64,000 bases of DNA, taken from positions 10,409 to 74,408 of the IMG/VR virus record IMGVR_UViG_3300023174_000145. The stretch is one strand, 5' to 3'. This document shows positions 1-64,000 of the stretch, in pieces. The notes under the pieces are model-generated. The model ran no database searches, was not told the origin of the DNA, and saw only the letters and a list, made by a program, of their open reading frames with translations. A program made the position numbers and the translations under genes. Source of the DNA: a virus. Every line of letters starts with the position of its first letter. The stretch's first letter is position 1.

Positions 1-365
1 TGATAAAACTTTGTATTAAGACCAAGTAATCTAATAGCCTCAAGAATACGAAGTGCTCCTAATGCATTAATATCTGCGGTTGTTTCTGCAAAATCAAAAG
101 ATAGACCAACGTGTGACTGTGCACCAAGATTATAAATCTCATCTGGTTTAATTGAATCAATAATGCGTGTAAGAGATCCAGAATCTGTTAGATCTCCATC
201 GTGCATAAAAAAGTTTGGTGTTCCAATTAGGTGATTAATTCTACCACCATTTGGAGTAGATGTTCTACGATTAAGTCCGTGAACCTCGTATCCTTTTTCT
301 AAAAGAAACTCTACAAGATAAGAACCATCTTGTCCAGTAACTCCAGTGATTAATGCTTTTTTCAT
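1..365 (-). CDS. gmd: GDP-mannose 4,6-dehydratase, N-terminal part (runs off the window)
   Basis: Manual translation from ATG at 365: [34 protein letters not shown]...GDLTDSGSL...[13 protein letters not shown], the GMD N-terminal signature; not in the ORF track. Confidence 0.93.
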
Positions 366-380
366 TTAAATCCTTATCTA

Positions 381-411
381 AAAAGCCCCCACAGTAATCC
401 TGTGGGGGGGC
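381..411 (-). terminator. Intrinsic terminator
   Basis: Minus strand CCCCCACAG-gatta-CTGTGGGGG followed by C-TTTTT, just after the 418..759 ORF. Confidence 0.65.
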
Positions 412-417
412 AATTAA

Positions 418-759
418 TTAGTTTGCAGTTTTCTTAGAAGCAGTTTTCTTAACTGGCTTAACTTCTTCTGCTGGTGTCTCAGGGATTTCTGTTTCAACCT
501 GCGGATCACCAAATACAGCAACTAGAACGTCATAAGATTCTTCAATCCAATTACGAGCAGTATCTGTTTTTGCTTCAATGTCTCCATTGAAAAGTGCTAG
601 TGCGATTGCACCAGCCATATCGTGCCGATTGAAGATGGTACGAAGAACTGCTGGATACTCATTGGTAGTATCAAACCCTTCTTCTAGGTCATCATAACGG
701 CGGTAGTACGATGTTGCCACATAAGCAACCTTGCTATCAAATGTTGTATCTTTTGTCAT
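418..759 (-). CDS. Hypothetical protein with Lys-rich C-terminal tail
   Basis: 113-aa ORF with its own promoter. Confidence 0.7.
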   Translation of the reverse strand: MTKDTTFDSKVAYVATSYYRRYDDLEEGFDTTNEYPAVLRTIFNRHDMAGAIALALFNGDIEAKTDTARNWIEESYDVLVAVFGDPQVETEIPETPAEEVKPVKKTASKKTAN

Positions 760-765
760 ATGTAT

Positions 766-794
766 ATATTATCCTATTTCTGATCGATTGTCAA
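766..794 (-). promoter_or_regulatory. Sigma70/SigA-type promoter, leaderless
   Basis: TTGACA-17 bp-TAATAT, then 6 nt to the ATG at 759. Confidence 0.65.
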
Positions 795-808
795 TAGTTT
801 TTTAACTA

Positions 809-1168
809 TTATTCTTCTATATCTTGTGGTAAATCTACTTTTTTCATAGACTTAATATTGTTCCACTTTTGTCTTGCAAATGAGAAACCTGCATCGCCAC
901 CCCAAAGATCCCAAGCAACTCTGCCTGGACTTGGATAGCCTTTTTCTCCAGCATTAAAGCCTTCAGCTTTTTTATCAACTTCGTGGCGGGAAAAGAAAGA
1001 AAACATTCTAGCAATAGTAGATTCACTTAATGATTCACCATTTACTATTTGATTTGCTCTAGCAAGACCTACTGATGTTCCACCACGCTTACCTTCTTTA
1101 TGCCATTTTAATGCTCTTGCAGCAGCAGTTTTCATACCTGCCGTTGCCTTATATCCATTTTCTGCCAT
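809..1168 (-). CDS. Conserved phage protein (domain I recall as often fused to head-morphogenesis proteins)
   Basis: GM..AA.RALKW..EG..GGT.VG.ARA.Q...LS..TI.RM.SFF.RH...PS.GRVAW.LWGGDAG pattern. Confidence 0.6.
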   Translation of the reverse strand: MAENGYKATAGMKTAAARALKWHKEGKRGGTSVGLARANQIVNGESLSESTIARMFSFFSRHEVDKKAEGFNAGEKGYPSPGRVAWDLWGGDAGFSFARQKWNNIKSMKKVDLPQDIEE

Positions 1169-1180
1169 AACTATATTATA

Positions 1181-1525
1181 TCAGGATTTCTGCCTAATAT
1201 AATTAATTAGGCTTCTTTGTTGCTTTGTTAGGCTTTCTAGATTACAAGAATATGTATTATTATTTGGCATAACAATCCACTCATTAATTTCTTCCTTGAC
1301 CGTCATATCTATAAGCCCCATATTCCAAAGCTGAAAAATCACTTCATTTGTTTCTTTAATTTGTTCTTCATAAAACTCTGGAAAAGTAGATCTAAACTTT
1401 TTGGTGGTTTGATACAATGGTTCATCGTTTTCATCATAACCCATTTTTATTAAATACCCATCTTTGACAAGTTGATTAATTATTTCAGTCATTTCATCAT
1501 CGTCATTATTAAATACATCAAACAT
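1181..1525 (-). CDS. Hypothetical protein
   Basis: 114-aa ORF coupled to the terminase stop codon. Confidence 0.7.
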   Translation of the reverse strand: MFDVFNNDDDEMTEIINQLVKDGYLIKMGYDENDEPLYQTTKKFRSTFPEFYEEQIKETNEVIFQLWNMGLIDMTVKEEINEWIVMPNNNTYSCNLESLTKQQRSLINYIRQKS

Positions 1526-3318
1526 TAGACCATCCCCATTCTACTTAAATACTCTCCAAGGTCTTGAGTGGTTTCACTTATTTTATGCCTATATGGTGCT
1601 TCAATAACATTGTCTCCAGATTGCTTTATTTCATTTACTTTAAAGTCTCCAAAACTATGTATTTCTATTTCTCTTTCACCCACATTTTTTGGAGTACCTG
1701 CAATAGCATTATAGATTGATCCACAAACAGCATCTGCAAGATCTTTAGAGCCTTTTCTTGGATGATCGACTTTATCTCTAATTAATCTTAGTTGTAATAA
1801 TTCTTCTGTTAACAGTGGAATAGCTGGACCAAGTATTCTTTCTTCCGCCACAAGCATAGCCATATCCTCATAATGTTTTTTGGCAACAGATAATGTTTCA
1901 GTATTCATACCCAAAGATTTTAGTTCATTCATAATATCTAAACTATTCCATCTATCAAATGTTACCTTACGAATGTTAAATCCTCTAGCCCTAAGTTCTA
2001 GAATATAATTTTTTACATCTTTAAATTCTACAGTTTTATCTGCGGTTGGTGTCCACCATCTAACAGCATCTACAACAACATATGGATTAACAACATCGTA
2101 ATCATTAAATGTATTTACCTTTACCCATTTATCAACGTGTGCTAAAGACACCGCACAGTGATCGTGCTTTTGTGCAAGATCAACGTGAACAAAATATTGT
2201 TTTTCTGGATTTGGTTGGAACCATTCTGCAAATCTACCCTCATCATTTACAGCAAGACTAGGACTTCTAAAACAAGCCTCAATCTTTTCTTTTGAACGGA
2301 AGAAAGCATCTACAGCATCTGGTGGCATACAAGCAAAACGAGAAAGGGCATCAATAGGGTTGGTATAGAAGGCAATCTTAAAATCCTCTATTTTTCTAGT
2401 AGGATTAATCTCCCAAGTTGGTCTGCGTAAAGCAAAAACTTTAGGAAAATGATAAGACTCAATTATGTCTTCTTCCCACTGGACAGTAAAATAATTGTCT
2501 TCTCTGTCTTCTTCTATGTCTTCATCAAGTTTAAAAGTGTGTTCTCTTGTAAGAACATCTTTTGTTGCCACCACCGCATTGTATCTTTGCTGAATATAAT
2601 CATTACGATAACGAGGAAATGAAAGCAGAACTACTTTACCAAAATCTGGAAAGCGGGAATCTACAGATGCACGATACATATCATACAGACCCTGAGCGGT
2701 TTTAGCTTGGTCGTGACCAGACGTAGACTCTGTAGCAAAACCAGAAATCTCATCAAGAATTACACAGAGTACGTTATAACCTTCCCAAGACTCTCTTTCA
2801 GAGTGACCAGAGTGACAAGTAATATTTTTATCAAACTTAATAGCACCAGCGGTTGGTGTATACTTTCCTAAAAACCAAGGGGACTTTTCAATTCTAGTCT
2901 TAAAGCCCTTAAAGAAAACATTCTGTGCCTGTTGAGCATTGATAGCGATATTAAGAATATCAATAGAGTCGCCTGGAGGCTTGCCATAATATTTGGCTGG
3001 ATCTTTAAGACATAACAAAAGATAAACCATATAGGTAACAGCGATGGTAGACATATAATCTTTACCAGAACCTTTACCAAGTTGAAGGATTACTTCATTG
3101 CAAGTTTGCTTCCATCTTTTATTACCTTCATCTTCACCATAAAGATTAAGCAATGTTTGTTTTTTATAAATCTGACTCATAGCACGAATAGATTGATACT
3201 GATAATCAGATAGCGGTGGTAGACCAAGATATTCATCAGACACAACAAACTCTTCTAGCATAACTGGTTTTTCATCAAACTCGTCACCGCCGAGAAGGTC
3301 TAGTACGTCTTCAAACAT
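1525..3318 (-). CDS. terL: Terminase large subunit
   Basis: Walker A-like LGKGSGKD, Walker B VILDEISGF, C-terminal nuclease VHVDLA...SKDLADA. Confidence 0.93.
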   Translation of the reverse strand: MFEDVLDLLGGDEFDEKPVMLEEFVVSDEYLGLPPLSDYQYQSIRAMSQIYKKQTLLNLYGEDEGNKRWKQTCNEVILQLGKGSGKDYMSTIAVTYMVYLLLCLKDPAKYYGKPPGDSIDILNIAINAQQAQNVFFKGFKTRIEKSPWFLGKYTPTAGAIKFDKNITCHSGHSERESWEGYNVLCVILDEISGFATESTSGHDQAKTAQGLYDMYRASVDSRFPDFGKVVLLSFPRYRNDYIQQRYNAVVATKDVLTREHTFKLDEDIEEDREDNYFTVQWEEDIIESYHFPKVFALRRPTWEINPTRKIEDFKIAFYTNPIDALSRFACMPPDAVDAFFRSKEKIEACFRSPSLAVNDEGRFAEWFQPNPEKQYFVHVDLAQKHDHCAVSLAHVDKWVKVNTFNDYDVVNPYVVVDAVRWWTPTADKTVEFKDVKNYILELRARGFNIRKVTFDRWNSLDIMNELKSLGMNTETLSVAKKHYEDMAMLVAEERILGPAIPLLTEELLQLRLIRDKVDHPRKGSKDLADAVCGSIYNAIAGTPKNVGEREIEIHSFGDFKVNEIKQSGDNVIEAPYRHKISETTQDLGEYLSRMGMV

Positions 3319-3833
3319 TAGATAGGCTCTGCCTTATTATTAATCTTAGATAACCTTTCTGCCACCTGCATTTTACAATGATCACAATCAGAAACAACGT
3401 CACGAATAACTGACATAATTACTTCTTGTTTTTCTTCAGACTCAATAATTCTTTCTGCCATTTCATTGTTATCCAGCATACCTGCTTTTTGTAGCATATC
3501 TATTTGCTTTTGCTGAATATCAGCAATTAATTTAAGAGCAGTAGTTTTTTGATTTAGTTGTGCCGATTGTGTTGCTTCTTCGACAACAGACCAAGCCTCT
3601 TTAATAAGCATAGAGTAATGCTGATCAGCTCCTGTGAGAGCCTCTCTAGCACGAATCTGAACCTGTCTATCGCTTTTAATAACATAACGCCATTCCTCTA
3701 AGTATTCAACAACGTCTGCCCTTTTAAAACCAGTTAACTTGGCAATATCAGTAGGGTTTGTGTTACCCTTCAAAAATTCGGAAGCAACAACATTGATGCG
3801 TTCCCAGCGGTCAGCAAGTTCTAATTCAGACAT
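3318..3833 (-). CDS. Putative terminase small subunit / HTH protein
   Basis: N-terminal HTH-like segment (PTDIAKLTGFKRADV), helical body, directly upstream of terL. Confidence 0.55.
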   Translation of the reverse strand: MSELELADRWERINVVASEFLKGNTNPTDIAKLTGFKRADVVEYLEEWRYVIKSDRQVQIRAREALTGADQHYSMLIKEAWSVVEEATQSAQLNQKTTALKLIADIQQKQIDMLQKAGMLDNNEMAERIIESEEKQEVIMSVIRDVVSDCDHCKMQVAERLSKINNKAEPI

Positions 3834-4095
3834 TTTTCTTTTTCCTTTTTCTCTTAGGTTTAATTATACCCTTTAATTGTTCTGGATAAAAGGAACGGTA
3901 TCCAGTAGGACCAATAACATCAATCCATTCTGTTCTTGTTTTTGAATTAATTACATACTTCTCAAACTTATATATTCCACGTTCGTATTTGATCTTTACT
4001 TCTGTTCCTGGAACGAGAATATCTTTTCCGTGTTTATATTCATACCAAATAGTCCAATTAGGATTATATTGGATTTCTATCTTTTTCTTAGCCAT
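3826..4095 (-). CDS. Small basic hypothetical protein
   Basis: Track ORF 3826..4128; likely start MAKKK at 4095, just after the upstream stop. Confidence 0.6.
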   Translation of the reverse strand: MAKKKIEIQYNPNWTIWYEYKHGKDILVPGTEVKIKYERGIYKFEKYVINSKTRTEWIDVIGPTGYRSFYPEQLKGIIKPKRKRKKKNV

Positions 4096-4096
4096 T

Positions 4097-4273
4097 TTAG
4101 CCACCTGTACTGTAAAATCCTGGACCATTAAATGTAATGGTAGGAGAGTTGAATGTTCTTTTCATTGGTTTTGAGCATTGCTCACATAAGACTTCATTGT
4201 CTCTTTCATCAACAGTTCTTTTTAGTTCTTGTGATGAATCACAATCACCACAAACATACTGATATGTTGGCAT
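4097..4273 (-). CDS. FmdB-family zinc-ribbon protein (58 aa)
   Basis: Manual translation MPTYQYVCGDCD...CEQCSKPMKRTFNSPTITFNGPGFYSTGG matches MP.Y.Y.C..C...C..C...F.G.GFY. Confidence 0.85.
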   Translation of the reverse strand: MPTYQYVCGDCDSSQELKRTVDERDNEVLCEQCSKPMKRTFNSPTITFNGPGFYSTGG

Positions 4274-4617
4274 TAAATATCTTCCTTAAGTTGATTTTTA
4301 ATTGCTATCTTTAATAATATTAAATACCCTAGAATATCATCTACAGCATCAATCATACCCTCATTTTCAAAGGTCTGATTATTCTTAATTCTATTTAGTT
4401 TATCGTCAAGTCTTGCTGATAACTGCTCTACCGCCGTACCTTTACTAAAAATAGATGCAGGATATAGAGCAGAGTTTCCATAAGAGATATTTTTTTGGAT
4501 CAGCATCTTAGTAACATATATGGCTTCTGCAAGGATTTCTTTACCTGCTGGTGCCTCTAGAGCAAACTCAACTAGGTCATTTAATCCATAGTCATTCTTG
4601 CCATTATACTCATACAT
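4273..4617 (-). CDS. Nucleotide-modification-associated domain 1 (DUF1599-like) protein
   Basis: KN.SYGNS...RLDDKLNRI...D..DILGYLILL motif. Confidence 0.65.
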   Translation of the reverse strand: MYEYNGKNDYGLNDLVEFALEAPAGKEILAEAIYVTKMLIQKNISYGNSALYPASIFSKGTAVEQLSARLDDKLNRIKNNQTFENEGMIDAVDDILGYLILLKIAIKNQLKEDI

Positions 4618-5647
4618 TATTTAACTCCTTATTTATCTTTTTAATTCTAGGGATATGATATTGCTCTACAACACTTTCCCAATTCCATTTTCTATGAATG
4701 TCAAATGACTTTAAAAATGACTCTTCTATGTCGCTCAAGTGATTTTCATAAGCCTTCCTCATATTATACCGCATAGATTCAGTTTTGGGAAGATATTTTT
4801 CACCAAAATATATTCTTTTTAAACTTTCATCTATAATATTTTCCTGAGCATCTACAAGATCACTATCTATTTTATATTTAATATCATCTTTATATTCTGC
4901 CCATTCCCAAGTTGAAATAACTGGAATGCCTGTTGCCATAGCTTCAAGGGGTATCATTCCAAATCCTTCGCCCCAAGAAGGATAAACCAAACAGTTAACT
5001 CTATGTAATATTTTAAGATATTCATTTTGAGTAATATCATTTTCAATGATAATTATATTTTTATAAATTTCTCGGGGATCTACTAAACTACCGTTTCCAT
5101 CATCAATTCTTATTGTATGCCCACCTTCATATGCTTTGATTAAAAGTATAACATTTGGATCGTGACCAAATTCTTGAATAAAAGCATCTACAGTTTGTTG
5201 ACCACCTTTTCTAACTGATGGTTCTCCACAATGAAAAAAAATAAATTTTTCAGTTACTCTTCTTTTTGCTGGCAACCAATGCCCAGAAACACCAAGAGGC
5301 ATAACATAGACTGGTCTATCTACAGTTTTTCTAAAAGTATCTGCAACCCAAGTTGAAGATGCCCAAACTTCATCTGCTTTATTTAAACATTTAGTCCATT
5401 TATCAGAAAGCATAGTTGTTTCGTGACAAGAATATAAAACATTATATGCACCAGAAAACATTATATGAAGCTCTGGATTGCTATAGGATATGTTTAATGG
5501 AATATTTGGGTTTGCGACTGCAACAGTTATATCATTTTTTTCCATAGCATTAATCATATATTTTGCAGATAAAGCATATCCAGTTATTGGATCTTTATAT
5601 TGCTCTAGTTGAGTAACACCAGAAAAACTTATTATTTCTTTTTCCAA
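4610..5647 (-). CDS. GT-B (family 4-like) glycosyltransferase
   Basis: RKGG, CLVYPSWGEGFGMIPLEAMATGIPVI; start likely the TTG at 5647 (track start 5716 overlaps the upstream gene). Confidence 0.9.
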   Translation of the reverse strand: MEKEIISFSGVTQLEQYKDPITGYALSAKYMINAMEKNDITVAVANPNIPLNISYSNPELHIMFSGAYNVLYSCHETTMLSDKWTKCLNKADEVWASSTWVADTFRKTVDRPVYVMPLGVSGHWLPAKRRVTEKFIFFHCGEPSVRKGGQQTVDAFIQEFGHDPNVILLIKAYEGGHTIRIDDGNGSLVDPREIYKNIIIIENDITQNEYLKILHRVNCLVYPSWGEGFGMIPLEAMATGIPVISTWEWAEYKDDIKYKIDSDLVDAQENIIDESLKRIYFGEKYLPKTESMRYNMRKAYENHLSDIEESFLKSFDIHRKWNWESVVEQYHIPRIKKINKELNNV

Positions 5648-5796
5648 GACCTTTGATCCCTTACTAATCCAAACTCTACTAAATATCTGTAGATAGTTTG
5701 ATGACTTGTACCACATTCTTTTGCAATATCATCAATACTCATTCTATCAACTAGATACCGTTTTGTCAACCATTTTTTAGACTGATATAGTTTCAT
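5632..5796 (-). CDS. Small HTH DNA-binding protein (54 aa)
   Basis: Manual translation MKLYQSKKWLTKRYLVDRMSIDDIAKECGTSHQTIYRYLVEFGLVRDQRSWKKK. Confidence 0.75.
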   Translation of the reverse strand: MKLYQSKKWLTKRYLVDRMSIDDIAKECGTSHQTIYRYLVEFGLVRDQRSWKKK

Positions 5797-6363
5797 TTAT
5801 CTCTCCGTCAAGTTCTTATATGCATAATAAGCAATACCCATAGAGTCACCGACATCATTATCGGTTACATCTACTCCATAATTATTGATGAAATAGTCCA
5901 TAGTTTTTTGCTTCCGCCGATTTCTCATCTCTGCTTTATACCAAGAAACGCTTTTTCCTGGAATCTCTTTTTCAAGTGCTGCCTTGTCTGCCTTTGTTGG
6001 ATTTTTATTGCCAATAAATGCTTGCCACTGAACAGGAGCAACAGTGATTACCTTTGTGTGCGGGCGCAAAAGTCTAGCAAGAACCGCACCAACAATCATA
6101 GCAATCTTTAATCCAGCATCAGCAGACCTAACCATTATAGCAGATTCGACTGCAACATAGTCTGGTTCAACAAGTGAAGCAATTACTTGTGCTTTTTTAT
6201 TTGCATCTTTGATCTTTTCATAAATGTCAGCACCCTCTATTGGAAGCTTTCCAAACTTTACTGGATTACCATCTTGAAATAAGCAAAAGGCAATAGATGC
6301 CGTTGATGCATCTATACCTAATACTTTATTTGCTTTAGTTTTTGCTAATTTTGCTAATGACAT
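5797..6363 (-). CDS. RuvC-like Holliday junction resolvase
   Basis: VLGIDAST, VAVES, DNDVGDS acidic catalytic pattern. Confidence 0.8.
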   Translation of the reverse strand: MSLAKLAKTKANKVLGIDASTASIAFCLFQDGNPVKFGKLPIEGADIYEKIKDANKKAQVIASLVEPDYVAVESAIMVRSADAGLKIAMIVGAVLARLLRPHTKVITVAPVQWQAFIGNKNPTKADKAALEKEIPGKSVSWYKAEMRNRRKQKTMDYFINNYGVDVTDNDVGDSMGIAYYAYKNLTER

Positions 6364-6631
6364 TTAAAATCTCATCCCTTGCTATATTTGCTTTATTTTT
6401 CTTTTTTGCAGTCTGACAGTCTTGACAGATTACATCTGGATTATACCGACTTAACTTATTGCTACAAGTAGAACAAAGTCTTACTTCACCAGCAAGCCTA
6501 GCTTTTTTGGCATAATATTTTTCCATAATCTTTTTATTTGTTGATAACCTACAGCAATCTTTTGAACAATATTTTTGATTATGTGTTTTGTATTCAAACT
6601 GATTGCCACACTGAATACAGGCTTTGGTCAC
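6335..6631 (-). CDS. Cys-rich zinc-binding protein
   Basis: CxxC...YCSxxC...CxxC...CxxC. Confidence 0.65.
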   Translation of the reverse strand: MTKACIQCGNQFEYKTHNQKYCSKDCCRLSTNKKIMEKYYAKKARLAGEVRLCSTCSNKLSRYNPDVICQDCQTAKKKNKANIARDEILNVISKISKN

Positions 6632-7401
6632 GAACGAACCTCCAAAGGTTCAATCTTTGTCCTACCGTCTGATGCAGACCAACAATCACCTTTTACTGGA
6701 CAATAATTGCAGTTAGAACTATTTTCTTTGAATGGTCGCTTAATGTTTTTCTTATCCTGCCAAGCAGAATAAACTCCACGCATCCAATCCAAAATATACT
6801 CAACATATTTCTTATTTTCATCAGACATTACGATGGGTATAACTGCAATCTCGTGACTATTTTTATTTTCATATAAGAAATAGCCTTCTTGCAAATCCAT
6901 AACATACATATAAATCAATAGCTGAACAACGTGACTATCAGAACCTGTAGACGTATCTTTACGGATATCAAAACCCTCTGACTTAATTGTTTTTATTTCA
7001 CCGACAATCTCTTCACCGTCAACTTCTGAAATCATATCTGCAAATCCACGAATAGGTGGATCTTCACATAATACTTCACGCTCAAGTTCTTTTACTAAGC
7101 CAGCCTTAAGCAAAGCACCCTGTATTCTATCGTGTGCTTGAGTACCAGCATTCATTGCAGCCATACCTTGTGCAGTAAAACTTGTTTTAAAGTTTGCACC
7201 AGTAAATGCTAGATTCCAATATCTAGGACAGGTTCCATAACCATATCCAATAGTGGATGGCGAAAATGTTTTTTTGACCATAAAGTTGGTTCCATTTTTG
7301 CCATCTAAGTATGCCTTGCCAACGGCAAGTCTAAACTTCTTTGGGTCTATCTTTGTGTCTCTTGGCTTTGTTGTCAAAGTTCCAATTAAATTTTTTACCA
7401 T
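6628..7401 (-). CDS. Cas4-like PD-(D/E)XK exonuclease
   Basis: CPR, GT..H, G.AD...EIKT, QL..Y, C-terminal CxxC...C cluster ligands. Confidence 0.85.
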   Translation of the reverse strand: MVKNLIGTLTTKPRDTKIDPKKFRLAVGKAYLDGKNGTNFMVKKTFSPSTIGYGYGTCPRYWNLAFTGANFKTSFTAQGMAAMNAGTQAHDRIQGALLKAGLVKELEREVLCEDPPIRGFADMISEVDGEEIVGEIKTIKSEGFDIRKDTSTGSDSHVVQLLIYMYVMDLQEGYFLYENKNSHEIAVIPIVMSDENKKYVEYILDWMRGVYSAWQDKKNIKRPFKENSSNCNYCPVKGDCWSASDGRTKIEPLEVRS

Positions 7402-7736
7402 TATGCTCCTAAGTTATATCGTGCTACATACTTGAGAGCATCTACCATTTTGTCGATAGAATCTTTCATTGTATAATACACATTCTTTTTTGTATTATTA
7501 ATACTACCAGAAGGTCCTTTTTCAACAGTAGAATACCAAGTTGCCAATACACCAAACTTAGCACTCATTGCTTGCATCTTGTTGATAAGTGCAACAGCCT
7601 GAACAGACGGAATATCTGGCTTCATCATAACCTTGACGATAAGTGCCAATGCTTCGTCTAAGTCTTCATCTTTCATAAATTCGTGCAGGTCATTAAACTC
7701 TGTCACCTGATTAATATAATCAAGGGTTGATTCCAT
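7401..7736 (-). CDS. Conserved hypothetical protein
   Basis: 111-aa helical ORF in the recombination block. Confidence 0.7.
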   Translation of the reverse strand: MESTLDYINQVTEFNDLHEFMKDEDLDEALALIVKVMMKPDIPSVQAVALINKMQAMSAKFGVLATWYSTVEKGPSGSINNTKKNVYYTMKDSIDKMVDALKYVARYNLGA

Positions 7737-8025
7737 TTGCTCTCTCCAATAAATCTTCTAGGGCAGCCCATTCAATGACTGCTAATCTTATCTTTTGTGT
7801 TTCACCGATTGCCAATAATAGGGCTGGATATTTATCTTTGCTTGTTTTAAGCGTATCGGTAACTATCTTAGCCCATACCTCTTGGTTTATGGTGAAACTT
7901 TTAGATGCTTCTTTTACATCTACAACAAACTCATCTGTAGAACCATCAGCTTTTTGATATTGTCCACGACCAGAGTTTTTATGTGCCTTTGCACCGATCT
8001 TTTTTAATTCACCACGTTCACTCAT
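7720..8025 (-). CDS. PD-(D/E)XK nuclease, Holliday-junction-resolvase-like
   Basis: NSGRG...KAD...VVDVKE motif. Confidence 0.6.
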   Translation of the reverse strand: MSERGELKKIGAKAHKNSGRGQYQKADGSTDEFVVDVKEASKSFTINQEVWAKIVTDTLKTSKDKYPALLLAIGETQKIRLAVIEWAALEDLLERANGINP

Positions 8026-8213
8026 AGGGTAGCCTTATTAATATGTCCTTGTGGACATACATATTTAAGAATCATATTATCTTCATCAAGTGATGCAGAA
8101 TTAACATTTGCAAAACATTCACCACATATAAAATTTCCACCCATTGTTACTTCATCTTCTTTCTCTACTTCTTGTTCTTTTTTACCGCCGACAAACTCTC
8201 TTGGATCTATCAT
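8022..8213 (-). CDS. Small zinc-ribbon protein
   Basis: CGEC...CPQGH. Confidence 0.6.
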   Translation of the reverse strand: MIDPREFVGGKKEQEVEKEDEVTMGGNFICGECFANVNSASLDEDNMILKYVCPQGHINKATL

Positions 8214-9217
8214 ATCTTTGCATACACCATACTTTCTAGAGTATCAAATACTTCAGGGTTAGTCCGAACATACTCTACGACCTTTGCACGACCCTGTAAA
8301 CGCTGGTCTAGGATTGTGTACCAAGCACCGCCACGCTCAATGATGCCCATAAGTTCTGCAACGTCAACAAGGTCTGCGACTTTATCTACACCAACGTGAC
8401 CGCCCTGAAAATAGAAATCATATGAGCCGTTAATAAACTGTGGACCAGTTTTATTATAGTCAATACTCCAGTTTACTGGACGACCAACTTTTTGCTCAAT
8501 TAGTCTATCTCCTACAGCAATCTTATCTTTAATAGAGTTTGCCTCTGCTTCAGAAGACCATAGTTTTACAATAGTGCTACTAAAGAACTTTACAGCCATA
8601 CCACCTGTTGGAATATGTGTAGCGTGCATAGATCCAAAACTATTGCGTTGCTGTGAAATAAGAATAAGCAAAGTGTTTTCATTTGCATAATTAAGCATCT
8701 TAACTGCGTGAGTCATATCCTTTGCTTCTGCACCAATCTGTTTGGTGTCTTGAAGTTCTTTAAGTTCACTTCCATCTTTCTCAAAATAGATTGCAGGAAG
8801 CAAAGCAGAGATAGAATCAACTACAATAATATCTACACCAGCTTTCATCAAATCTACACCAACATCAACCATATCATTGATAGTTTTTGCTGGAGAGTAA
8901 ATAAGTTTTTCTGAATCAACACCTAATTGTTCAGCCCATTCTGGAGAATATGATTGCTCAGAATCAATCCAGGCACAAACCTTTCCATTTTTTTGGGCTT
9001 CACCAATCATCTGTAAACAAAATGATGATTTACCCGCTGACTTATTTCCCCATACAAGAACTTGGCGACCATATCCTAGTCCACCCTTTAGTCCAACATT
9101 AAGACTAAGACTTGGTGTTGGTTGTTTTTCTATTTCTACTTCTGTTGCTGACTGTACCCTTTTTCTTGTCTTTGGGTCTAGCCTCGCTAAGATGTCTTCC
9201 ATCTTTGTTTCTGTCAT
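8210..9217 (-). CDS. recA: RecA-like recombinase
   Basis: GNKSAGKS P-loop, WIDSE, IIVVDSISAL, GGMAVKFFSS, GGAWY. Confidence 0.92.
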   Translation of the reverse strand: MTETKMEDILARLDPKTRKRVQSATEVEIEKQPTPSLSLNVGLKGGLGYGRQVLVWGNKSAGKSSFCLQMIGEAQKNGKVCAWIDSEQSYSPEWAEQLGVDSEKLIYSPAKTINDMVDVGVDLMKAGVDIIVVDSISALLPAIYFEKDGSELKELQDTKQIGAEAKDMTHAVKMLNYANENTLLILISQQRNSFGSMHATHIPTGGMAVKFFSSTIVKLWSSEAEANSIKDKIAVGDRLIEQKVGRPVNWSIDYNKTGPQFINGSYDFYFQGGHVGVDKVADLVDVAELMGIIERGGAWYTILDQRLQGRAKVVEYVRTNPEVFDTLESMVYAKI

Positions 9218-9371
9218 TAAAATGCATCTCCAATATCTTTGCTAAATCTTTTATTTCTTCTTCTCGCATTGTTTCAATCTTTTTAATAATTGAATACATT
9301 TGCTCTTCATTATAGCTTCTTATTACAAGTAGAAGTTCTCCGTCTACCCCTTCTAAAAAGTATCCCTGCAT
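9105..9371 (-). CDS. Hypothetical protein
   Basis: 88-aa ORF whose 3' end overlaps recA. Confidence 0.55.
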   Translation of the reverse strand: MQGYFLEGVDGELLLVIRSYNEEQMYSIIKKIETMREEEIKDLAKILEMHFNDRNKDGRHLSEARPKDKKKGTVSNRSRNRKTTNTKS

Positions 9372-9377
9372 ATTATA

Positions 9378-9716
9378 TCATCCCAATACGTTATGCATTT
9401 TTGGTCTATTTTGATTAACCAATGTTTTACTAATTAATGTGTCTTCAAGCGATGCATCAACTTCACCTGCAACACGAAGACCTTCATACAAATCAACAAC
9501 ACGAATAATAATGTCTGCTAATTCTTCAACTACTTCATCTTTGCCCTTGCTTTTACGCAAAGCCTCTAAAACTTCTGTTGCTTCCGAATGGATCATAGCA
9601 ATCTGTTTTGCATAAAAGATAAAAGTTTCTGATGTTGGTACTGGATACATATAGTCCCAGAAACCCTTGTCTTTTGCATTGTCGTGGACACTCTTTGCTA
9701 AATTATCTAGATTCAT
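9378..9716 (-). CDS. MazG-like nucleotide pyrophosphohydrolase
   Basis: IHSEATEVLEALRK...EELADIIIR. Confidence 0.85.
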   Translation of the reverse strand: MNLDNLAKSVHDNAKDKGFWDYMYPVPTSETFIFYAKQIAMIHSEATEVLEALRKSKGKDEVVEELADIIIRVVDLYEGLRVAGEVDASLEDTLISKTLVNQNRPKMHNVLG

Positions 9717-12700
9717 ACTCTCTCAAACTCCTTTACTGTAGTACTACCTGATTGTGTTTCCTGTAAAACTGGTTTACATTTATTTCCTGGCTTCAAACTT
9801 GCCAACGCTTGTCCATACATATTAGGAAAGATTACGATAGACTTCAAATCTTTATCGGAATCTGCAATAACTGCGTTAGCCATTTTCTGTCCAGTTTTAG
9901 TCTTTCTTGGCGTAAAGCTGATAGTAAAATATTCTCCATCTGCCAAAGGCATTGACTTAGCCTGTAAGTATTTAATGAAAGGATCTTTAGTATCCTTCAT
10001 ATTATCCGCCGTTGCATAAGCACCAATACGATTATCTGCAACTAAGAAGATATAGATTTTTCCTGGTTCGATTGTTGTGTCCGACCTGTCAAAGATGCCA
10101 ACAGAGCCAGTCTTGTCAACGATTTCGATGCGTGACCAACCGTCTCCTCGTTTGATGGATTTGACCATAGCAATAACGAGAAAGCATCCTTCTTCGGAGT
10201 AATCTTCAAGTGGTTTTGCATAAGCCTCAATCCAGCGTGGCATATCACTTGTAAACTCAGGGATATTAAGGTATTCGTAATAATTTTCTTTTTCATTTCC
10301 AGTCCTTAGATTGTCATTAAATGCTGCCGCACCAACTTTATTAAGTGCATCTATAGCCCTGTTATTTATACCAGAACCTTTTTCACTAGCAACTTCTCTT
10401 AAATGCTCATAACTTTGATATGGTCTATTAGCAATAATCTTGCTACCAATATTTTCAGAAATGAACTTAATATTACCTAATCCAAATCGGATAGAATCAC
10501 CGTCAAGAGTAAAGTCAATATCTGATTCATTAACGTGTGGAAGTTTAATCGAAATACCCATACGTTTTGCTTCAATTAGATAATCTGTACGAGTATCTTT
10601 ATCTTTTTCATTACGAAGAAGAGAATACATAAACTCGTGTGGGTAATACTTCTTTAGCCAAGCCGACCAATATGAAAGCATTGAGTATGCAACAGCGTGT
10701 GACTTATTGAATGAATAACCTGCGTGTGCTTCAAAGTCTTTCCATAAACCTTCTGCTTGCTTTTCTGTAATATGCTTGGATGCACCCTTTACAAACTGCT
10801 CACGATATTTGTCAAACTCTCTAGCATCCTTTTTCTTACCAATAATCTTACGAACTTTATCCGCTTCAACCATAGACATACCGCCTAAGTGAACACAGGC
10901 AAGCATAACTTGTTCCTGATAAAGAATACATCCATAAGTATCTTGCGTAAAGTCCTTTACGATGTCGTGAATATAAGTCACTGGAGATTTACCCTTTTTA
11001 CGCTTAATGTATTCAGCACCGATAGTATTCATAGCTCCAGGACGTACAAGAGCATTGGATGCAGCAAGTTCATCAAATGAATAAACACCCATTTTAACAA
11101 GCAGGTTTGTATAAGGTGTTGCTTCTGCTTGAAATACGCCCTTAGTAAATCCTGCGGTTAAGTCTGCATAAACTTCTCTATCATCTAGAGCAATGCTTGA
11201 AAGATCGATATCCTTGCCTTTGCGCTCTTTAATCATATCCAAAGTATCGTGAATTACTGTAAGAGTTTTTAGACCAAGAGCATCAATCTTAATTAGACCA
11301 ATATCTGCTACCTGTTCCATATCTACTGCAACCACCTGCACCCTATCATCGCTTTGTGTATCTTTACGAGTTTCAATAGGTGCATATTTTGAAATAGCAT
11401 CTTTAGAAGCAACAATACCTGCGGCGTGCATACCAGTTCCACGAATACGTCCACGCAACTTCTCAGCATACATTACGACCTCTGGATATTTTTCACGGAA
11501 GTCTTTAGAGATTGATGCTGACATAAACTCATCCCAAGTTTCAACACCCTTTAGTGCCTTATTTACTTCTGGAAGTGGAATATGAAAAGCTCTAGCAACA
11601 TCTCGGACAACACCCTTATCTTTGAATGTAAGAAATGTAGCAATAGATGCAACGTGCTGATACTGGTCTGAAAGATATTCTTTAACCTGACTACGCTTTC
11701 TATCTTCATAGTCCGTATCAATATCTGGAAAGTCATTACGCTCTGGATTAATAAATCGGAAAAACAATAAACCATACTTAATTGGATCTACTTCTGTAAT
11801 GCCAAGTGAATAGCATACAAGTGAACCAGCGGCACTACCACGACCTGGACCAACCATAATCTCATTGTTCTTTGACCAGTTAATCATATCTGCAACAATG
11901 ATGAAGTATGATGAAAAGTTTTTAGACTTAATAATATCTAATTCTTCATTCAAGCGTTCAATATATTCTGGCTTGTCTGCAAGACCACGCTTTGCCAAAC
12001 CTTCTAAGGCAATCTTTTCTAATTGATGGTCTGGGTCACGATATTCGGCAGGAAGTAAATCAAGACCCTGCTTGATTTCATATGAACCAATCTTTTCACT
12101 AATCTCAACAGAGTTTTCATACAAATCATCTCGGTCAATACCTTGATCAAGCATTAGTTGCTTAACATCTTTATGACCCATAAGATAGATTTCCAAGTCT
12201 TTAAATGACATAAACCTATCGCCATATAAATAATCAAGGCGTTCAATTAAATCTTTAATCTTACGACTATCTTCAAACTTTGCTTCTTTACGGATATTAG
12301 GATGTGTACCTAGAATAAGCATAATCTCTTCTGCAATCCTGTCCTCTGGTGAGGCATAATGGCAGTCCAAAGTTACGGTAGATTTGACACCCATATCATC
12401 TGCTAGTTTAAGCATTTGATGATTAAGTTCGGCAGGATTATGGGGCTGTAATTCCATATAGAAGTTATCCCCAAATACATTCTTGAACCAATCTGTGTAT
12501 TCCACCGCCTTTTCCATATTGCCATTTTGGATAGCCTTAGCAATAATGCCATTCATACATCCAGAAATGACTACTAAGTTTGTGGAATGAGTTTCAAGCG
12601 TTTTAAAATCTATGCGTGGTTTTGAAAAGAACCCTTCGTTCCAACCGATTTCAGACAGTTTTGAGAGGTTCTGGAGCCCATTCTCGTTCTGTGCTAGGAC

Positions 12701-12976
12701 AATAAGATGGTTATAAATCTGCTCATCTTCTTCTCGGTCCTTTTTAGACCTCTTATCGGTCATATCTGTGGTGAAATAGGCTTCTAGCCCTAGAATTGGC
12801 TTTACATTGGTATCTTTTGCAGCAATAAGGAAATCACGATGCCCACTCAATGTGCCGTGATCAGTAATAGAAAGTGCTGTCATACCCACTTCTTCTGCTC
12901 TTTTAAGAAGTTCTTCTGGTGAGGAAAATCCGTCTAGTAGGCTGTAGTACGAATGTGAATGATGATTATGATACAT
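9713..12976 (-). CDS. dnaE: DNA polymerase III alpha subunit (DnaE-like)
   Basis: PHP domain HSHSYYSLLDG, TDHG, GPGRGSAAGSLV, PDIDTD, GYSFNKSHAVAY; no intein apparent. Confidence 0.96.
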   Translation of the reverse strand: MYHNHHSHSYYSLLDGFSSPEELLKRAEEVGMTALSITDHGTLSGHRDFLIAAKDTNVKPILGLEAYFTTDMTDKRSKKDREEDEQIYNHLIVLAQNENGLQNLSKLSEIGWNEGFFSKPRIDFKTLETHSTNLVVISGCMNGIIAKAIQNGNMEKAVEYTDWFKNVFGDNFYMELQPHNPAELNHQMLKLADDMGVKSTVTLDCHYASPEDRIAEEIMLILGTHPNIRKEAKFEDSRKIKDLIERLDYLYGDRFMSFKDLEIYLMGHKDVKQLMLDQGIDRDDLYENSVEISEKIGSYEIKQGLDLLPAEYRDPDHQLEKIALEGLAKRGLADKPEYIERLNEELDIIKSKNFSSYFIIVADMINWSKNNEIMVGPGRGSAAGSLVCYSLGITEVDPIKYGLLFFRFINPERNDFPDIDTDYEDRKRSQVKEYLSDQYQHVASIATFLTFKDKGVVRDVARAFHIPLPEVNKALKGVETWDEFMSASISKDFREKYPEVVMYAEKLRGRIRGTGMHAAGIVASKDAISKYAPIETRKDTQSDDRVQVVAVDMEQVADIGLIKIDALGLKTLTVIHDTLDMIKERKGKDIDLSSIALDDREVYADLTAGFTKGVFQAEATPYTNLLVKMGVYSFDELAASNALVRPGAMNTIGAEYIKRKKGKSPVTYIHDIVKDFTQDTYGCILYQEQVMLACVHLGGMSMVEADKVRKIIGKKKDAREFDKYREQFVKGASKHITEKQAEGLWKDFEAHAGYSFNKSHAVAYSMLSYWSAWLKKYYPHEFMYSLLRNEKDKDTRTDYLIEAKRMGISIKLPHVNESDIDFTLDGDSIRFGLGNIKFISENIGSKIIANRPYQSYEHLREVASEKGSGINNRAIDALNKVGAAAFNDNLRTGNEKENYYEYLNIPEFTSDMPRWIEAYAKPLEDYSEEGCFLVIAMVKSIKRGDGWSRIEIVDKTGSVGIFDRSDTTIEPGKIYIFLVADNRIGAYATADNMKDTKDPFIKYLQAKSMPLADGEYFTISFTPRKTKTGQKMANAVIADSDKDLKSIVIFPNMYGQALASLKPGNKCKPVLQETQSGSTTVKEFERV

Positions 12977-12994
12977 TTATCTCCAATAATTTAA

Positions 12995-13036
12995 GGGGGC
13001 AGTAATATTATATATTACCGCCCCCGATACTGTCAA
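12995..13036 (-). promoter_or_regulatory. dnaE promoter overlapped by a hairpin
   Basis: TTGACA (13036-13031)-18 bp-TATAAT (13012-13007); inverted repeat GGGGGCGGTAATAT/ATATTACTGCCCCC spans 12995-13025. Confidence 0.7.
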
Positions 13037-13042
13037 GAGTTT

Positions 13043-13696
13043 TTACCACTCAACAGAAGTGGATGCTGTTTCCTCGGCTTCAAGACCCATATAAAATGAT
13101 TCTTGGTCCGCATACTTAATCTGACGAGTTGCAGTTTTTTCTAGGTCATATGTTTCAAGACCTGTGAAATCAAACGGCTTCTCATCTGTGGTAACAGGGA
13201 ACAACGAATAGCTAGTCAGCGTACCAGTTCCATTCCGCTTCAATCGCCAAACAACATTTGACACAGAACCTGTATCTGATGCATATTCAATGATTGTGGT
13301 AGTAGTTGGTGACTTTGGACCAACACCCTGCGACCAAATCGCTGTGTAGGTTTCACCCTGACCTTCATCTACCAACACATTTGTGTAGTAGCGAAGACGA
13401 GCTTTCCAACCAGCCTTTGGATCTTTACGATGCTGTTCGCAACCGTAACATTTTCCTTCATCATCAATAGAGCACAAAGCCTTACGCTTGTAATCTTTCG
13501 GATTGGTATGTTCTGCGATAACAATCGCAAGACCCAAATCTTTATTATAATTCTTTGAGTCGGGATCTACTTCGTTAAGAAAACGAATCTTTACGCTCTG
13601 CCCATCTTCTAACTTGAGCCAACGAGCCTTTGGACCGTCTGAACCAGATGGTCGTTCGATTAGATTTTTGATATTTGCTAATCCTGTAATTGCCAT
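13043..13696 (-). CDS. Single-stranded DNA-binding protein (gp32-like)
   Basis: WLKLEDGQSVKIRF, C...C..C Zn site, LKRNG.G..TSY, acidic C-terminus ending in W. Confidence 0.75.
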   Translation of the reverse strand: MAITGLANIKNLIERPSGSDGPKARWLKLEDGQSVKIRFLNEVDPDSKNYNKDLGLAIVIAEHTNPKDYKRKALCSIDDEGKCYGCEQHRKDPKAGWKARLRYYTNVLVDEGQGETYTAIWSQGVGPKSPTTTTIIEYASDTGSVSNVVWRLKRNGTGTLTSYSLFPVTTDEKPFDFTGLETYDLEKTATRQIKYADQESFYMGLEAEETASTSVEW

Positions 13697-13753
13697 ATTT
13701 TATTTCTCCTTTTAATATTCGGTTCTATAGGTGAACCTTGTACATTTATTTTA

Positions 13754-14707
13754 TCATATTGAGAGTGCTAAGTCAAGTGACTTTATGGAAGAAAATGCAG
13801 ACAAAATCTCTTCATCTGTCATATCTCCAATATCCTTTTTACCGTCTGCAATATTCAATACTCTTATATCTTTACCAGATAAGTGCTTGCTTAGTTTATT
13901 TGTCATTTCTGAACCTGCCATATCATTATCTGGTGCAATAATAATTACCTGTGCGTATTTATTTAAAAGTGCTGCTTGGTTTGTACCAATATTTGCACCA
14001 AGAGTAGCAACGGCAGGAATATCTAATTGCCACAATCTCATAGCATCAAATGACGATTCTACAATAACAATATCATTAAACTTTGAGTTATTAAGATTAA
14101 ACAATACTTTGCTTCTGGGTAGTCCATTGGAGTTTTTAAATGATTTACCTTCTACAGACCGCCCCACAAATCCGACACATACACCTGTATGTGAATAGAT
14201 TGGAACAGTAACCATATCCTGTTTTTCTGAATATCCTAATTTAAAATGTTTCATTGCATCAACGGTAATATTTCTGCCAAGAAAGTAATTCTTTGCCCTA
14301 TCACTTTGCATCAGGGAAGTATGCAAACGGTCAATAAGAGCAGAGTCAAACTCATCAAACTCTTCTTTTGGCTCAATGGACTTTTCAACTTTTTCTACAA
14401 AGTTAATTGACTTTGCTGCATTAGATATAATTCTGGAAGCCTCAAAATAATTACGATTAGTTGTTCTCATAACAAAATCTATAATGGTTCCATTTTCACC
14501 ACAAGAGAAGCAAAGGAATAATCCTTTTTCTTTATCTACTTCACAAGCTGGTGTATGGCGATTATTATGGAATGGACAGAATATTAGATAATGTGTTTCT
14601 AATTCTGTGCCTATTGTGATTCCGCAGGAAACGATAATTTCTCTGATTTGGTCTGGGTCGTAAGATTCATTGGTATTAGTTTTGTTCCAACCAGTCCCTT
14701 GTAACAT
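13754..14707 (-). CDS. dnaG: DNA primase (CHC2 zinc finger + TOPRIM)
   Basis: CPFH...CFSC, IVESSFDA, PDNDMAG, KDIGD; likely start MLQG at 14707. Confidence 0.9.
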   Translation of the reverse strand: MLQGTGWNKTNTNESYDPDQIREIIVSCGITIGTELETHYLIFCPFHNNRHTPACEVDKEKGLFLCFSCGENGTIIDFVMRTTNRNYFEASRIISNAAKSINFVEKVEKSIEPKEEFDEFDSALIDRLHTSLMQSDRAKNYFLGRNITVDAMKHFKLGYSEKQDMVTVPIYSHTGVCVGFVGRSVEGKSFKNSNGLPRSKVLFNLNNSKFNDIVIVESSFDAMRLWQLDIPAVATLGANIGTNQAALLNKYAQVIIIAPDNDMAGSEMTNKLSKHLSGKDIRVLNIADGKKDIGDMTDEEILSAFSSIKSLDLALSI

Positions 14708-14946
14708 TTTGCCTTTGCTTTCCCTAGGTATATTCCATACCAAGTTATTTTAAACTCAAATACATTACCATTATAGTCTATTGTGAAAACTGGGTCAAGG
14801 TCTAAATGTGGAACATATCCTTTTTCTCTCAAATAACTATCCATTATTTGATCATATTGTTCCCTTAAACGCAGAACATCAGCCTCATCATAGATCTGAC
14901 CATCTATGGTAAACTTTTTAATTTTCTTATGTCCTGCAAACTCCAT
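14611..14946 (-). CDS. Conserved hypothetical protein
   Basis: 111-aa ORF with leaderless TATAAT-6 nt-ATG. Confidence 0.65.
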   Translation of the reverse strand: MEFAGHKKIKKFTIDGQIYDEADVLRLREQYDQIMDSYLREKGYVPHLDLDPVFTIDYNGNVFEFKITWYGIYLGKAKAKCYKGLVGTKLIPMNLTTQTKSEKLSFPAESQ

Positions 14947-14960
14947 ATAACCATTATAGA

Positions 14961-16190
14961 TTATAAAGAGTCTGCAGGATCTAACATTTCTTCAAACTTT
15001 CCACTATCAAAATCTGCATCAACAAAGAAGTCACCTAAGAAACCGTGACGATTCTTTCTAAATGCAACTTCCAATACACCTGTATTTTGCTTACGACCAA
15101 ATGCAAGTAGCCAGTCAGCATCGTATGCAATCTGACGTGACCAAGCAACCTGACCAAGCTGTGGCACAGATTCTAAATCGCTTGCATCGTCTGGTGTAGC
15201 AGAAGCAATAGCAACAATAGGAACCTGCTCTGAAATGGCAAGAAGTTTTAGTTCTCGTGATAAGTTTTTAATCTTAACAGTTTCATTACCACTTGTACCT
15301 GCATTATCCTGCATTAACTGTAGATAATCAATAAATACAATGTCTGGTTTATACTGGTCAATCTTTGCTCTAACAACATTTGGTGTTACTTCGCTACCAC
15401 CGTCATTTGAAACAATCTTAAATGGTTGCTTTCCAACTAAAGTCTTGTCTGCCCAGTCCTTAAACTCTTCCTGATTTACACGACCAGAAGAAAGATTACG
15501 ATGGGAGAACTTTCCGTCACCGAGAATAGTAAAAATACGGTTACGAACTTCTTGTTCTGTCATTTCAAGTGATAGAATCATTGGCACACGACCATTCTTC
15601 CAAGCCTGAACCGCAAGATACAGAGCCATCCAAGACTTACCAATAGCAGGATAAGCAAGAAGTACACCTAACTGTCCTTTAGCAATACCCATCGGTAGAC
15701 AGATATCAAATGCCACTAGACCTGTACGAATACCAACATCACCATTCATTGCTGACTGACGAGTCTTTTCAAAATGATGTAATGCATCTTCAACATCTGT
15801 TACATCTAGGTCACGAACCTTGGCGGTAATTCTTGACAATGAAGAAATATCCGTACTCATTGTTGCTAATGCTTTACTAGATTGATTATCCTGTAAGTGC
15901 TGTGCTGCTTTACGAACAGTAGCCCTCAAAGATTCATCAAGAAATGTTTCTTTCAATCTATTAATATGATAAATGGTTGGTCCAGCTTCAACCGTCTCAA
16001 AATCTCTAAATCTTGTTGTTAAAAGATCGGCAGTTGGAACTTGACGAGTTTCATTGTAATATTCTTTTACAAAGTCCCATACATCGCCACACGATTGCAT
16101 AAGATAATCAACATTGTTTTCAAATAAAACGTGAATATCTTTATTCTCACATACGGCAGATAATACTTCTACTTCTTCACGCATTCCCAT
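14961..16190 (-). CDS. dnaB: DnaB-like replicative helicase
   Basis: AYPAIGKS, SLEM, FIDYLQLM, SRELKLLA, IAYDAD, KNRHG. Confidence 0.93.
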   Translation of the reverse strand: MGMREEVEVLSAVCENKDIHVLFENNVDYLMQSCGDVWDFVKEYYNETRQVPTADLLTTRFRDFETVEAGPTIYHINRLKETFLDESLRATVRKAAQHLQDNQSSKALATMSTDISSLSRITAKVRDLDVTDVEDALHHFEKTRQSAMNGDVGIRTGLVAFDICLPMGIAKGQLGVLLAYPAIGKSWMALYLAVQAWKNGRVPMILSLEMTEQEVRNRIFTILGDGKFSHRNLSSGRVNQEEFKDWADKTLVGKQPFKIVSNDGGSEVTPNVVRAKIDQYKPDIVFIDYLQLMQDNAGTSGNETVKIKNLSRELKLLAISEQVPIVAIASATPDDASDLESVPQLGQVAWSRQIAYDADWLLAFGRKQNTGVLEVAFRKNRHGFLGDFFVDADFDSGKFEEMLDPADSL

Positions 16191-16512
16191 TTAACCACTC
16201 TTCTCTCAACTTTGCTAGTTCTGCTCTACGTTCAGCCCTTAACTTTTTATCTAATTCATTTGCATTTACTGTGTCTTTTAATTTATCAAAATTATTAAAC
16301 AACCAAGTCAGTGGGTGACCATCTTTTGACAAGGTGAAGTAATAATCTATAATTGATTTTGCTTCATCAAAGTTGAAGTCCTGCAAGATATCTCCAGCAG
16401 CCCACTTTTCTTTATATTTATTTATATTTGGTTGCTTCCCATAGCGTTCTTTATATTTGCTTGCATAATAAGACAACAATGCAAATGCTAAACTTGCGCT
16501 ATCTTTGGTCAA
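16177..16512 (-). CDS. Hypothetical protein (possible helicase loader)
   Basis: Overlaps the dnaB start; positional inference. Confidence 0.55.
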   Translation of the reverse strand: MTKDSASLAFALLSYYASKYKERYGKQPNINKYKEKWAAGDILQDFNFDEAKSIIDYYFTLSKDGHPLTWLFNNFDKLKDTVNANELDKKLRAERRAELAKLREEWLNGNA

Positions 16513-16715
16513 CTTTTTAGTCCCTTTTCAATCTCTCCGACTTTTTCTACAACCTTTGCTTCTACAAACTTATACACTCTGTCCATAGCAGCATTAGTGT
16601 TTTCATCCGTTTCACGAACAAAATCCTCTACGCCTAGTTCAACGTGTACGCTTTCATAGTTTCCAAGATTGCGAACAAACTTTAGATTTACTTTTACTAC
16701 TGTTTTATCACTCAT
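16509..16715 (-). CDS. Conserved small phage protein
   Basis: RNLGNYES motif. Confidence 0.65.
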   Translation of the reverse strand: MSDKTVVKVNLKFVRNLGNYESVHVELGVEDFVRETDENTNAAMDRVYKFVEAKVVEKVGEIEKGLKS

Positions 16716-16977
16716 CTATATCTCCTGACAATGGAATAAATCCAAATGGTACTGTTTCGTGTACTTCATCTTCTGAAGTAATGGCTACATATAAGTCTAG
16801 CCATTTATCCGATAATTTAATTAATGTTTCAGAATCTTTCTTTTTCTTTGCTATATGAAAAACCTCATCCAAACATTTCATACTAGCAATGATAGCAGCT
16901 TCGTCTAGGAATGTAAAGTTCTTTTTTTGACTATTTTCTTCTACATACTTTTTAGTATGCCGACCTTTGTTTTTCAA
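16708..16977 (-). CDS. Hypothetical protein
   Basis: 89-aa ORF coupled to its neighbours. Confidence 0.6.
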   Translation of the reverse strand: MKNKGRHTKKYVEENSQKKNFTFLDEAAIIASMKCLDEVFHIAKKKKDSETLIKLSDKWLDLYVAITSEDEVHETVPFGFIPLSGDIDE

Positions 16978-17504
16978 CTAAACTCCTCTGCTTTCCATAC
17001 AGGAACAAAGTTCCCATCTTTGGTTTTTATATATAGCATTTCTTTGCCCTCAAGTATATCCTGTAATTCTCTTTTGGTTGGTATATCTTTACCCGCTGTA
17101 GTAGCACCGTCATTTCTTGGTCTACCAATATGAACGGTAGCAAAATATTCTCTGATCTCATAAATATCTTTTTCGCTAAAGTAATATATACCATTAGTTA
17201 GTTTATCTAAAATGAAGGGTTTTTTAATACTACCCTCATTTATGGCTGCCCTAATTCTTGCAGGGTGTCTATTAAACATTTTGGCAACTATAGATATGGT
17301 ATACGCTGGCTTCTTAAGTCTTTTATATTCAGTAAAGAGATAGGTTAATTCCTCTTTCTGAATATAGTTATAAGCACGACAAATGTTATTTGTTCTATCA
17401 GCCTGAATAAGCCTATGAAGTTCGTTATTCAAAAAGAATAACTTACTTTTACTTCTTTTTAACCTTTGTATATCTTCTTGTACCGTTGTTTTTGTTTTAG
17501 CCAT
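16974..17504 (-). CDS. HTH DNA-binding protein (MerR/excisionase-like)
   Basis: YTISIVAKMFNRHPARIR...YYFSEKDI...GRPR. Confidence 0.65.
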   Translation of the reverse strand: MAKTKTTVQEDIQRLKRSKSKLFFLNNELHRLIQADRTNNICRAYNYIQKEELTYLFTEYKRLKKPAYTISIVAKMFNRHPARIRAAINEGSIKKPFILDKLTNGIYYFSEKDIYEIREYFATVHIGRPRNDGATTAGKDIPTKRELQDILEGKEMLYIKTKDGNFVPVWKAEEFS

Positions 17505-17547
17505 AATATGTACCCTTACATCTTATCTGCTAATTATAGCCTATAAA

Positions 17548-18357
17548 CTATACCTTAAACAGTTTTCCGTCAACAACACAAGTATAATCTGGTGAGACGT
17601 GAACTAACTGAATGTGTGGATATATTCCATTTTCAATATGAGCAATCGCAAAAGCTTTCTGCCAATTATGATTATTTGTATACATCATACCTGTTGACTT
17701 TTCATCACACATATGACCGATTTCGTAACCACGAAGAGTTTCACCTTTACCGCCATTACGAAGTTCATATGTATTAAAATAAACACCTGCACGATGTGAG
17801 TGTCCACGAATAAGAGAAACGCCAAAGTTATCTACATCTTTGCGTACAGACTCACCTGCATTTTGTGAGATAGCATTTCCGTGATGAACGTGAATATCAC
17901 CAAAGCGTAACTTAGGTGGCTCGTTATAATAAATATAATCATAGCCCAGTGAATCAAGACCCCATAAAGACTCTGGGGTGACAAACTCAATGTGTTCTGG
18001 CAACTTTGCATCTACATAATCAAATACCCGAATATCGTGGTTTCCTAAAGCAGAAAATAACTGTGCCTTTTTTGCAACCTGTCTAGTCCGAGCATAAAAC
18101 TCTTTAGCAAGTTTTGCTTCGTGTTGCATTAACGGCACAATCTGATCTCCATTATTATCTTTATACATCTTCAAAAACTCTGCGGAACGACCTTCTGTAT
18201 ATTTACTATAACAAGCCTGATCGTCTGTGTCGCCTAAATAGTCAACTACATCTGGTTTAAACCATTTCATTACCTTGAACCAAAGTTCAATCATCTTATC
18301 GTCTTGATAAGGGAATTGCTGGTCAGACGACAGCATCCACTTTAAATCGTTACCCAT
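17548..18357 (-). CDS. Calcineurin-like metallophosphoesterase
   Basis: SDQQ, LGD.DD, GNHD, HHG, GHSHR; likely start MGNDLKW at 18357. Confidence 0.88.
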   Translation of the reverse strand: MGNDLKWMLSSDQQFPYQDDKMIELWFKVMKWFKPDVVDYLGDTDDQACYSKYTEGRSAEFLKMYKDNNGDQIVPLMQHEAKLAKEFYARTRQVAKKAQLFSALGNHDIRVFDYVDAKLPEHIEFVTPESLWGLDSLGYDYIYYNEPPKLRFGDIHVHHGNAISQNAGESVRKDVDNFGVSLIRGHSHRAGVYFNTYELRNGGKGETLRGYEIGHMCDEKSTGMMYTNNHNWQKAFAIAHIENGIYPHIQLVHVSPDYTCVVDGKLFKV

Positions 18358-18373
18358 TAAAATCCTTTTTCTA

Positions 18374-18829
18374 TTAAGCGGCTTTTGCTCTAAGACGACA
18401 TATCTTAGAACAGTATTTATAATGCTTCTCTGAAGCCGCTGGTATACTATATACATTATCGCAGTATAGACAAGTTTTGTCAATACTTTTTTTATTCTTA
18501 CATTGAGAATTACATCTTTTTCTTTTCTTTATTACCGACTCTGAACCATAAAATAAAACCCCGCAAGATTCACATTTTTTAGATTTCCAGTTTGGTTTGA
18601 GTTTAAATAAAGATACATTCTTCATACCGTGTGCCTTATCGTGTTCAAGGCGGGTACAAACAAAAAGATTCTCTATTCTGTTATCAGTTTTTATTTCATT
18701 TATATGGTGAACTGATTCACCTGATCTTAGGTATCTTCCTAAGTATTGTTCAGCAACAATAATGTGTTCCCAGTAAAGCCCCGCTTTGTTCTTTTTAGGA
18801 TGCTGTGGGGCTTTTACTAGGACATACAT
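18374..18829 (-). CDS. HNH endonuclease (HNH_3-like, probable free-standing homing endonuclease)
   Basis: EH...LGRYL...VHHINEIKTDNRIENL...H plus C-terminal CxxC repeats. Confidence 0.85.
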   Translation of the reverse strand: MYVLVKAPQHPKKNKAGLYWEHIIVAEQYLGRYLRSGESVHHINEIKTDNRIENLFVCTRLEHDKAHGMKNVSLFKLKPNWKSKKCESCGVLFYGSESVIKKRKRCNSQCKNKKSIDKTCLYCDNVYSIPAASEKHYKYCSKICRLRAKAA

Positions 18830-19258
18830 TTATGATACAGATGATCCTATTGCCAAATAATTAACAGAAATATTTAAAGATTTACTAGAAGCTTTTCCAT
18901 ATTGCTGTATTTTTAAAACACAACTATTTTTATTAATTTGTGTTGGAGTAACAATACCTACAAAATTCATATCGGCTGAAGAATTAATTTGTGCAAAAAC
19001 AACAACACCAGCCATAGCAAAGGCTGGACTAAAAGTTACTTTTGCTTCTCCTTTACCATCTTTTACAGTAATACTTTGAGTACCAGTTAAAAATTGTACG
19101 GTTGAGGCAGTTTTAGTTCCTTTAGTATTTGTAAAGAAATTAAACTTTTTTTGTTTTTTATTTGAAGAAAGCATATCTGTTGCATCTTTTAATTCTGAAG
19201 CTAAAAGATTTAACCAATCGTATGTTAATGGATTGCCATCTGAAAGTGGACTAACCAT
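18830..19258 (-). CDS. Minor tail / tail-fibre-associated protein
   Basis: Beta-rich, VTF..AF...NYLAIG ending typical of gp53/H-lectin-like fibre domains; likely start MVSPL. Confidence 0.55.
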   Translation of the reverse strand: MVSPLSDGNPLTYDWLNLLASELKDATDMLSSNKKQKKFNFFTNTKGTKTASTVQFLTGTQSITVKDGKGEAKVTFSPAFAMAGVVVFAQINSSADMNFVGIVTPTQINKNSCVLKIQQYGKASSKSLNISVNYLAIGSSVS

Positions 19259-19430
19259 TTGCCTTTTCATCTTCTTCCGTCAAAGCTTTAATTTCTGCAT
19301 CTTTTGCTTCGATAGCCTGATTTGCCTGTGCTTTGAGCACCGCCATTTGTGTTTCATATTGGCTGGTAATCTGACCAATACGGCTTTGAAGTTCCTGAAC
19401 AACTAGTTCTAGTGTCTTATCCTGTGACAT
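19251..19430 (-). CDS. Small coiled-coil protein (59 aa)
   Basis: Manual translation MSQDKTLELVVQELQSRIGQITSQYETQMAVLKAQANQ...; AGGAG RBS. Confidence 0.7.
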   Translation of the reverse strand: MSQDKTLELVVQELQSRIGQITSQYETQMAVLKAQANQAIEAKDAEIKALTEEDEKANG

Positions 19431-19487
19431 ATTTTCTCCTTTGTGTCTCTTGTATATTATACTATTTATCTTCTAATAAAGCAATAG

Positions 19488-22430
19488 TTATTCTATAGCT
19501 AACCAATGAATCGTTATTGTTGCGCTTGAGACTGCCCCACTTTGACCCCATAATCTTACACTAGCCCCTGTTGAAGTCGGCGCAGATGCTGAGTTTAAAG
19601 CAAGAAAATATGGTGTTGATCCTAGTGATGGAGTTAAAATAACTGTTGATGGTGTGAATGGCAAAGTTGATCCAAAAGATAGTGTTGCAGTACCACTTGA
19701 AAATACAACACTAGCAACTCCATTTGCTTGTCTTTTTACTGTACTTCCATTTAAAGTTATCTTTGGACTAAAAAAATTTCCTTCATCATCTATATATGTT
19801 TTTAGTGAATTATTTACTTTTGTTTCTAATAAATTTATTAAATCAGATGCGCCTGTTTTTAATGTTATTGATTGATTTAGATTACTACTAAATACCGAAT
19901 CTGTTGGGTATCCATCACCTATTTGTGGTGCTGTAAAATATATTGTATATACGGGGCTTGGGGTATTTCCAGTCCAACTATATGAACTTTCATCTATAAT
20001 AATAAATTCATAATAAGCTCCAGAAACTGCACTTAGTTGAGTAGATAGTTGAGTATATTCTCCACTAGAACTAACGGTATATGAGCCACCAGTAGATGTA
20101 TAAAGTAAATTTCCACCTGTTGCAGCATCATATATTTTTACATCAACTCTTGCTGAGATAGAACCTGCTTGAAATGCTCTAGCAAAAACAGAAAAGGTAT
20201 ATGTTTTACCATTCAGTAAGCCTAATTGCGTATTACTAAATCTTGATGGAGTTGTTCCATTTGTTGTCCATAATGCTTGTATGCCACTAATATTTGATGC
20301 ACCAAATGCTGATGTTTTAATATATCCTAATTGATAAACACCTACATTATAGTTATTTATAATTGTACTTCCATTACTAATAATAGTTGGATTAGCACTA
20401 AGAGAAGATGCATATCCAGCTTTCCAATATGTAGATGGAGCTAAAGAAAAAGTAACATCATATGGTTGCATATAATTTCTATTGTATGTTGATGATATAG
20501 AATTTTGACTTAATGTAAATCCTCCAATTTTTCCAGTTATAGCATTAACTGTTCCATTAAATGTTCCACTAGTTGCATTAATTTCACCAGTAACAGTTAA
20601 TTTATCTACACCAGAATCATATTTCATAAAATTATTAGCACTGCCAACTTTAAATTTTGAAACTTGACCATACGAAGATATATAACCTAATGTATTATTA
20701 TAAGTTCCAGAAGGAAGCCTTTCTGTTTTTATAGTTATAGATGTTGAATTTGATGACTCTATTTTAAATGTTCCATTTAAACTTGAATTATCAAAACTAG
20801 ATAAATTAACATATGAATTTTGAGCAAATATATTATTAGGGATAGAAGAAAAATTTAATGTACAAAGTGAAGAATTAACTGTCTCTGCTACTTTAAATAA
20901 TTTAATATTTTGTATATATAAAATTTTATTTAAACCAAAGTTTTCAATTATACCGCCAGTACCAGTAATTGGTTGTGTTAAATTAACATATGGAGTAATC
21001 TCTAGGTTGAGCTTTACTGTTAAGGTATTCTTTTTTCTTACAGTAGAATTAATTGTATTTGTGTTTAATGATATATCTCCACTAGTAGATGTGGTAATTG
21101 TAAATGTATTATCTGTTTTAGTTAAAACTTTCCAGTTTGCACTTGTATCTAATATTCCAAGTGGAGTATTTAATGACTCATTTATTCCATAAAAACCTTC
21201 TAAGCAAACAATATCTCCAACAGACAAATTATGACCTGGAGCAGTAATTGTTGCATTATTTCCAGTTCTTGAAACTGTGGTTACGTCTGTATTTAATATC
21301 AAAAATCCATTATTAAAAGATGCAAGATTTTGAATTGGATAATTTTCAAGATCTGTTTCTGAAAGTGTATCTGAAACCTGACTAATATCAATAGCTGTAT
21401 TTTTTAATAAATAGTTTCCAGCATCATCACCAAAATCACCTTCAATTCCATCAGAATAGGTTATTGTTGCATAATATTTGTAGTAGGAGGTAGATGTAGT
21501 ATCTGAAAGAGTAAATGTACTTGGAGTATATGTTGTGTTCTTATTAAAAGTAAATAAGTAATTATTGTCATCTATAAATAATCCGTGAGCCTCTGTACCT
21601 GCTTCTATAGTTGTTGCAGGTAAAGTATCTGTATCAGAAAATCCAACATTTCCAAAAAGATTTCTTCCTATCGATATAGATGCTTTTTCATTTCCAGCCG
21701 TTATAACACCATCAAATTTTCCATCTGTTGCTTCTATTGTTCCTCTAACAAAAACATTAGAAAAAATAGCATTTCCAGAATTACTAATCTTCCAACCTTC
21801 ATTTCCAATAACAATATCTTCTACTGCATCTGTTGTTACATATAATGTAGAGTATTGATTATACCCTCCATAATAATTTTCATTAGAAAACTGAGAATCT
21901 AAATAATCAGAGTTATAGGTATATTGTACTTCACCCGCAGAATCATCTAAATAATAAAATAAATAAACATCTACTTCTCCATTTAAAACAATAGAAGTAT
22001 TATTCAATGCACTTGTAGTTTTTAAAGATAATGTAACTTGACCATTATCATTATTAACAGAAGATATTATGGTTCCATCTTGTATTCCAGAACCAGATAT
22101 AGTCATATTTTTAACAACATCAGTAACGTCATTAATGGTTATTATTGTTGATCCACTTGTACCAGTAGCCGTTTTATCTGTAATGGTGTATTCAATAGGC
22201 GCAGATTCTATTGATGTTACTAAATGCATTCTTGCTGAATATGCTGGATTAGAATCATAAATTATATCACCCTTTGATATATCTTTTGCCATTTTTACTA
22301 TTGTTTTTTTAGGTATTTCACCATCAAAATTTAAAGATTGTAATCCATCAGAAATTAGCGTTTTTGAGCCATTATCTGTAGTATATGTTTTCAATGAGTC
22401 AAACTGCTTTAATGAATGTAAGTTTTCCAT
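19488..22430 (-). CDS. Tail fibre / receptor-binding protein
   Basis: GW.I...GNA.F.NV.VRG.I.A..G and G.IGGFT fibre repeats, Ser/Thr/Asn-rich, C-terminal IHWLAI. Confidence 0.7.
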   Translation of the reverse strand: MENLHSLKQFDSLKTYTTDNGSKTLISDGLQSLNFDGEIPKKTIVKMAKDISKGDIIYDSNPAYSARMHLVTSIESAPIEYTITDKTATGTSGSTIITINDVTDVVKNMTISGSGIQDGTIISSVNNDNGQVTLSLKTTSALNNTSIVLNGEVDVYLFYYLDDSAGEVQYTYNSDYLDSQFSNENYYGGYNQYSTLYVTTDAVEDIVIGNEGWKISNSGNAIFSNVFVRGTIEATDGKFDGVITAGNEKASISIGRNLFGNVGFSDTDTLPATTIEAGTEAHGLFIDDNNYLFTFNKNTTYTPSTFTLSDTTSTSYYKYYATITYSDGIEGDFGDDAGNYLLKNTAIDISQVSDTLSETDLENYPIQNLASFNNGFLILNTDVTTVSRTGNNATITAPGHNLSVGDIVCLEGFYGINESLNTPLGILDTSANWKVLTKTDNTFTITTSTSGDISLNTNTINSTVRKKNTLTVKLNLEITPYVNLTQPITGTGGIIENFGLNKILYIQNIKLFKVAETVNSSLCTLNFSSIPNNIFAQNSYVNLSSFDNSSLNGTFKIESSNSTSITIKTERLPSGTYNNTLGYISSYGQVSKFKVGSANNFMKYDSGVDKLTVTGEINATSGTFNGTVNAITGKIGGFTLSQNSISSTYNRNYMQPYDVTFSLAPSTYWKAGYASSLSANPTIISNGSTIINNYNVGVYQLGYIKTSAFGASNISGIQALWTTNGTTPSRFSNTQLGLLNGKTYTFSVFARAFQAGSISARVDVKIYDAATGGNLLYTSTGGSYTVSSSGEYTQLSTQLSAVSGAYYEFIIIDESSYSWTGNTPSPVYTIYFTAPQIGDGYPTDSVFSSNLNQSITLKTGASDLINLLETKVNNSLKTYIDDEGNFFSPKITLNGSTVKRQANGVASVVFSSGTATLSFGSTLPFTPSTVILTPSLGSTPYFLALNSASAPTSTGASVRLWGQSGAVSSATITIHWLAIE

Positions 22431-23662
22431 TATGTTGCACCTATAATTTCTGTAGCAGATAATATTTTTGAAGCATTTTTTTCATTATTTGCTGGCAACC
22501 ATTTTCCAACAAATTGTTTATTACTGTATGTATATCTTGCAACAGCAAATCTGACATATGTTTTTTTAGCACCAAAAGAAGGAGTTATTGTCTGAGTATC
22601 ACTTGTTAATTTTTCAACAGTATCTGTTGCATAATAAATACTACAATATGCTGAGTCTGGTCTTTTTTTTAATTGACTTGCACTTAATTTTGGTGGGCTT
22701 GCTGTTGGGTCAAAAACTCCATTTTCTCCTTTAAGTTTTGAACCAGAATCTGAAGTAGATGGTTTAATGCCCTTTCCAGTATCATTAAAATAATACCAGT
22801 TTTTATTATCTTGTGAAACAAAAAAGAAATAATAATCTACACAACAATCTTCATCGTTTCTAAATTGATTTATAGTTGCTGCCTGTATTGAATCTGGAAC
22901 TTTAGAATATAAAGTACTAGATAGCCTAAATGTTGTTTTAGTTTTAGATTCAGTCGTTATTGAGTCATGATATACAGCTGGTGGATTATATTCAAAGTAT
23001 GCACCTTTCCAAAAATTATTACATTTAGAATTACTTTTGTCTTTATATATATCTTTTAATGCAACAAATATTGGATAGTCCCAAAATCCCCATTCATTAT
23101 TTCTTTTTGTTACTGGTGCTAATGCTCCATAAATTCCAATATTTGGATCTAAAACTCCAAGATTAGTACGAATTATTATTTTTTGACCACTTATTTCTCC
23201 ATCAGATATATTTAAATTTAAACTGCTAAAAGATTGATTAAAATTTTCTAGTTGAGTAATGTGTTCTTTTTTTAAATCTTTATCAAATGTCAATTCTATT
23301 GTTACTTTTAATTTAAATGGATCTGCGGTAGAATCATTTCCACCAGTTACAGTACTTGTTAAATTAGCTTTTTTTAAAGTACTAATTCCTATAACTTTGA
23401 AAGCACTGTTTCCTTTTAAAGCATAACGTATATTTGTTTCTGTATAGTATCCTGGAGTAGTAATTTTTGGAGTTATTTGAATTTCTTTACTAACATCTTT
23501 TGATACCCTAGAAGATGTCATATAAGAAGACATTTCTGATGGAAAATTTGGAGTTTCTATAATAAATGATTCTTTTGTGTATGGATCATCAGCTAGCGAT
23601 AGCGTTACCCTATATTTTGTATTAACAAATAAATTATTACCAATCAAAGACTTGCTAGCCAT
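22430..23662 (-). CDS. Minor tail protein
   Basis: Position in the tail operon, coupled starts and stops. Confidence 0.55.
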   Translation of the reverse strand: MASKSLIGNNLFVNTKYRVTLSLADDPYTKESFIIETPNFPSEMSSYMTSSRVSKDVSKEIQITPKITTPGYYTETNIRYALKGNSAFKVIGISTLKKANLTSTVTGGNDSTADPFKLKVTIELTFDKDLKKEHITQLENFNQSFSSLNLNISDGEISGQKIIIRTNLGVLDPNIGIYGALAPVTKRNNEWGFWDYPIFVALKDIYKDKSNSKCNNFWKGAYFEYNPPAVYHDSITTESKTKTTFRLSSTLYSKVPDSIQAATINQFRNDEDCCVDYYFFFVSQDNKNWYYFNDTGKGIKPSTSDSGSKLKGENGVFDPTASPPKLSASQLKKRPDSAYCSIYYATDTVEKLTSDTQTITPSFGAKKTYVRFAVARYTYSNKQFVGKWLPANNEKNASKILSATEIIGAT

Positions 23663-24831
23663 TATGTATCCAAATTAACTGCTAAAACATATTCTATATC
23701 AATAATTGATCCAGAATCTTTTTCTATAGGATCTGTTAAAACTGTTCTAGACAGCAACCCCTCTGTATTGTCAATAACTTGCTTAGGTTTTATCTTAAGA
23801 CCATCTAATATTATATAGCCAGTAGAATTTGAAGATATTGATATTTTTGCTATTTGTTCCCAATCTAAATTATTATATGATGTGTTTGATTTTTGTTCTA
23901 ATGAAACAACATTATATCCAGAAACAAAATTAAAAACATATGAAATAGAAACATTTGCTATGTCGGTAAATGTTAAAGTTACTGTTTTTGATGCAGATGA
24001 CCAGCCAGCAAAAACAAAGTTATCGTATGGATTTATATTTGACAAATCTAATAATTGTTCATCATAAAAAACTGTACCAGCACCAGTTATCTTTAAAGCA
24101 TTATTACCAATTCTATAATCATTACTTGTGTCTGATAAAAACAATGATTTTCTTTGAGCTGGGAAAGAAGTATCTGTTACATATACCAAAGAAGGATTTA
24201 TTGTTACACTACCAAGAGAAGCCGAAACTCCAGTGCCATTAATACTGGTAGATAGATTAAAAGTATTTGTTTGAGAGTTTACAACATAATATGTTGTATT
24301 TAATAATAATCCACTTGGCATAGTTCCTGTAAGAGTAACGGCATCTCCATTAGATAATAAATGACTATTTGAAGTAAATACAGATGGACTTGCAGCACTT
24401 ACTGAAGCACTAAATGTTGATGGCAATTCTTTTAATAAATCACCCTCTTCAAAATTAAAAACTGTTAATGAATCAATATTTGCAGATTCTGTTATTACAT
24501 TTGAAAATACACCAACCTCATATATCTTATATCTTTTTTCATCTTTTATTCTTGCAGAATAAACTAATCCATCACTAGTACCAACATTTCCAAGAGTTGA
24601 TGTAAATATTGGATATTTACCAACAGTAAAATCTAAATCATCCATACTTAAAAACGTATCTGTACCATTTGATTTAGTTGAAATTCCGATACCTAAAGAA
24701 TTTGCAAAATATTGATTTTGACCAAGTAAAGATTTTAAAATGTTTGATCTTCCTAAAACTGTTAATTTATTCTTTTGCTCTACTTCAAGTTTTCCATTTT
24801 TATATATTCTATATACTCCATACATACTCAT
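23662..24831 (-). CDS. Minor tail protein
   Basis: N.LT..GR...LGIG...IYEVGVF...SR.VL..PI.K...IEY baseplate/fibre-N pattern, with a small inserted beta domain. Confidence 0.65.
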   Translation of the reverse strand: MSMYGVYRIYKNGKLEVEQKNKLTVLGRSNILKSLLGQNQYFANSLGIGISTKSNGTDTFLSMDDLDFTVGKYPIFTSTLGNVGTSDGLVYSARIKDEKRYKIYEVGVFSNVITESANIDSLTVFNFEEGDLLKELPSTFSASVSAASPSVFTSNSHLLSNGDAVTLTGTMPSGLLLNTTYYVVNSQTNTFNLSTSINGTGVSASLGSVTINPSLVYVTDTSFPAQRKSLFLSDTSNDYRIGNNALKITGAGTVFYDEQLLDLSNINPYDNFVFAGWSSASKTVTLTFTDIANVSISYVFNFVSGYNVVSLEQKSNTSYNNLDWEQIAKISISSNSTGYIILDGLKIKPKQVIDNTEGLLSRTVLTDPIEKDSGSIIDIEYVLAVNLDT

Positions 24832-24842
24832 TATTATACCAC

Positions 24843-25910
24843 CTAAATCTCATCAAATTCTATATTTATTTCATAGTTTTGATATTCTTGTTTTAAAACA
24901 TATCTAAAGTCTATAGTATTTCCAGAACTAACACCAACAGAAAACTTATAAGCAGATTTATTGGTTTCAGCGGATATTTTTCCAAAATATTTACTCTTTC
25001 TAATAAATTTATTAGAACCAAAAATTTCTTGAAGTTCTGCTTTTAATGAACTTAAAATTTCCGCTTTATGAGATACCTCATCTTCTTCTTTATTTGTATT
25101 CATATCATCAAAATCTGAAAGAGAAAAATCTATAGGCAAGTAGTTGCCAGATTGGTCTTTAACTTGAATCTCATAATCTGGAAGATAATCAATGCTTTCA
25201 TAATTAAAATCAGTTAATAAATCATCACCAGCCTGAATAAGACTTAATTCCATTTTTTCTATAAGTGCATCATCAATAGCTTGATATTCTAGTGAATTAA
25301 ATAAAACATCATAGCTTTTAGGTAAAGATTTTATTTCTTTTGGGTATTCTTTTATTGGTTTACTAGATCCGCCAACATACGTTTTTTTTGTTTTTATAAA
25401 TCCACTAACATTAGTATATGTTTTGTTTGTTGGTGGTGTTGGTGGGTTAACAGTTTTTGGCTTTTCATATTTAAGTATTGGTGGTGGTTCCATTTGATAA
25501 CTAGAAGGTTTTCCATTAATTTCCCATTTAGATGTTTCAATATTCCAATTTTGTGCAAAACCATGATCGGGATTAGTTTCATCAAAATTAATACCTATCC
25601 AAGTTCCTTCTGATGTTGTACCATATTGTTGCATTCCATCTTTTGAAGTCCAAGTTTGTGGTTTATAATTTGATTCAGTAAATGGCTGTATTCCTAAAGT
25701 ACTTGGATCAGCATCTCTTGTAGATGGATATAATGGATCATTTCTTGTTTGTAAAATTTGTGGCATTGATAAGTCTTCTTGATACTTTGCAATCTTTGTA
25801 TGTGCTTTATCTAAATACCACTTATTGTCGGAAACATTCCAAAACAAAACTTTTCCATATTGATCTTTATGTTTTTTATTATAATCATATATTTGAAAAA
25901 AATCTGACAT
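24843..25910 (-). CDS. Hypothetical protein in the tail module
   Basis: 355-aa ORF with a Pro-rich linker. Confidence 0.55.
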   Translation of the reverse strand: MSDFFQIYDYNKKHKDQYGKVLFWNVSDNKWYLDKAHTKIAKYQEDLSMPQILQTRNDPLYPSTRDADPSTLGIQPFTESNYKPQTWTSKDGMQQYGTTSEGTWIGINFDETNPDHGFAQNWNIETSKWEINGKPSSYQMEPPPILKYEKPKTVNPPTPPTNKTYTNVSGFIKTKKTYVGGSSKPIKEYPKEIKSLPKSYDVLFNSLEYQAIDDALIEKMELSLIQAGDDLLTDFNYESIDYLPDYEIQVKDQSGNYLPIDFSLSDFDDMNTNKEEDEVSHKAEILSSLKAELQEIFGSNKFIRKSKYFGKISAETNKSAYKFSVGVSSGNTIDFRYVLKQEYQNYEINIEFDEI

Positions 25911-25911
25911 A

Positions 25912-28900
25912 TTATATACACTCCTTAAGAGTCAAAGTCATTTCAGGTCCATTATTCTTTACAGAATATGATATACCTGTAATTGTGTATGTTGATGATT
26001 CATCATTATAATATTTATCTGAATATAATAAACCTATTTTATCTCCAAGTTTTAATAAAGGATTTGGAAAAACGCCAACACTTAATGTTTTTCTTTCTTT
26101 TGATAGATTATCAATTACCCACTTTGCCAAATGTTTTGCCTGTTCTCTATCATTAATAAACTGTCCACTAAGTTGTAATTCCTGTGTACCATATAATTTT
26201 CTATTAGCATTATATTTATCGTTTATATCAAGTTCATAGTTTTCCTTTTCTAAAAATTCTTTAGATTTAATTGTTCCAGGACTTCTTTCTTTTAATGGAA
26301 AACCAATAATAAATAATGGTGTTCCATTTTCTGTATCTAATTTTATTGAAGAGTTTCCAGTATTATGTACCCAAAAGGTGCCACCGTGATTTGATAAATT
26401 AACATCAGATACTTGATAGTATTTACTTGTTTCCGATAGAGATATAATTTTTGGTGTTAAACCAACGTCTTCAAATCGTATATCAAATTTTTTAACTTCT
26501 CTAGCTAATTTTCCAAAATCTTCAAAATATAAGTAGCTTCCCTTTCCATTTGTTTGTCTTCTATAATTAATTCCAGGTGGCAAGTAACATCTATTAAAAT
26601 CATTTTTTATTTCAGAGAAGTATGATATATCATCTTCGTCATCTTTTCTAGGAACAATTCCCTCTGCACCAGAATAAGCAAATAAATGTTCAAATATTGC
26701 AGATGACTGACCTCTAACAAAAAGACCTATTGTTGATTTTGTATCTGATGTTGAAGTAATTTTATTTTTACTATCCACCGCAGTCATTACATTCTGACCT
26801 TCCCAAAAAATATCAAACTGGTTTGAACCATTAGAACGAGTTATTGAAATATCTAAGTCAAAAATTATAGCCTGTGATTTTCCATCTTTTTGTCCTTGTT
26901 GTTCTAAACCAGACCAACTTGTATTTGAAACATTTACCCAAGTTTCTGCAATTACTGTTGGAATATACTTTCCATTGTCCTGAGTTATTTTGTATAGCCT
27001 CATATTTCCAAAGTTTGCAGATGCAAGTTGATTGCCATTAATAGTTCCAACATCTTCTACTTCTAAAAAGTATCCAGTAATTCCATTCTTTTTTACACTA
27101 ACGTCCCAAGACACACCAGCAATCATGCCAGAGTTTATTGGCTTGTCACCCTTACTTACATTTTTAGGAACATCATATACAAGTTTCATTCTAGTACCAA
27201 ACCTATTTACAACAACTTTTGTACCATTTTTATTTTTTATTTGTTTAAAAATTCCAGTAATAATATTTTCTGATGGATCTGATGAAGGTAATAAGTTTTT
27301 ATTAGTTGAACTATATTTTCTATTTTGGGTAACTGTTCCTTTACATTTTGGACCACTAAGTTTTAAGTTTCCAGTATATCCTTGCAAAAACTTGGTTGTT
27401 CTCATAGTTTGATTATTAAAAAATGTTTCTGTTTTATTTGAAACAGTAAGATTGTTAGTTAACATATCTATATTTGCACCCACTCCATACAACCTAACTC
27501 CAGATCTTTTCCAGTCAGGATTTTGTTCCAAGAATGACTTATGTGTATTTACACCTTTATGTTCAGAAACCTCTGTATTATTTATTCCTCTTCCATCACC
27601 AGTTACTAAAATATCTATTTTTTCTTCATCTAAAGAATTTTGTGTTTCTTCTGTTTGTATATCTAAAATTAAAGCTAAAGGCTCTAATGAGCTTCCTTGT
27701 TTCAAACTTGATTTTGTATAGTTATACTCTTCTGAACTAAATATTATTTTTGTTTTATATGAATTATATTTTGGATTACTAACCAAAAACATAATTCCAT
27801 TATATTTAATTATTTCTTGATCAATTCTTATATAACCTTTATAGGATGATGTAGCAAAAGTATGAATGTAGTTACTATCTAATTTTATCAACATTCTTTT
27901 TCTTATATCGTCAGTAGTATGTTCTGCTAAAAATTTAATTAACTGTTCTTTATTTTTTTTAGATTCAAAAGTTAGTAGATTATTATTGTTTAAATAATCA
28001 TATATACCAGTAACTGGAATATCCTGTACTAATATTGCTGCACATAAAACATTTTCTGTTTTATCTTTTTTATTACTAGCCTCCCATAAGATACCAAAAG
28101 AATTTCTAAAATTTGTATCTGCTAAAGACAAAGAAAATGATGGATCTTCTAGTGCTTTTTTTACAGACTCATTTACATCGCTTTTAGTTATAAGAGCAGC
28201 ACTTGGTTGTTTTGCAATGCCAATATCATTATATGCAACATTAATATCTGTAATTGGAGGTTCAAATGTTTCGTTAAAAGACGATATATTGCTTATGTAT
28301 GTAATATCATCTTTTATCAAAGAGTTGTCATTTCCATATAACCAAAAATCTTTTGTTTTTTGTTTTGCAATAACTCTTTCTTTAGTCATAGCTACAAGGT
28401 TATTACTTTCATCCATATACATAGATGTTTGTGTTGAAACAGCAAGAGACTCTAAAACCTCCATAACATTTTGTTCTTTTTTTGAATAGAAAAAATCTAA
28501 AATTACATCTTCTTTATCAGCATTTTCATCTGTACCAGTTTTTTCAAAAATAAAATTGTTATATCCTATATTGTCTAAAAGAGTTAACATTGCAACAGAT
28601 GTTGGTACACCAGATTTATTTGCAATAAGTAAGTCTGGGGCAGCTCTTTCTTTAAAAAATTTAAAATAATCTTGTAATGATACATTAACTGTAGAGTTAT
28701 CTCCTTCATTCCATATGTCTGTATACAATGTTTTTAAAGGAAACCTATATGTTTTATTATCTACAATAACTTTTTGATAAATTTTTACTTCTACATTTGG
28801 CTTTAATACATCGCATATAATTGAATATGTATTATTTTTACTAAATGCACCATCTGTATTAGAAATTGTTATTGTTCCTGATGTAGAGGCAATAGATCCG

Positions 28901-29868
28901 ACTGGCAGACCATATGCAGAATTAGCCATTTCAGAATCAATATTAAAATCTACCACTGAATTAGTTATGTCAGAAACTAATCTAGGACTAATTTCAATTA
29001 CCTCTAATGGAATATATGCTGAAGACATTTTTGTTGCTTTAAATCTTATACCCTTAATTTTTATTGCACCGCTTACAGAATTATTATATGCAAGAAAATC
29101 AAATACTGTTTTTTCATCTGGTTGATCAACAGCATTAATATAGGCATCCCAACTATTTGATAATGAATCATAATAAATATCTAATACGCCATCACTTAAA
29201 AGATTTGATGATGTTTTTGTAAATATTGTTTTCCAAGTATCATCAATATAAACATCAATATCAAAATTGGTGGCATATCCTAAATGTTTTTGTGTTTTTA
29301 TTGATATTTTATTAATCCATATATCATTTTTATAAATAACATAAGGTGCTGCAAAATCAATATAATTTTGAGAATTTGATGTACCAACAGAATATCCTGC
29401 TTTTTTTCTACCAGAAGACCAATATTTAAAACTTGATTCATTTCCCATAGGATATAATCTTGGCGATGATGTATTAATATCAAAGATATTTTTTATTTCT
29501 AAGGTGGATGATTGTCCAGATATTGTTTTCTCTTTACCAATCATTGAATCTAAATAAATAGATTTAATAATTCCAGGATTTGGTCTATTTGTCTCAAATA
29601 TACTATAAAGAGGAGAATGTTTTTCTCTTACAATATCTTTTACTATATGATCCGTAGAATATTTTATATCTTGGCAACCAGAATCTTTTTCATTATAATT
29701 ATTATATGATCCTATTTCTAATATTGGAGTATATGCATTGTAGTTCCATTCAACAATTATTTGATGATTAGAATCTATTGTAGAATTTGCAGCAAATTCT
29801 TTTTGAATATCTTTATATGTTTCTGGATGAGAAGTAATAAATTTATCGATAGTTTTATTAGTTAACAT
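25912..29868 (-). CDS. Large minor tail (hub / central-fibre-like) protein
   Basis: Second gene after the TMP; LPVG...G.ITISN, C-terminal FPNPLLKLGDKI hub-like ending. Confidence 0.7.
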   Translation of the reverse strand: MLTNKTIDKFITSHPETYKDIQKEFAANSTIDSNHQIIVEWNYNAYTPILEIGSYNNYNEKDSGCQDIKYSTDHIVKDIVREKHSPLYSIFETNRPNPGIIKSIYLDSMIGKEKTISGQSSTLEIKNIFDINTSSPRLYPMGNESSFKYWSSGRKKAGYSVGTSNSQNYIDFAAPYVIYKNDIWINKISIKTQKHLGYATNFDIDVYIDDTWKTIFTKTSSNLLSDGVLDIYYDSLSNSWDAYINAVDQPDEKTVFDFLAYNNSVSGAIKIKGIRFKATKMSSAYIPLEVIEISPRLVSDITNSVVDFNIDSEMANSAYGLPVGSIASTSGTITISNTDGAFSKNNTYSIICDVLKPNVEVKIYQKVIVDNKTYRFPLKTLYTDIWNEGDNSTVNVSLQDYFKFFKERAAPDLLIANKSGVPTSVAMLTLLDNIGYNNFIFEKTGTDENADKEDVILDFFYSKKEQNVMEVLESLAVSTQTSMYMDESNNLVAMTKERVIAKQKTKDFWLYGNDNSLIKDDITYISNISSFNETFEPPITDINVAYNDIGIAKQPSAALITKSDVNESVKKALEDPSFSLSLADTNFRNSFGILWEASNKKDKTENVLCAAILVQDIPVTGIYDYLNNNNLLTFESKKNKEQLIKFLAEHTTDDIRKRMLIKLDSNYIHTFATSSYKGYIRIDQEIIKYNGIMFLVSNPKYNSYKTKIIFSSEEYNYTKSSLKQGSSLEPLALILDIQTEETQNSLDEEKIDILVTGDGRGINNTEVSEHKGVNTHKSFLEQNPDWKRSGVRLYGVGANIDMLTNNLTVSNKTETFFNNQTMRTTKFLQGYTGNLKLSGPKCKGTVTQNRKYSSTNKNLLPSSDPSENIITGIFKQIKNKNGTKVVVNRFGTRMKLVYDVPKNVSKGDKPINSGMIAGVSWDVSVKKNGITGYFLEVEDVGTINGNQLASANFGNMRLYKITQDNGKYIPTVIAETWVNVSNTSWSGLEQQGQKDGKSQAIIFDLDISITRSNGSNQFDIFWEGQNVMTAVDSKNKITSTSDTKSTIGLFVRGQSSAIFEHLFAYSGAEGIVPRKDDEDDISYFSEIKNDFNRCYLPPGINYRRQTNGKGSYLYFEDFGKLAREVKKFDIRFEDVGLTPKIISLSETSKYYQVSDVNLSNHGGTFWVHNTGNSSIKLDTENGTPLFIIGFPLKERSPGTIKSKEFLEKENYELDINDKYNANRKLYGTQELQLSGQFINDREQAKHLAKWVIDNLSKERKTLSVGVFPNPLLKLGDKIGLLYSDKYYNDESSTYTITGISYSVKNNGPEMTLTLKECI

Positions 29869-30395
29869 TATACTTCCACCAAACTAAGATTTATATCCCA
29901 AAGATCTGTATCTATGCCCCTAGTTATAATATTATATGAAAAGTTTTCAAAAAATACATTTACTATTTCTACATTTGTTTTAATTTCTGACTTTAATACT
30001 GAAGGATCATTGTCATAAACAAACAATGCCCAAAAACTTCCAGTATGATTGTTATACCAATCTAATATTTGTTGACCACCACCAAACTGATTTCTTGTAT
30101 TTGAATATTCAGTTACATAGTCTTTTCTAGATGGAAGTCTTTTCCAAGAAGTAGAATATGTTTTTTTATCTGCAATATGATATGAACGCATTGTTCCATT
30201 TATCATACGTTGTCTATGTTCTATTCTTTCAAAAGCAATAGCAAGATCTGAACGATTATCATCAGATAGATATAAATAATTTGTTCCAAGATCCCATTTT
30301 CCAGCTCTAGAACCTACACCTTCTACTGGCTTATCTTCTGTAAAAATAATTAATGATGGTCTAGAATATTTTTCTTGTAAGTATCCATATGACAT
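29868..30395 (-). CDS. Distal-tail-like minor tail protein
   Basis: Immediately follows the TMP; R.RMINGTMRSY.IADK, WDINLSLVEV. Confidence 0.65.
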   Translation of the reverse strand: MSYGYLQEKYSRPSLIIFTEDKPVEGVGSRAGKWDLGTNYLYLSDDNRSDLAIAFERIEHRQRMINGTMRSYHIADKKTYSTSWKRLPSRKDYVTEYSNTRNQFGGGQQILDWYNNHTGSFWALFVYDNDPSVLKSEIKTNVEIVNVFFENFSYNIITRGIDTDLWDINLSLVEV

Positions 30396-33300
30396 TAACA
30401 GTAAACACCTCTTGAGTTATTACCTATTGTACCACCCATAGCCTTATTAACGTGACCCATAACCATATCCATACCTGCACCATTAAAGTTAAAGTGATAA
30501 GTTGGGGCATTTGTGTTACCTTCTGCATATCCACCGCCATTATATTGTGCAATAGATGCTATACCAGATGGAGAAATGGATGGTGTTGAAGGAATACTAT
30601 ATGTAGGAGAAGATGGAACTGAGGTTCGTGGCATTACTCCAACACCACCCCCACCTGCATATCTTCCAGCATTAACAGCATTCATAAATGGAACGCCATA
30701 CTTTGCTACAGAAGAAGCCTTTACTACATATTCCCCATTTGACAACATCGCTGGTATAGAATCGGAAGTTGTGCTTCCTGGACCAACCATATGTCCACCA
30801 TTAGCGGCATATTTAAACCAAGGGAAAAGTCTATGAGTTATTCTAGAACCACCATAATTTGTTACGTTTGAATAATCTTCGCCCTCACCTTTACCTGTTA
30901 AAATATTGAATAGTGATTGAGCAGAGTCAAATTGATCCAGTTTTTCCGCTGCCTCTGGAACATATTTTTTGGCTGCTTTTCCAACAGGTTTTGCAGCATT
31001 TAATACCGACCTTACTCTATTGCTTTCAATTATTGATTTAATTTTATTAGACTCTGAAAAAGTTTTTAGTTTATTAACATCTGTAACTAAATCTATAAGT
31101 GTTCCACTAGCATAAACAGCATTTTTTGCATCTATTGTTTTTGACAATAATCCAGCAACTCTAGATGCTTTTGACGCAATAGATGCAATTCTTCCAACCT
31201 GAGCAAATTTTGCAAGCATAGCAGCCTGACCAGCTCCTGGAACAAACATAAGGGCGGTGGTGCCTAATTCTAATAATCCACCACCAAGTGATTTAAATCC
31301 AGCCTTAAATTCACCTTTTCTAAAATGCCTATACATACTAGTAAAATCATCAACACCCAGTAAATTATTTGCAATTCCAGAGCCAATACCCTTAATAAAC
31401 TTTTTAGGATCTTTCATTGTAGATATTGCAAAATTTTCAACAGTATCTGAGATGTCAGAGACGGTGCTTCTTGCTCCATTCCATAAACGTTTAACCAATC
31501 CACCAAATGCAAAGTGTTGAGAATTTATAGAATCTAAGAAAGGTTTTCCATACTTTGATACAGATGATGCTTTAACTACATATTCTCCATCAGATAACAT
31601 AGCTGGAATTGAGTCAGATGTTGCTGTTCCTGGACCTGAGATATATCCACCATCTGCCCAATATTTCCATTGTGTAACAGGAGTTTTTGATGGATCTGTT
31701 TTAAGTGCTTTTTTATTGTATGGAGATCCATCAGCATATTGCCATTTTCCACCAACTTCGTAAATTCTTGTTCCATCTTGAGCATATCCAGATTTTGCAG
31801 TTGATGGTGGGCTTGTTTGTGGAGTTGTTGGTGGATTTGTAATTCCAGGCAAACCATTTTCATTAAGTGTTATGGCATAAGCAAAAGCTGCAACAGCTTC
31901 TGTAACTCCAGGAGCAGGTGGTTTTTGCAAAAGACCAAATACATCCTTATAGGCTTTAGATGTTTCTGGATCAATACCCTGTGATTGAAATATCTTTTTT
32001 ACATTTGTACTTGCAGCATTTAATCTATCTACTGCATCCATCGTGTCTCCAGCCATAATAGCAACAGCATCATTAAAACCTGATTTTGCAGTGTTAAATG
32101 ATTTGATTATACTTTGATCTTTAGTATTAATAGTCAATCCAGTTCCAGCAGAAATTCCTGTCTTTTCTGCTTTATCTGCAGCAGATTGTGCAGCAAGTAT
32201 TGCTTTCTGCCAGCCTGGAGTACCAATAGACATACCCTGAGCTTTTTCAATCAAATCTAATGCTTGAGTTATTTGACCAACAGCTTGTGATTCTTTTTTG
32301 CGAAGCAAATCTATTTCTGCATTAATATTATCTATCTCAGCCTGATGTCTGGTATCTTCTGCTTTCTTTCTGTCATCAATAGCCTTTAATGAATCATCAA
32401 GTTTCTTTTGTTCTGCATCGGCGGTGTCTTGAATATTTTGCATAGACAAATCTCTACCATATTGATCTGCTGCACTTGCTGCCTCTATTTGAGAACCAAT
32501 AAATCCAAATACATCTCCAGATGCTATAGCCTTTAATCCAGTTAAACCAGTTTGTCTTTGCTTTGCATAAAAATCCTCTGCTTCTTTTTCTTTTTGTAAT
32601 TGCTTTAAATAGTAATCGGTATTTTCTTGCAATATACCTTTTTTGTTATTAATTCTTTCTGCTTCAAGATCTAGATTTTCTAATGCCTTTTCGTGTCTTT
32701 TATCTTCAGTTTCAAGTTCTGCCTGTTTTGCCTCTATTGCAACATCAAATACTTTTTGAATACCTTCTTTTAATTGATTTAGTTGTTTTGCGGTATCTTC
32801 TAGTTGAAGGTCAACATCAGTTTCTATTTTTACAAGAGACATTCTTTTTGCTAATTCTTCTGGAATTTTTTTGCCAAGGTCTGCCTCTATTGTTCCATTT
32901 AAAATTGCTGCACTAAGGTCTTGACCCATACCATTACCTAGAGCAAGAAGTGCAGCTTTTTGTTTTGATTTATCTAGTTTAAAGAAAGCACCATCTTTTC
33001 CAAAAAAATCAAACAGTGCGCTTCCTTCTCCAAAACCTGCATCTTTAACCATTTGTTGTAGTTGATCTGACAATTTTCCTATATCAGCATTTTTAAATTC
33101 AGAAACTATTAAATTTACTGCTTCTGTGGAAGCAGTTGGATTTTCCGCAGCCATTGCAAATGCAGATTTTAATGTTGCACCTAACTGTGATGCAATTTGA
33201 GTTTTAACTTTATTATCAATTAATACTGGTGCAATTAATGATGTAATCTGCGCTCCACCAAGATAGCCCCAAACACCTTTTGTTCCAAAAATTCCCCTTA

Positions 33301-36300
33301 AGAATTTATCCTTAAGACCATTTCCAGTTGCACCAAGTGCTTCAAACATTACTCTTTGATTTTCAGCACCAGACTTCATAAGTTGGTCCCAACTCTGACC
33401 ATTCCATTGTGCTTTAACACCAAATTCATTAGATCTCTGTTGTAATAAAGCTGTTTGATTTTTTAATGTTAATATTTGTTGAGCCAGAGCATCTGGTGCT
33501 GTTTTTATTGTTTTAAGTCTTTCAACTACACTAGCATAAGAATCTAAGGCTTGTCCTTGTCTTGCAATTTCTGCCGTTATTTCTCTTGCTTCTTTAGCCT
33601 TTATACCTCTTTGAATTAAATTGCTATAAACATTAACAAGCTGATTATTCTTTTCTTGCAAACTTTTTGTACTTTTTAATGTGTCAATCAATGGACTAAA
33701 ATCTGTTTTAACTGTTTTTTCAAAAGCTTTATTGTATGCACCAATGCCTTGATCTAAACCAGAAATATTTTGAGCAACTTTATTAAATTTTTCTACAGCA
33801 TCTGTTGTAGATTTTAACTGAATACCTAACAATTTTGCAGTTTCTGTAGGTTCAGCAAAAGCTGCTTTTCCAGCCTGTCTTGCTTTTTCCATTTCAGCAT
33901 TATAAATTTCAATACCTTTTTGAATCCCAGTAATTGCAAGATCAATTCCCATACTAACTATAGGATTACTTAAAGCACTTGCAAGTTTGCCCATACCAGA
34001 CCCAACTCCAGATAGTCCCTTTCCAATAAATCTTTTAATAGGACTATTAACAGCTTTTCTAGTTTTAATATCGTAGATATCGGCACTCATTTCGTCACCT
34101 TTATCTTTTAAGGTTTGTCCAAAAGTACCCATACCACTATTTGCAAAGTATTTTAGTCCTTGTGTAGCAGCAGCAATTCCAGCAACCCATTTTTGTCTGC
34201 CATTTTGAACATCAGATGTGAATTGATCCAATACAAACTTCATTTGAAAACCTGATGTTGCCATCATACTGAAAGCTGCAGCAAACTTACCCATACTTCC
34301 TGGTTGAATATCTCCCATATATACTGGTTCTGTAAAATCTGCCGATGTGCTGTCAAAGTTGTTTGCTCTAAAGTTTTTACCACGAATTAATGATGTTCCA
34401 AATGGATGAACAATTCTCTTTCTTGCTTCATCTCCTGGACTTGTAACACCTGCTACTCTGCCATCTGGAGTAACCGCCAAAAGTTCACGGCTTGAAACAG
34501 CCATTGGATGACCACTTGCAGATGTGACCAACATATCATCAATAGTGCTTGAAAGAATCTTACCATCAGGAGATACATTAACGGTAGCACCTGTACCACT
34601 AATTCTGTCTCCACCGCCAGCAAATGATGGATAAATAATTTTTGATTTAGAAACTCCACTTGGCATAACAACACCACTTCTTGATTGTGGAGTTTTTGCA
34701 TCTTCGTTATATGAAATAACTTTAACTGTTGGCAAGCCTGGTGGCAATGCTCTAGATTGAAGTGTTTCATAGAAGTCACCCTTTAGTCTTTCTTGCAAAC
34801 CTGCAACTACCGCAATAGGAATACCTTTTCCATCTTTTGTATTTCTTGGAAACATTCTTGCAAGTTCAAGCATAGTCATAGCACCTTGGCGGGTAGTTGG
34901 ATGAATACCCTTAGAAAGATTAGTTAACTGTTCAATTACAACATTCTTTGGTAATCCTGTTTGTGACATAACTGCATCAATAACATATGGTGCTAATAAT
35001 CCACCACGACTTTGAATATCGCCTCTGCTTTTAAGTGTTTCAAGGAATGTATTATATACCTGAGATTCTTTTATTAGATTTGCTGCTTCCCATATCTTTG
35101 TATACACTTCTCCAGTATTTGTTGTTGCAGGATTAATGTGCGCTAATACGTCTAGCATATAATACATAGCTTTTTTATCTGGATTTTCAAGACCAGCATC
35201 AATTAATGCTTGCATAATTGCTCGTGACTCTGCACCCTTTGTAGCCCAATCAGGCAGTGATCTTAAAACAGTTTCATATTGTTTTGGTGCAGATCCCTTT
35301 TTGTCCCATTTATGAGTTGCTTCTTTCATAGAGTCTTCTGCAAAATTATTCACTCTGCCGCCAGATTGTAGATGTTCTGGATTTAATAAATGTGAAACTC
35401 CAGTAATGTTTTTACCAGTAAGTTCATCTGTAACGCCAAAAAGTTTTGCAAGAGCAATTTCAATTATATTTGGATAAACTTTTGTTCCTGGATTTTTAGC
35501 CCTTCTGCGCTCCGTATTATCTCTAGTTTTTGCAAGAGTGCCACCAATTCCCTCAGCCGCTGTTTGAAAAACTGTATAATCAGCTTTTTTCCTTTGATAA
35601 ATTTTTTCAGGTAATGGAAAACCTTTAAGTTTTGCTGGCAAATTTTTTAAAGTATATGACCCATCTTTTTCTAGTACATATCCCAAAGCATCAAATGCTT
35701 TATCTACACCAAATGCTCCTAAGTCTGTTCTAACATCAGAAAACTCTCCTCGTTTTTTAAAGTCTTCTATTAGCGACTGAACCTTTTTTGACATTAAAGT
35801 TTTTTGATAAAGTTCTGGATCATTAATCATATCGTTTGGATCTGTTTTATTTAATTTGTTAGAAACAAAAGACTGTATTTCTTTAGGATTAATTGTTGTT
35901 CCAATTTTATTAAACAATGCAGTCATTGTATTTAAAGCTTTTGGTGCATTTATATAATTATACAAATCCATTTCTTTTGCTGATGACTTAGAAAGCTCAC
36001 TATTTAATGTTTTTGGTATGTCAAATCCAATAGGATAAAGCAATCTACTTGCTCCAAAACTCATATAAGGTACAGTATGTGCAAATGCTAAATTATTAGA
36101 TTTATATTCTTTTTGATACAAAGATTTATCAGCAAAATTATTTACTCTTCCACCAGATTGCAGCATCCAAGTTGGGAAACCTGCATCTATTGCCTGTTGA
36201 CGCTCTGCTGCATCTGCTGCTTTCTTTTCTAATGCTTTTGCTGTAGGAGCAGATTTTGGCTTAACTGGTTCTGGTTTAATGCCAACGTGATGAGCGTGTA

Positions 36301-39300
36301 TTTCTTTCCAATTAATTTTACTTGCTGCTGACAAATCACCAATAAGTAATTGATACATTGCTTTTTCTTCAGGTGTTAGATTTTGAAGAGCACCAATAGC
36401 ACCACCAGCATTTGCCTGTGCCTCAGCAATAGCATTTAAGAAACCAGCCTCATATTGCTCTGGTGTCATTGATGCTGCTATACCTGCTGTTGCTTCTGCA
36501 AACCATCTACGAGCACCACCTTTTTGCATAAGGAAATTAATTCTTGCTTGTGTAGCAACATCATACTTTTTACCACTTAATGTTCTTGGCTGTGATGCTC
36601 TATCTGAAACATATGCAGCACCTGTATCTGTAACAATGCTATCAAATAAATTATCTGCTTGAAGGTCGGCATCCCCACGAATAATTGCTGCAAGTGCTTG
36701 TTTAAAGAATGCTTCTGGTGCAATCTGTCCAGATGTTTTAGCAAATCTTGAATCAAACGGTGAACGAACACCAAACATTTGCTGACCAGTTTGTGGATGT
36801 AAGAATTTAATTAGTTCTTGTTGTGGTGTGGTCAAACCAAACATATCTTGAGTTAATTGTGTTCCTCTAGATTCAATAAGGGCGGAATCAAGTGTGTTAT
36901 GACCCTTAACAATAAACTTTTGACCATTAATTTCATAAACACCATTAACTCCAGGAATAGCAGAACTAAATCCGCCCATACCACTTTGTCTTTGACCAAC
37001 ATCAGTTATTGGCATACCAGCAAATCTTCCAGTAGTTGCTTCTAGATGAGCAAGGGCAAGCATTTCTTCAATAGCTGCTTGTTTGTCTGCATATTTTTGT
37101 GGCATTAATGATTTAGATTCAAAGTTGTTTACTCTTCCACCTTTTAGATATCCAACTGGACTAAGATCTGGTATATGAGCTGGATATGGTTGTTTTAGCT
37201 GTACATAGTCGCTATTCTCTTCATCCCAAATATCATAGATTGCTTTATTAGATATTGGAGATAGACTAATTCCATCTCTACCAATATTAAAGTTTGTTAT
37301 AGTTGCAGGAGACCATTTGATACCTTGATATCCTTCTTTAACTAAATATTCAAAAAATGGGGAGCCAGGACCACTATGTTCTGCTGCACTTGCTGCATCT
37401 CTAAGCCAATGATTTTTATTAAAGGATGGTCCATAATAATCTCTGTCCTGCATTGCTTCTTTTCCAGATTTTGTTCTAGAAAAAGAATTAATAAGTTGTA
37501 TTAATTGTTTACTTGGTTCGTGAAAATCTGTTGTTTCATCATATGCTTCAATATAGCCTTTTCCTCTAGCAACTTTTCTAAAAGCTTCTCTTGTTTTTGA
37601 AATAGTATATTTGAAGCCTCCTGCATAACTATCCCAGCCTTCATCGTGTGTCTTTAAGTTTGATGAAAAATATGTTCCAGGACCTTCCATTTGAGCTGAC
37701 CCTCTATCATACTTTTCCATAGTTTGAATACGACTTGGATCTATGGCAAGCATTTGGTCTCCAGCGTGAACCATAAACATTTCCATAAGAGCTGCTTTCA
37801 TTCCTGGACTTAACTGATTTGGATCAGTAATATTAAACATACTCATATATCTTCTTAGTATATTTAATTGTGTTTTTTCTTCTTCTGACCGACCAACAGC
37901 ATTAGGAAGCAAAATATGAAGTGCAGTATTTAAAGGATTTGATCCCCATATTTCATCATCTGGATATGGTCTTCTTTTTTCAGACCTTCCACGACCAAAA
38001 CCTTTAAAATTATGAGACTGTAACTCTGTATCTATATATTGAGAAGAAGCCTTTTTTATTTCTTCTTCTGTCCAGCCAACCTCAGCACTCTGTATTCTTC
38101 CACCATTTTGTTTAAAATTAAGAACATAAGGGAATAAATGCTTTTGCTCGTCATAGGCTTTTTGACCACCTCTGAAACTAGATGGCGGTGCCCACATTTG
38201 AGAAACAGAATCTAATACCCCAGAAGTTGTAGCTGTTGCTATTTCTCTTTCCTTTAACTGCTCTCCCATATATTCAGTGCTTTGTGCTATTTGTGATATA
38301 GGAAGCATTGATGTGCCTTTACCAAACAATCTTTCAATCATAACTGTTTGAGGCTCTACACCCATAGGAAGTTGGCTTTGAAGTTCATTCTTTACCGCCT
38401 GAACAGTTTCTTCTCTGGCTCTTCTACCACGATCTATAGCATCTTCAGTAATTGGATCGGTAGGAGATAAACCAATTCTTTTTTGTAAATCTTCTATTAC
38501 AAATGGATTATTTGGTTCTCTTCTAAACATATCAACAACATAATTAAATGCATCTAGATTCTTTTGTTTTCTAAGCAAGTCTTCTTGAATAAAACTTCTA
38601 CCAGAAAGAGGATTGCTAAATTGTTTTCCAACTAGCCAGTCAAGTGCGTGTTCGCTATATGATTGTGGAGAACCATTAAAGTTAATTTTTCTTCCAGCAA
38701 GACTTAAGAAATCTCCAGATTCTAGTGCTTGCAAAATAGCAAGTTGGTCTGCGTCTGGTATTTCTCCAGGAAGTCCCAAAGATGTTTTTCTTCTAAGAGT
38801 CATCGGGTCTTTAGATGGCTCAAAGTATGACATAAATTTTTGAAGTCTTTCTGGATCTTGTCTTAGATATTGAGTGCTTTGTTGCCAAGATTCTACTAAT
38901 GATAATAATTCTGGTGATACTGATTTATCAGCGTAGTTATTTACTCTACCGCCAGACTGGAATATAGGAACTTCACGACCATTTATATTTTTAGTTGCTC
39001 CTGGAAGAACAGAATGAAGCATAAGCATTCTTGTTTTAAGGTCACTACCATATCCAGTAATTGGAATACTCATTCCACCAGGAAGAATAAACTCACCTTC
39101 ATTGCCCCATTGAGTTGTACCTTGAAAAAGTGACTGAACATCTATGCCACCAATATTATTTCCTTTACCAGTCCAAAGGTCGTGTATCCAAGGAATTAAT
39201 TCTCCAGCATCTAGTTTTCTTTGACGAGAATCAGAAACCCTTTTATTTTTTGGATCTTGAAATGTTTTAATAAATCTTTTGTAAAATTCTGTATCTTGAA

Positions 39301-41839
39301 TATCACTGTATGAAGTAAACCTATCTAATCTTTGCTGATATGGTGCATTTGCCCAATTCAATCTTACATCTCCACGACCACCACGACTGGTAAGCCACAT
39401 AAGAGTTTCCCATATTTGTCTTACTTCTGGAGTATGTCTATTTTTATCATCATATAATTCTGCTCGCATTAAATGCTTGTTTTCTAATGAAGTTGAGCCA
39501 GAAACGTCATTAAAAATATCTCTAAAAAATCCTGGATACTTTTCTCCCATTGGAGAGATTCTACCAATTCCAGGAGAACCAGCATTTGCATCAAATGGTC
39601 TACGACCAGCAAGAACTGGATTTATCCAAGCCCTTAATGCAAGTTGTAAATCTTCTGGAGTATATGATGTATTAGCATATCCATTTATTCTACCACCCGA
39701 TTGAAAGCGAGGTGCTTGTTTAAAGTTAATCTCATCAAGAAGACCAGAATGTTGCTGTGCTGCTTTTTTATTTACAACATATTCTCCAGGCTCAAGCATT
39801 GCTGGAACCTTATCTCCGTCTCCACTTCCTGGCACCCAAGGAGAACCACCTCTTTGGAATTTTGCTCTTGGTGGGCTTCCAGTAGTAGTCTGAGCAGCAA
39901 CTTGTTGATTAACAAATCCTGGATTTAATGTAATAGCCTCACTAAGATGTTTTTTATAAACTGCAAGAACTTGATTAAGTTTTTCAACACTAGTTTTTTG
40001 TTGCTCAAAAGCCATAGATAGAGCATCTGTTGATTTTTGTGCCATAAGTTGTGTGTCATCAAGCATCTTAAATTTTTCAACAGGGATACCAGACATTCTT
40101 CTACCAAGGTTAACAATACCCATAGCACCTTTAGCAATATAACCAATAAAGTTAGAAAATACACCAGCAACCATAATTATTGGACCAGCAATTACAGCCA
40201 ATCCAGTCGCTACTTTAATAAAAGATTTTACAGGAGATGGAAGTTTTTCAAAAAATTTGATTACTTGTCCAATTTTTTTAGTCACGTTTTCAATAATTGG
40301 AGTAATTGCACTTGTAATAGAACCACCAATATCAATAAACTGTGATTTAATAGATTCTGTTGCTCTTTGGAATCTTTTAGCACCACTATTCATAAGTGTA
40401 TCCATTTCAAGATATGAATTAGCAGCAAGTTCTTTTTGAGACTTACCCATCAATTCCATAACTTGCATAGTCTGTGAACTTGATGCATTTAGATTATCAA
40501 ACAGTGCAGATATACGAGCAAACTGATATTTACCAAATATGTTTTCAATAACTTGTGCTTTACCAAAATCATCAAGTAGCTGTAATTGTTTTTGAAATTC
40601 AATAATTGTTGGCATAAGTTGTCCACGATTTGCTTGAACAATCTTGTTAATATCTATTCCATATTGTGCAGCAACTTCAGTTGCTCTCTTAGTTGGATTA
40701 ATAAGAGATGCCATACCAGATTTAATTGCGTTAGCACCTTCTGCCGCAGATATACCACCTTCTTTAAGAGCAACCATAAGAAGCGAAAGATCTTTAACGT
40801 CTCCACCAAGTGCTTTAATAACAGGACCAGCTTTTGGAATTGCTGTTGTTAAGTCTTGCAAAGAAAGAGATGTTTGGTTTTCTACAGCATTTAAAAAGTC
40901 AACAGAGTGAGCAAGTTCATCTGTACTAACTTTAAATGCATTTTGAATAGATAGCGTTGCTTTCATAGCATCTGCTCTATCTACATCACCAAGAGTTGCT
41001 AAACGAGTAGTTTCTCTAATTGAATTTAAAAGTTTTTGCCCTTCAAGACCTGTTGCCGCAAGGTCTGCGGCTAGTGATGCGGTATCTTTTACAGCAATAC
41101 CCATAGTTTTTGCAAACTCAATACCTAGTTGCTTTACATTTTCAGTCATTTTAATTGTTTCAGCGTCACCAGATGACATAAGACCAGAACCATAAACTTT
41201 TTGGAATCTTGTTAATTCTTCATTTACTTCACGGAAAATCTTTGACATTTGATTTCCCCACATAGTTAGTGGTACAGTAAGACCAACAGTAATCTGTCTA
41301 CCAGCCCATTGTGTATTTTTACCAAAATTAATAAGTTTGGTTGTTCCATCTTGAACTATAGAATTAAATATATCAAACTGTTTTCTAGAAACAGCAAGTT
41401 TTGTGTTAAAATCATTAAGATTAATATTTTGTGGGGTAATCATCATCCCCAGTTGCTTGCCACTCTTTTCACCAAGAATAGCAAGTTGTGACATTTCACG
41501 AGCAACTTCACGAACTGCTAATTTATGTGCATTTGATGATTTTGTAAATGCACCAATTCCTTCTTTTGCATATTGTTTTAGGCTTAGTTCCTGTTTTTCA
41601 AGGGCTTTTCCAAAAGAAGTTACATTATCAGTGAGCTCTATTACCTTTGTGTTCCAGCCACCCATCTTTCCAATATCACTAGAAAGTGCGTCACCAAGAC
41701 TTAGTTTTAATGCAGATGCTTGTTTATCAAAATTTTGAAGTGTTTGATTTAAAAGATTTGCTTGCGTTTGCAATAAACGCATCTGATTAATGACTGGACC
41801 AAAATCAGCATTATACTTAAAATAAGCATCAATACTCAT
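30395..41839 (-). CDS. Tape measure protein (3814 aa) carrying an internal array of enzymatic cargo domains
   Basis: Follows the tail chaperones; N-terminal TP901-type TMP core (LAATGLEG...DFLNAVENQTSLSLQDLTTAIPKAGPVI...GISAAEGANAIKSG); three GG...D..PAML..GEYVV motifs; long helical/coiled-coil C-half. Confidence 0.93.
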   Translation of the reverse strand: MSIDAYFKYNADFGPVINQMRLLQTQANLLNQTLQNFDKQASALKLSLGDALSSDIGKMGGWNTKVIELTDNVTSFGKALEKQELSLKQYAKEGIGAFTKSSNAHKLAVREVAREMSQLAILGEKSGKQLGMMITPQNINLNDFNTKLAVSRKQFDIFNSIVQDGTTKLINFGKNTQWAGRQITVGLTVPLTMWGNQMSKIFREVNEELTRFQKVYGSGLMSSGDAETIKMTENVKQLGIEFAKTMGIAVKDTASLAADLAATGLEGQKLLNSIRETTRLATLGDVDRADAMKATLSIQNAFKVSTDELAHSVDFLNAVENQTSLSLQDLTTAIPKAGPVIKALGGDVKDLSLLMVALKEGGISAAEGANAIKSGMASLINPTKRATEVAAQYGIDINKIVQANRGQLMPTIIEFQKQLQLLDDFGKAQVIENIFGKYQFARISALFDNLNASSSQTMQVMELMGKSQKELAANSYLEMDTLMNSGAKRFQRATESIKSQFIDIGGSITSAITPIIENVTKKIGQVIKFFEKLPSPVKSFIKVATGLAVIAGPIIMVAGVFSNFIGYIAKGAMGIVNLGRRMSGIPVEKFKMLDDTQLMAQKSTDALSMAFEQQKTSVEKLNQVLAVYKKHLSEAITLNPGFVNQQVAAQTTTGSPPRAKFQRGGSPWVPGSGDGDKVPAMLEPGEYVVNKKAAQQHSGLLDEINFKQAPRFQSGGRINGYANTSYTPEDLQLALRAWINPVLAGRRPFDANAGSPGIGRISPMGEKYPGFFRDIFNDVSGSTSLENKHLMRAELYDDKNRHTPEVRQIWETLMWLTSRGGRGDVRLNWANAPYQQRLDRFTSYSDIQDTEFYKRFIKTFQDPKNKRVSDSRQRKLDAGELIPWIHDLWTGKGNNIGGIDVQSLFQGTTQWGNEGEFILPGGMSIPITGYGSDLKTRMLMLHSVLPGATKNINGREVPIFQSGGRVNNYADKSVSPELLSLVESWQQSTQYLRQDPERLQKFMSYFEPSKDPMTLRRKTSLGLPGEIPDADQLAILQALESGDFLSLAGRKINFNGSPQSYSEHALDWLVGKQFSNPLSGRSFIQEDLLRKQKNLDAFNYVVDMFRREPNNPFVIEDLQKRIGLSPTDPITEDAIDRGRRAREETVQAVKNELQSQLPMGVEPQTVMIERLFGKGTSMLPISQIAQSTEYMGEQLKEREIATATTSGVLDSVSQMWAPPSSFRGGQKAYDEQKHLFPYVLNFKQNGGRIQSAEVGWTEEEIKKASSQYIDTELQSHNFKGFGRGRSEKRRPYPDDEIWGSNPLNTALHILLPNAVGRSEEEKTQLNILRRYMSMFNITDPNQLSPGMKAALMEMFMVHAGDQMLAIDPSRIQTMEKYDRGSAQMEGPGTYFSSNLKTHDEGWDSYAGGFKYTISKTREAFRKVARGKGYIEAYDETTDFHEPSKQLIQLINSFSRTKSGKEAMQDRDYYGPSFNKNHWLRDAASAAEHSGPGSPFFEYLVKEGYQGIKWSPATITNFNIGRDGISLSPISNKAIYDIWDEENSDYVQLKQPYPAHIPDLSPVGYLKGGRVNNFESKSLMPQKYADKQAAIEEMLALAHLEATTGRFAGMPITDVGQRQSGMGGFSSAIPGVNGVYEINGQKFIVKGHNTLDSALIESRGTQLTQDMFGLTTPQQELIKFLHPQTGQQMFGVRSPFDSRFAKTSGQIAPEAFFKQALAAIIRGDADLQADNLFDSIVTDTGAAYVSDRASQPRTLSGKKYDVATQARINFLMQKGGARRWFAEATAGIAASMTPEQYEAGFLNAIAEAQANAGGAIGALQNLTPEEKAMYQLLIGDLSAASKINWKEIHAHHVGIKPEPVKPKSAPTAKALEKKAADAAERQQAIDAGFPTWMLQSGGRVNNFADKSLYQKEYKSNNLAFAHTVPYMSFGASRLLYPIGFDIPKTLNSELSKSSAKEMDLYNYINAPKALNTMTALFNKIGTTINPKEIQSFVSNKLNKTDPNDMINDPELYQKTLMSKKVQSLIEDFKKRGEFSDVRTDLGAFGVDKAFDALGYVLEKDGSYTLKNLPAKLKGFPLPEKIYQRKKADYTVFQTAAEGIGGTLAKTRDNTERRRAKNPGTKVYPNIIEIALAKLFGVTDELTGKNITGVSHLLNPEHLQSGGRVNNFAEDSMKEATHKWDKKGSAPKQYETVLRSLPDWATKGAESRAIMQALIDAGLENPDKKAMYYMLDVLAHINPATTNTGEVYTKIWEAANLIKESQVYNTFLETLKSRGDIQSRGGLLAPYVIDAVMSQTGLPKNVVIEQLTNLSKGIHPTTRQGAMTMLELARMFPRNTKDGKGIPIAVVAGLQERLKGDFYETLQSRALPPGLPTVKVISYNEDAKTPQSRSGVVMPSGVSKSKIIYPSFAGGGDRISGTGATVNVSPDGKILSSTIDDMLVTSASGHPMAVSSRELLAVTPDGRVAGVTSPGDEARKRIVHPFGTSLIRGKNFRANNFDSTSADFTEPVYMGDIQPGSMGKFAAAFSMMATSGFQMKFVLDQFTSDVQNGRQKWVAGIAAATQGLKYFANSGMGTFGQTLKDKGDEMSADIYDIKTRKAVNSPIKRFIGKGLSGVGSGMGKLASALSNPIVSMGIDLAITGIQKGIEIYNAEMEKARQAGKAAFAEPTETAKLLGIQLKSTTDAVEKFNKVAQNISGLDQGIGAYNKAFEKTVKTDFSPLIDTLKSTKSLQEKNNQLVNVYSNLIQRGIKAKEAREITAEIARQGQALDSYASVVERLKTIKTAPDALAQQILTLKNQTALLQQRSNEFGVKAQWNGQSWDQLMKSGAENQRVMFEALGATGNGLKDKFLRGIFGTKGVWGYLGGAQITSLIAPVLIDNKVKTQIASQLGATLKSAFAMAAENPTASTEAVNLIVSEFKNADIGKLSDQLQQMVKDAGFGEGSALFDFFGKDGAFFKLDKSKQKAALLALGNGMGQDLSAAILNGTIEADLGKKIPEELAKRMSLVKIETDVDLQLEDTAKQLNQLKEGIQKVFDVAIEAKQAELETEDKRHEKALENLDLEAERINNKKGILQENTDYYLKQLQKEKEAEDFYAKQRQTGLTGLKAIASGDVFGFIGSQIEAASAADQYGRDLSMQNIQDTADAEQKKLDDSLKAIDDRKKAEDTRHQAEIDNINAEIDLLRKKESQAVGQITQALDLIEKAQGMSIGTPGWQKAILAAQSAADKAEKTGISAGTGLTINTKDQSIIKSFNTAKSGFNDAVAIMAGDTMDAVDRLNAASTNVKKIFQSQGIDPETSKAYKDVFGLLQKPPAPGVTEAVAAFAYAITLNENGLPGITNPPTTPQTSPPSTAKSGYAQDGTRIYEVGGKWQYADGSPYNKKALKTDPSKTPVTQWKYWADGGYISGPGTATSDSIPAMLSDGEYVVKASSVSKYGKPFLDSINSQHFAFGGLVKRLWNGARSTVSDISDTVENFAISTMKDPKKFIKGIGSGIANNLLGVDDFTSMYRHFRKGEFKAGFKSLGGGLLELGTTALMFVPGAGQAAMLAKFAQVGRIASIASKASRVAGLLSKTIDAKNAVYASGTLIDLVTDVNKLKTFSESNKIKSIIESNRVRSVLNAAKPVGKAAKKYVPEAAEKLDQFDSAQSLFNILTGKGEGEDYSNVTNYGGSRITHRLFPWFKYAANGGHMVGPGSTTSDSIPAMLSNGEYVVKASSVAKYGVPFMNAVNAGRYAGGGGVGVMPRTSVPSSPTYSIPSTPSISPSGIASIAQYNGGGYAEGNTNAPTYHFNFNGAGMDMVMGHVNKAMGGTIGNNSRGVYC
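36164..37108 (-). other. TMP cassette 4: HipA/PI3K-like kinase fold
   Basis: Gly-rich loop GGFSS..GVNGVY, FIVK, E helix (LIES), GL.TP, DADLQADN, DTG. Confidence 0.6.
37151..38080 (-). other. TMP cassette 3: H-Y-type ART (ART-PolyVal-like) domain
   Basis: MVHAG...IDPSRI...GPGTYFS...Y...LVKEGYQGIKW. Confidence 0.55.
38117..38920 (-). other. TMP cassette 2: second R-S-ExE ART-like domain
   Basis: TLRR ... PQSYS ... KGTSMLPISQI ... KEREI. Confidence 0.55.
38963..39673 (-). other. TMP cassette 1: R-S-ExE ADP-ribosyltransferase-like domain
   Basis: LMRA ... FTSYS ... GGIDVQSL ... NEGEFILPGG. Confidence 0.7.
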
Positions 41840-41841
41840 TA

Positions 41842-42216
41842 TTAATTAACTCCAATCATTCCATAGGAAAGACCATCATCTTCACTAATACCAAAAGCAA
41901 TAGCATTTGCCTGAGTCATATCTCCAGTAACCCTTGCAGCAGCTCTTGCTTGAATTTCTTCTAGTGTTGTCACTTTTTCACTTTGTTGCGTTTGTGAATC
42001 TGATAAATCAATGCCCTGAATTGCAGCAAGGAATTTATTTTGACGATTTTCTTTTTCATGCATAGCACCTAATGTAGCTATAAGCTCAGACATTGACAAA
42101 CTATTCTCTAGTTCTTCATAGTCTTTCCAGTGACCTAATAGGAATACTTCTGCTTCCAAGGCAGCCAGGTCTAGTTCGTTCCAGCTAGTTCCTGAGCTGC
42201 CGCTAGTAGGTTTGGG
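41842..42216 (-). CDS. Tail assembly chaperone, post-frameshift (gpT-like) segment
   Basis: The -1 frame is open from the slippery site: ...GSSGTSWNELDLAALEAEVFLLGHWKDYEELE...; sits between the chaperone and TMP. Confidence 0.8.
   Translation of the reverse strand, partial: PKPTSGSSGTSWNELDLAALEAEVFLLGHWKDYEELENSLSMSELIATLGAMHEKENRQNKFLAAIQGIDLSDSQTQQSEKVTTLEEIQARAAARVTGDMTQANAIAFGISEDDGLSYGMIGVN
42161..42216 (-). promoter_or_regulatory. Programmed -1 ribosomal frameshift signal
   Basis: Heptamer C CCA AAC (42216-42210), 8-nt spacer, stem GGCAGC(T)CAGG...CCTGGCTGCC. Confidence 0.8.
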
Positions 42217-42503
42217 TCGTTAAGCTTAATATCTGCAGCAACCTCCAATATTTTATACATAGTCTGAAGATCTAAAACCTCTTCAAGTTTTTCGACCTCC
42301 GAAAGTTCTGGTGCGAACTGCTTCATAGCAATTGATGTACATTCAATGAGGGTCTCCAAGAAACCATCTTCACTATCCTTAGTTTCGATTTCTTTCCACT
42401 TTTTCATTACTTCTCTTAAGTTTTTAAGATTGAGTGGTTTAACGGTTATTACTGTACCGTCCTGTAATTCCATCTCAATTGATTCATATATTTTTGTAGC
42501 CAT
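42171..42503 (-). CDS. Tail assembly chaperone (gpG-like)
   Basis: Between the major tail and TMP genes; AGGAG RBS. Confidence 0.85.
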   Translation of the reverse strand: MATKIYESIEMELQDGTVITVKPLNLKNLREVMKKWKEIETKDSEDGFLETLIECTSIAMKQFAPELSEVEKLEEVLDLQTMYKILEVAADIKLNDPNLLAAAQELAGTN

Positions 42504-42556
42504 TTTTCTCCTAATGTCCTCTTTTATATTATAGCCTAATTTTGTTTATATATAGC

Positions 42557-42586
42557 AATGTGATGGGTATTTCTACCCATCACATT
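42557..42586 (-). terminator. Hairpin terminator after the major tail gene
   Basis: AATGTGATGGGTA-tttc-TACCCATCACATT perfect 13-bp stem. Confidence 0.7.
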
Positions 42587-42609
42587 ACATTAAGTTATTT
42601 GTATGTAAC

Positions 42610-43308
42610 TTAAGCAGTTACATATAGACGATCAATGATCTTTCCATAAAGTTGGTTTGCACCAGCACCAGCATTATTGAACTGTGATGAAGCCAAGAGA
42701 CGGAATGTTACAGGGAATACTGTAGCTTCATTTCTCTTAATTGCAACCGAAGCAGCTTCCATAGAAACAGCACGATAACCAATGTAGATACGCTCTGAGT
42801 ATTTTTCGTTATTAACAGCTGTTCCAATTTCTGGACCTGGACCAACAATAAGAATTGAACGCTCCAAAGGAGTAAGACCTAGAGCACCACCATTAATCTC
42901 GAACCTTTTGATTGTTCCAGATGATGTCGGACTTGATGTAGCCTGAAGATCTGTTGACTGTGAACCAACAACAGCGTAAAGGTTTTCAAGACTTGCCTCT
43001 GCAAAAGTTGTCTTAACCATTGCTTTCTGACCTTGCTTGTAAATCTTTGCAACATCAAGAAGCTGATCAACATTTACTTCACCATAATCTGGGGTAAAGT
43101 CAAATGTAACACCTTCAGATGTGTAACCAACGTGTCTCCACTTATCTGTAGCTTCTTGAACATTGCTTGGTTTTTGATAACTACCAGCGGTATTTGCAGT
43201 CCAAATTGCTTCAGTTTTAGCAATACTAGTTTCTGTCAATTCTTGACCAACAGCACCAACGTAGAAAACGCCAGCACCAACAATAATATTTTTTGAATTG
43301 TTTGCCAT
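42610..43308 (-). CDS. Major tail protein
   Basis: NIIVGAG, VGYTSEG, P.YGEV.VDQLLD, KRNEATVFPVTFRLL; position. Confidence 0.85.
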   Translation of the reverse strand: MANNSKNIIVGAGVFYVGAVGQELTETSIAKTEAIWTANTAGSYQKPSNVQEATDKWRHVGYTSEGVTFDFTPDYGEVNVDQLLDVAKIYKQGQKAMVKTTFAEASLENLYAVVGSQSTDLQATSSPTSSGTIKRFEINGGALGLTPLERSILIVGPGPEIGTAVNNEKYSERIYIGYRAVSMEAASVAIKRNEATVFPVTFRLLASSQFNNAGAGANQLYGKIIDRLYVTA

Positions 43309-43379
43309 ATTTTTTTTGCACCTCCTTGCATTTTTGAATTAGCTTTGGGGGCTTCCTCATTAATATAATACCACATATT

Positions 43380-43871
43380 CTATTTTCTAGTATACTCATA
43401 AGTTAAATAAAGAGTAGAAATATAAAGTCCAGATTCAAGGCTAACTGGTGCTTTTTCATTTATTGAATAATTGTCTTGCCTTACCTTAATACATTTAAAA
43501 TTAATTTCTTGATCCATTAAATGATTATTCATAGCCTGAGCAGATATATCAAATTGGCTCAAAACATCATAAATAAAGTTTTTAATTGGATATAGTTCAT
43601 TCCAGGGAGCAACAATAGAAAGGGTGGCTTCTTCTTTAATCATTGGAAATGTTTTAGTATCCACACCAGTATATACATAGTCATATAAAATATATGGAGT
43701 TTTGTCAGTTATAGCATTAGAATCATTAATAGCAAAAATAGGGGGTGTAATTGTATACTGGTCTACATTCCAAACGCTTGTAGGTAGTTTAGAAGCCCCA
43801 GAAATGGCACCTCTAGCCCTATCCCAAAGATAGTTTCCAATAAGAATAATTGGTAGTTTTGTATAATCCAT
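43380..43871 (-). CDS. Putative tail terminator
   Basis: Position upstream of the major tail gene; PYILYD. Confidence 0.55.
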   Translation of the reverse strand: MDYTKLPIILIGNYLWDRARGAISGASKLPTSVWNVDQYTITPPIFAINDSNAITDKTPYILYDYVYTGVDTKTFPMIKEEATLSIVAPWNELYPIKNFIYDVLSQFDISAQAMNNHLMDQEINFKCIKVRQDNYSINEKAPVSLESGLYISTLYLTYEYTRK

Positions 43872-43872
43872 A

Positions 43873-44541
43873 TTAAGTCATTGCCCTTCTAGTTATTTTC
43901 TTTGCCGATTGTTGTGCAAGACCAGAACCATTAAGATTTCCTTTATTGATACTTGAAATAGCTATATCTGATTCAATCTTTATTCCATCATTAATTCTAT
44001 CATAAAAACCAATGTCTGTCAAAATCTGATTAGCATTGTTTTGCATAAATGAATCAAATGCTGATTTAAATGAACCTGCTACTCTTGTACCGCCAGGATT
44101 TGGTACAAATACTTTTTTAGAAAAAACTTGTTCTCCATTTACCTGAAATGCTAAAAATTTTCCAGCCTTTGGAACAATAGTTAAAGATTTTCCATCTTCC
44201 ATAACAAAGGCTTTTCTTTTAAAAACGTCACCACTTTTTTCTGGCTTTGTTGCTTCAGTAAAATTATAGGTTATCTTTGATCCAGATATTGTATATTTAA
44301 ATAATCTAGCATTTTCATTTCCAGACTGTCCAGTTTCATAAACGTGGTGAAAAGACATATGATCTCTTCTTGCTAGGTTATCCAAATACAATCCAAAATG
44401 TTTTCCAATTATTTCAAGACCATATTTAATTATTGAATCTTTATTGCTAGATTTTTCGTGTAATTCGGTTAAAAGCTGTGAATGATATTGTGCTACCGCC
44501 ATAATTTTTTCTGGCATTTTTCCAGTATCTACTTTGCCCAT
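43873..44541 (-). CDS. Neck / tail-completion protein
   Basis: Position; HHVYE...ARLF...KA.VME.G...VPNPGG. Confidence 0.55.
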   Translation of the reverse strand: MGKVDTGKMPEKIMAVAQYHSQLLTELHEKSSNKDSIIKYGLEIIGKHFGLYLDNLARRDHMSFHHVYETGQSGNENARLFKYTISGSKITYNFTEATKPEKSGDVFKRKAFVMEDGKSLTIVPKAGKFLAFQVNGEQVFSKKVFVPNPGGTRVAGSFKSAFDSFMQNNANQILTDIGFYDRINDGIKIESDIAISSINKGNLNGSGLAQQSAKKITRRAMT

Positions 44542-44984
44542 TATAGACCTTCAAGTTCTTGTATTTCTTGTCTTTGTAAAACAGTTTCATACTCTATGAT
44601 TGAGCCATCAAAGTTTAGTATAGGTGTAGATCCACGAGGTTCAAATATTGTTGCACCATCTACGCCGCCTTTACTATTTGCAATATAGTCTTCTGTCCAA
44701 ATAACATTTGACCCAGATCTTATTGCAACAACTCTATTTGTTGACACAATAGGGCTTTTTGTTCGGATTTTAATAAAATCTTTATTTATAACTATTTGAT
44801 CTTTTATATCTATGTTTGCAGAGTTGTTTCCCATCTTAGAGCCTAACAAACCACGAGCAACACAAGATATTGTTTCTTGTAGTGTCCAAGTTTTTGAAAC
44901 CATTCCATTTGTAGCATTTCTAGTTACAGAAGGGGTGTAAACATCTGCCTTCATACTATATACCGATGCTGCTAGGCAAGACAT
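44541..44984 (-). CDS. Head-to-tail stopper
   Basis: Position; beta-rich 147 aa. Confidence 0.6.
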   Translation of the reverse strand: MSCLAASVYSMKADVYTPSVTRNATNGMVSKTWTLQETISCVARGLLGSKMGNNSANIDIKDQIVINKDFIKIRTKSPIVSTNRVVAIRSGSNVIWTEDYIANSKGGVDGATIFEPRGSTPILNFDGSIIEYETVLQRQEIQELEGL

Positions 44985-46229
44985 TTAAATCGCCCGCAAA
45001 TCCCATCGCTTATATGGTTCAAGCAATGAATCAACATATAGATTTCCTGTGCTATTAAGAATACCATCTTGGAATGTAATATCAAACGAATCATTTTTAA
45101 TTGACTTAAATCCTTTATTACGATATACAAAATCAGAGCATAATAGATCTACAAATAGTTCCATAGTTGCTTGTTTGATTGCATCTGGAACATACTTCCA
45201 TCCATATTCACCACGAACATTGAATGAACTATTTTGTCCAAAAAATGCTGGCATAGCAATAGGGTTAATATCCAACCATTCAGCAATATTTACACCTTGC
45301 TGATATGTTCTAAGTCCATAATGACTTTCTGTAATAACAAGTGGTAAGGATAAATTATCTACTGTTTCATATAAAGAACTATCATAATAAACGATGTCAT
45401 CTGAAGTTATTTTGTCATATGACTCAATTCTTTCACCTAAGTGCAAAAGGTCGGCTCCAAGTCCAAGAGTAGACACAGTTTTATATTCAAAATTAAATTT
45501 ATCATTTGTTCTAGCATTTATTAAAAGTCTTGCTTTCTTTTCAAACTTTTCAAATGTTGATTGATTTAGATGTGTAGAGTCTTCATCTTGATGAGAAACA
45601 AAAGAAATTTTTTGAGAAACACCACCAAAGGCTGGTCCAAAATCTATAAACTTTACTGTAATACTATAATCTTTTTCTATATGAGTTATTACTGCAATAC
45701 CATAATTTGTTTCTGAATTATCTGGAATACTTACAGCTGAAATCCTTACTTTATCTCCAACAATATAAGAACCAGTATATGGATCTGTTCCAATATTATT
45801 AAAACCTATATATTTTTTAGGAGAATAAAAAGTATATCCGTTGCTAACAATATCTTGATTTAGATAACCATATCCCCAATATAAATCATAGTCCCCAATG
45901 CTAGGGTCTGGTAACAAATTAATTCCAGAATATTCAGCTAGTTCTAGTGCTGTTGCATAAGGTCTTATAAGACTTATATACAATTCATCTGTATATGAAT
46001 TATTTGATTGTATTCCTTGAATCTCAATCTTTAATTGACGATCATATGCGGTGGTATTTGAATCTAATAAAATACCTGCAATATTATTTTCAATATTATT
46101 TGTTTGATCATATTGAATATATTGATCATTTACTAAATCATATACACTATATACTATAGATACTGTGTTTGATTTTGTTGTGTATGGAATATTTAAACTA
46201 GATCCATCTGTTCTTATATATTCTTTCAC
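44985..46229 (-). CDS. Head-to-tail adaptor
   Basis: PYAT..EL, G.YGW.YVP.AIKQA, TGN.YVD.LL.PY. Confidence 0.75.
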   Translation of the reverse strand: MKEYIRTDGSSLNIPYTTKSNTVSIVYSVYDLVNDQYIQYDQTNNIENNIAGILLDSNTTAYDRQLKIEIQGIQSNNSYTDELYISLIRPYATALELAEYSGINLLPDPSIGDYDLYWGYGYLNQDIVSNGYTFYSPKKYIGFNNIGTDPYTGSYIVGDKVRISAVSIPDNSETNYGIAVITHIEKDYSITVKFIDFGPAFGGVSQKISFVSHQDEDSTHLNQSTFEKFEKKARLLINARTNDKFNFEYKTVSTLGLGADLLHLGERIESYDKITSDDIVYYDSSLYETVDNLSLPLVITESHYGLRTYQQGVNIAEWLDINPIAMPAFFGQNSSFNVRGEYGWKYVPDAIKQATMELFVDLLCSDFVYRNKGFKSIKNDSFDITFQDGILNSTGNLYVDSLLEPYKRWDLRAI

Positions 46230-46231
46230 TT

Positions 46232-46630
46232 TTATTCACCATTTTCAAAAGCATATACTTCTGCTGGTGTAGCCTCCCTGACCTCATTTGATTCTGCTTT
46301 CAAGATTTCTCTTGCAAGATCTGCATCTACAAGAATAAAAGGCTCATCCATATCAAAATGTAGGTTTCCTACTTGTAGTGCTGCTCTTTTATGTACCATA
46401 GTTAGCCAAACATTATCTTTTAGGCTATCTTCTTTTGCCACCTTAATTTCCTCTTTTTCCTTGTTTGTAAAGTTTGTTAGTGATTGAGAAGAGTTTTCAT
46501 AATCTTCCCAACTAATACCAGCCTCTTTAATAACATCAATTATATCCTGTTTTCTTGCATTTTTTGTATATTCAATGTCAAAAGCCTGACACAAATCTTT
46601 TAATTCTGTAATTGTTTTTGTATTTAACAC
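46232..46630 (-). CDS. Rho-N/HeH-like small protein
   Basis: KTITELKDLCQAFDI...RKQDIIDVI. Confidence 0.55.
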   Translation of the reverse strand: MLNTKTITELKDLCQAFDIEYTKNARKQDIIDVIKEAGISWEDYENSSQSLTNFTNKEKEEIKVAKEDSLKDNVWLTMVHKRAALQVGNLHFDMDEPFILVDADLAREILKAESNEVREATPAEVYAFENGE

Positions 46631-46660
46631 AAATCCTCCTATCTATTTATTATACACTAA

Positions 46661-46698
46661 AAAGTAAATAAGGGTCGCATTGCTGCGACCCTTATTTT
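46661..46698 (-). terminator. Terminator after the major capsid gene
   Basis: AAATAAGGGTCGCA / TGCGACCCTTATTT stem, followed on the minus strand by ACTTTTT. Confidence 0.75.
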
Positions 46699-46709
46699 AA
46701 ATTGTCCTA

Positions 46710-47759
46710 TTAGGAAGACAACTGCTTGCCGTAGGCAATAGCTGACTTCTCTTCCAAAGCAAGACCCATACGGACATACACTGTGTATTCCAATGAATCT
46801 TTGCGAGGAACGAAGAACTTGTGTACAGTAACGTCTCTCTGGAAACCCCAAATTCTGTTCTGTGGCAACGTAATGTCTACGAAACCATCTGGATACAATG
46901 GAACTTCCTGAATTGGAAGACCAAATACAGAATACTGAGCACCTGCTGGACCACCAACACGAGGAGTTACGCCATCAAGAACACGAGTAGCAACTTCGTA
47001 AGGAACAGACTTTGTAGCCTGATTTACTGTGCGAAGTTCTGTCAATAGTTCCTGAATATGCTTGCTGTTCATATAAACCTTCAGCTGATCACGCTTTGCC
47101 TTGAACTTACGAGGCAATGCGTTGTAGATTGCTTCAAGTGCATCTAGGCTGAACTTGGTTGTACCTGCAGAGGCACTGTTCCAAATACCAGTCATTGTTG
47201 CAGAAGCTGCAGCAGCTTCGTGACCTGTAGCACTTACGTCAAGAGTCTGACGGTAGAAACCATCAATCGTATTGTCATAGGTACCAGCTCCATTATTACC
47301 AGCTCGACCATTAATAGCAATGTCCTCAAGATCGTTACCAAACTGAGTAGCCATCAAGCGTACAACGTGATCCTCAAGGGAGCCGCCTTCAATTGAATCT
47401 TCTAGAGATTCTGTTGAAAGTTCGTAATCTAGACGGAACTTTGTTGTTACAAGGTTAATCTTTGTAAAGATTGCAGCTCTATTAGTTGCTGTGTTTTCTG
47501 CCTGTGAAGCAACAGATGTAAGTCTTGTACCAACACGAATCTTGTCAAGTTCCATTGTGTTTCCACGCATAATAACTTTACGACCATCATTAGCCAAAAC
47601 CATCTGATCAAAAACATAATCAATAAACTGTGCTGACTGTGTTGGGTTAAGAACACCACCGTTTGAGTTAGTATCACCCTGCGACAACATTGCGCCTGGA
47701 GATGTTAGTGGAGAAATAACTGTGCCACTAGCAGCAGCTTTATTTAAAATATCACTCAT
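46710..47759 (-). CDS. Major capsid protein (HK97-fold)
   Basis: GGVLNP.Q...FID, LDYELSTESLED.IEG, FGNDLED.AING, N.IWGFQRDV; follows protease/scaffold; likely start MSDIL. Confidence 0.9.
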   Translation of the reverse strand: MSDILNKAAASGTVISPLTSPGAMLSQGDTNSNGGVLNPTQSAQFIDYVFDQMVLANDGRKVIMRGNTMELDKIRVGTRLTSVASQAENTATNRAAIFTKINLVTTKFRLDYELSTESLEDSIEGGSLEDHVVRLMATQFGNDLEDIAINGRAGNNGAGTYDNTIDGFYRQTLDVSATGHEAAAASATMTGIWNSASAGTTKFSLDALEAIYNALPRKFKAKRDQLKVYMNSKHIQELLTELRTVNQATKSVPYEVATRVLDGVTPRVGGPAGAQYSVFGLPIQEVPLYPDGFVDITLPQNRIWGFQRDVTVHKFFVPRKDSLEYTVYVRMGLALEEKSAIAYGKQLSS

Positions 47760-47791
47760 TTTTATTTTCACCTACCTTTTCTTTTTTTATT

Positions 47792-49531
47792 TTAGTTTAA
47801 GTATTGAGCGGAGCCGAGGAAGCGTCCCCCCCATAGAGATTCTGATTTCTCTATAGTTGTTTCTGAAGAACCGTCAAGCTCTCCAGACTTTTTAACAGCA
47901 GTATCATTTTCTACTGATTCAAGTCTTCCATTAACCTGAGTCAGAGCAGTAACAATATCTGCCAAACCTTTGTTTAACTCTTCATAACGATTTTCTGTTT
48001 CTGTTAGTTTATCTGTAAGAGCTTTTGTAACTTCTGCCAATGTATTTGCAACATTAGATACAGCCTCAACATTAGCATCAGCATTCTTTACGAGTGCCTC
48101 GCCAACAAAATTTTTGATTTCGTTTAGTGTTTTTTCAAGGTCAGTCGCTTCACCTGAATCGGTGGAAGCGTCAACTGCTTCTGCAGTTTCTTCGACTGTT
48201 TCTTCGTTAACTTCTACTGCAGCCTCTTCTGCAGGAGCCTCTGCTGGAACTTCATCAGCTGCCTCTACAGCAACCTCTTCTGCCTCAACAACTTCGTCAA
48301 CAATTACTTCTTCTACTACTTCTGTAGCCTCTGTGTTGTCAGTCATTTCAACACCTCCTTCATTATTTTGGGTGGCAACCGACATATCCTTGTTAATTGC
48401 CATATCTACTGAATCATTGTCCAGTAAAATCTCTGTATCTGATGGAATAAAGAATTTTTTAACTCTAGTAGACCATCCCTTCAAACTGCTCATTTTATGT
48501 CCTACAAGTGTTTGTGATGGTTTCCAAGAATCTCCATCTTTTTGATAAACTCTGATAACAACGGCTGGATCTTCTTTAGTTCCAGTTACAGTAAAATCAG
48601 AGTTTGGTACTTTAATTTTACCATTAGTTATTACTCTTGTTATCTTTCCTCTTGCTGTACCGCCAGAAGATCCCCACTGTACATAATCTCCAACACCATA
48701 TGATGCCTTAGTAGCAAGAGTTTCTGGTGTTTTTCTTTTAGGATTTTGTTTTGGATATCTATTAATTGTTTCTTCATTTGTAATAGTTCCAGCATTATCT
48801 GCCTTTTTAATAGCATCAACTAATTCTGATATTGCTTTTTCAATATCTGCTTTTTCAATCTCATCTACCCATCCGACAGCAACCAAATCATTATTACAAT
48901 TAACACAAGTATATTTATCTTCAGTAGATGTAAATGCAATATCATCTTCTTCACACCAGAATACATTTTGAATGTGTGATTTATTAAAAATACCAGTCGC
49001 TACATCGCCATCAATAGTCTTTTGAATAGAAAAAATATTAGCAAGTTGATTTGCTGGAGAATCGACAAGGGATAGTTCAACCAAGTCATATTCTTTAATT
49101 ACACGAACTGTTTTATTTAAATCTTCGTCAAACTCGTTTTCTGCATCTTTTACAGCACCACCGATTGAAAAACCAGTAAGTGTTCCATCTAAAACCATTT
49201 CCCAAATGTCAGATGCACCCTTAGAAATATATGCATCTACATAAACACCATTATATGTTTTCTGAGTTTGTGTATCAAAAAATGAATCTGTCCTAAATGA
49301 AACTATTTTACCAGCGGGAATTGGCTGATGCATCAATCTTACATTACCACGAAAATTAGCAAATGCTTTTTCTGATGCAGATGATTCTACACGATCTCCT
49401 TGACGATCAATATTATCAAGAGTAGCAAACCCAGAAACAATACGTTTTTCAGCATCAACCTTAGAAATTGGCATTGTCAATGTTACTTGATTGCCGTTAG
49501 TTAATAGGGATGCCTTTTGTATATTTAACAT
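47792..49531 (-). CDS. Prohead protease fused to a zinc finger, a Tudor-like insert and an acidic scaffold
   Basis: VSGFATLDNIDRQGD, MH, GFSIGG, ELSLVDSPAN (HK97-type protease); Glu/Ala-rich and coiled-coil C-half. Confidence 0.88.
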   Translation of the reverse strand: MLNIQKASLLTNGNQVTLTMPISKVDAEKRIVSGFATLDNIDRQGDRVESSASEKAFANFRGNVRLMHQPIPAGKIVSFRTDSFFDTQTQKTYNGVYVDAYISKGASDIWEMVLDGTLTGFSIGGAVKDAENEFDEDLNKTVRVIKEYDLVELSLVDSPANQLANIFSIQKTIDGDVATGIFNKSHIQNVFWCEEDDIAFTSTEDKYTCVNCNNDLVAVGWVDEIEKADIEKAISELVDAIKKADNAGTITNEETINRYPKQNPKRKTPETLATKASYGVGDYVQWGSSGGTARGKITRVITNGKIKVPNSDFTVTGTKEDPAVVIRVYQKDGDSWKPSQTLVGHKMSSLKGWSTRVKKFFIPSDTEILLDNDSVDMAINKDMSVATQNNEGGVEMTDNTEATEVVEEVIVDEVVEAEEVAVEAADEVPAEAPAEEAAVEVNEETVEETAEAVDASTDSGEATDLEKTLNEIKNFVGEALVKNADANVEAVSNVANTLAEVTKALTDKLTETENRYEELNKGLADIVTALTQVNGRLESVENDTAVKKSGELDGSSETTIEKSESLWGGRFLGSAQYLN

Positions 49532-49560
49532 AACATTTTAATTATACAATATTTCTTATA

Positions 49561-51171
49561 TTAGGCTTGTTGTCTACCTTCGCCTTGAGGATTTCTTTGT
49601 CCAGTTTCACCATCACCAGCATTTGCTTGTCTTTGTTGATCACGTTGTCTATTACCAGTAGCTTGAGCAGTTTGATCCGCTGCTTGCTGACCAGTAAGTT
49701 TAACTGGTGTATCTCCACTTGGAATTGGTGGAAGTCCTAATCTAGTTCTAACTTCATTTGGAAGTAATACCTGCATACGAAGATATCTTTCATCAATCTT
49801 TGATTGAGTATCTTCATCTGTAAGAGTAAGTTCATTAAATACAAGTCTGAAAAGATCAGTTTTTTCAGCAATAATTCCACTAATTTTCTTCTGTAAAACA
49901 TCTTGTGCAGGTCTAGTAACTTGTTCCTTAAATGTTTTATCTGCATCTTTAGCAGCGGCAAGTGAAATACCTTCGGCACTACCGATTTTTGATTGTGGAA
50001 CACGGTGAGCCATAAGGATTTCTTCTCTATTTGATTTACGATATTTATCAAAAGAGCCTTCTTGAACCTTATCTTCTACTGCTTCCATCTTAACTTCTAC
50101 CTTGCTACCAGCCTCATCTCCAGGAAGCGGAACAACAAGCGTTCTATGGCTTTGACCACGAAGATTATTTTGGAAAAACTCAAATAGTTTTGCTTCTGCA
50201 TCTCTGCTTAATTTAGCACCCTTAACCCAGAAAATATATCTAGGAGTTGCTTTATTTTCAAAATATTCAAGATTATATTTAGCTGCATATTCATTACCAG
50301 CCATAGCGTTTTGTGCAGTAACAATAGCAGGAATACCATAATAAGTATTTGTTGGAGTGTAATTATAAATATGAATAATCTCATTTGGACGAGGATCTGC
50401 ACCTATTGGTGCTGGAATATCTTCTTCATCGTGAAAGTTTTTAAAGAAAGCAAACTTGCCACCCACTAGTTGAACAAAACCATCACGAAGTCTTCTTACA
50501 CGCATAGTTGCCGCTGGAATGTGACCAATATAACCAATCTCTCCAGTAGTTTTTCTACCGATTTCAATATATCCATTTCCAGTAGACTCTAAATCAAGAT
50601 ACACTTTTGTTAAAGTAGCAGTAAAGGTATCATCATCATTTCTACTATCAAGCCATTCAAGAACTTCTTCTTTTGCGCCTTCAAGTTTACGTCTTACCTT
50701 TGCAACCTTTTCCTGATCACCCATAGATTCAAGTTTTTGTTTTACTGGCAAAGTATATTCTAGACTATATCCAAGACCAACAATGTTTGCTACTTTTGCA
50801 TTAATAGCAGCGTAATTAGTTGATGAAACCTCATAAATTTTTGCCAAAGAAACTGGATTATATGGAGGTTCAATAACATCAAAAAGACCATAACCAAACT
50901 GTAATGGGATTAACTGTTTTGATTCTGCATCATCTCCACCAATACCATTTGTTGGAGGAATAAACTTTGGAGAAGGACCAACCTGTCCAGCTTTTTCTAG
51001 TTTTCTTTTAATATTTCTTTTAAAGTTTTGACCAATGCCACGATATTTTAAAAGCTCTTCTGTTGGTTTTTTAAATTCATCTTCAAACTCAAAAGATGAA
51101 CTATCTCTTGATGTTCCAAGACCTATATCTCTACCAGAAATTATATATTCGTTTTCTTCAGAATTATCCAT
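49561..51171 (-). CDS. Portal protein
   Basis: GNGYIEIGR, HIPA.TMR, NEIIH, YYGIP, YFEN.ATP, I.MAHRVP, PNEVR; likely start MDNSEE. Confidence 0.9.
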   Translation of the reverse strand: MDNSEENEYIISGRDIGLGTSRDSSSFEFEDEFKKPTEELLKYRGIGQNFKRNIKRKLEKAGQVGPSPKFIPPTNGIGGDDAESKQLIPLQFGYGLFDVIEPPYNPVSLAKIYEVSSTNYAAINAKVANIVGLGYSLEYTLPVKQKLESMGDQEKVAKVRRKLEGAKEEVLEWLDSRNDDDTFTATLTKVYLDLESTGNGYIEIGRKTTGEIGYIGHIPAATMRVRRLRDGFVQLVGGKFAFFKNFHDEEDIPAPIGADPRPNEIIHIYNYTPTNTYYGIPAIVTAQNAMAGNEYAAKYNLEYFENKATPRYIFWVKGAKLSRDAEAKLFEFFQNNLRGQSHRTLVVPLPGDEAGSKVEVKMEAVEDKVQEGSFDKYRKSNREEILMAHRVPQSKIGSAEGISLAAAKDADKTFKEQVTRPAQDVLQKKISGIIAEKTDLFRLVFNELTLTDEDTQSKIDERYLRMQVLLPNEVRTRLGLPPIPSGDTPVKLTGQQAADQTAQATGNRQRDQQRQANAGDGETGQRNPQGEGRQQA

Positions 51172-51502
51172 TCTTACGCTCATTTGCAAATAGTTCCTTC
51201 CAGTTTCCAAGATCTCCATATGGAGTTAGACCTTCAGCCATACGATCAATATCTTCTCTAGCCTGACTATCTGTTGCTCTACCAACACCAGCCATAAATA
51301 CCGCTTCTCCTTCAGGTTGTCCCCAGTATCTAGCAGCCTCTGTTATAATTTTAATTTTTTCTAAATCATATTTCATAGATGGAATATTTAAGGTATTACC
51401 ATCATCGTCCATAAATAATTGTCCATTTGGCAACTTCCAGACATAAAGCCCAAAACTTGAACCATCTTCGACCACACTTAAGCCATTTTTACGTTTTTCC
51501 AT
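51164..51502 (-). CDS. Conserved hypothetical protein
   Basis: GLYVW..P.G...DDDGN.LNIPS; upstream of the portal gene. Confidence 0.7.
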   Translation of the reverse strand: MEKRKNGLSVVEDGSSFGLYVWKLPNGQLFMDDDGNTLNIPSMKYDLEKIKIITEAARYWGQPEGEAVFMAGVGRATDSQAREDIDRMAEGLTPYGDLGNWKELFANERKNG

Positions 51503-51519
51503 ACCACTATGATACCATT

Positions 51520-54500
51520 TTATAGTTCTTTAACTATAGTTGCAGAAACTTTTGGATCTAAATACAATGTAGCTTTTTCGAATAAAAATGTAGAATTTGG
51601 CTTAGTCAATTTATATCCTTCTGAAATATAGTCATTATTATTTTCAATAAATACATAATTTATATAATTATTTAATTCTTCTTTTGTCAGAGTAATTATT
51701 TTTTGCTTTGTATTTTGATCATAATCTTCTTCTATTTCAGATTGGATTTTATATAAATATTTTAACTTTGAAGTGTCTGAAAAATCTTCAGATACTAAAA
51801 AATAATCTTCTTTTTTTAAATAAGAATCATTTATTTTTAAATATTGTTCATTTTCTATATTCTCATCATCTCTAAAGTTAATAATATCTCCCATTTTTAC
51901 GTTAATAACATCGCTTAATGTTACTATTGGATGACTTTTAAAAATTATTTTGTTTTTTGATGGTATTGTTTCAAAATTCGTTTTATTAAATGAGACGGTA
52001 ACTTTTTTAGTTCCAGAAACAATTCTTGTAACTTTTGCATTAGTAAAATTAAAGCCACTAACGGTAACTGATTGACCAACTTCTATATTTGTTACATTAT
52101 TAAGTGTAAAGACAATATTATTTGCTTTCTTTTTTCCATTAATAGCTGATGTTGTTGTTTTTGTAGTTATTAATTGTTCTATTTCTGTAACATATAATGG
52201 GTCATCTAATATTGTAGTAATTTGATTATTATTGTCAATAGTAGATATTGAGTATATATAAGAGCCATCATTTGAGCCGATTGCCGTATTCTTATTTAAT
52301 TTATCAACGCTAGAAACAGTTATTTGGTTTGTTGTTGATGCTTTTATAGATGTTAAATCTTTATTTAATGTTGGAGTATAATTTAAAGTTATTGTTTTAG
52401 GTGTTGATCCATCTATTAATTTATCATACCAATATTTACTTGCTGTATCTGTTGCTTTTGAATCTATAATATTTGAAAATTGAATTTCTTCTTTATATAT
52501 TGTTTCTTTATTTGAATCAATTATTGTTATTCCAAAATCTTCAACCTTTACTGATGGACTATCAGTTAATAAATTATAAAGATTAGTTACATTATTTACT
52601 GTAAATTTTTTATCAAATATCATTAATTGATCAACATAAAACTCTGATGTTCCAGAAACATTTCCCAATATAATATCTTTAGGAGTTGAGTCTGTAATGT
52701 ATACTGGATCAGTAAATACAAAAATTATATTGTTCCAACTATTTGTTTTAATTGTTGACCCAGCAACACCATTTATATATATTGTTGCTCCAGATAGAGA
52801 CAGAGTATTTGATGATAATGACATTTGATTTCCGCCAACACTAATAATACTTGCTGATGTAGTTGTAGATGGAATATATAACATAAATGAAATTGTTTGT
52901 ATTCCAGAAGCTATAGACATAATTCCTTTATATTCTTCATTATTTGTATATGAAGAAAATGTTGAAGAATTTGATGTTGGAATACAAATTGTATTGTCGC
53001 CTGAATAATAATAATAAGATCCATTATAAAGTACCGCATTATTTGTTGAATACTTAGAACTATTACTCCAAGTTGATTTATAATTATAAGATGTAATTTG
53101 TTGCCATTGAATTGGAATCGTAGGTGGTATCTGAGTTACATATGCACTTGGAAATGGTGGTCCCCAAGGATATCCTGTTTTTTTGTAAAAGCTATTACTA
53201 AAATAAACAATATCATTTGTATTATAATATGTTCCACTAACCCAAGTATAATCTGTAATTTTATTCCATTGCCTAGTTTGTAAAGATGGGTTTAGATCAA
53301 TAGTTACAGGGGTAGAAAAATTCCATTGAGTGTCATAATTATTGCTATTATTATAAACTTGAGATACAACTACTTTATCTCCATTAGAAAAATTATTTTC
53401 ATTAAGTGTATAATAAAGAGTAGAGCCAGTTTTTGTTGCAGAATTTATTGTTTGAATTATACTTGGAAAAGTATAGTCTTGTGTTATTTTTACATAAGAA
53501 TCTTTAATTTTTAATCCACTAGAATATCCATTATAAAAAAATGGAAACTCTGTTATATCTGGAGTTGAATACTCATTATTTCTATAATATATTTTTGCTG
53601 GATTTCCTCCAGGAGAAACATTACAAGTTAAATATTTATCGGTACCTTCTTCAATTACTGGATAACTAAATAATCTAAAATAATCTAAAATAGGTGGAGT
53701 TTTAACTAAATCATTTGTACTTAAATTAAAATTAAATGTGATAACATCAGATTGATCAATAGATGTTGACGGATAGATAATATTTTGTTTATTTAACCAA
53801 GATCCAGAAGTTATTATTCTATCATTCAATGTCTGTTCTTCTAAAAATTTTGGTAATTGCTCTATTCCATCAATATATGTGCTTCCAGAAATGCTTGTAG
53901 TTACGCTAGTACTTCCTAAAGGATTTCCTATTTCAATTCTACTAGCACCAGTATATTGAAGATTGGATGATTCTACTAAAGCTGATAACGGAATATTTAT
54001 TTGTGCGGTAGCAAAAGATTGTATATTAAATCTTTTTTCTAAATAATTTGGAGTAACTGTATAGTAGTGTTTAAACGATGACCCTTCAATACTTGAAAAT
54101 GTTGAATAGTAAGATAAATTATCTTTATGAATAGCAATAATTTTTGACATATTAAAACCAATATAATCATTACTGCTTAAAGATTTTGTAGTTTCGCTAT
54201 TATTAAATGACCAAGAGTTTGTAGATCCAATACGAATAAATGGAGAATTAAACTGAAAATTTATTTCTTGCGTTGATGTATTTTTAATATTACTTGTTTG
54301 ACTTAAATAAAAAGTATCTATAAATCTATCATTTTTTATATAAAAACCAACATAAAAATTATCAGCAAGGGTTCCATAAGATATACTTGATATTTCTGTT
54401 TTAGATTCTAAATAAATATAATAAACTTTTATAGATGAATTAGTTATTGTAAAAGATAACTGCTCATCTGAATTATTAGATAATAAAGAAAATAATGGCT

Positions 54501-55575
54501 TTTCTTGATTACTTGTTATAGTTATATTATTTTTATTAAACTTAAAAGCCCAGCCACCATCTATAACTGGAATAATTGAAGATGTATTCTCTATCAACAT
54601 ATAATAATCATTACTAAATGAAACATAGTTTCCAGACTTAAATATAGATTCTATTTTAGAATAATAATCATTCTTTTGAGAAAAATATAAAGATGGCTCT
54701 GGATAATTCTTTATTGTAATCTGATTATTAATAGAAACACAATTATTTGAATCTGTTATAGACCAAGGATTTGTACCACCAAAATCAAAAGACTTTATAA
54801 ATTGATGATCTTGCATAGAAAAATTATAATATACTCCATTATTTCTATCAAAAAATTCCGAAGGAATACTATATCCTATGCCATATACAAAATGTCTAAG
54901 AGCTTGTTCTCTTGTAAGAACATATGAATATAAAGCTATACTATCTATTTGAAAAATATCTATACCACTTGGTTTTTGAAAAATAAATGGATTTGTAACA
55001 TAATCTAAACTAAAGTAACTTTTATAATTATATAACTTTTCTGTAGATTTTATTCCATTAACAATAAGTGTTATTTCAGACTTTGAATAACCAGCAACTA
55101 TATGTATTGGCTTATTTACTGAATCTATATGAACAGCTACACTTTGTTTTTTAGTAGTTGTACCAATACTATAAATAATATAATCATTAATTATTGATAT
55201 TTTTACTTCTGGATTTGTTTGATCACCCTTATACATAATTACTTGTTCTGTAGGTGATGTTTTTTCTATTTTAATCCAAAATTCAAGAGATGATGAGTTT
55301 CCACAATCTTTTAAAGACATTTTATCTAAAGATGGAATAGATATTGTGGCAGAATTTAATAATTTAATTGAAGATTTTTCTCCAAAAACTATTGGAAATT
55401 TTATGCTCTGAATATCTCCAGAATCTGTAATAGATGTTGAATATGTGCCATTATAAATTCTTGATCCAGTTGCATCAACTATGAATTTATCACTCATTGC
55501 CACATTTCCAGATGTATCATCTAGTGACCAAAATATAGCTGGACTATCTTTTTGAATTAATGTTGAATATGACAT
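51520..55575 (-). CDS. LamG/concanavalin-like virion protein with putative carbohydrate-binding repeats
   Basis: MSY...I.KD.P..FW.LDD, SLEFWI, IDSIALY..VL; two W...Y..ND.V.(Y/F)N..Y repeats. Confidence 0.7.
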   Translation of the reverse strand: MSYSTLIQKDSPAIFWSLDDTSGNVAMSDKFIVDATGSRIYNGTYSTSITDSGDIQSIKFPIVFGEKSSIKLLNSATISIPSLDKMSLKDCGNSSSLEFWIKIEKTSPTEQVIMYKGDQTNPEVKISIINDYIIYSIGTTTKKQSVAVHIDSVNKPIHIVAGYSKSEITLIVNGIKSTEKLYNYKSYFSLDYVTNPFIFQKPSGIDIFQIDSIALYSYVLTREQALRHFVYGIGYSIPSEFFDRNNGVYYNFSMQDHQFIKSFDFGGTNPWSITDSNNCVSINNQITIKNYPEPSLYFSQKNDYYSKIESIFKSGNYVSFSNDYYMLIENTSSIIPVIDGGWAFKFNKNNITITSNQEKPLFSLLSNNSDEQLSFTITNSSIKVYYIYLESKTEISSISYGTLADNFYVGFYIKNDRFIDTFYLSQTSNIKNTSTQEINFQFNSPFIRIGSTNSWSFNNSETTKSLSSNDYIGFNMSKIIAIHKDNLSYYSTFSSIEGSSFKHYYTVTPNYLEKRFNIQSFATAQINIPLSALVESSNLQYTGASRIEIGNPLGSTSVTTSISGSTYIDGIEQLPKFLEEQTLNDRIITSGSWLNKQNIIYPSTSIDQSDVITFNFNLSTNDLVKTPPILDYFRLFSYPVIEEGTDKYLTCNVSPGGNPAKIYYRNNEYSTPDITEFPFFYNGYSSGLKIKDSYVKITQDYTFPSIIQTINSATKTGSTLYYTLNENNFSNGDKVVVSQVYNNSNNYDTQWNFSTPVTIDLNPSLQTRQWNKITDYTWVSGTYYNTNDIVYFSNSFYKKTGYPWGPPFPSAYVTQIPPTIPIQWQQITSYNYKSTWSNSSKYSTNNAVLYNGSYYYYSGDNTICIPTSNSSTFSSYTNNEEYKGIMSIASGIQTISFMLYIPSTTTSASIISVGGNQMSLSSNTLSLSGATIYINGVAGSTIKTNSWNNIIFVFTDPVYITDSTPKDIILGNVSGTSEFYVDQLMIFDKKFTVNNVTNLYNLLTDSPSVKVEDFGITIIDSNKETIYKEEIQFSNIIDSKATDTASKYWYDKLIDGSTPKTITLNYTPTLNKDLTSIKASTTNQITVSSVDKLNKNTAIGSNDGSYIYSISTIDNNNQITTILDDPLYVTEIEQLITTKTTTSAINGKKKANNIVFTLNNVTNIEVGQSVTVSGFNFTNAKVTRIVSGTKKVTVSFNKTNFETIPSKNKIIFKSHPIVTLSDVINVKMGDIINFRDDENIENEQYLKINDSYLKKEDYFLVSEDFSDTSKLKYLYKIQSEIEEDYDQNTKQKIITLTKEELNNYINYVFIENNNDYISEGYKLTKPNSTFLFEKATLYLDPKVSATIVKEL

Positions 55576-55590
55576 ATGACCTCAATTATA

Positions 55591-57528
55591 TTATACCGCT
55601 TTTGAGATATCAGTTATATCACAAGCACCTGCAACACAAGCTAAATCTTGTACAGATGTAGTTGCATCAAAGGTTTCATATATCTCTAGCCATTTCCAGT
55701 CTAAGTCGGCTGGTGTTTCTTCAACCAGTTTATTATATTCATCTTCAGTAATCTCCTGATATGGAGCCTGTTGATATGTATGTTCTGAGTAAGGCAAGAA
55801 TGAAACACCTGACATTTCGTCAATATGCTCATACACCCAAGCACCGACAGCCATCCATTCATCTTCCTTTACAGATACTGTAATAGATGGTTTATGTTCT
55901 GCCCAATGTCTTTGGTATGTAAGCCAAATATCCAAATGCTGAATAGCAGTTAGATTTTCTCTCAAAGTTGAGCCTTCTGGTGCTTTAATTGGAAATGTAA
56001 AGACCATAGTATCATTTGGTTTCATAACATCTGGTTCGTGTTTAATACCCATATCAACAAGGAAAGATGTAATTGGATCTTTCATATCACCACGAATTGT
56101 GCGAGCATAAAACTGTGAATGCCAAGGATGCATACCAGAAGATGAATTAACTAGCTGGGAAACAGTTCCAGATGGCTTAACACAGGTAATAGCCGCAGAC
56201 TGATTAATTCCAATCTCTTTTGCCCAATAAGCATTTATATCCACAGCGTGTAATCTAAGTGCATCTAGCCATTCTGCAAGTTTTTCTGTTCCTTGAGAAC
56301 CATTAAGAACTGGATGAGATAGCTGACCAGTTAGCGAAACACCAAGCAGTCTCTCTTCTTCACTATTCTTTTGCCAAATCTTGCGAAGGTATTTGAAACG
56401 AGTAAATGTTGACTGAACAGTTCCAAGAAGCGTTGCAAGTTCAACTTTAGCCTTAAGGTCTTCAAGGGTATCTGTATCCCTTACAACAACCTCAGTTAAA
56501 TTACAGAACTGATAAGGTCTAAGAATAATCTCTGAACAAGGGTTTGTTCCAAAATCAGATGTTGCGTCTCTACGACCATTCTTTGCAGAAATCTTTTGTG
56601 CTGCCTCACGACTGAAAATACCACGCTCACCTGATTTTGAGTCATAAAGGGCTTTCCATTCATCCATAAATACTTCCATAGTTGGCTTAGTATTATATAC
56701 GGCTGAGTTATTTGCCAATGCTCTCTGACCACTATATTCCCACCAAGAACCTGCTTTTGCGGCTGCCATATTGCGATCTTCAAGATCTGAAAGTGAAATC
56801 ATTGCACTTCGGCGAACACCACCAACTACCACAACTTCGGCAATCTTACACATAAGGTCGTGGGCTTCTAGTGGAGTTAATTTTCTACCAGAAGCACCCT
56901 TAAGAAGTGCTACTGAAAATTTAAATAATCTATCTAGTGGTTCTGGACCAGATGCACGACCACCAAATGTTTTAAGACGAGCACCAGCGGGTCTTACAAG
57001 TGACATATCCCATTCTGGAATCTGACCTTGCCATAAAAGGGCAAGAAGTTCTTTAAGAGATCTAGCCCAGCCAGCCTTAGAGTCTTCTACAACAATCTTT
57101 GTATTTGTTTTTTCAAAGTGCTCATTAATGGCAGGTAACTGAGTAACATATCTTGATTCAACAGAATATCCAACACCAGTTCCACACATAAGAATATACA
57201 TCGCCTCATCAAAAGAGCGGAGTGAATCAATAGGCATATAAGCACAGTTATAAATACAAGTGTTGTCACGCTCTAGTGCTGGACCAGCCGTCATAAAAGC
57301 TCTCATAGATGGCATTACATCTGTATTAAGAATTGCATTTGAAATCTTGTCGATATGTGATTGGTCTAATTTATATCCACTATGCTTATCTAAAGCATTA
57401 AAAATATAATCGGTATAACGAGATACTGTTTCATCCCAGTTTTCTCTGCGATTATCTTCTTCCCTCCATCTTGCGTATCTTGTTTTATGAATTACTTGCT
57501 GATATGCCGATGGCAAAGAAACTGTCAT
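55591..57528 (-). CDS. nrdJ: Class II (adenosylcobalamin-dependent) ribonucleotide reductase
   Basis: PSMRA, NCAY, CGTGVG, GGVRRSA, TNPCSE, CNLTE, KPSGT, C-terminal CVAGAC; no beta subunit nearby. Confidence 0.93.
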   Translation of the reverse strand: MTVSLPSAYQQVIHKTRYARWREEDNRRENWDETVSRYTDYIFNALDKHSGYKLDQSHIDKISNAILNTDVMPSMRAFMTAGPALERDNTCIYNCAYMPIDSLRSFDEAMYILMCGTGVGYSVESRYVTQLPAINEHFEKTNTKIVVEDSKAGWARSLKELLALLWQGQIPEWDMSLVRPAGARLKTFGGRASGPEPLDRLFKFSVALLKGASGRKLTPLEAHDLMCKIAEVVVVGGVRRSAMISLSDLEDRNMAAAKAGSWWEYSGQRALANNSAVYNTKPTMEVFMDEWKALYDSKSGERGIFSREAAQKISAKNGRRDATSDFGTNPCSEIILRPYQFCNLTEVVVRDTDTLEDLKAKVELATLLGTVQSTFTRFKYLRKIWQKNSEEERLLGVSLTGQLSHPVLNGSQGTEKLAEWLDALRLHAVDINAYWAKEIGINQSAAITCVKPSGTVSQLVNSSSGMHPWHSQFYARTIRGDMKDPITSFLVDMGIKHEPDVMKPNDTMVFTFPIKAPEGSTLRENLTAIQHLDIWLTYQRHWAEHKPSITVSVKEDEWMAVGAWVYEHIDEMSGVSFLPYSEHTYQQAPYQEITEDEYNKLVEETPADLDWKWLEIYETFDATTSVQDLACVAGACDITDISKAV

Positions 57529-57574
57529 TTATTTTCACTCCGTATAATCTAATCCCAAAATGTGGGTAATATCT

Positions 57575-57603
57575 ATTGTACCGCAACAAGCATTAGTGGT
57601 CAA
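57575..57603 (-). promoter_or_regulatory. nrdJ promoter
   Basis: TTGACC-17 bp-TACAAT. Confidence 0.7.
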
Positions 57604-57624
57604 GAGGTATGGTAAAATATTTTA

Positions 57625-57831
57625 ATGATAACAATACAAGAATTGCACAAATATATGGATTTAGTAGAGATGAGAATGGCTCCTGTGATACCCTGTGCCC
57701 TAGATGCAGAACATATGCCACCTGTGCCATTTGAAAAGGATGGACAACCAGCTTTATGGTGTCTGGAATGTGATACAAAACTATTTATTGGTGAAAGAAA
57801 AGCCAGTTTAATTAAAAAGATTATTGGGTGA
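57625..57831 (+). CDS. Small zinc-binding protein, divergent from nrdJ
   Basis: C...H...CLEC; TG-N-TAAAAT 6 nt before the ATG (leaderless). Confidence 0.65.
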   Translation: MITIQELHKYMDLVEMRMAPVIPCALDAEHMPPVPFEKDGQPALWCLECDTKLFIGERKASLIKKIIG

Positions 57832-58153
57832 CATCGGCAACGACAGTTAGTGGACCTTTGAATAATGTAGATATAACTCCACTATTTGACATTTGAATAT
57901 CATATTCATAAAGTTTTCCACCAATAAGTTTTGCTGATTCTGTAGCACTTAGTGTAACTTGAACTGTTCCAGTTACTTCATCAGTAATTGTAAAATTAAA
58001 AGAAGCTATAGCTGTAGACTTTCCTTTTTCTTTTACTTGACCTAAAAATGTATATCCAGTTACTGGAAAATCGCTACCATCATTTTGTAGGTGCATACTA
58101 AAAACAAAAGTGTCACCCTTATAAATTTTAAATGCATTATATCCTGGAAGCAT
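57821..58153 (-). CDS. BppU-like / Ig-like virion protein
   Basis: IYKGDTF...G.VQVTLS..ES...YEYDIQ...G.LTV..DVT. Confidence 0.65.
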   Translation of the reverse strand: MLPGYNAFKIYKGDTFVFSMHLQNDGSDFPVTGYTFLGQVKEKGKSTAIASFNFTITDEVTGTVQVTLSATESAKLIGGKLYEYDIQMSNSGVISTLFKGPLTVVADVTQ

Positions 58154-59166
58154 TAACCAATCACCACTACCTTATAAGTTGCTGCCGTAATTGTTGAAGC
58201 ATTTGAATTAATGCTAATTACAACGGTTGTTGTACCGACAACTACATCTGCTTCAATTATAGCATTTGATGTAGCATCACGAAGTTGTGCTATTACATCT
58301 GCACCAAGACCGTGTGTAATTGTCCAAGTTGCTACACCACTATTAACATTGAGTAAAGGATTTGTAGCAGTATATTTCTTTGTGAAACCATCAGTTACGA
58401 GTGCAGTTCCAAGTGCAGTTTTGTCTACTGCAAGACCATTTGTTTTTGTAAGATATGGATTTGAAGATGCAAGGATTGTGTCAAATGCCAAAGTATTTGC
58501 TGAGTCAGTATAGGTTACAGAAAGAGAATTAGATCCTGAAATGAAACCACCATTTCCAACAACATCTTGAACTGCTTCTGTAAAGTCTGAAATATTACTT
58601 GATGTATGAGTATGACCAACTAATGCTATTTCAACTTCAGATCCTTTAAGACCTGCATACCATTTAGTAGCCGACTCATTCCAAAGCAAAGAAGCATTGG
58701 TAGATGTTCCACGAATTACTTCTAGTCCAGCATTTAAAGTAGGTGTTCCAGTAACTCCATTATTTAAAATAACAATATTATCTTCTACAGAAAGTGTAGA
58801 AGTATTAAGAGTAGTTGTATCGCCATTTACTGTAAGATTTCCAGTAACAACAAGATTTCTGCCAATAGTTACATCATCAGGCAACCCAATAGTATAGTTT
58901 GGACCAGCCGAAACTTCTACTTCATTAGCTGTTCCTGTAATGGTAGTATTAGAAATATCATCTGTATAAGCAAGTGATTTCCAAGCTGTACCGTTCCAAA
59001 TTTTTGGGCGGGTTGCTGTAGATTGATAAATAATTCTACCAATATGGTATGTTTGATTTGTTGTAATAGTTGGGTCGGCAGAAAGATTTTCCAATCTAAA
59101 GTTTTTTGATTGATTTAACCCTAGATCTAAATCTACTGCAAAAAGTCTACTTGCCACTATATTCAC
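58153..59166 (-). CDS. Fibre/whisker-like virion protein
   Basis: GNLTVNG.TT......VEDN.V.LN, AGLEV.RGT, WNE, FTEAVQD, THGLG. Confidence 0.65.
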   Translation of the reverse strand: MNIVASRLFAVDLDLGLNQSKNFRLENLSADPTITTNQTYHIGRIIYQSTATRPKIWNGTAWKSLAYTDDISNTTITGTANEVEVSAGPNYTIGLPDDVTIGRNLVVTGNLTVNGDTTTLNTSTLSVEDNIVILNNGVTGTPTLNAGLEVIRGTSTNASLLWNESATKWYAGLKGSEVEIALVGHTHTSSNISDFTEAVQDVVGNGGFISGSNSLSVTYTDSANTLAFDTILASSNPYLTKTNGLAVDKTALGTALVTDGFTKKYTATNPLLNVNSGVATWTITHGLGADVIAQLRDATSNAIIEADVVVGTTTVVISINSNASTITAATYKVVVIG

Positions 59167-59171
59167 CCATA

Positions 59172-59654
59172 TTACGAAAGATATGCCTTACCTGATGTAG
59201 AAGCATTCATAACTATTCTAACAGAGTTTGCGTCTAAATACTGAATATCTGCTTCAATTATTTGATTGGAATCATTCAAAACTGTAACATTTGGATAAAA
59301 GTTAAGATTATGATAAATAGTCCAAGTAGAATTAGCTGATGCTTGGGTATGATAATACTTAACGTGATTAACTGGATCAGCATTAATATCTGGATAATCT
59401 ATAACTACATTACCGATTTTTCCATTTACTGACTGAACTGGTACATATCCATCATTTAATAATAATTCTACAGTTAGATTATTTTGAGCATCTTCTACGG
59501 TAATAGTAGAAACATCGGCGGTAGAAGAAAGACTAATATTAGTAACCTCAGATATAGTATTAACATCTACAGTGTCTACTGTTTGAACTGGAGATAAAGT
59601 AATAGAATCTACAGGATTTACAAGAGTTACTGTTATTTGATCTGGATTAGACAT
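59172..59654 (-). CDS. Virion protein with VxSVNG fibre motif
   Basis: VQSVNGKIGNV, HTQ...W.I.HNLN.YP.VTV...SGKAYLS. Confidence 0.6.
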   Translation of the reverse strand: MSNPDQITVTLVNPVDSITLSPVQTVDTVDVNTISEVTNISLSSTADVSTITVEDAQNNLTVELLLNDGYVPVQSVNGKIGNVVIDYPDINADPVNHVKYYHTQASANSTWTIYHNLNFYPNVTVLNDSNQIIEADIQYLDANSVRIVMNASTSGKAYLS

Positions 59655-59658
59655 ACAT

Positions 59659-60612
59659 CTATTGTAACACTAAACGCTGTTCAATTTTAGTAAAATGATC
59701 ATCTACAACTTTATCCCAATTATATTGCTCCATAACTAATGGTGCTTTATTATAGTATTTTTCTAAAAGAGATTCAATATTTTCTTCTACATATTTCATT
59801 TTTTCTAGAACTGTATTATAGTTAGGCTTCCACATAAGTCCAGGATGAGTAACTGTCCAATAATTATGAGAAAGTTTTGCATCGATAACTAAATCTTCTA
59901 ATAAATGAGTATAATCACACCAACCTTCTGTAACTATTGTTGGCATTCCTGTTGCAAGACATTGAAGCGGGATTAATCCAAATCCTTCACCCCACGATGG
60001 ATAAACAAGGCAATGATGATCTGCCATAAGTTTTACCATTTCAAATGATGTTAATGTCTCAGCAATAATATTAATATTTGGATAAATAGAATACTCTTCA
60101 AGTGGTGAATCTTTATATGCCTTAATAGTAAGAGTAACATCTTCACGTTCTGAGTACAATTCAAGGAAAGCTTCAACAACATCATGTAGATTCTTTCTAT
60201 ATGCTGGATATCCAATATGTAAAAATTTAAGTGTTCCATCATATTTTCTTTTTTGTGGTGTAAATACAGTATCTACTCCGTGACCAAAAACTTCAATTCT
60301 TTTATCTGTATACTTAGAAAATATTTCTTTATTCCAATTATTTCCAACCCAAATCTCATCAACATTATCTAATCTTTCTACCCATTCAGATTTTAACTGA
60401 CTTGATTCCCAATCAGTATAACCAATTTTATATGATCTTTTTGATAAAAAATCATATTCTGATGGATGCCCAAATGCAATTTCTAAATCACAATCTTTAT
60501 CTGCATAAGAAACTTGACGATCTGTTTTTACTAAAGAATTTACAATTTTTCTACAAGCGTGACCATAGCCTTGATAAGGAGCTAGTTGTTCATATCTAAA
60601 ACTAATTCTCAT
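59659..60612 (-). CDS. GT-B (family 4-like) glycosyltransferase
   Basis: GYG, WES, RKN, CLVYPSWGEGFGLIPLQCLATGMP. Confidence 0.9.
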   Translation of the reverse strand: MRISFRYEQLAPYQGYGHACRKIVNSLVKTDRQVSYADKDCDLEIAFGHPSEYDFLSKRSYKIGYTDWESSQLKSEWVERLDNVDEIWVGNNWNKEIFSKYTDKRIEVFGHGVDTVFTPQKRKYDGTLKFLHIGYPAYRKNLHDVVEAFLELYSEREDVTLTIKAYKDSPLEEYSIYPNINIIAETLTSFEMVKLMADHHCLVYPSWGEGFGLIPLQCLATGMPTIVTEGWCDYTHLLEDLVIDAKLSHNYWTVTHPGLMWKPNYNTVLEKMKYVEENIESLLEKYYNKAPLVMEQYNWDKVVDDHFTKIEQRLVLQ

Positions 60613-60922
60613 CCATTTTATTTTCTTCTAGGGCGGTTAACCGCTTTTCAATTCTATTAATAGCATCCTTAATAGATGTACCAGAATTGGGTTTCATTTC
60701 ATAAGATATATGCTCTACGTCTTCTTCTATCTTACGAAGTCTTTCTTGCATACCAGGTCTTCCTGGAAATCCTGGGCGGGCTTCCTCACCAAAGTAATCA
60801 TCAAGAAAGTGTATAAATCTTTTAACAGCCTTTGTAATCTTTCCACTAGTAACTACAATTACTGTTAAGCCACCAAGCGTACCTGCTATTGATAAGATTA
60901 TTTGTGCCATTCGCATATTCAA
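60602..60922 (-). CDS. Membrane protein (lysis-region, single TM + coiled coil)
   Basis: N-terminal hydrophobic helix; PN.GTS.KD..NR.E. Confidence 0.6.
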   Translation of the reverse strand: MNMRMAQIILSIAGTLGGLTVIVVTSGKITKAVKRFIHFLDDYFGEEARPGFPGRPGMQERLRKIEEDVEHISYEMKPNSGTSIKDAINRIEKRLTALEENKMDEN

Positions 60923-60941
60923 TTATACACCTTCAAGAAAA

Positions 60942-61304
60942 CTACTTTGCTGTCTTGCCTTTCGTAGTTTCTGCTGTTTTCTTCGCTGGGGTCTTTGGGG
61001 CTGTTTTCTTAACAGCAGGTTTTGTAGCAGGAGCCTTTTTAGCAGGTGTCTTTTTAACAGCCTTTGCAACCTTTACTACATCTTCAACTACAACATCAGC
61101 AAACTGAGTTGGAGTATATCCACGACCAAAAGCAACATCATTCTTGTTCAACCATCTCAAAACAACAGGTGCTACAGCAGCAACAAGTGCTTTTGCATAA
61201 TCCCCTGAATTATTACTACCGCTTAGATAAACGGCGATTTCGGCACCAAGAATAGCTCTTGCATATGAAGCAAGAATTGCTTTCTGTTGACTATTTAGTG
61301 TCAT
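60942..61304 (-). CDS. Holin-like membrane protein with PAKK-repeat tail
   Basis: Two hydrophobic helices, LRWLN..D..FG, then KKTPAKKAPATKPAVKKTAPK. Confidence 0.55.
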   Translation of the reverse strand: MTLNSQQKAILASYARAILGAEIAVYLSGSNNSGDYAKALVAAVAPVVLRWLNKNDVAFGRGYTPTQFADVVVEDVVKVAKAVKKTPAKKAPATKPAVKKTAPKTPAKKTAETTKGKTAK

Positions 61305-61319
61305 TAGTGTATCCTTATC

Positions 61320-61545
61320 TATAAGTTATATATATCATATATATAATTACTATTGTAATATATAAATATTCTTAATATATTAATATTTAATATATTTTTA
61401 TATTTATTATATTTATATATAAATAATATTTAATAATTATAATACCTGATTTTATTGAAGTCAATAATTTTTATAAAACTTTTATAAAATTTGTACAAAA
61501 TTTATATTTATAAATTAAAGATAAATAACCTTATCTCCTGATTTA
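61320..61545. other. Extremely AT-rich non-coding segment
   Basis: Long runs almost devoid of G/C; repeated TTTTATAAAA palindromes. Confidence 0.8.
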
Positions 61546-61645
61546 AAATTTATTTTCGGCGGATTTCGGCGAGAACAGAACAGAAAACCCCCCATCCAGC
61601 AAAACTAAAAAACATTTTTTACATATGCTGGAGTATAATTATTAA

Positions 61646-61810
61646 ATGAACAGCGGGCTTAACTGCAATACCTGCAAGAAAGAAATACAAGTAATCGGGC
61701 AGGTGCGAGTAAACTCAGCCGTTTGTATTACCTGTTATGCTAAAGAATTAGAAAAAAGAATAATTGAGTTAGAAAACGCACAACAACCGATCAAGGAAAA
61801 TGATGAGTGA
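61646..61810 (+). CDS. Small CxxC...CxxC protein (54 aa)
   Basis: Manual translation MNSGLNCNTCKKEIQVIGQVRVNSAVCITCYAKELEKRIIELENAQQPIKENDE; TATAAT-6 nt-ATG. Confidence 0.65.
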   Translation: MNSGLNCNTCKKEIQVIGQVRVNSAVCITCYAKELEKRIIELENAQQPIKENDE

Positions 61811-62036
61811 ACAACCGCTAGAAGAGACTCTAGAAGAGTCATTAGAAGCCATAGAAAGCAATCTGGGGGCAGTAACATATATTATGCTTGCCAGAATATA
61901 CGATTTATTAATATTGCTCTGTGATGCTCAGGGAAAGGGAGAAGATGCATTGCGTCTTATGGAGATGCATAAACAAGGTTTATTAATGTCTCCAATACCA
62001 GCTATTGCTGCTCCTGAAGATACCGACCAAAAATAA
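61800..62036 (+). CDS. Hypothetical protein
   Basis: 78-aa ORF overlapping the previous stop; YI.L.RIYD.L motif. Confidence 0.65.
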   Translation: MMSEQPLEETLEESLEAIESNLGAVTYIMLARIYDLLILLCDAQGKGEDALRLMEMHKQGLLMSPIPAIAAPEDTDQK

Positions 62037-62089
62037 AAAATGAGCAATCAGAAGATTTTTCCGACTACCCATTTTTTATTTAACTAAAT

Positions 62090-62605
62090 CTAGTTAACAG
62101 ATTTATGATAATACTCTTTATCCTTTTTATCCCAACCGTATGGTGTCTTTTTAGAAGCCACCTTTTTTGGTTCAGATGAAGCGATAGAGATTGTACGAGG
62201 TTGTTTTTCCTCTGGTACATCTTTTTTCAATGTGACAAAAAGAATACCATCTTTAAGTTCCGCAGAAACTGTTCTTACATATTCAGATAGTGCATAAGTT
62301 CTTGTGAACTTTCTTGCTGCAATACCCTTGTAAAGATATTCTGCTTCACTTTCAGCCTTTTCCCCCGAAACTGTTAGATTACCGTCTTGTTCAGTAACAG
62401 TTAGATCTTTTTCAGAAAATCCTGCTACCGCCAATTCAATAACAAAATTGTTATCGTCTACTTTTCTAACATTGTAAGGTGGAAATGTACCTTCATTTGA
62501 TTTGATTACCTGATCAAACTTTGGAAAAATGTTCTCAAAGCCAATCAGATACGGATTGTTAATCCAATGTGAACCTGAAGTCCACGTTGTTGTGATGTTT
62601 GTCAT
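62090..62605 (-). CDS. Small heat-shock protein (Hsp20/IbpA-like)
   Basis: FPPYNV, IELAVAGF, YLYKGIAARKF.R.Y.L, A.LKDGIL.V.L. Confidence 0.93.
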   Translation of the reverse strand: MTNITTTWTSGSHWINNPYLIGFENIFPKFDQVIKSNEGTFPPYNVRKVDDNNFVIELAVAGFSEKDLTVTEQDGNLTVSGEKAESEAEYLYKGIAARKFTRTYALSEYVRTVSAELKDGILFVTLKKDVPEEKQPRTISIASSEPKKVASKKTPYGWDKKDKEYYHKSVN

Positions 62606-62723
62606 CGTTTTTTCTCCTTTTCAGCGAGTTATTTATTTGCACCCCCCGAAGGCAAGTGCATCTATATATTATAACAAAAAACATTCACTTAATATAGTTT
62701 TATAACAAAATCGTTATATAAAT

Positions 62724-62764
62724 TTGGATAAAATTTGGATAAGTTTTGGATAATTCTTGGATAT
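62724..62764. repeat. Four TTGGATA(A) direct repeats with 11-bp period
   Basis: Copies start at 62724, 62735, 62746, 62757. Confidence 0.85.
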
Positions 62765-62948
62765 ATGATCAGGTAGGGTCATTTTGGTAAAAATGTGAAT
62801 AATTTTTTATTTTGTATGATACGCATATAAGAGAAAAGAAAAGATTTTCAAATAGTGAGCACATATCTAGCTATGCGGTGTCTGGATTTGAATCCTTTTA
62901 TTTTATACCCGCCAATAGCATAGGGGGTAGGCACATAGGGGGTGGGAC

Positions 62949-63053
62949 TTAGTAGCCCTCACACTCACAGACAACGCACACGGTTGCGTCTAACTCATCG
63001 TTGTATTCAAATACAGAATGGTCATCGCAAGCAAAACAGAATGCTGTTTCCAT
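62949..63053 (-). CDS. 34-aa Cys-rich microprotein
   Basis: Manual translation METAFCFACDDHSVFEYNDELDATVCVVCECEGY; TAATG coupling to the upstream ORF. Confidence 0.6.
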   Translation of the reverse strand: METAFCFACDDHSVFEYNDELDATVCVVCECEGY

Positions 63054-63172
63054 TATTCACTCACCGCCTCACAGATAATACACAACGAAACTTCAAACGG
63101 TGTCAGTTTATCGCCACACTCAACACACTTCTTGTTGGTAATAACCTCAACATCATCATCAAAGTCAATCAT
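63053..63172 (-). CDS. 39-aa Cys-rich microprotein
   Basis: Manual translation MIDFDDDVEVITNKKCVECGDKLTPFEVSLCIICEAVSE; GAAAGG RBS. Confidence 0.65.
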   Translation of the reverse strand: MIDFDDDVEVITNKKCVECGDKLTPFEVSLCIICEAVSE

Positions 63173-63196
63173 AATGTAACCTTTCTAGTTAATACC

Positions 63197-63383
63197 AACC
63201 TAACACATAGCACTGACAAAAACAACACGACACGCCTATTTATTTATAACGATTTGATAACATTTTGGGGGTCGACCCCCCGCTCTCGGGCGTGTCAAGT
63301 AGACACGCCGATAAATAATGTGAGATTCCCCACACCGACACACCGACACAAATGCAAAAAATGTCAGACCCTTGTGGTATTGT
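63197..63383. promoter_or_regulatory. Divergent early-type promoter pair with palindromes
   Basis: TGTCAG-N7-TG-N-TAnnnT on both strands (63218-63197 minus, 63362-63383 plus). Confidence 0.65.
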
Positions 63384-63414
63384 GTAACTATTCACCTAAC
63401 GAAAGGCAAGAAAA

Positions 63415-63648
63415 ATGAACGCACTAACCCTTGACCTAACCGCCCAATTCGTGGACTTGCGTATTGGTAACCTTTTTGAGTTGTATCTCAATACTAAGGT
63501 TGTTGCCGTTATTGTTGGTATTGTTGTTGTGTTGCGTGTTCGCAAGGTAGTCAATGACCGACTAGCACAACGCAAGGCAAATACTTGGACAGTACCGCCA
63601 CAGATAGATTTGTTAGATAGTAACAATCCTTTTGACGATTTCGCCTAA
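63415..63648 (+). CDS. Small membrane protein
   Basis: GAAAGG RBS; hydrophobic VVAVIVGIVVVL followed by basic residues. Confidence 0.7.
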   Translation: MNALTLDLTAQFVDLRIGNLFELYLNTKVVAVIVGIVVVLRVRKVVNDRLAQRKANTWTVPPQIDLLDSNNPFDDFA

Positions 63649-63663
63649 CAATAAGGCGGACAA

Positions 63664-63700
63664 GGGGTAGGGCAATAATGTCCTACCCCTATGCTATGCT
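63664..63700 (+). promoter_or_regulatory. Hairpin overlapping a third copy of the early promoter motif
   Basis: GGGGTAGGGCA-ataa-TGTCCTACCCC; TGTCCT-N7-TG-C-TATGCT. Confidence 0.55.
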
Positions 63701-63723
63701 AGTACCCTACCCGAAAGGCTGTT

Positions 63724-64000
63724 ATGTTTGACTTTATCACCAATCCACTAGGCGACTTAGTTCACTTTATCGGTAATGTGTTTCAGTTCTTTGCTGTTGT
63801 TATCGTTGTATTTCTTGTTGCTATTGTTGCCGTTATCCCTTTTGCTATGAAGTGGTTCGCTATCAACCTTGCTAAAACTGTTGTAGTGGAAACCGCTAAA
63901 CTTGTAGAGGTTGCTAGTGCTAACTCACAAATAAAAAATGCGGTGAACACAATCGCAACGCAACTAACTAACACATCTAACGCACTAAAGGAAAACAAAA
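63724..64000 (+). CDS. Membrane protein, runs off the window
   Basis: Manual translation MFDFITNPLGDLVHFIGNVFQFFAVVIVVFLVAIVAVIPFAMKWF...; GAAAGG RBS; open to 64000. Confidence 0.7.
   Translation, partial: MFDFITNPLGDLVHFIGNVFQFFAVVIVVFLVAIVAVIPFAMKWFAINLAKTVVVETAKLVEVASANSQIKNAVNTIATQLTNTSNALKENK

Follow-up and report, generated by a model that had tools for sequence, protein, structure and literature searches.

A giant tape measure protein with an array of exchangeable kinase- and ADP-ribosyltransferase-like modules in an uncultured freshwater siphovirus

Tape measure protein and its gene context

The window analysed here (the whole stretch of viral DNA, 64,000 nucleotides) contains an open reading frame (ORF) of 3814 aa, in the middle of which the same short peptide recurs six times. 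An earlier note, made from the letters alone, had read this ORF as a tape measure protein (TMP) bearing six enzyme-like cassettes, which would be threaded through the tail as one polyprotein and cut at the linkers. The locus thus raises the question of what this protein is, what the segments between the repeated peptides are, and whether a phage tail could carry enzymes into the host. The source phage is an uncultured freshwater (lake) siphovirus, which is known only from metagenomes. According to the analysis below, its TMP carries an apparently acquired array of five exchangeable modules, including kinase-fold and ADP-ribosyltransferase (ART)-like modules, which are probably delivered to the host. 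The following features define the TMP and its neighbourhood.

30395..41839, minus strand: TMP ORF P0001, uninterrupted, 3814 aa
39707..41839, minus strand: N-terminal TMP core, aa 1-711, containing PF10145 at aa 240-436
40121-40234, minus strand: main hydrophobic segment of the TMP, aa 536-573, inside the N-terminal core
39704..39853, minus strand: first copy of the general TMP motif, G..GD.VPAMLEPGEYVV...L..IN, aa 663-712, ending in joint 1
30398..34339, minus strand: C-terminal TMP half, aa 2501-3814, matching TMP PHROGs and solved TMPs
31496-31681, minus strand: further copy of the motif GPG..SDSIPAMLS.GEYVV in the C-terminal half
30635-30814, minus strand: another further copy of the same motif in the C-terminal half
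41842..42503, minus strand: two short ORFs of 105 and 110 aa, located where tail assembly chaperones would be expected, assigned by position alone
42610..43308, minus strand: tail tube protein (PF25681, E 7.7e-8)
47792..49531, minus strand: prohead serine protease (S78), fused to further domains

The ORF at 30395-41839 on the minus strand is a genuine TMP of the TP901/PF10145 type in the canonical gene position, and the earlier note's reading of it as a TMP is borne out. The Pfam search identified PF10145 (PhageMin_Tail, E 6.6e-29), and phrog_10030 (E 8e-106) together with many further TMP PHROGs also matched the ORF. The N-terminal core shares 32% identity with the TMP of Streptomyces phage Wakanda across aa 157-632, and the C-terminal half matches the solved TMPs of mycobacteriophage Douge (gp16, 8zdo_S, E 1.5e-15) and JBD30 (8rk3_A, E 7e-5), both of which also contain the general TMP motif. 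When the profile of the whole TMP was searched against the PDB, only other TMPs were matched. The gene order, in which the tail tube gene is followed by two small ORFs and then the TMP, is the same as in Wakanda; a family search with the two small ORFs gave no match. Of the ten neighbouring proteins that were scanned, only the S78 prohead enzyme was recognised as a protease. The portal protein of Wakanda is 54% identical to that of the studied phage, and its TMP is cassette-free with a length of 2088 aa; without aa 712-2470, the TMP studied here would have about 2055 aa, which is close to that length. A tail of about 310 nm would be expected if this scaffold alone sets the length, and one of about 570 nm if all 3,814 aa do.

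The repeated joint peptide

The motif GGR[IV] was found six times in the TMP, at aa 715, 963, 1246, 1567, 1896, and 2160, within joints that start at aa 712, 960, 1242, 1564, 1893, and 2157, and the six-fold linker described earlier is borne out residue for residue.

39671..39706, minus strand: joint 1, FQSGGRINGYAN, aa 712-723
38927..38962, minus strand: joint 2, FQSGGRVNNYAD, aa 960-971
38081..38116, minus strand: joint 3, FKQNGGRIQSAE, aa 1242-1253
37115..37150, minus strand: joint 4, YLKGGRVNNFES, aa 1564-1575
36128..36163, minus strand: joint 5, LQSGGRVNNFAD, aa 1893-1904
35336..35371, minus strand: joint 6, LQSGGRVNNFAE, aa 2157-2168

About 0.1 copies of GGR[IV] would be expected by chance (our own estimate, based on rough residue frequencies), and the motif is absent from every other ORF of the window. 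The joint consensus, [FLM]-x-x-GG-R-[IV]-x-[NGS]-[YFA], introduces each module and represents the terminal part of a longer motif, G..D.IPAMLS.GE.V..., which is common to many TMPs. The joints also mark the cassette boundaries in 30 homologous TMPs. At the DNA level, the six copies vary at synonymous positions and their longest common exact run is 14 nt, indicating that the conserved unit is the peptide and not a recent DNA repeat; a DNA-level repeat as the source of the joints was rejected on these synonymous differences. The segments enclosed by the joints are richer in proline and aromatic residues than the TMP core.

Cassettes 1 and 2: an R-S-E ART-like family

38963..39670, minus strand: cassette 1 body, aa 724-959, R-S-E ART-like (R792, F-T-S843, E914-G-E916)
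38117..38926, minus strand: cassette 2 body, aa 972-1241, divergent ART-like (R1017, S1060-Y-S1062, E1197-R-E1199)

Both cassettes possess, in order, the Arg, Ser-x-Ser, and Glu-x-Glu motifs of R-S-E ARTs (C3/VIP2/Alt type). The triad of cassette 1 (R792/S843/E916) is invariant in 10 homologues, and cassette 2 carries a long helical hairpin insertion (about aa 1081-1156). By profile-profile comparison, both match the same related cassette family, A1, with probabilities of 94.7% for cassette 1 and 97.4% for cassette 2. In the merged family of 48 sequences, the Arg, the aromatic residue, and the catalytic Glu are each present in all 48, the Ser in 44, and the first Glu in 37. Judged by these profile matches and sequence motifs, cassettes 1 and 2 are distant relatives in one ART-like family. 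The six segments had been thought mutually unrelated, which does not hold for this pair, since both match A1 and have the R / S-aromatic-S / E triad in common.

The sequence NEGEFILPGG, which surrounds the ExE motif of cassette 1, aligns with NEMEVILPRG of T4 Alt, and the Pfam Scabin-like family gave a weak match to the same ExE region (E 0.095). The hhalign comparison of the cassette families with T4 Alt, ModA, and ModB, for which single-sequence targets and shallow alignments were used, was not significant (P 0.015-0.7); some of the best local matches fall on the ExE motif, namely those of cassette 1 with ModA and Alt and those of cassette 2 and the merged profile with ModB. The AlphaFold2 (AF2) model of cassettes 1-3 has a mean pLDDT of 47, with values below 50 in cassettes 1 and 2 except for the cassette 2 hairpin, and the fold search of this model matched only that helical hairpin. 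The alignments used for folding were built from whole proteins and some of their rows were misaligned, which probably lowered the quality of the cassette 1-3 model. Protein atlas neighbours of cassette 1 were unnamed clusters at 0.82 and were uninformative, and no standalone homologue of cassettes 1 and 2 was found among the proteins of 291-928 aa in a set of 5.8 billion proteins. The suggestion of two R-S-ExE ARTs is therefore retained as far as the conserved, ordered triads are concerned, but not for the ART fold, for which the AF2 model is poor, nor for a significant profile match.

Cassette 3: a possible H-Y-type ART

37151..38080, minus strand: cassette 3 body, aa 1254-1563, possible H-Y-type ART (H1358, G-P-G-T-Y1390-F-S)

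All 10 homologues compared retain H1358 and Y1390-F-S, even one with 27% identity. The cassette fits the H-x-[GST] and G-x-G-x-Y-F motifs of ART-PolyVal, a correspondence confined to the His and Tyr positions, and its nearest language-model clusters are those of PF18760 ART-PolyVal (score 0.87, a lead only). Cassette 3 may thus be an H-Y-type, ART-PolyVal-like domain. For the H-Y-type ART previously suggested here, the conserved His and Tyr motifs are favourable, but the PF18760 profile did not match cassette 3 even at E 10 in the Pfam HMM search. The AF2 model of cassette 3 is partly confident (pLDDT 60-90), and the fold search of the model that includes it was dominated by the hairpin of cassette 2. 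A standalone search recovered one fragment.

Cassette 4: an atypical kinase fold

36164..37114, minus strand: cassette 4 body, aa 1576-1892, atypical protein-kinase-like

Cassette 4 was predicted by AF2 with a pLDDT above 90 as a bilobal kinase fold, and all of its structural matches are kinases; the secreted kinases CotH and Fam20 are among its best VIA matches. The beta3 Lys (K1645), the helix-C Glu (E1656), the catalytic D...N loop (R-G-D1723-x-D1725-L-x3-N1730), and the Mg-binding D-x-G (D1738-x-G1740) are all present. Across 147 domains, conservation reaches 99% for K1645 and E1656, 97% for D1723, 99% for D1725, and 100% for both N1730 and D1738. An atypical protein-kinase fold, of the group that comprises HipA/CtkA, PI3/4K, and CotH, is therefore well supported by the predicted structure, and its catalytic residues make the domain active-looking as a kinase. 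The earlier label of a HipA/PI3K-like kinase survives in the kinase fold and the catalytic residues, but not as HipA proper, since HipA_C (PF07804) gave no Pfam match to cassette 4 even at E 10; among 14 homologous TMPs, one showed HipA_C at E 3.9e-4, which is under the level for assignment. Cassette 4 is thus filed as kinase-fold, not as HipA. A PDB sequence search with the cassette 4 profile returned nothing meaningful.

Cassette 5 and the constant module

35372..36127, minus strand: cassette 5 body, aa 1905-2156, alpha/beta domain with a confident fold prediction
34340..35335, minus strand: constant module, aa 2169-2500, the sixth cassette of the earlier note

Cassette 5 was modelled with a pLDDT of about 80-90 and has the invariant residues F-A-H1921, P1936, G1938, N1946, D2007, Y2011, and R2037; no match was found in Pfam, PHROG, NCBIfam, or GenBank phages. 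Cassettes 4 and 5 are both predicted as compact mixed alpha/beta domains. As a lead, the model of cassette 5 shows what may be a beta-beta-alpha arrangement with a His at the strand end.

The segment after joint 6 recurs in each of the 31 clade members and invariably comes last, with 48-77% identity. It is a constant module of the clade and not an exchangeable cassette, so that the six cassettes first described become five variable modules followed by a constant one. An HNH-like domain had been suggested for it, a label that finds no support: Pfam and NCBIfam gave no family match, and AF2 predicted low-confidence helices followed by a disordered stretch. The fold search of the cassette 4-6 model returned a list filled by kinase matches.

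Exchange of cassettes among related phages

Approximately 20 cassette architectures were found in 34 homologous giant TMPs, a count that likewise applies to the 31 clade members, and adjacent cassettes within one protein pair range from 35% to 92% in identity. In the homologue L001 the order is altered, with the kinase followed by relatives of cassettes 2 and 3 (44%, 38%, and 80% identity, respectively), and joint 3 is also found ahead of the 80%-identical cassette. The number of architectures together with this altered order indicates that the cassettes swap: related phages gain, lose, or reorder cassettes between conserved joints. A comparison of this kind had been proposed in the earlier note, and now that it has been run, the number, identity, and order of the cassettes prove to vary at the conserved joints. 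Elsewhere in the superfamily, TMPs carry HAD phosphatase and M23 domains.

No significant Pfam, PDB, or hhalign match was obtained for cassettes 1, 2, 3, and 5, no cassette matched in NCBIfam or PHROGs, and a PDB sequence search with the cassette region gave nothing meaningful. Among GenBank phages, there was no match to the cassette region at the DNA level or to cassettes 3, 4, and 5 at the protein level, and a search for hosts or prophages in GTDB genomes by two pattern scans, one for cassette 4 and one for the constant module, found nothing. Related strains were seen in the contigs of four freshwater runs, which were too fragmented for mapping cassette breakpoints. A joint-to-joint junction, 35294 to 38927, was seen in X2; one of its sides spans only 30 nt, and it may be due to the similarity of the joints.

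Proposed delivery and processing

Given the gain, loss, and reordering of cassettes among relatives, the host probably receives preformed enzymes through the tail. A TMP occupies the tail tube and would be expelled before the DNA, and its modules would thus be the first to enter the host. Kinases require ATP and ARTs require NAD+, and the periplasm is not known to contain either, so that the kinase and putative ART modules would be expected to act in the cytoplasm, on targets of host takeover or anti-defence. Their exchange at the joints among related phages would be as expected in an arms race. According to our estimate, three copies of folded domains of 27-37 kDa would be tight in a tail tube lumen of about 4 nm, and the modules may pass through it unfolded.

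There is a fair prospect, somewhat short of an even one, that the joints are also processing sites, by analogy with the mapped site in T5 pb2. In its full form the proposal is more tentative: the joints would be true processing sites, the polyprotein would be cut during tail assembly or ejection by a host or phage protease, and free ARTs, a kinase, and other enzymes would enter the cytoplasm before the DNA, with the joint serving a large group of aquatic phages as both a cleavage signal and an exchange socket. The TMP has one Cys in 3814 aa, which is its last residue, and contains no HExxH metallopeptidase motif; an intein or an in-cis protease was rejected on these two grounds. In addition, no peptidase family matched within the TMP in Pfam.

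The same enzymes may also work uncut, a reading that we likewise regard as possible rather than likely. Here, the joints would be glycine-rich hinges or peptides in contact with the tube or a chaperone, allowing each module to fold and unfold independently, and the modules would remain tethered to a membrane-inserted TMP and act at the DNA entry site, as proposed for gp96 of Thermus phage P23-45 while it is fused to the TMP pore. The TMP lacks a protease domain, and the array directly follows its main hydrophobic segment (aa 536-573), both in line with an uncut protein, and the P-R preceding the T5 cut is seen in joint 1 only and is missing from joints 2-6. [quoted passage not shown]

It is improbable that the modules, instead of reprogramming the host, work outside the cytoplasm and aid envelope crossing, as muralytic domains do in other TMPs. 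Known TMP-embedded enzymes are mostly peptidoglycan hydrolases, as in T5 pb2, one distant homologue contains Peptidase_M23, and the matches of cassette 4 to CotH and Fam20 concern secreted kinases; against this stand the need for ATP or NAD+ and the result that no muralytic family was detected in the TMP by Pfam or NCBIfam. That the modules are decayed, inactive domains serving as tail-length filler or decoys is very improbable, for although four of the five lack a significant family match and the models of cassettes 1-3 are poor, conservation across 147 homologues amounts to 97-100% for the catalytic residues of the kinase, the ART triad is conserved in 48 sequences, and Wakanda, with its 54%-identical portal, has a cassette-free TMP of about the length of the remaining scaffold.

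If delivery through the tail is true, long-tailed phages would have a second route, besides head-packaged proteins, to import a customisable set of enzymes, which would be present in the cell ahead of all phage gene expression. The great excess in length of some TMPs over what their tails require would also be accounted for, and a reservoir of unannotated enzyme families, among them kinases and ARTs, would be indicated that is almost confined to giant TMPs. The joint would offer a defined peptide 'socket' usable for loading foreign cargo into phage tails, and the long-standing question of the sites and the purpose of TMP cleavage becomes directly testable.

Comparison with known systems

MARTX toxins, with which the array had been compared, likewise contain interchangeable effector domains within one giant polypeptide. 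However, MARTX effectors are freed by an internal cysteine protease domain, which is absent from the studied TMP, and the delivery machinery is unrelated; with a single Cys and no HExxH, the analogy fails on mechanism. T4 Alt is annotated as an R-S-E mono-ADP-ribosyltransferase that the virion contains and injects along with its DNA, and its ExE segment can be aligned with that of cassette 1; in contrast to the modules described here, Alt is a separate head-packaged protein and not part of the tail, and the overall profile similarity of Alt, ModA, and ModB to the cassettes is not significant.

T5 pb2, likewise a TMP, contains an embedded enzyme domain. Cleavage takes place after R1127, between SFVPR and AEGGMMYPG, directly before this domain, which is thereby separated from the rest (Linares et al. 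2023, PMC10038345), and the sequence of this cut site resembles that of joint 1, APRFQSGGRINGYA. Unlike the TMP studied here, pb2 possesses a single small C-terminal muralytic domain that acts in the periplasm, only one joint, and no ART or kinase, and the longer PAMLS.GE motif is absent.

A precedent for delivery is gp96 of P23-45, a 5,002-aa TMP with a two-barrel RNA polymerase fused in its N-terminal part; virions contain this protein, and 5 min into infection it is detected on the phage DNA (Chaban et al. 2024, Nat Commun 15:317, PMC10770324). As a giant TMP with a fused enzyme that acts in the cytoplasm, it demonstrates that TMPs are able to deliver functional enzymes. It differs in carrying one enzyme and no cassette array, in having no sequence in common with the studied TMP, and, as far as the available text goes, in that no repeated joint or swapping is reported.

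Polyvalent proteins of phages and conjugative elements combine many unrelated conflict enzymes within a single polypeptide, ARTs and protein kinases among them, and are proposed to enter with the DNA via the conjugation apparatus or phage-tail injection, with recombinational variability suggested (Iyer et al. 2017, PMC5512222). The studied TMP has at least two unrelated conflict-type enzyme domains among its kinase fold, ART-like families, and other modules, and ART-PolyVal is the nearest lead for cassette 3. [quoted passage not shown] The earlier remark that this is not a described system is true in part only: a TMP-fused cytoplasmic enzyme (PMC10770324) and polyvalent ART/kinase proteins (PMC5512222) have been published.

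Finally, the Sle1-type effectors of actinobacterial contractile injection systems have a TMP-derived scaffold (Nagakubo et al. 2026, PMC13277306). As far as they are described in the available part of that report, they belong to a bacterial injection system and have one C-terminal functional domain and no repeated joints, but they share with the TMP studied here an exchangeable functional domain on a TMP-derived scaffold, which is loaded in a tail-like tube and ejected.

Tape measure protein and its genomic context

The viral contig from which the window was taken (IMG/VR, 74.4 kb) has an estimated completeness of 67%, and all large ORFs lie on the minus strand. One of them is the subject of this section:

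30395-41839 (-), ORF of 3814 aa with no internal stop, tape measure protein (TMP)

Residues 1-711 matched PF10145 (E 6.6e-29) and 24 PHROGs, 21 of which are annotated as tape measure and three of which carry no functional annotation; along the C-terminal 1300 residues there were matches to seven further tape-measure PHROGs and five of unknown function. In gene order, the TMP comes after the tail tube gene (PF25681) and two ORFs of chaperone size, and a prohead S78 protease and a portal lie further upstream. Streptomyces phage Wakanda (Stanwilliamsviridae) has a portal sharing 54% identity with this one, and the same gene order. The Wakanda TMP (2088 aa, core 32% identical) has no inserted segment, and the window's TMP without aa 712-2470 would measure about 2055 aa. 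The solved TMPs of mycobacteriophage Douge and Pseudomonas phage JBD30 contain matches to the GPG..SDSIPAMLS.GEYVV motifs at the C-terminus of the window's TMP. On account of the family matches, the gene position, the comparison with Wakanda and the motifs of solved TMPs, the tape measure assignment, already made in the earlier note, is secure.

The only Cys of the TMP is its last residue, cassettes 1-5 (1445 aa in all) having none, compared with a mean of 0.66% in the other window ORFs longer than 150 aa; several other virion proteins also lack Cys. This near-absence is consistent with passage outside the cell, and other virion proteins here show the same.

Elsewhere in the window, the S78 prohead serine protease (47792-49531 (-), 579 aa) is fused to a Hva1_TUDOR-like segment. 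A 645-aa class II ribonucleotide-reductase-like ORF (55591-57528 (-)) adjoins a 1351-aa ORF (51520-55575 (-)) with a Laminin_G_3 domain. The 1351-aa ORF lies in a low-GC island (GC 0.27 vs about 0.35) immediately next to the portal gene, and GC is also low in a second block, at about 20-30 kb, that covers the large distal tail genes. Lake and freshwater metagenomes include the stretch or near relatives, and two studies besides that of the probable source sample contain 29-60% of its sampled words.

Joints between the segments

GGR[IV] occurs six times in the TMP (aa 715, 963, 1246, 1567, 1896 and 2160), always within the peptide [FL]-[QK]-x-GG-R-[IV]-[NQ]-[NGS]-[YFA]-[AE], and the motif scan recovered the same six joints that the earlier note gives (starts aa 712, 960, 1242, 1564, 1893 and 2157). 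These open cassettes 1-5 (bodies aa 724-959, 972-1241, 1254-1563, 1576-1892 and 1905-2156) and segment 6 (aa 2169-2500). The motif was not found in the other ORFs of the window, and about 0.1 occurrences would be expected by chance (our own estimate from rough residue frequencies); the repeated pattern is real. At the DNA level the six copies differ in their choice of synonymous codons and have at most 14 exact bases in common, so it is the peptide that is under selection.

Joint 1 is the end of a motif of about 50 residues (GSGDGDKVPAMLEPGEYVV...LLDEINFKQAPRFQSGGRINGYA), two further copies of which, ending in FAFGG and YAGGGG, lie near the TMP C-terminus. Each joint thus repeats the final part of a motif that is general among TMPs. 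In more distant TMPs, the same kinase cassette is flanked by whole copies of this motif or by related GG-x-[IV]-P-G-[FY] peptides. In most of the homologous giant TMPs P0005-P0031 the last 18 residues (HVNK..GGRI.SNSRRIG) contain a further GGR motif, the seventh, where the window's TMP has GGTIGNNSRGVYC.

Cassette exchange among relatives

A search with aa 700-2480 returned 34 proteins of 2578-3892 aa, almost all with PF10145, and 30 of them have the same joints (3-7 per protein). The inter-joint segments clustered into 21 families, with about 20 architectures among 31 clade members, and identity to the window's TMP was strongly mosaic. Homologue P0007 is 89% identical in the core, 90% in cassette 4 and 54% in cassette 1, with cassettes 2, 3 and 5 absent or replaced; P0004 is 35% identical in cassette 2, and 79% and 91% in cassettes 3 and 4. 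The TMP of an IMG/VR relative (L001:6830-17326 (+), at least 3499 aa) carries a kinase-like segment (44%), a cassette-2-like segment (38%), a joint and a cassette-3-like segment (80%), an order that differs from the window's. Cassette number, identity and order thus vary between conserved joints, the outcome that the check proposed in the earlier note called for, and the architectures, mosaic identity and cassette families support the proposed modular, swappable, enzyme-bearing TMP.

Segment 6, taken in the earlier note for a further exchangeable and HNH-like cassette, is instead a constant module: it is present and last in 31/31 clade members, at 48-77% identity with many invariant positions. 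It had no family match and its predicted model was of low confidence; the HNH-like label is unsupported.

An exhaustive search with HMMER for cassettes 1-4 returned 167 matches, nearly all of 1200-4900 aa and mostly through cassette 4, and no homologue of cassettes 1 and 2 was matched among proteins of 291-928 aa. The cassettes were found almost only within giant proteins.

Among 14 TMPs scanned, one matched Pfam Acid_phosphat_B (E 4e-10) and another Peptidase_M23; the set included P0048 (3615 aa), which has a DIDDT motif (HAD phosphatase motif I) directly after its kinase cassette, at about aa 1020. One contig of lake metagenome run X2 joins window positions 35294 and 38927, omitting 3632 nt. 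Its junction ends lie 11-22 codons past joints 6 and 2, with just 30 nt matching on one side, so that similarity between the joints, instead of a true deletion variant, may account for it.

Cassette 4

AF2 modelled aa 1580-1893 at pLDDT >90 from a 44-row alignment, and Foldseek against the PDB matched this model to LepB, CtkA (prob 1.00), HipT, HipA, MavQ and eukaryotic protein kinases. The catalytic residues are 97-100% conserved in 147 homologous domains:

K1645, beta3 Lys
E1656, helix-C Glu
R-G-D1723-x-D1725-L-x3-N1730, loop
D1738-x-G1740

Large phage proteins with the names ADP-ribosyltransferase and PI3/4-kinase are among the BFVD matches. Of the earlier label HipA/PI3K-like kinase, the kinase fold stands on the AF2 model, Foldseek matches and conserved residues; HipA family membership was dropped because cassette 4 had no Pfam match, and it is classed here as an atypical kinase-fold domain.

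ADP-ribosyltransferase-like cassettes

Neither cassette 1 nor cassette 2 had a significant family match; cassette 1 gave just a Scabin-like match (E 0.095), at its ExE segment. By profile-profile comparison, they matched A1, the commonest first cassette family among relatives, with probabilities of 94.7% and 97.4% (A1 against family A2, 96.3%). As both match the A1 profile, their sequences mark them as distant relatives, and the segments are not all mutually unrelated as first described. A merged alignment of 48 sequences shows R792/R1017 as an invariant Arg. The Ser of S-[FY]-[STA] is found in 44/48, and all 48 have both the aromatic that follows it and the second Glu of E-x-E (E916/E1199). 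Order and spacing match those of R-S-E ADP-ribosyltransferases (ARTs). GNEGEFILPGG of cassette 1 aligns with SNEMEVILPRG of T4 Alt and DEQEVMIPAG of ModA, with hhalign scores that were not significant. The AF2 model of cassettes 1-3 (mean pLDDT 47) was confident only in a helical hairpin of cassette 2 and parts of cassette 3, and this hairpin filled both fold-search lists; for these reasons the ART reading is motif-based. Cassettes 1 and 2 are quite probably R-S-E ART-like.

H1358 and G-P-G-T-Y1390-F-S of cassette 3 are invariant in 10 homologues. Its nearest language-model clusters were all ART-PolyVal (PF18760; 0.86-0.87), as a lead only, and the PF18760 profile did not match it; the chances that cassette 3 is ART-PolyVal-like appear evenly balanced.

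Cassette 5

35372-36127 (-), cassette 5, alpha/beta model (AF2) at pLDDT about 80-90

The invariant residues are F-A-H1921, N1946, D2007, Y2011 and R2037. All fold-search lists for the model containing cassette 5 were filled by kinase matches. In the model, H1921 ends a predicted strand and N1946 lies in the helix after the next strand, an arrangement that recalls the His-Me finger and may serve as a lead. Cassette 5 may be a His-Me-finger-like module travelling with the kinase. In many distant TMPs the kinase cassette is directly followed by an h-x-[DE]-[AT]-H motif.

Possible cleavage and delivery

No signs of cleavage were seen in the TMP sequence. Polyvalent proteins and MARTX toxins have protease mechanisms of their own; this TMP, lacking an HExxH motif and with a single Cys among 3814 aa, has neither mechanism, and the MARTX-like release envisaged earlier finds no counterpart here. 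T5 pb2 is cut after R1127, between a hydrophobic stretch and the muralytic domain (Linares et al. 2023, PMC10038345), and the site in the T5 record (...SFVPR|AEGGMMYPG) resembles joint 1 (APRFQSGGRINGYA), whereas joints 2-6 lack its P-R. In lambda gpH, too, the cut falls in a glycine-rich region; the site and the protease are unknown. By analogy, cleavage at the joints is conceivable, though somewhat doubtful.

According to Iyer et al. 2017 (PMC5512222), ARTs, kinases and peptidases are combined in single phage polypeptides, the polyvalent proteins; that paper makes no mention of tape measure proteins. Our literature searches returned no description of enzyme-cassette arrays on TMPs, and the window's TMP belongs to kinds already known, TMP-fused enzymes and polyvalent proteins. 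Nagakubo et al. (2026, PMC13277306) reported effectors related to TMPs in actinobacterial injection systems.

TMPs fill the tail tube as trimers (hexamers of gpH* in lambda), are expelled ahead of the DNA and are thought to form a trans-envelope channel. Chaban et al. 2024 (PMC10770324) showed that gp96, the TMP of P23-45, contains an active RNA polymerase, and that gp96 occurs in virions and, 5 min into infection, on phage DNA; fusion to a TMP therefore does not prevent an enzyme from working in the cytoplasm. The cassettes of the window's TMP may, as the earlier note proposed, be injected into the host. By our own volume estimate, a trimer of the window's TMP would fill about 40% of a tube 310 nm long with a lumen of 4 nm. 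Folded domains of 27-37 kDa would fit tightly there and may pass through unfolded.

Follow-up and report, generated by a model that had tools for sequence, protein, structure and literature searches.

Six copies of a short peptide, (F/L/K)-Q/K-x-G-G-R-[IV]-x-x-[FYA]-[AE], separate successive cassettes in a giant tail tape measure protein (TMP) of a lake phage, and this linker is probably the standard joint of a modular cargo array that is built into the TMP. The linker is under purifying selection as a peptide, and comparison of related proteins provides good support for it as the point at which the cassettes differ between relatives. The features are listed in Table 1 for the window, i.e., the whole stretch of viral DNA that was analyzed (64,000 nucleotides, positions 10,409 to 74,408 of IMG/VR record IMGVR_UViG_3300023174_000145).

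Table 1. Tape measure protein gene and its parts, in order from the N-terminus (window positions)
Feature	Position	Strand	Residues	Remark
Tail tape measure protein (TMP) gene	30395..41839	-	3,814 aa	single ORF
Constant N-terminal TMP body	39875..41839	-	1-655	~70-90% identity across all array-bearing relatives
Module 1, FQRGG...VPAMLEPGEYVV...APR	39704..39868	-	658-712	conserved module; continuous into linker 1
Linker 1, FQSGGRINGYA	39662..39706	-	712-726	motif; 24 BLAST segment ends here
Cassette 1	38963..39661	-	727-959	own family in relatives
Linker 2, FQSGGRVNNYA	38918..38962	-	960-974	motif
Cassette 2	38114..38917	-	975-1242	replaced as a unit in P0004
Linker 3, FKQNGGRIQSAE	38069..38113	-	1243-1257	motif, 'SA' subtype
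Cassette 3	37151..38068	-	1258-1563	possibly ART-PolyVal-like
Linker 4, YLKGGRVNNFE	37106..37150	-	1564-1578	motif; pLDDT <50
Cassette 4	36164..37105	-	1579-1892	AF2 model, predicted atypical protein/lipid-kinase-like fold
Linker 5, LQSGGRVNNFA	36119..36163	-	1893-1907	motif; pLDDT <50; 20 segment ends
Cassette 5	35372..36118	-	1908-2156	replaced in P0003, P0004, P0007; neighbours stay similar
Linker 6, LQSGGRVNNFA	35327..35371	-	2157-2171	motif; 8 segment ends
Cassette 6	34625..35326	-	2172-2405	all-helical; constant last cassette
Degenerate module, FAGGG...SPGDEAR	34370..34624	-	2406-2490	conserved in all array-bearing relatives
Right-half-only linker (seventh copy), RANNFDSTS	34343..34369	-	2491-2499	end of array
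C-terminal module 2, WADGG...IPAMLSDGEYVV...FAFGG	31499..31669	-	3391-3447	module pattern
C-terminal module 3, AANGG...IPAMLSNGEYVV...YAGGG	30647..30817	-	3675-3731	module pattern

Identity of the protein

The protein is a TMP of the PF10145/TP901 type, by its domain as well as by the position of its gene. PF10145 (PhageMin_Tail) matches residues 240-436 with an E-value of 7.7e-28, TMP families of the PHROGs collection were matched (phrog_10030, E 2e-107), and the gene is flanked by a tail-tube-like gene upstream (42610-43308) and by a minor tail protein gene downstream (25912-29868). The putative chaperone gene is located at 42171-42503, and distal tail proteins of 175 and 1,318 aa are encoded as well. 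The N-terminal body includes a segment, residues 537-572, that is hydrophobic by hydropathy. The length of the array ranges from 1,020 to 1,932 residues among relatives. A megablast search against GenBank phages returned nothing, i.e., no close relative, and tblastn of the array against the same phages gave 4% coverage, located on the conserved module that is described below. All shorter homologs that a search yielded were fragments of giant TMPs at contig ends; none was a stand-alone cassette.

Conservation of the linker as a peptide

The arginines of the GGR core are located at residues 717, 965, 1248, 1569, 1898, and 2162 of the TMP (window positions 39689, 38945, 38096, 37133, 36146, and 35354, all within 35330-39706). 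GGR[IV] was seen six times in the protein, compared to a mean of 0.12 and a maximum of 2 in 2,000 shuffles, and a degenerate DNA pattern of the linker had three matches versus none in 100 shuffles. The original prediction held that the constraint acts on the peptide, and the codons bear this out. The 30-mers at 36160 and 35368 both encode QSGGRVNNFA and differ at five synonymous sites; in pairwise comparison of the copies within the gene, roughly half of the identical residues are encoded by different codons, and uninterrupted nucleotide identity extends over no more than 5-14 nt, depending on the pair. Among the relatives, 44 distinct DNA versions of the linker use 3-4 codons for each of the invariant G, G, and R. 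The Arg codon alternates between AGA and CGT/CGC and Gly is encoded by four codons, while the residues are fixed. Such synonymous variation at invariant residues indicates that the constraint acts on the peptide.

Altogether 119 linker copies were collected from 33 giant homologs; they have a clear consensus, conserved on both sides of the GG dipeptide that is present throughout, with Gln at P4 (relative to GG) in 108 copies and a variable hydrophobic residue or Lys at P5. GGR had been described as invariant, which is correct for all six copies in the window, but not for the relatives: these include GGM, GGK, and GGT variants, so that Arg is not essential, and right-half-only copies without QxGG. 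Most relatives also have a linker-like core, K-x-x-GG-R-I-x-S, roughly 10 residues before the C-terminus; the corresponding copy in the window TMP is degenerate (GGTIG). Elsewhere in the 74-kb genome, no ORF contains the motif. The GGR linker is also absent from more distant TMPs, whose N-terminal part is 35-45% identical, which makes the exact motif clade-specific.

On sequence comparison, the linker is shown to be a shorter version of a module edge; the module in question is conserved in TMPs and has the pattern Φ-x-x-G-G-x-[IV]-x-G ... PAML..GE[YF]V ... [IV]PG[FY]. This module has 127 occurrences in related TMPs, and nearly every TMP of the wider family contains it, cassette-free ones included. 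Sites of the form [FYWLM]x(1,2)GG are in excess in the window TMP (19 versus 9.7 expected, p 0.002); the related [FYW]xxGG sites noted earlier at residues 661, 2406, 3394, 3443, 3677, and 3727 are all present, and are edges of the module. Homologous cassettes of other TMP clades have either related GG-x-[IV]-P-G-[YF] joints or complete modules at their borders. Identification of the module with the Pfam family Tape_meas_lam_C was rejected: that family maps to residues 627-701 of lambda gpH and has no match to the window protein.

Exchange of cassettes at the joint

Comparison of 35 unique related TMPs, with 2-7 linker copies each, yielded approximately 17 cassette families in 21 architectures with many different neighbour pairs; the six segments of the window belong to distinct families. 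At the level of the compared proteins, whole segments are shown to be gained, lost, moved, or replaced at the linker among relatives. The linker had been proposed as a cassette-exchange point, with alignment breakpoints among relatives as the check, and the breakpoints do fall there: 59 of 99 BLAST segment ends are within 10 residues of a linker copy, compared to 7.9% expected (p ~2e-39), and 21 of 45 are near the motif when only distinct end positions are counted (p ~4e-12), although both p values overstate the number of exchange events because the relatives are not independent samples. Identity between the window protein and its relatives changes in steps. For P0003, it is about 90% up to the end of cassette 4, drops to about 35% in cassette 5, and recovers to about 75% in cassette 6; for P0004, the steps are at linkers 2 and 3, around cassette 2; and another step, at about residues 2480-2500, coincides with the end of the array. 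Within the linker, positions -12 to -5 track the left (upstream) cassette and positions +6 to +15 the right (downstream) one, whereas the core tracks neither.

The same joints stand out in metagenomic contigs. In an independent lake-metagenome run (X2), contigs part from the window sequence on either side of linker 5, at a distance of 25-50 nt; the bin with this joint shows a depth peak, contigs end at 36193/36195, there are loose ends at positions 36100/36108, and the shared stretch around the joint is roughly 85 nt. In X2 and a second run, X3, a contig boundary or loose end is at 34362, in the final half-linker. Module 1 is a DNA island common to several co-occurring genotypes, where the depth peaks and loose ends recur at 39758 and 39866. 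It should be noted that these Logan contigs are short and of low depth, that each loose end represents one contig, and that in runs X3-X5 the stretch is only partly covered by contigs.

It had also been suggested that residual DNA similarity between the linkers could let the RecA/Cas4 machinery swap cassettes. The machinery is there, as the phage genome encodes RecA, a Cas4-like PD-(D/E)XK nuclease, and RuvC; however, the copies share identical runs of at most 14 nt, too little for classical RecA exchange between copies in the gene. Exchange more likely uses orthologous joints that are common to co-occurring genomes. Furthermore, the motif may mark the exchange points without promoting exchange, because random crossovers of which only the inter-domain ones survive also put breakpoints at linkers.

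The cassettes

At least one segment of the array, cassette 4, is predicted to have its own fold, and it is the only one for which the prediction is confident. Its AF2 model (mean pLDDT 82) matches CtkA (Z 11.1), CotH (10.8), and MavQ (10.5), followed by PI4K2A and HipA, and the alignment contains the invariant columns K, E, D..D....N, and D.G; this cassette is thus predicted to be an independently folding atypical kinase (CtkA/CotH/HipA-like). The flanking linkers 4 and 5, the two copies that were modelled with AlphaFold, are predicted to be disordered on either side of the confident domain. Cassette 3 is possibly ART-PolyVal-like: PF18760 is assigned to its nearest clusters in ESM Atlas at 0.86-0.89, below the trust level, so that this is only a lead, and a PDB sequence search gave no match for this cassette. 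Likewise, no match was obtained for cassette 1 in PDB, Pfam, or ESM Atlas, or for cassettes 2 and 5 in PDB searches. Cassette 6, which has many invariant residues and is the last one in 33 of 35 arrays, yielded only chance-level matches in a PDB profile search; its AF2 model (pLDDT 40) was not used. When cassettes 1-3 were searched exhaustively with HMMER against 1.84 billion representatives, 20 matches were obtained, mostly within giant TMP-like proteins, the rest being short fragments.

Possible roles of the joint

In the explanation that we favor, the joint connects the cargo units of the TMP. The Gly-Gly hinge would make each cassette independent of the others in folding, unfolding, and passage through the tail tube, and crossovers at the joint would give viable proteins because the joint is tolerant and common to several genomes. 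The conserved Q, R, [IV], aromatic, and A residues may be read by a common partner, either a processing activity, as for the cleaved lambda and T5 TMPs, or a tail-lumen or chaperone surface. The cassettes probably enter the host with the ejected TMP, by analogy to the TMP-fused RNA polymerase of Thermus phage P23-45. Points against the cargo-array explanation are that delivery of the cassettes and their activity in the host are putative, that cassette 4 alone has a confidently predicted fold, and that the Arg of the core is dispensable.

A tentative alternative, about which we are doubtful, is that the joint is a proteolytic processing site and the TMP is a polyprotein that is cut at each joint, freeing the enzymes during tail maturation or after ejection. 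The candidate bonds would be those between GG and R, between GGR and [IV], or two residues before GG. The linkers are predicted to be disordered and accessible, are conserved on both sides of GG, and are specific to the TMP in this genome, all of which is consistent with processing. Classical di-glycine sites have a hydrophobic P4, LxGG/IxGG (C39 leader peptides, ubiquitin-like/DUB, adenain, PLpro), and the linkers, with Gln at this position, do not follow this rule, contrary to the di-glycine protease site of the original prediction. The prohead protease, an earlier candidate, is unlikely to be the cleaving agent, given that the motif is found in no other ORF, and the capsid, protease-scaffold, and portal proteins contain neither Q.GG nor GG[RK][IVLM]. 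Tails assemble apart from heads. The array TMPs contain no HExxH or HxxEH and 0-1 Cys in over 3,000 residues, and hence no in-cis zincin or cysteine protease; the window TMP has no peptidase Pfam match, and no JAB, C39, NlpC, or other peptidase family was detected in the ten structural proteins scanned (seven tail-region genes). Inside a closed tail tube, many sites would hardly be accessible to a trans-acting protease, and a cut at the linker-like core near the C-terminus would free nothing.

Cleaved TMPs are the main precedent for processing. Lambda gpH is cut in a glycine-rich region to yield gpH* and gpHC, with the site and the enzyme unknown as of 2025 (PMC12617516), and T5 pb2 is cut after R1127 to yield pb2* and pb2C, which separates an enzyme-like C-terminal piece (PMC12617516, PMC10038345). 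In both proteins, the cut takes place during tail assembly and lies within or beside a glycine-rich stretch, but it is a single one near the C-terminus, with no series of joints. Residues 731-791 of gpH, adjoining its glycine-rich region, resemble the Φ-x-x-GG...GE[FY]V module; this was the best match to the module profile among approximately 2,100 decoys, although a marginal one (E 0.056), and comparison to the module-edge matrix gave p 0.002. BLASTP of the module against gpH was not significant. In T5, the cut is directly followed by AEGG, and is thus two residues before GG, but this is a by-eye comparison without statistical support. A likeness of pb2 to the module was rejected, as it failed both the profile and the matrix tests (p 0.24).

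Rather unlikely, in our assessment, is an uncut joint that serves as a docking or register-keeping peptide, of which every copy would bind to the same surface, for example on the tail assembly chaperone, in the tube lumen or hub, or on neighbouring TMP chains. After each bulky cassette, three or six parallel chains would be re-registered and tube polymerisation would continue. The linker-like core at the extreme C-terminus of most relatives suggests such a role, and in the phages T5, lambda, and 80alpha, the C-terminus of the TMP is retained by the tail-tip hub (PMC10038345, PMC12617516). The core (Q, R, [IV], aromatic, A) is also longer and more specific than a plain hinge needs, and the parent module is found in TMPs even without cassettes. 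Conversely, the binding partner is putative; the C-terminal copy in the window TMP is degenerate; and substitutions to GGM or GGT, as well as loss of half of the motif, are tolerated.

We consider it improbable that the joints, G-x-[IVM]-[PN]-[GN]-[FY] or Φ-Q-x-GG-R, are both a general TMP feature and processing sites that free a changeable enzyme kit (kinases, NAD-using transferases, and others) in the host before the DNA; if this is true, the joint rule would also locate the gpH cut. Finally, a DNA-level recombination signal for RecA, Cas4, and RuvC, with the peptide itself having no role, is highly improbable: these genes are present, crossovers map to the conserved linker core, and co-occurring genotypes have common DNA islands at module 1 and around linker 5, but the codon usage described above, with different codons for fixed residues and short identical runs between copies, is the signature of selection on the peptide and not on the DNA, and largely refutes this explanation.

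Comparison with known systems

Polyvalent proteins (Iyer et al. 2017, PMC5512222) combine many unrelated enzyme-type domains in a giant, late-expressed, virion-associated polypeptide, as the array may do, with kinase and ART-PolyVal domains among the typical contents, and both recombinational cassette variability and release by processing have been proposed for them (PMC5512222). However, that work never mentions TMPs or a common linker, whereas the array is located inside a TMP, between constant N- and C-terminal bodies, with one conserved joint peptide and no recognisable peptidase domain, which is frequent, although not obligatory, in polyvalent proteins. Phage P23-45 gp96 is a giant TMP fused to a virion RNA polymerase that is active in the host at the start of infection (PMC10770324). 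It carries a large enzyme, as the window TMP is predicted to do, and is a precedent for an active TMP-fused enzyme; we liken the two by description, and gp96 differs in having one N-terminal enzyme, no shuffled array, and no repeated joint motif described. In the literature searched, neither TMP cassette arrays nor the GGR linker are described.

The MARTX toxins of Vibrio likewise string effector domains together in a single polypeptide; their repertoire changes by recombination, and the domains are released at the linkers between them. Release is performed by an internal cysteine protease domain that cuts after Leu; in contrast, the array TMPs are essentially Cys-free, and the linker is unrelated.

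Significance

TMPs are usually viewed as rulers and channel formers. In this clade of lake phages, the ruler would also carry a set of exchangeable enzyme-like modules, coupled to one another by a single conserved peptide. Provided that the modules are delivered, the array would be a second injection route for pre-made host-manipulating proteins, beside head-packaged ones like T4 Alt, with a repertoire that can be reshuffled between co-occurring phages. The joint provides a simple sequence rule that can be used to find such cargo in metagenomes and to delimit uncharacterised domains, and its possible kinship to the module beside the cleavage region of lambda gpH points to a concrete candidate processing site for gpH.

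Joint sequence and its peptide constraint

The conserved linker noticed earlier is confirmed: GGR occurs seven times in the window tape measure protein (TMP), six times as (F/L/K)-(Q/K)-x-G-G-R-[IV]-x-x-[FYA]-[AE]. The Arg residues of these six full copies, linkers 1-6, are at aa 717, 965, 1248, 1569, 1898, and 2162, and a seventh copy consisting of the right half only (RANNFDSTS, aa 2491) closes the array. Shuffling of the protein gave an expectation for GGR[IV] of 0.12 on average and 2 at maximum. The two DNA strings quoted in the original prediction encode the same ten residues with five synonymous differences. When the copies in the window gene are compared pairwise, shared residues are encoded by different codons about half of the time, and the longest stretch of identical nucleotides measures 5-14 nt. 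Relatives supplied 44 distinct DNA versions, which spell the invariant Gly-Gly with GGT, GGA, GGC, and GGG and the invariant Arg with AGA, CGT, CGC, and AGG. Because these codons vary, the constraint acts on the peptide, as had been proposed. The motif is present in no other ORF of the genome in any frame, and both Q.GG and GG[RK][IVLM] are missing from the capsid, protease-scaffold, portal, tube, and large tail proteins.

Among 5.8 billion proteins searched, 33 giant TMPs, 2,521-4,420 aa long, proved homologous to the array region. Array-bearing TMPs have 2-8 linker copies each (119 in total), with the consensus x-Q-x-G-G-R-[IVM]-[NPQ]-[GSN]-[YHF]-A-[DE]-x-[ST], Gln at -2 in 108 of the 119 copies, and two subtypes, ...NGYA[DT].S and ...QS[HA]A / ...SA.GG. 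The claimed invariance of GGR holds for the six full window copies, but relatives contain GGM, GGK, and GGT variants and copies without the QxGG half; GGR is therefore not strictly invariant. The exact linker is missing from more distant TMPs, in which the N-terminal part is 35-45% identical.

The related Φ-x-x-GG sites listed in the original prediction each proved to be an edge of a module of ~55 residues, Φ-[AQ]-x-G-G-x-[IV]-x-G-P-G-...-D-x-[IV]-P-A-M-L-x-x-G-E-[YF]-V-[VI]-...-N-...-Φ-x-x-G-G, found 127 times among related TMPs from metagenomes; typically, one copy follows the N-terminal body and another lies close to the C-terminus. Linker 1 is the trailing edge of module 1; in the remaining linkers, this edge stands alone, with no module attached. 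Homologs of cassettes 1, 2, and 3 (the segments following linkers 1-3) in other TMP clades are flanked by related Q-x-GG-[GM]-[IV]-P-G-[YF]-x-E-G joints or by full modules. No Pfam family was found for the module; Tape_meas_lam_C maps to another part of lambda gpH, the TMP of that phage.

Features of the TMP gene and the recombination gene set (window positions; aa, TMP residues)
Feature	Position	Strand	Description
TMP gene	30395-41839	minus	single ORF, 3,814 residues, contains the whole finding
Module copy	aa 661-715	minus	sequence pattern
Module copy	aa 3394-3447	minus	sequence pattern
Module copy	aa 3677-3731	minus	sequence pattern
Degenerate module	aa 2406-2490	minus	sequence pattern
RuvC	5797-6363		recombination gene set, 5797-9217
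PD-(D/E)XK/Cas4-like nuclease	6628-7401		recombination gene set
RecA	8210-9217		recombination gene set

Genome setting

Two kinds of similarity identify the TMP: PF10145 matches aa 240-436 with an E of 7.7e-28, and TMP PHROGs cover the first 650 and last 400 residues. The gene neighborhood is siphovirus-like, with the portal, an S78 prohead protease fused with a coiled-coil scaffold, the capsid protein, an adaptor, and a tube-like protein on the 5' side, and minor tail proteins on the 3' side. The full viral record is 74.4 kb long with a G+C content of 34%. The window DNA is present in lake and freshwater metagenomes from several studies, and a partial protein 96% identical to the window TMP was assigned to an alphaproteobacterial MAG.

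Several other genes deserve mention. The prohead protease gene (47792-49531) encodes a single 579-aa protein that also comprises a Hva1_TUDOR-like domain and, as its tail, a long scaffold-like coiled coil. A 1,351-aa protein between the portal and ribonucleotide reductase (51520-55575) has a concanavalin/Laminin_G_3-like domain (aa 90-224) just below the Pfam cut-off and matched no other known family. A tail protein (23662-24831) has a weak, below-cut-off similarity (E 5.6e-4) to the CARDS toxin D3 domain, a beta-trefoil, and probably contains a carbohydrate-binding receptor-recognition domain. Two family-4 glycosyltransferases (4610-5716 and 59659-60612), which also match the 'GT4-conflict' Pfam at or just under the cut-off, may modify DNA or the cell surface.

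Predicted structure of cassettes and linkers

Cassette 4 (aa 1579-1892) was modeled together with both flanking linkers using AlphaFold2 and a 14-sequence alignment. The mean pLDDT was 82, whereas the linker-bearing residues 1-21 and 342-358 were below 50; the model thus shows both linkers as exposed linear segments lying outside the neighboring folds. The predicted fold is that of an atypical kinase (Z of 11.1 for CtkA, 10.8 for CotH, and 10.5 for MavQ, followed by PI4K2A, LepB, and HipA), and the invariant columns are Lys, Glu, D.D....N, and D.G. For cassette 3, the lead to ART-PolyVal is sub-threshold only. PDB sequence searches assigned no fold or function to cassettes 1, 2, and 5, and the ESM Atlas yielded no lead for cassette 1.

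The kinase-like cassette also occurs in four more distant TMPs without the GGR linker (L100, L078, L056, and L098), flanked there by two full GE[AF]V modules; the cassette thus predates the clade-specific linker or exceeds it in mobility. The giant TMPs (window and P0002-P0025) are almost devoid of cysteine, with 0-1 Cys per 2,800-3,800 residues, the sole Cys of the window TMP being its final residue; typical protein composition would give a few dozen in such a length. This near-absence fits a TMP that crosses the oxidizing periplasm unfolded.

Exchange of cassettes at the joints

When 35 unique TMPs were split at the motif and the resulting segments clustered, ~17 cassette families in 21 orders emerged. 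The window order is H-J-F-D-C-B; others are, for example, A-F-D-G-B, K-A-I-D-M-B, E-C-B, and A-A-C-B. The N-terminal 717 residues are constant in 35/35, and 33/35 arrays end in the same cassette. Segment boundaries tend to fall near the motif: 59 of the 99 BLAST segment ends against the window TMP (aa 650-2520) are within 10 residues of it, compared to 7.9% expected (p ~2e-39), and 21 of 45 when only distinct end positions are counted (p ~4e-12), although these p values exaggerate the number of independent events, the proteins being mutually related. Sliding identity between the window TMP and its relatives steps at the motifs. P0003 maintains ~90% identity up to the end of cassette 4, drops to 25-48% in cassette 5, and recovers to ~75% in cassette 6; in P0004, identity falls only in cassette 2; and P0007 has cassette 4 at 86% identity in a different cassette order. 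A comparison of 130 distinct junctions showed that residues -12 to -5 vary together with the upstream family, whereas those at +6 to +15 follow the downstream one; the linker core (-4 to +5) tracks neither, and therefore the switch falls inside the conserved core. The reading of the linker as a cassette-exchange point is supported. Random crossovers followed by filtering for folded products would likewise leave breakpoints at linkers.

Two variable patches lie within cassettes. In cassette 1, 39380-39500 (aa ~780-820) has ~20-30% identity over 40 residues in all cassette-1 relatives, compared to 55-90% in the rest of the cassette. In cassette 3, 37340-37520 (aa ~1440-1500) is 60-80% identical over ~60 residues to P0035, a partial protein otherwise 98-100% identical; a loose end of lake run X2 (37343) lies within this hypervariable patch, distant from any linker.

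Logan contigs from other lake samples give a weak direct population signal of exchange. In X2, contigs running in opposite directions depart from the window sequence at 36100 and 36108, 25-50 nt past linker 5; contig breaks also lie at 36193/36195, and summed depth rises threefold in the bin containing linker 5. Position 34362, two codons beyond the final half-linker, is a loose end in X3, another lake run, and a contig start in X2. Module 1 (39758-39866) forms a shared island: its depth in X2 peaks at 4-5-fold, and loose ends recur there in three or four runs. These breaks and shared islands make recombination between co-occurring genomes at orthologous joints plausible. The copies within one gene offer little homology for the proposed swapping by DNA similarity, their identical runs being so short. 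The recombination genes invoked are present, along with RuvC (table).

Possible cleavage or docking

In the best and well-supported explanation, the linker is a disordered joint, constrained as a peptide, where cassettes are swapped. A proteolytic cleavage site is a possible but less likely reading of the joint. Precedents exist: lambda gpH loses ~14 kDa from a glycine-rich region, site and enzyme being unknown, T5 pb2 is cut after R1127, splitting off an enzyme-like piece, and both papers note that such cleavage has received very little study in other phages (PMC12617516, PMC10038345). Residues 731-791 of gpH, adjoining the glycine-rich region, are the best match to the module profile among ~2,100 decoys, at an E of only 0.056, and the module-edge matrix selects gpH 777-792 (p 0.002); AEGG directly follows the T5 cut, and T5 nonetheless fails both tests. 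However, the array TMPs contain no HExxH and 0-1 cysteine per >3,000 residues, P4 is Gln rather than hydrophobic, and a trans-acting enzyme would be unlikely to reach many sites within a closed tube. The only peptidase family found in the scanned structural genes is the prohead protease, which is unlikely to be the cutting agent. Moreover, in most relatives a linker-like core, K-x-x-GG-R-I-x-S, lies ~ten residues before the C-terminus, where cleavage would release nothing.

An uncut docking peptide is, in our estimate, a slightly less likely reading of the joint than cleavage. In T5 and lambda, the C-terminal TMP end sits in the tail-tip hub (PMC10038345, PMC12617516), and this location suggests that the core may be a binding peptide.

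Relation to known systems

The closest concept is that of the polyvalent proteins of phages and plasmids; the paper describing them mentions no tape measure proteins and no shared linker (PMC5512222). The virion RNA polymerase fused to the P23-45 TMP shows that a TMP can bring a working enzyme into the host (PMC10770324). Neither shuffled TMP cassette arrays nor the present joint was described in any paper found by our literature searches.
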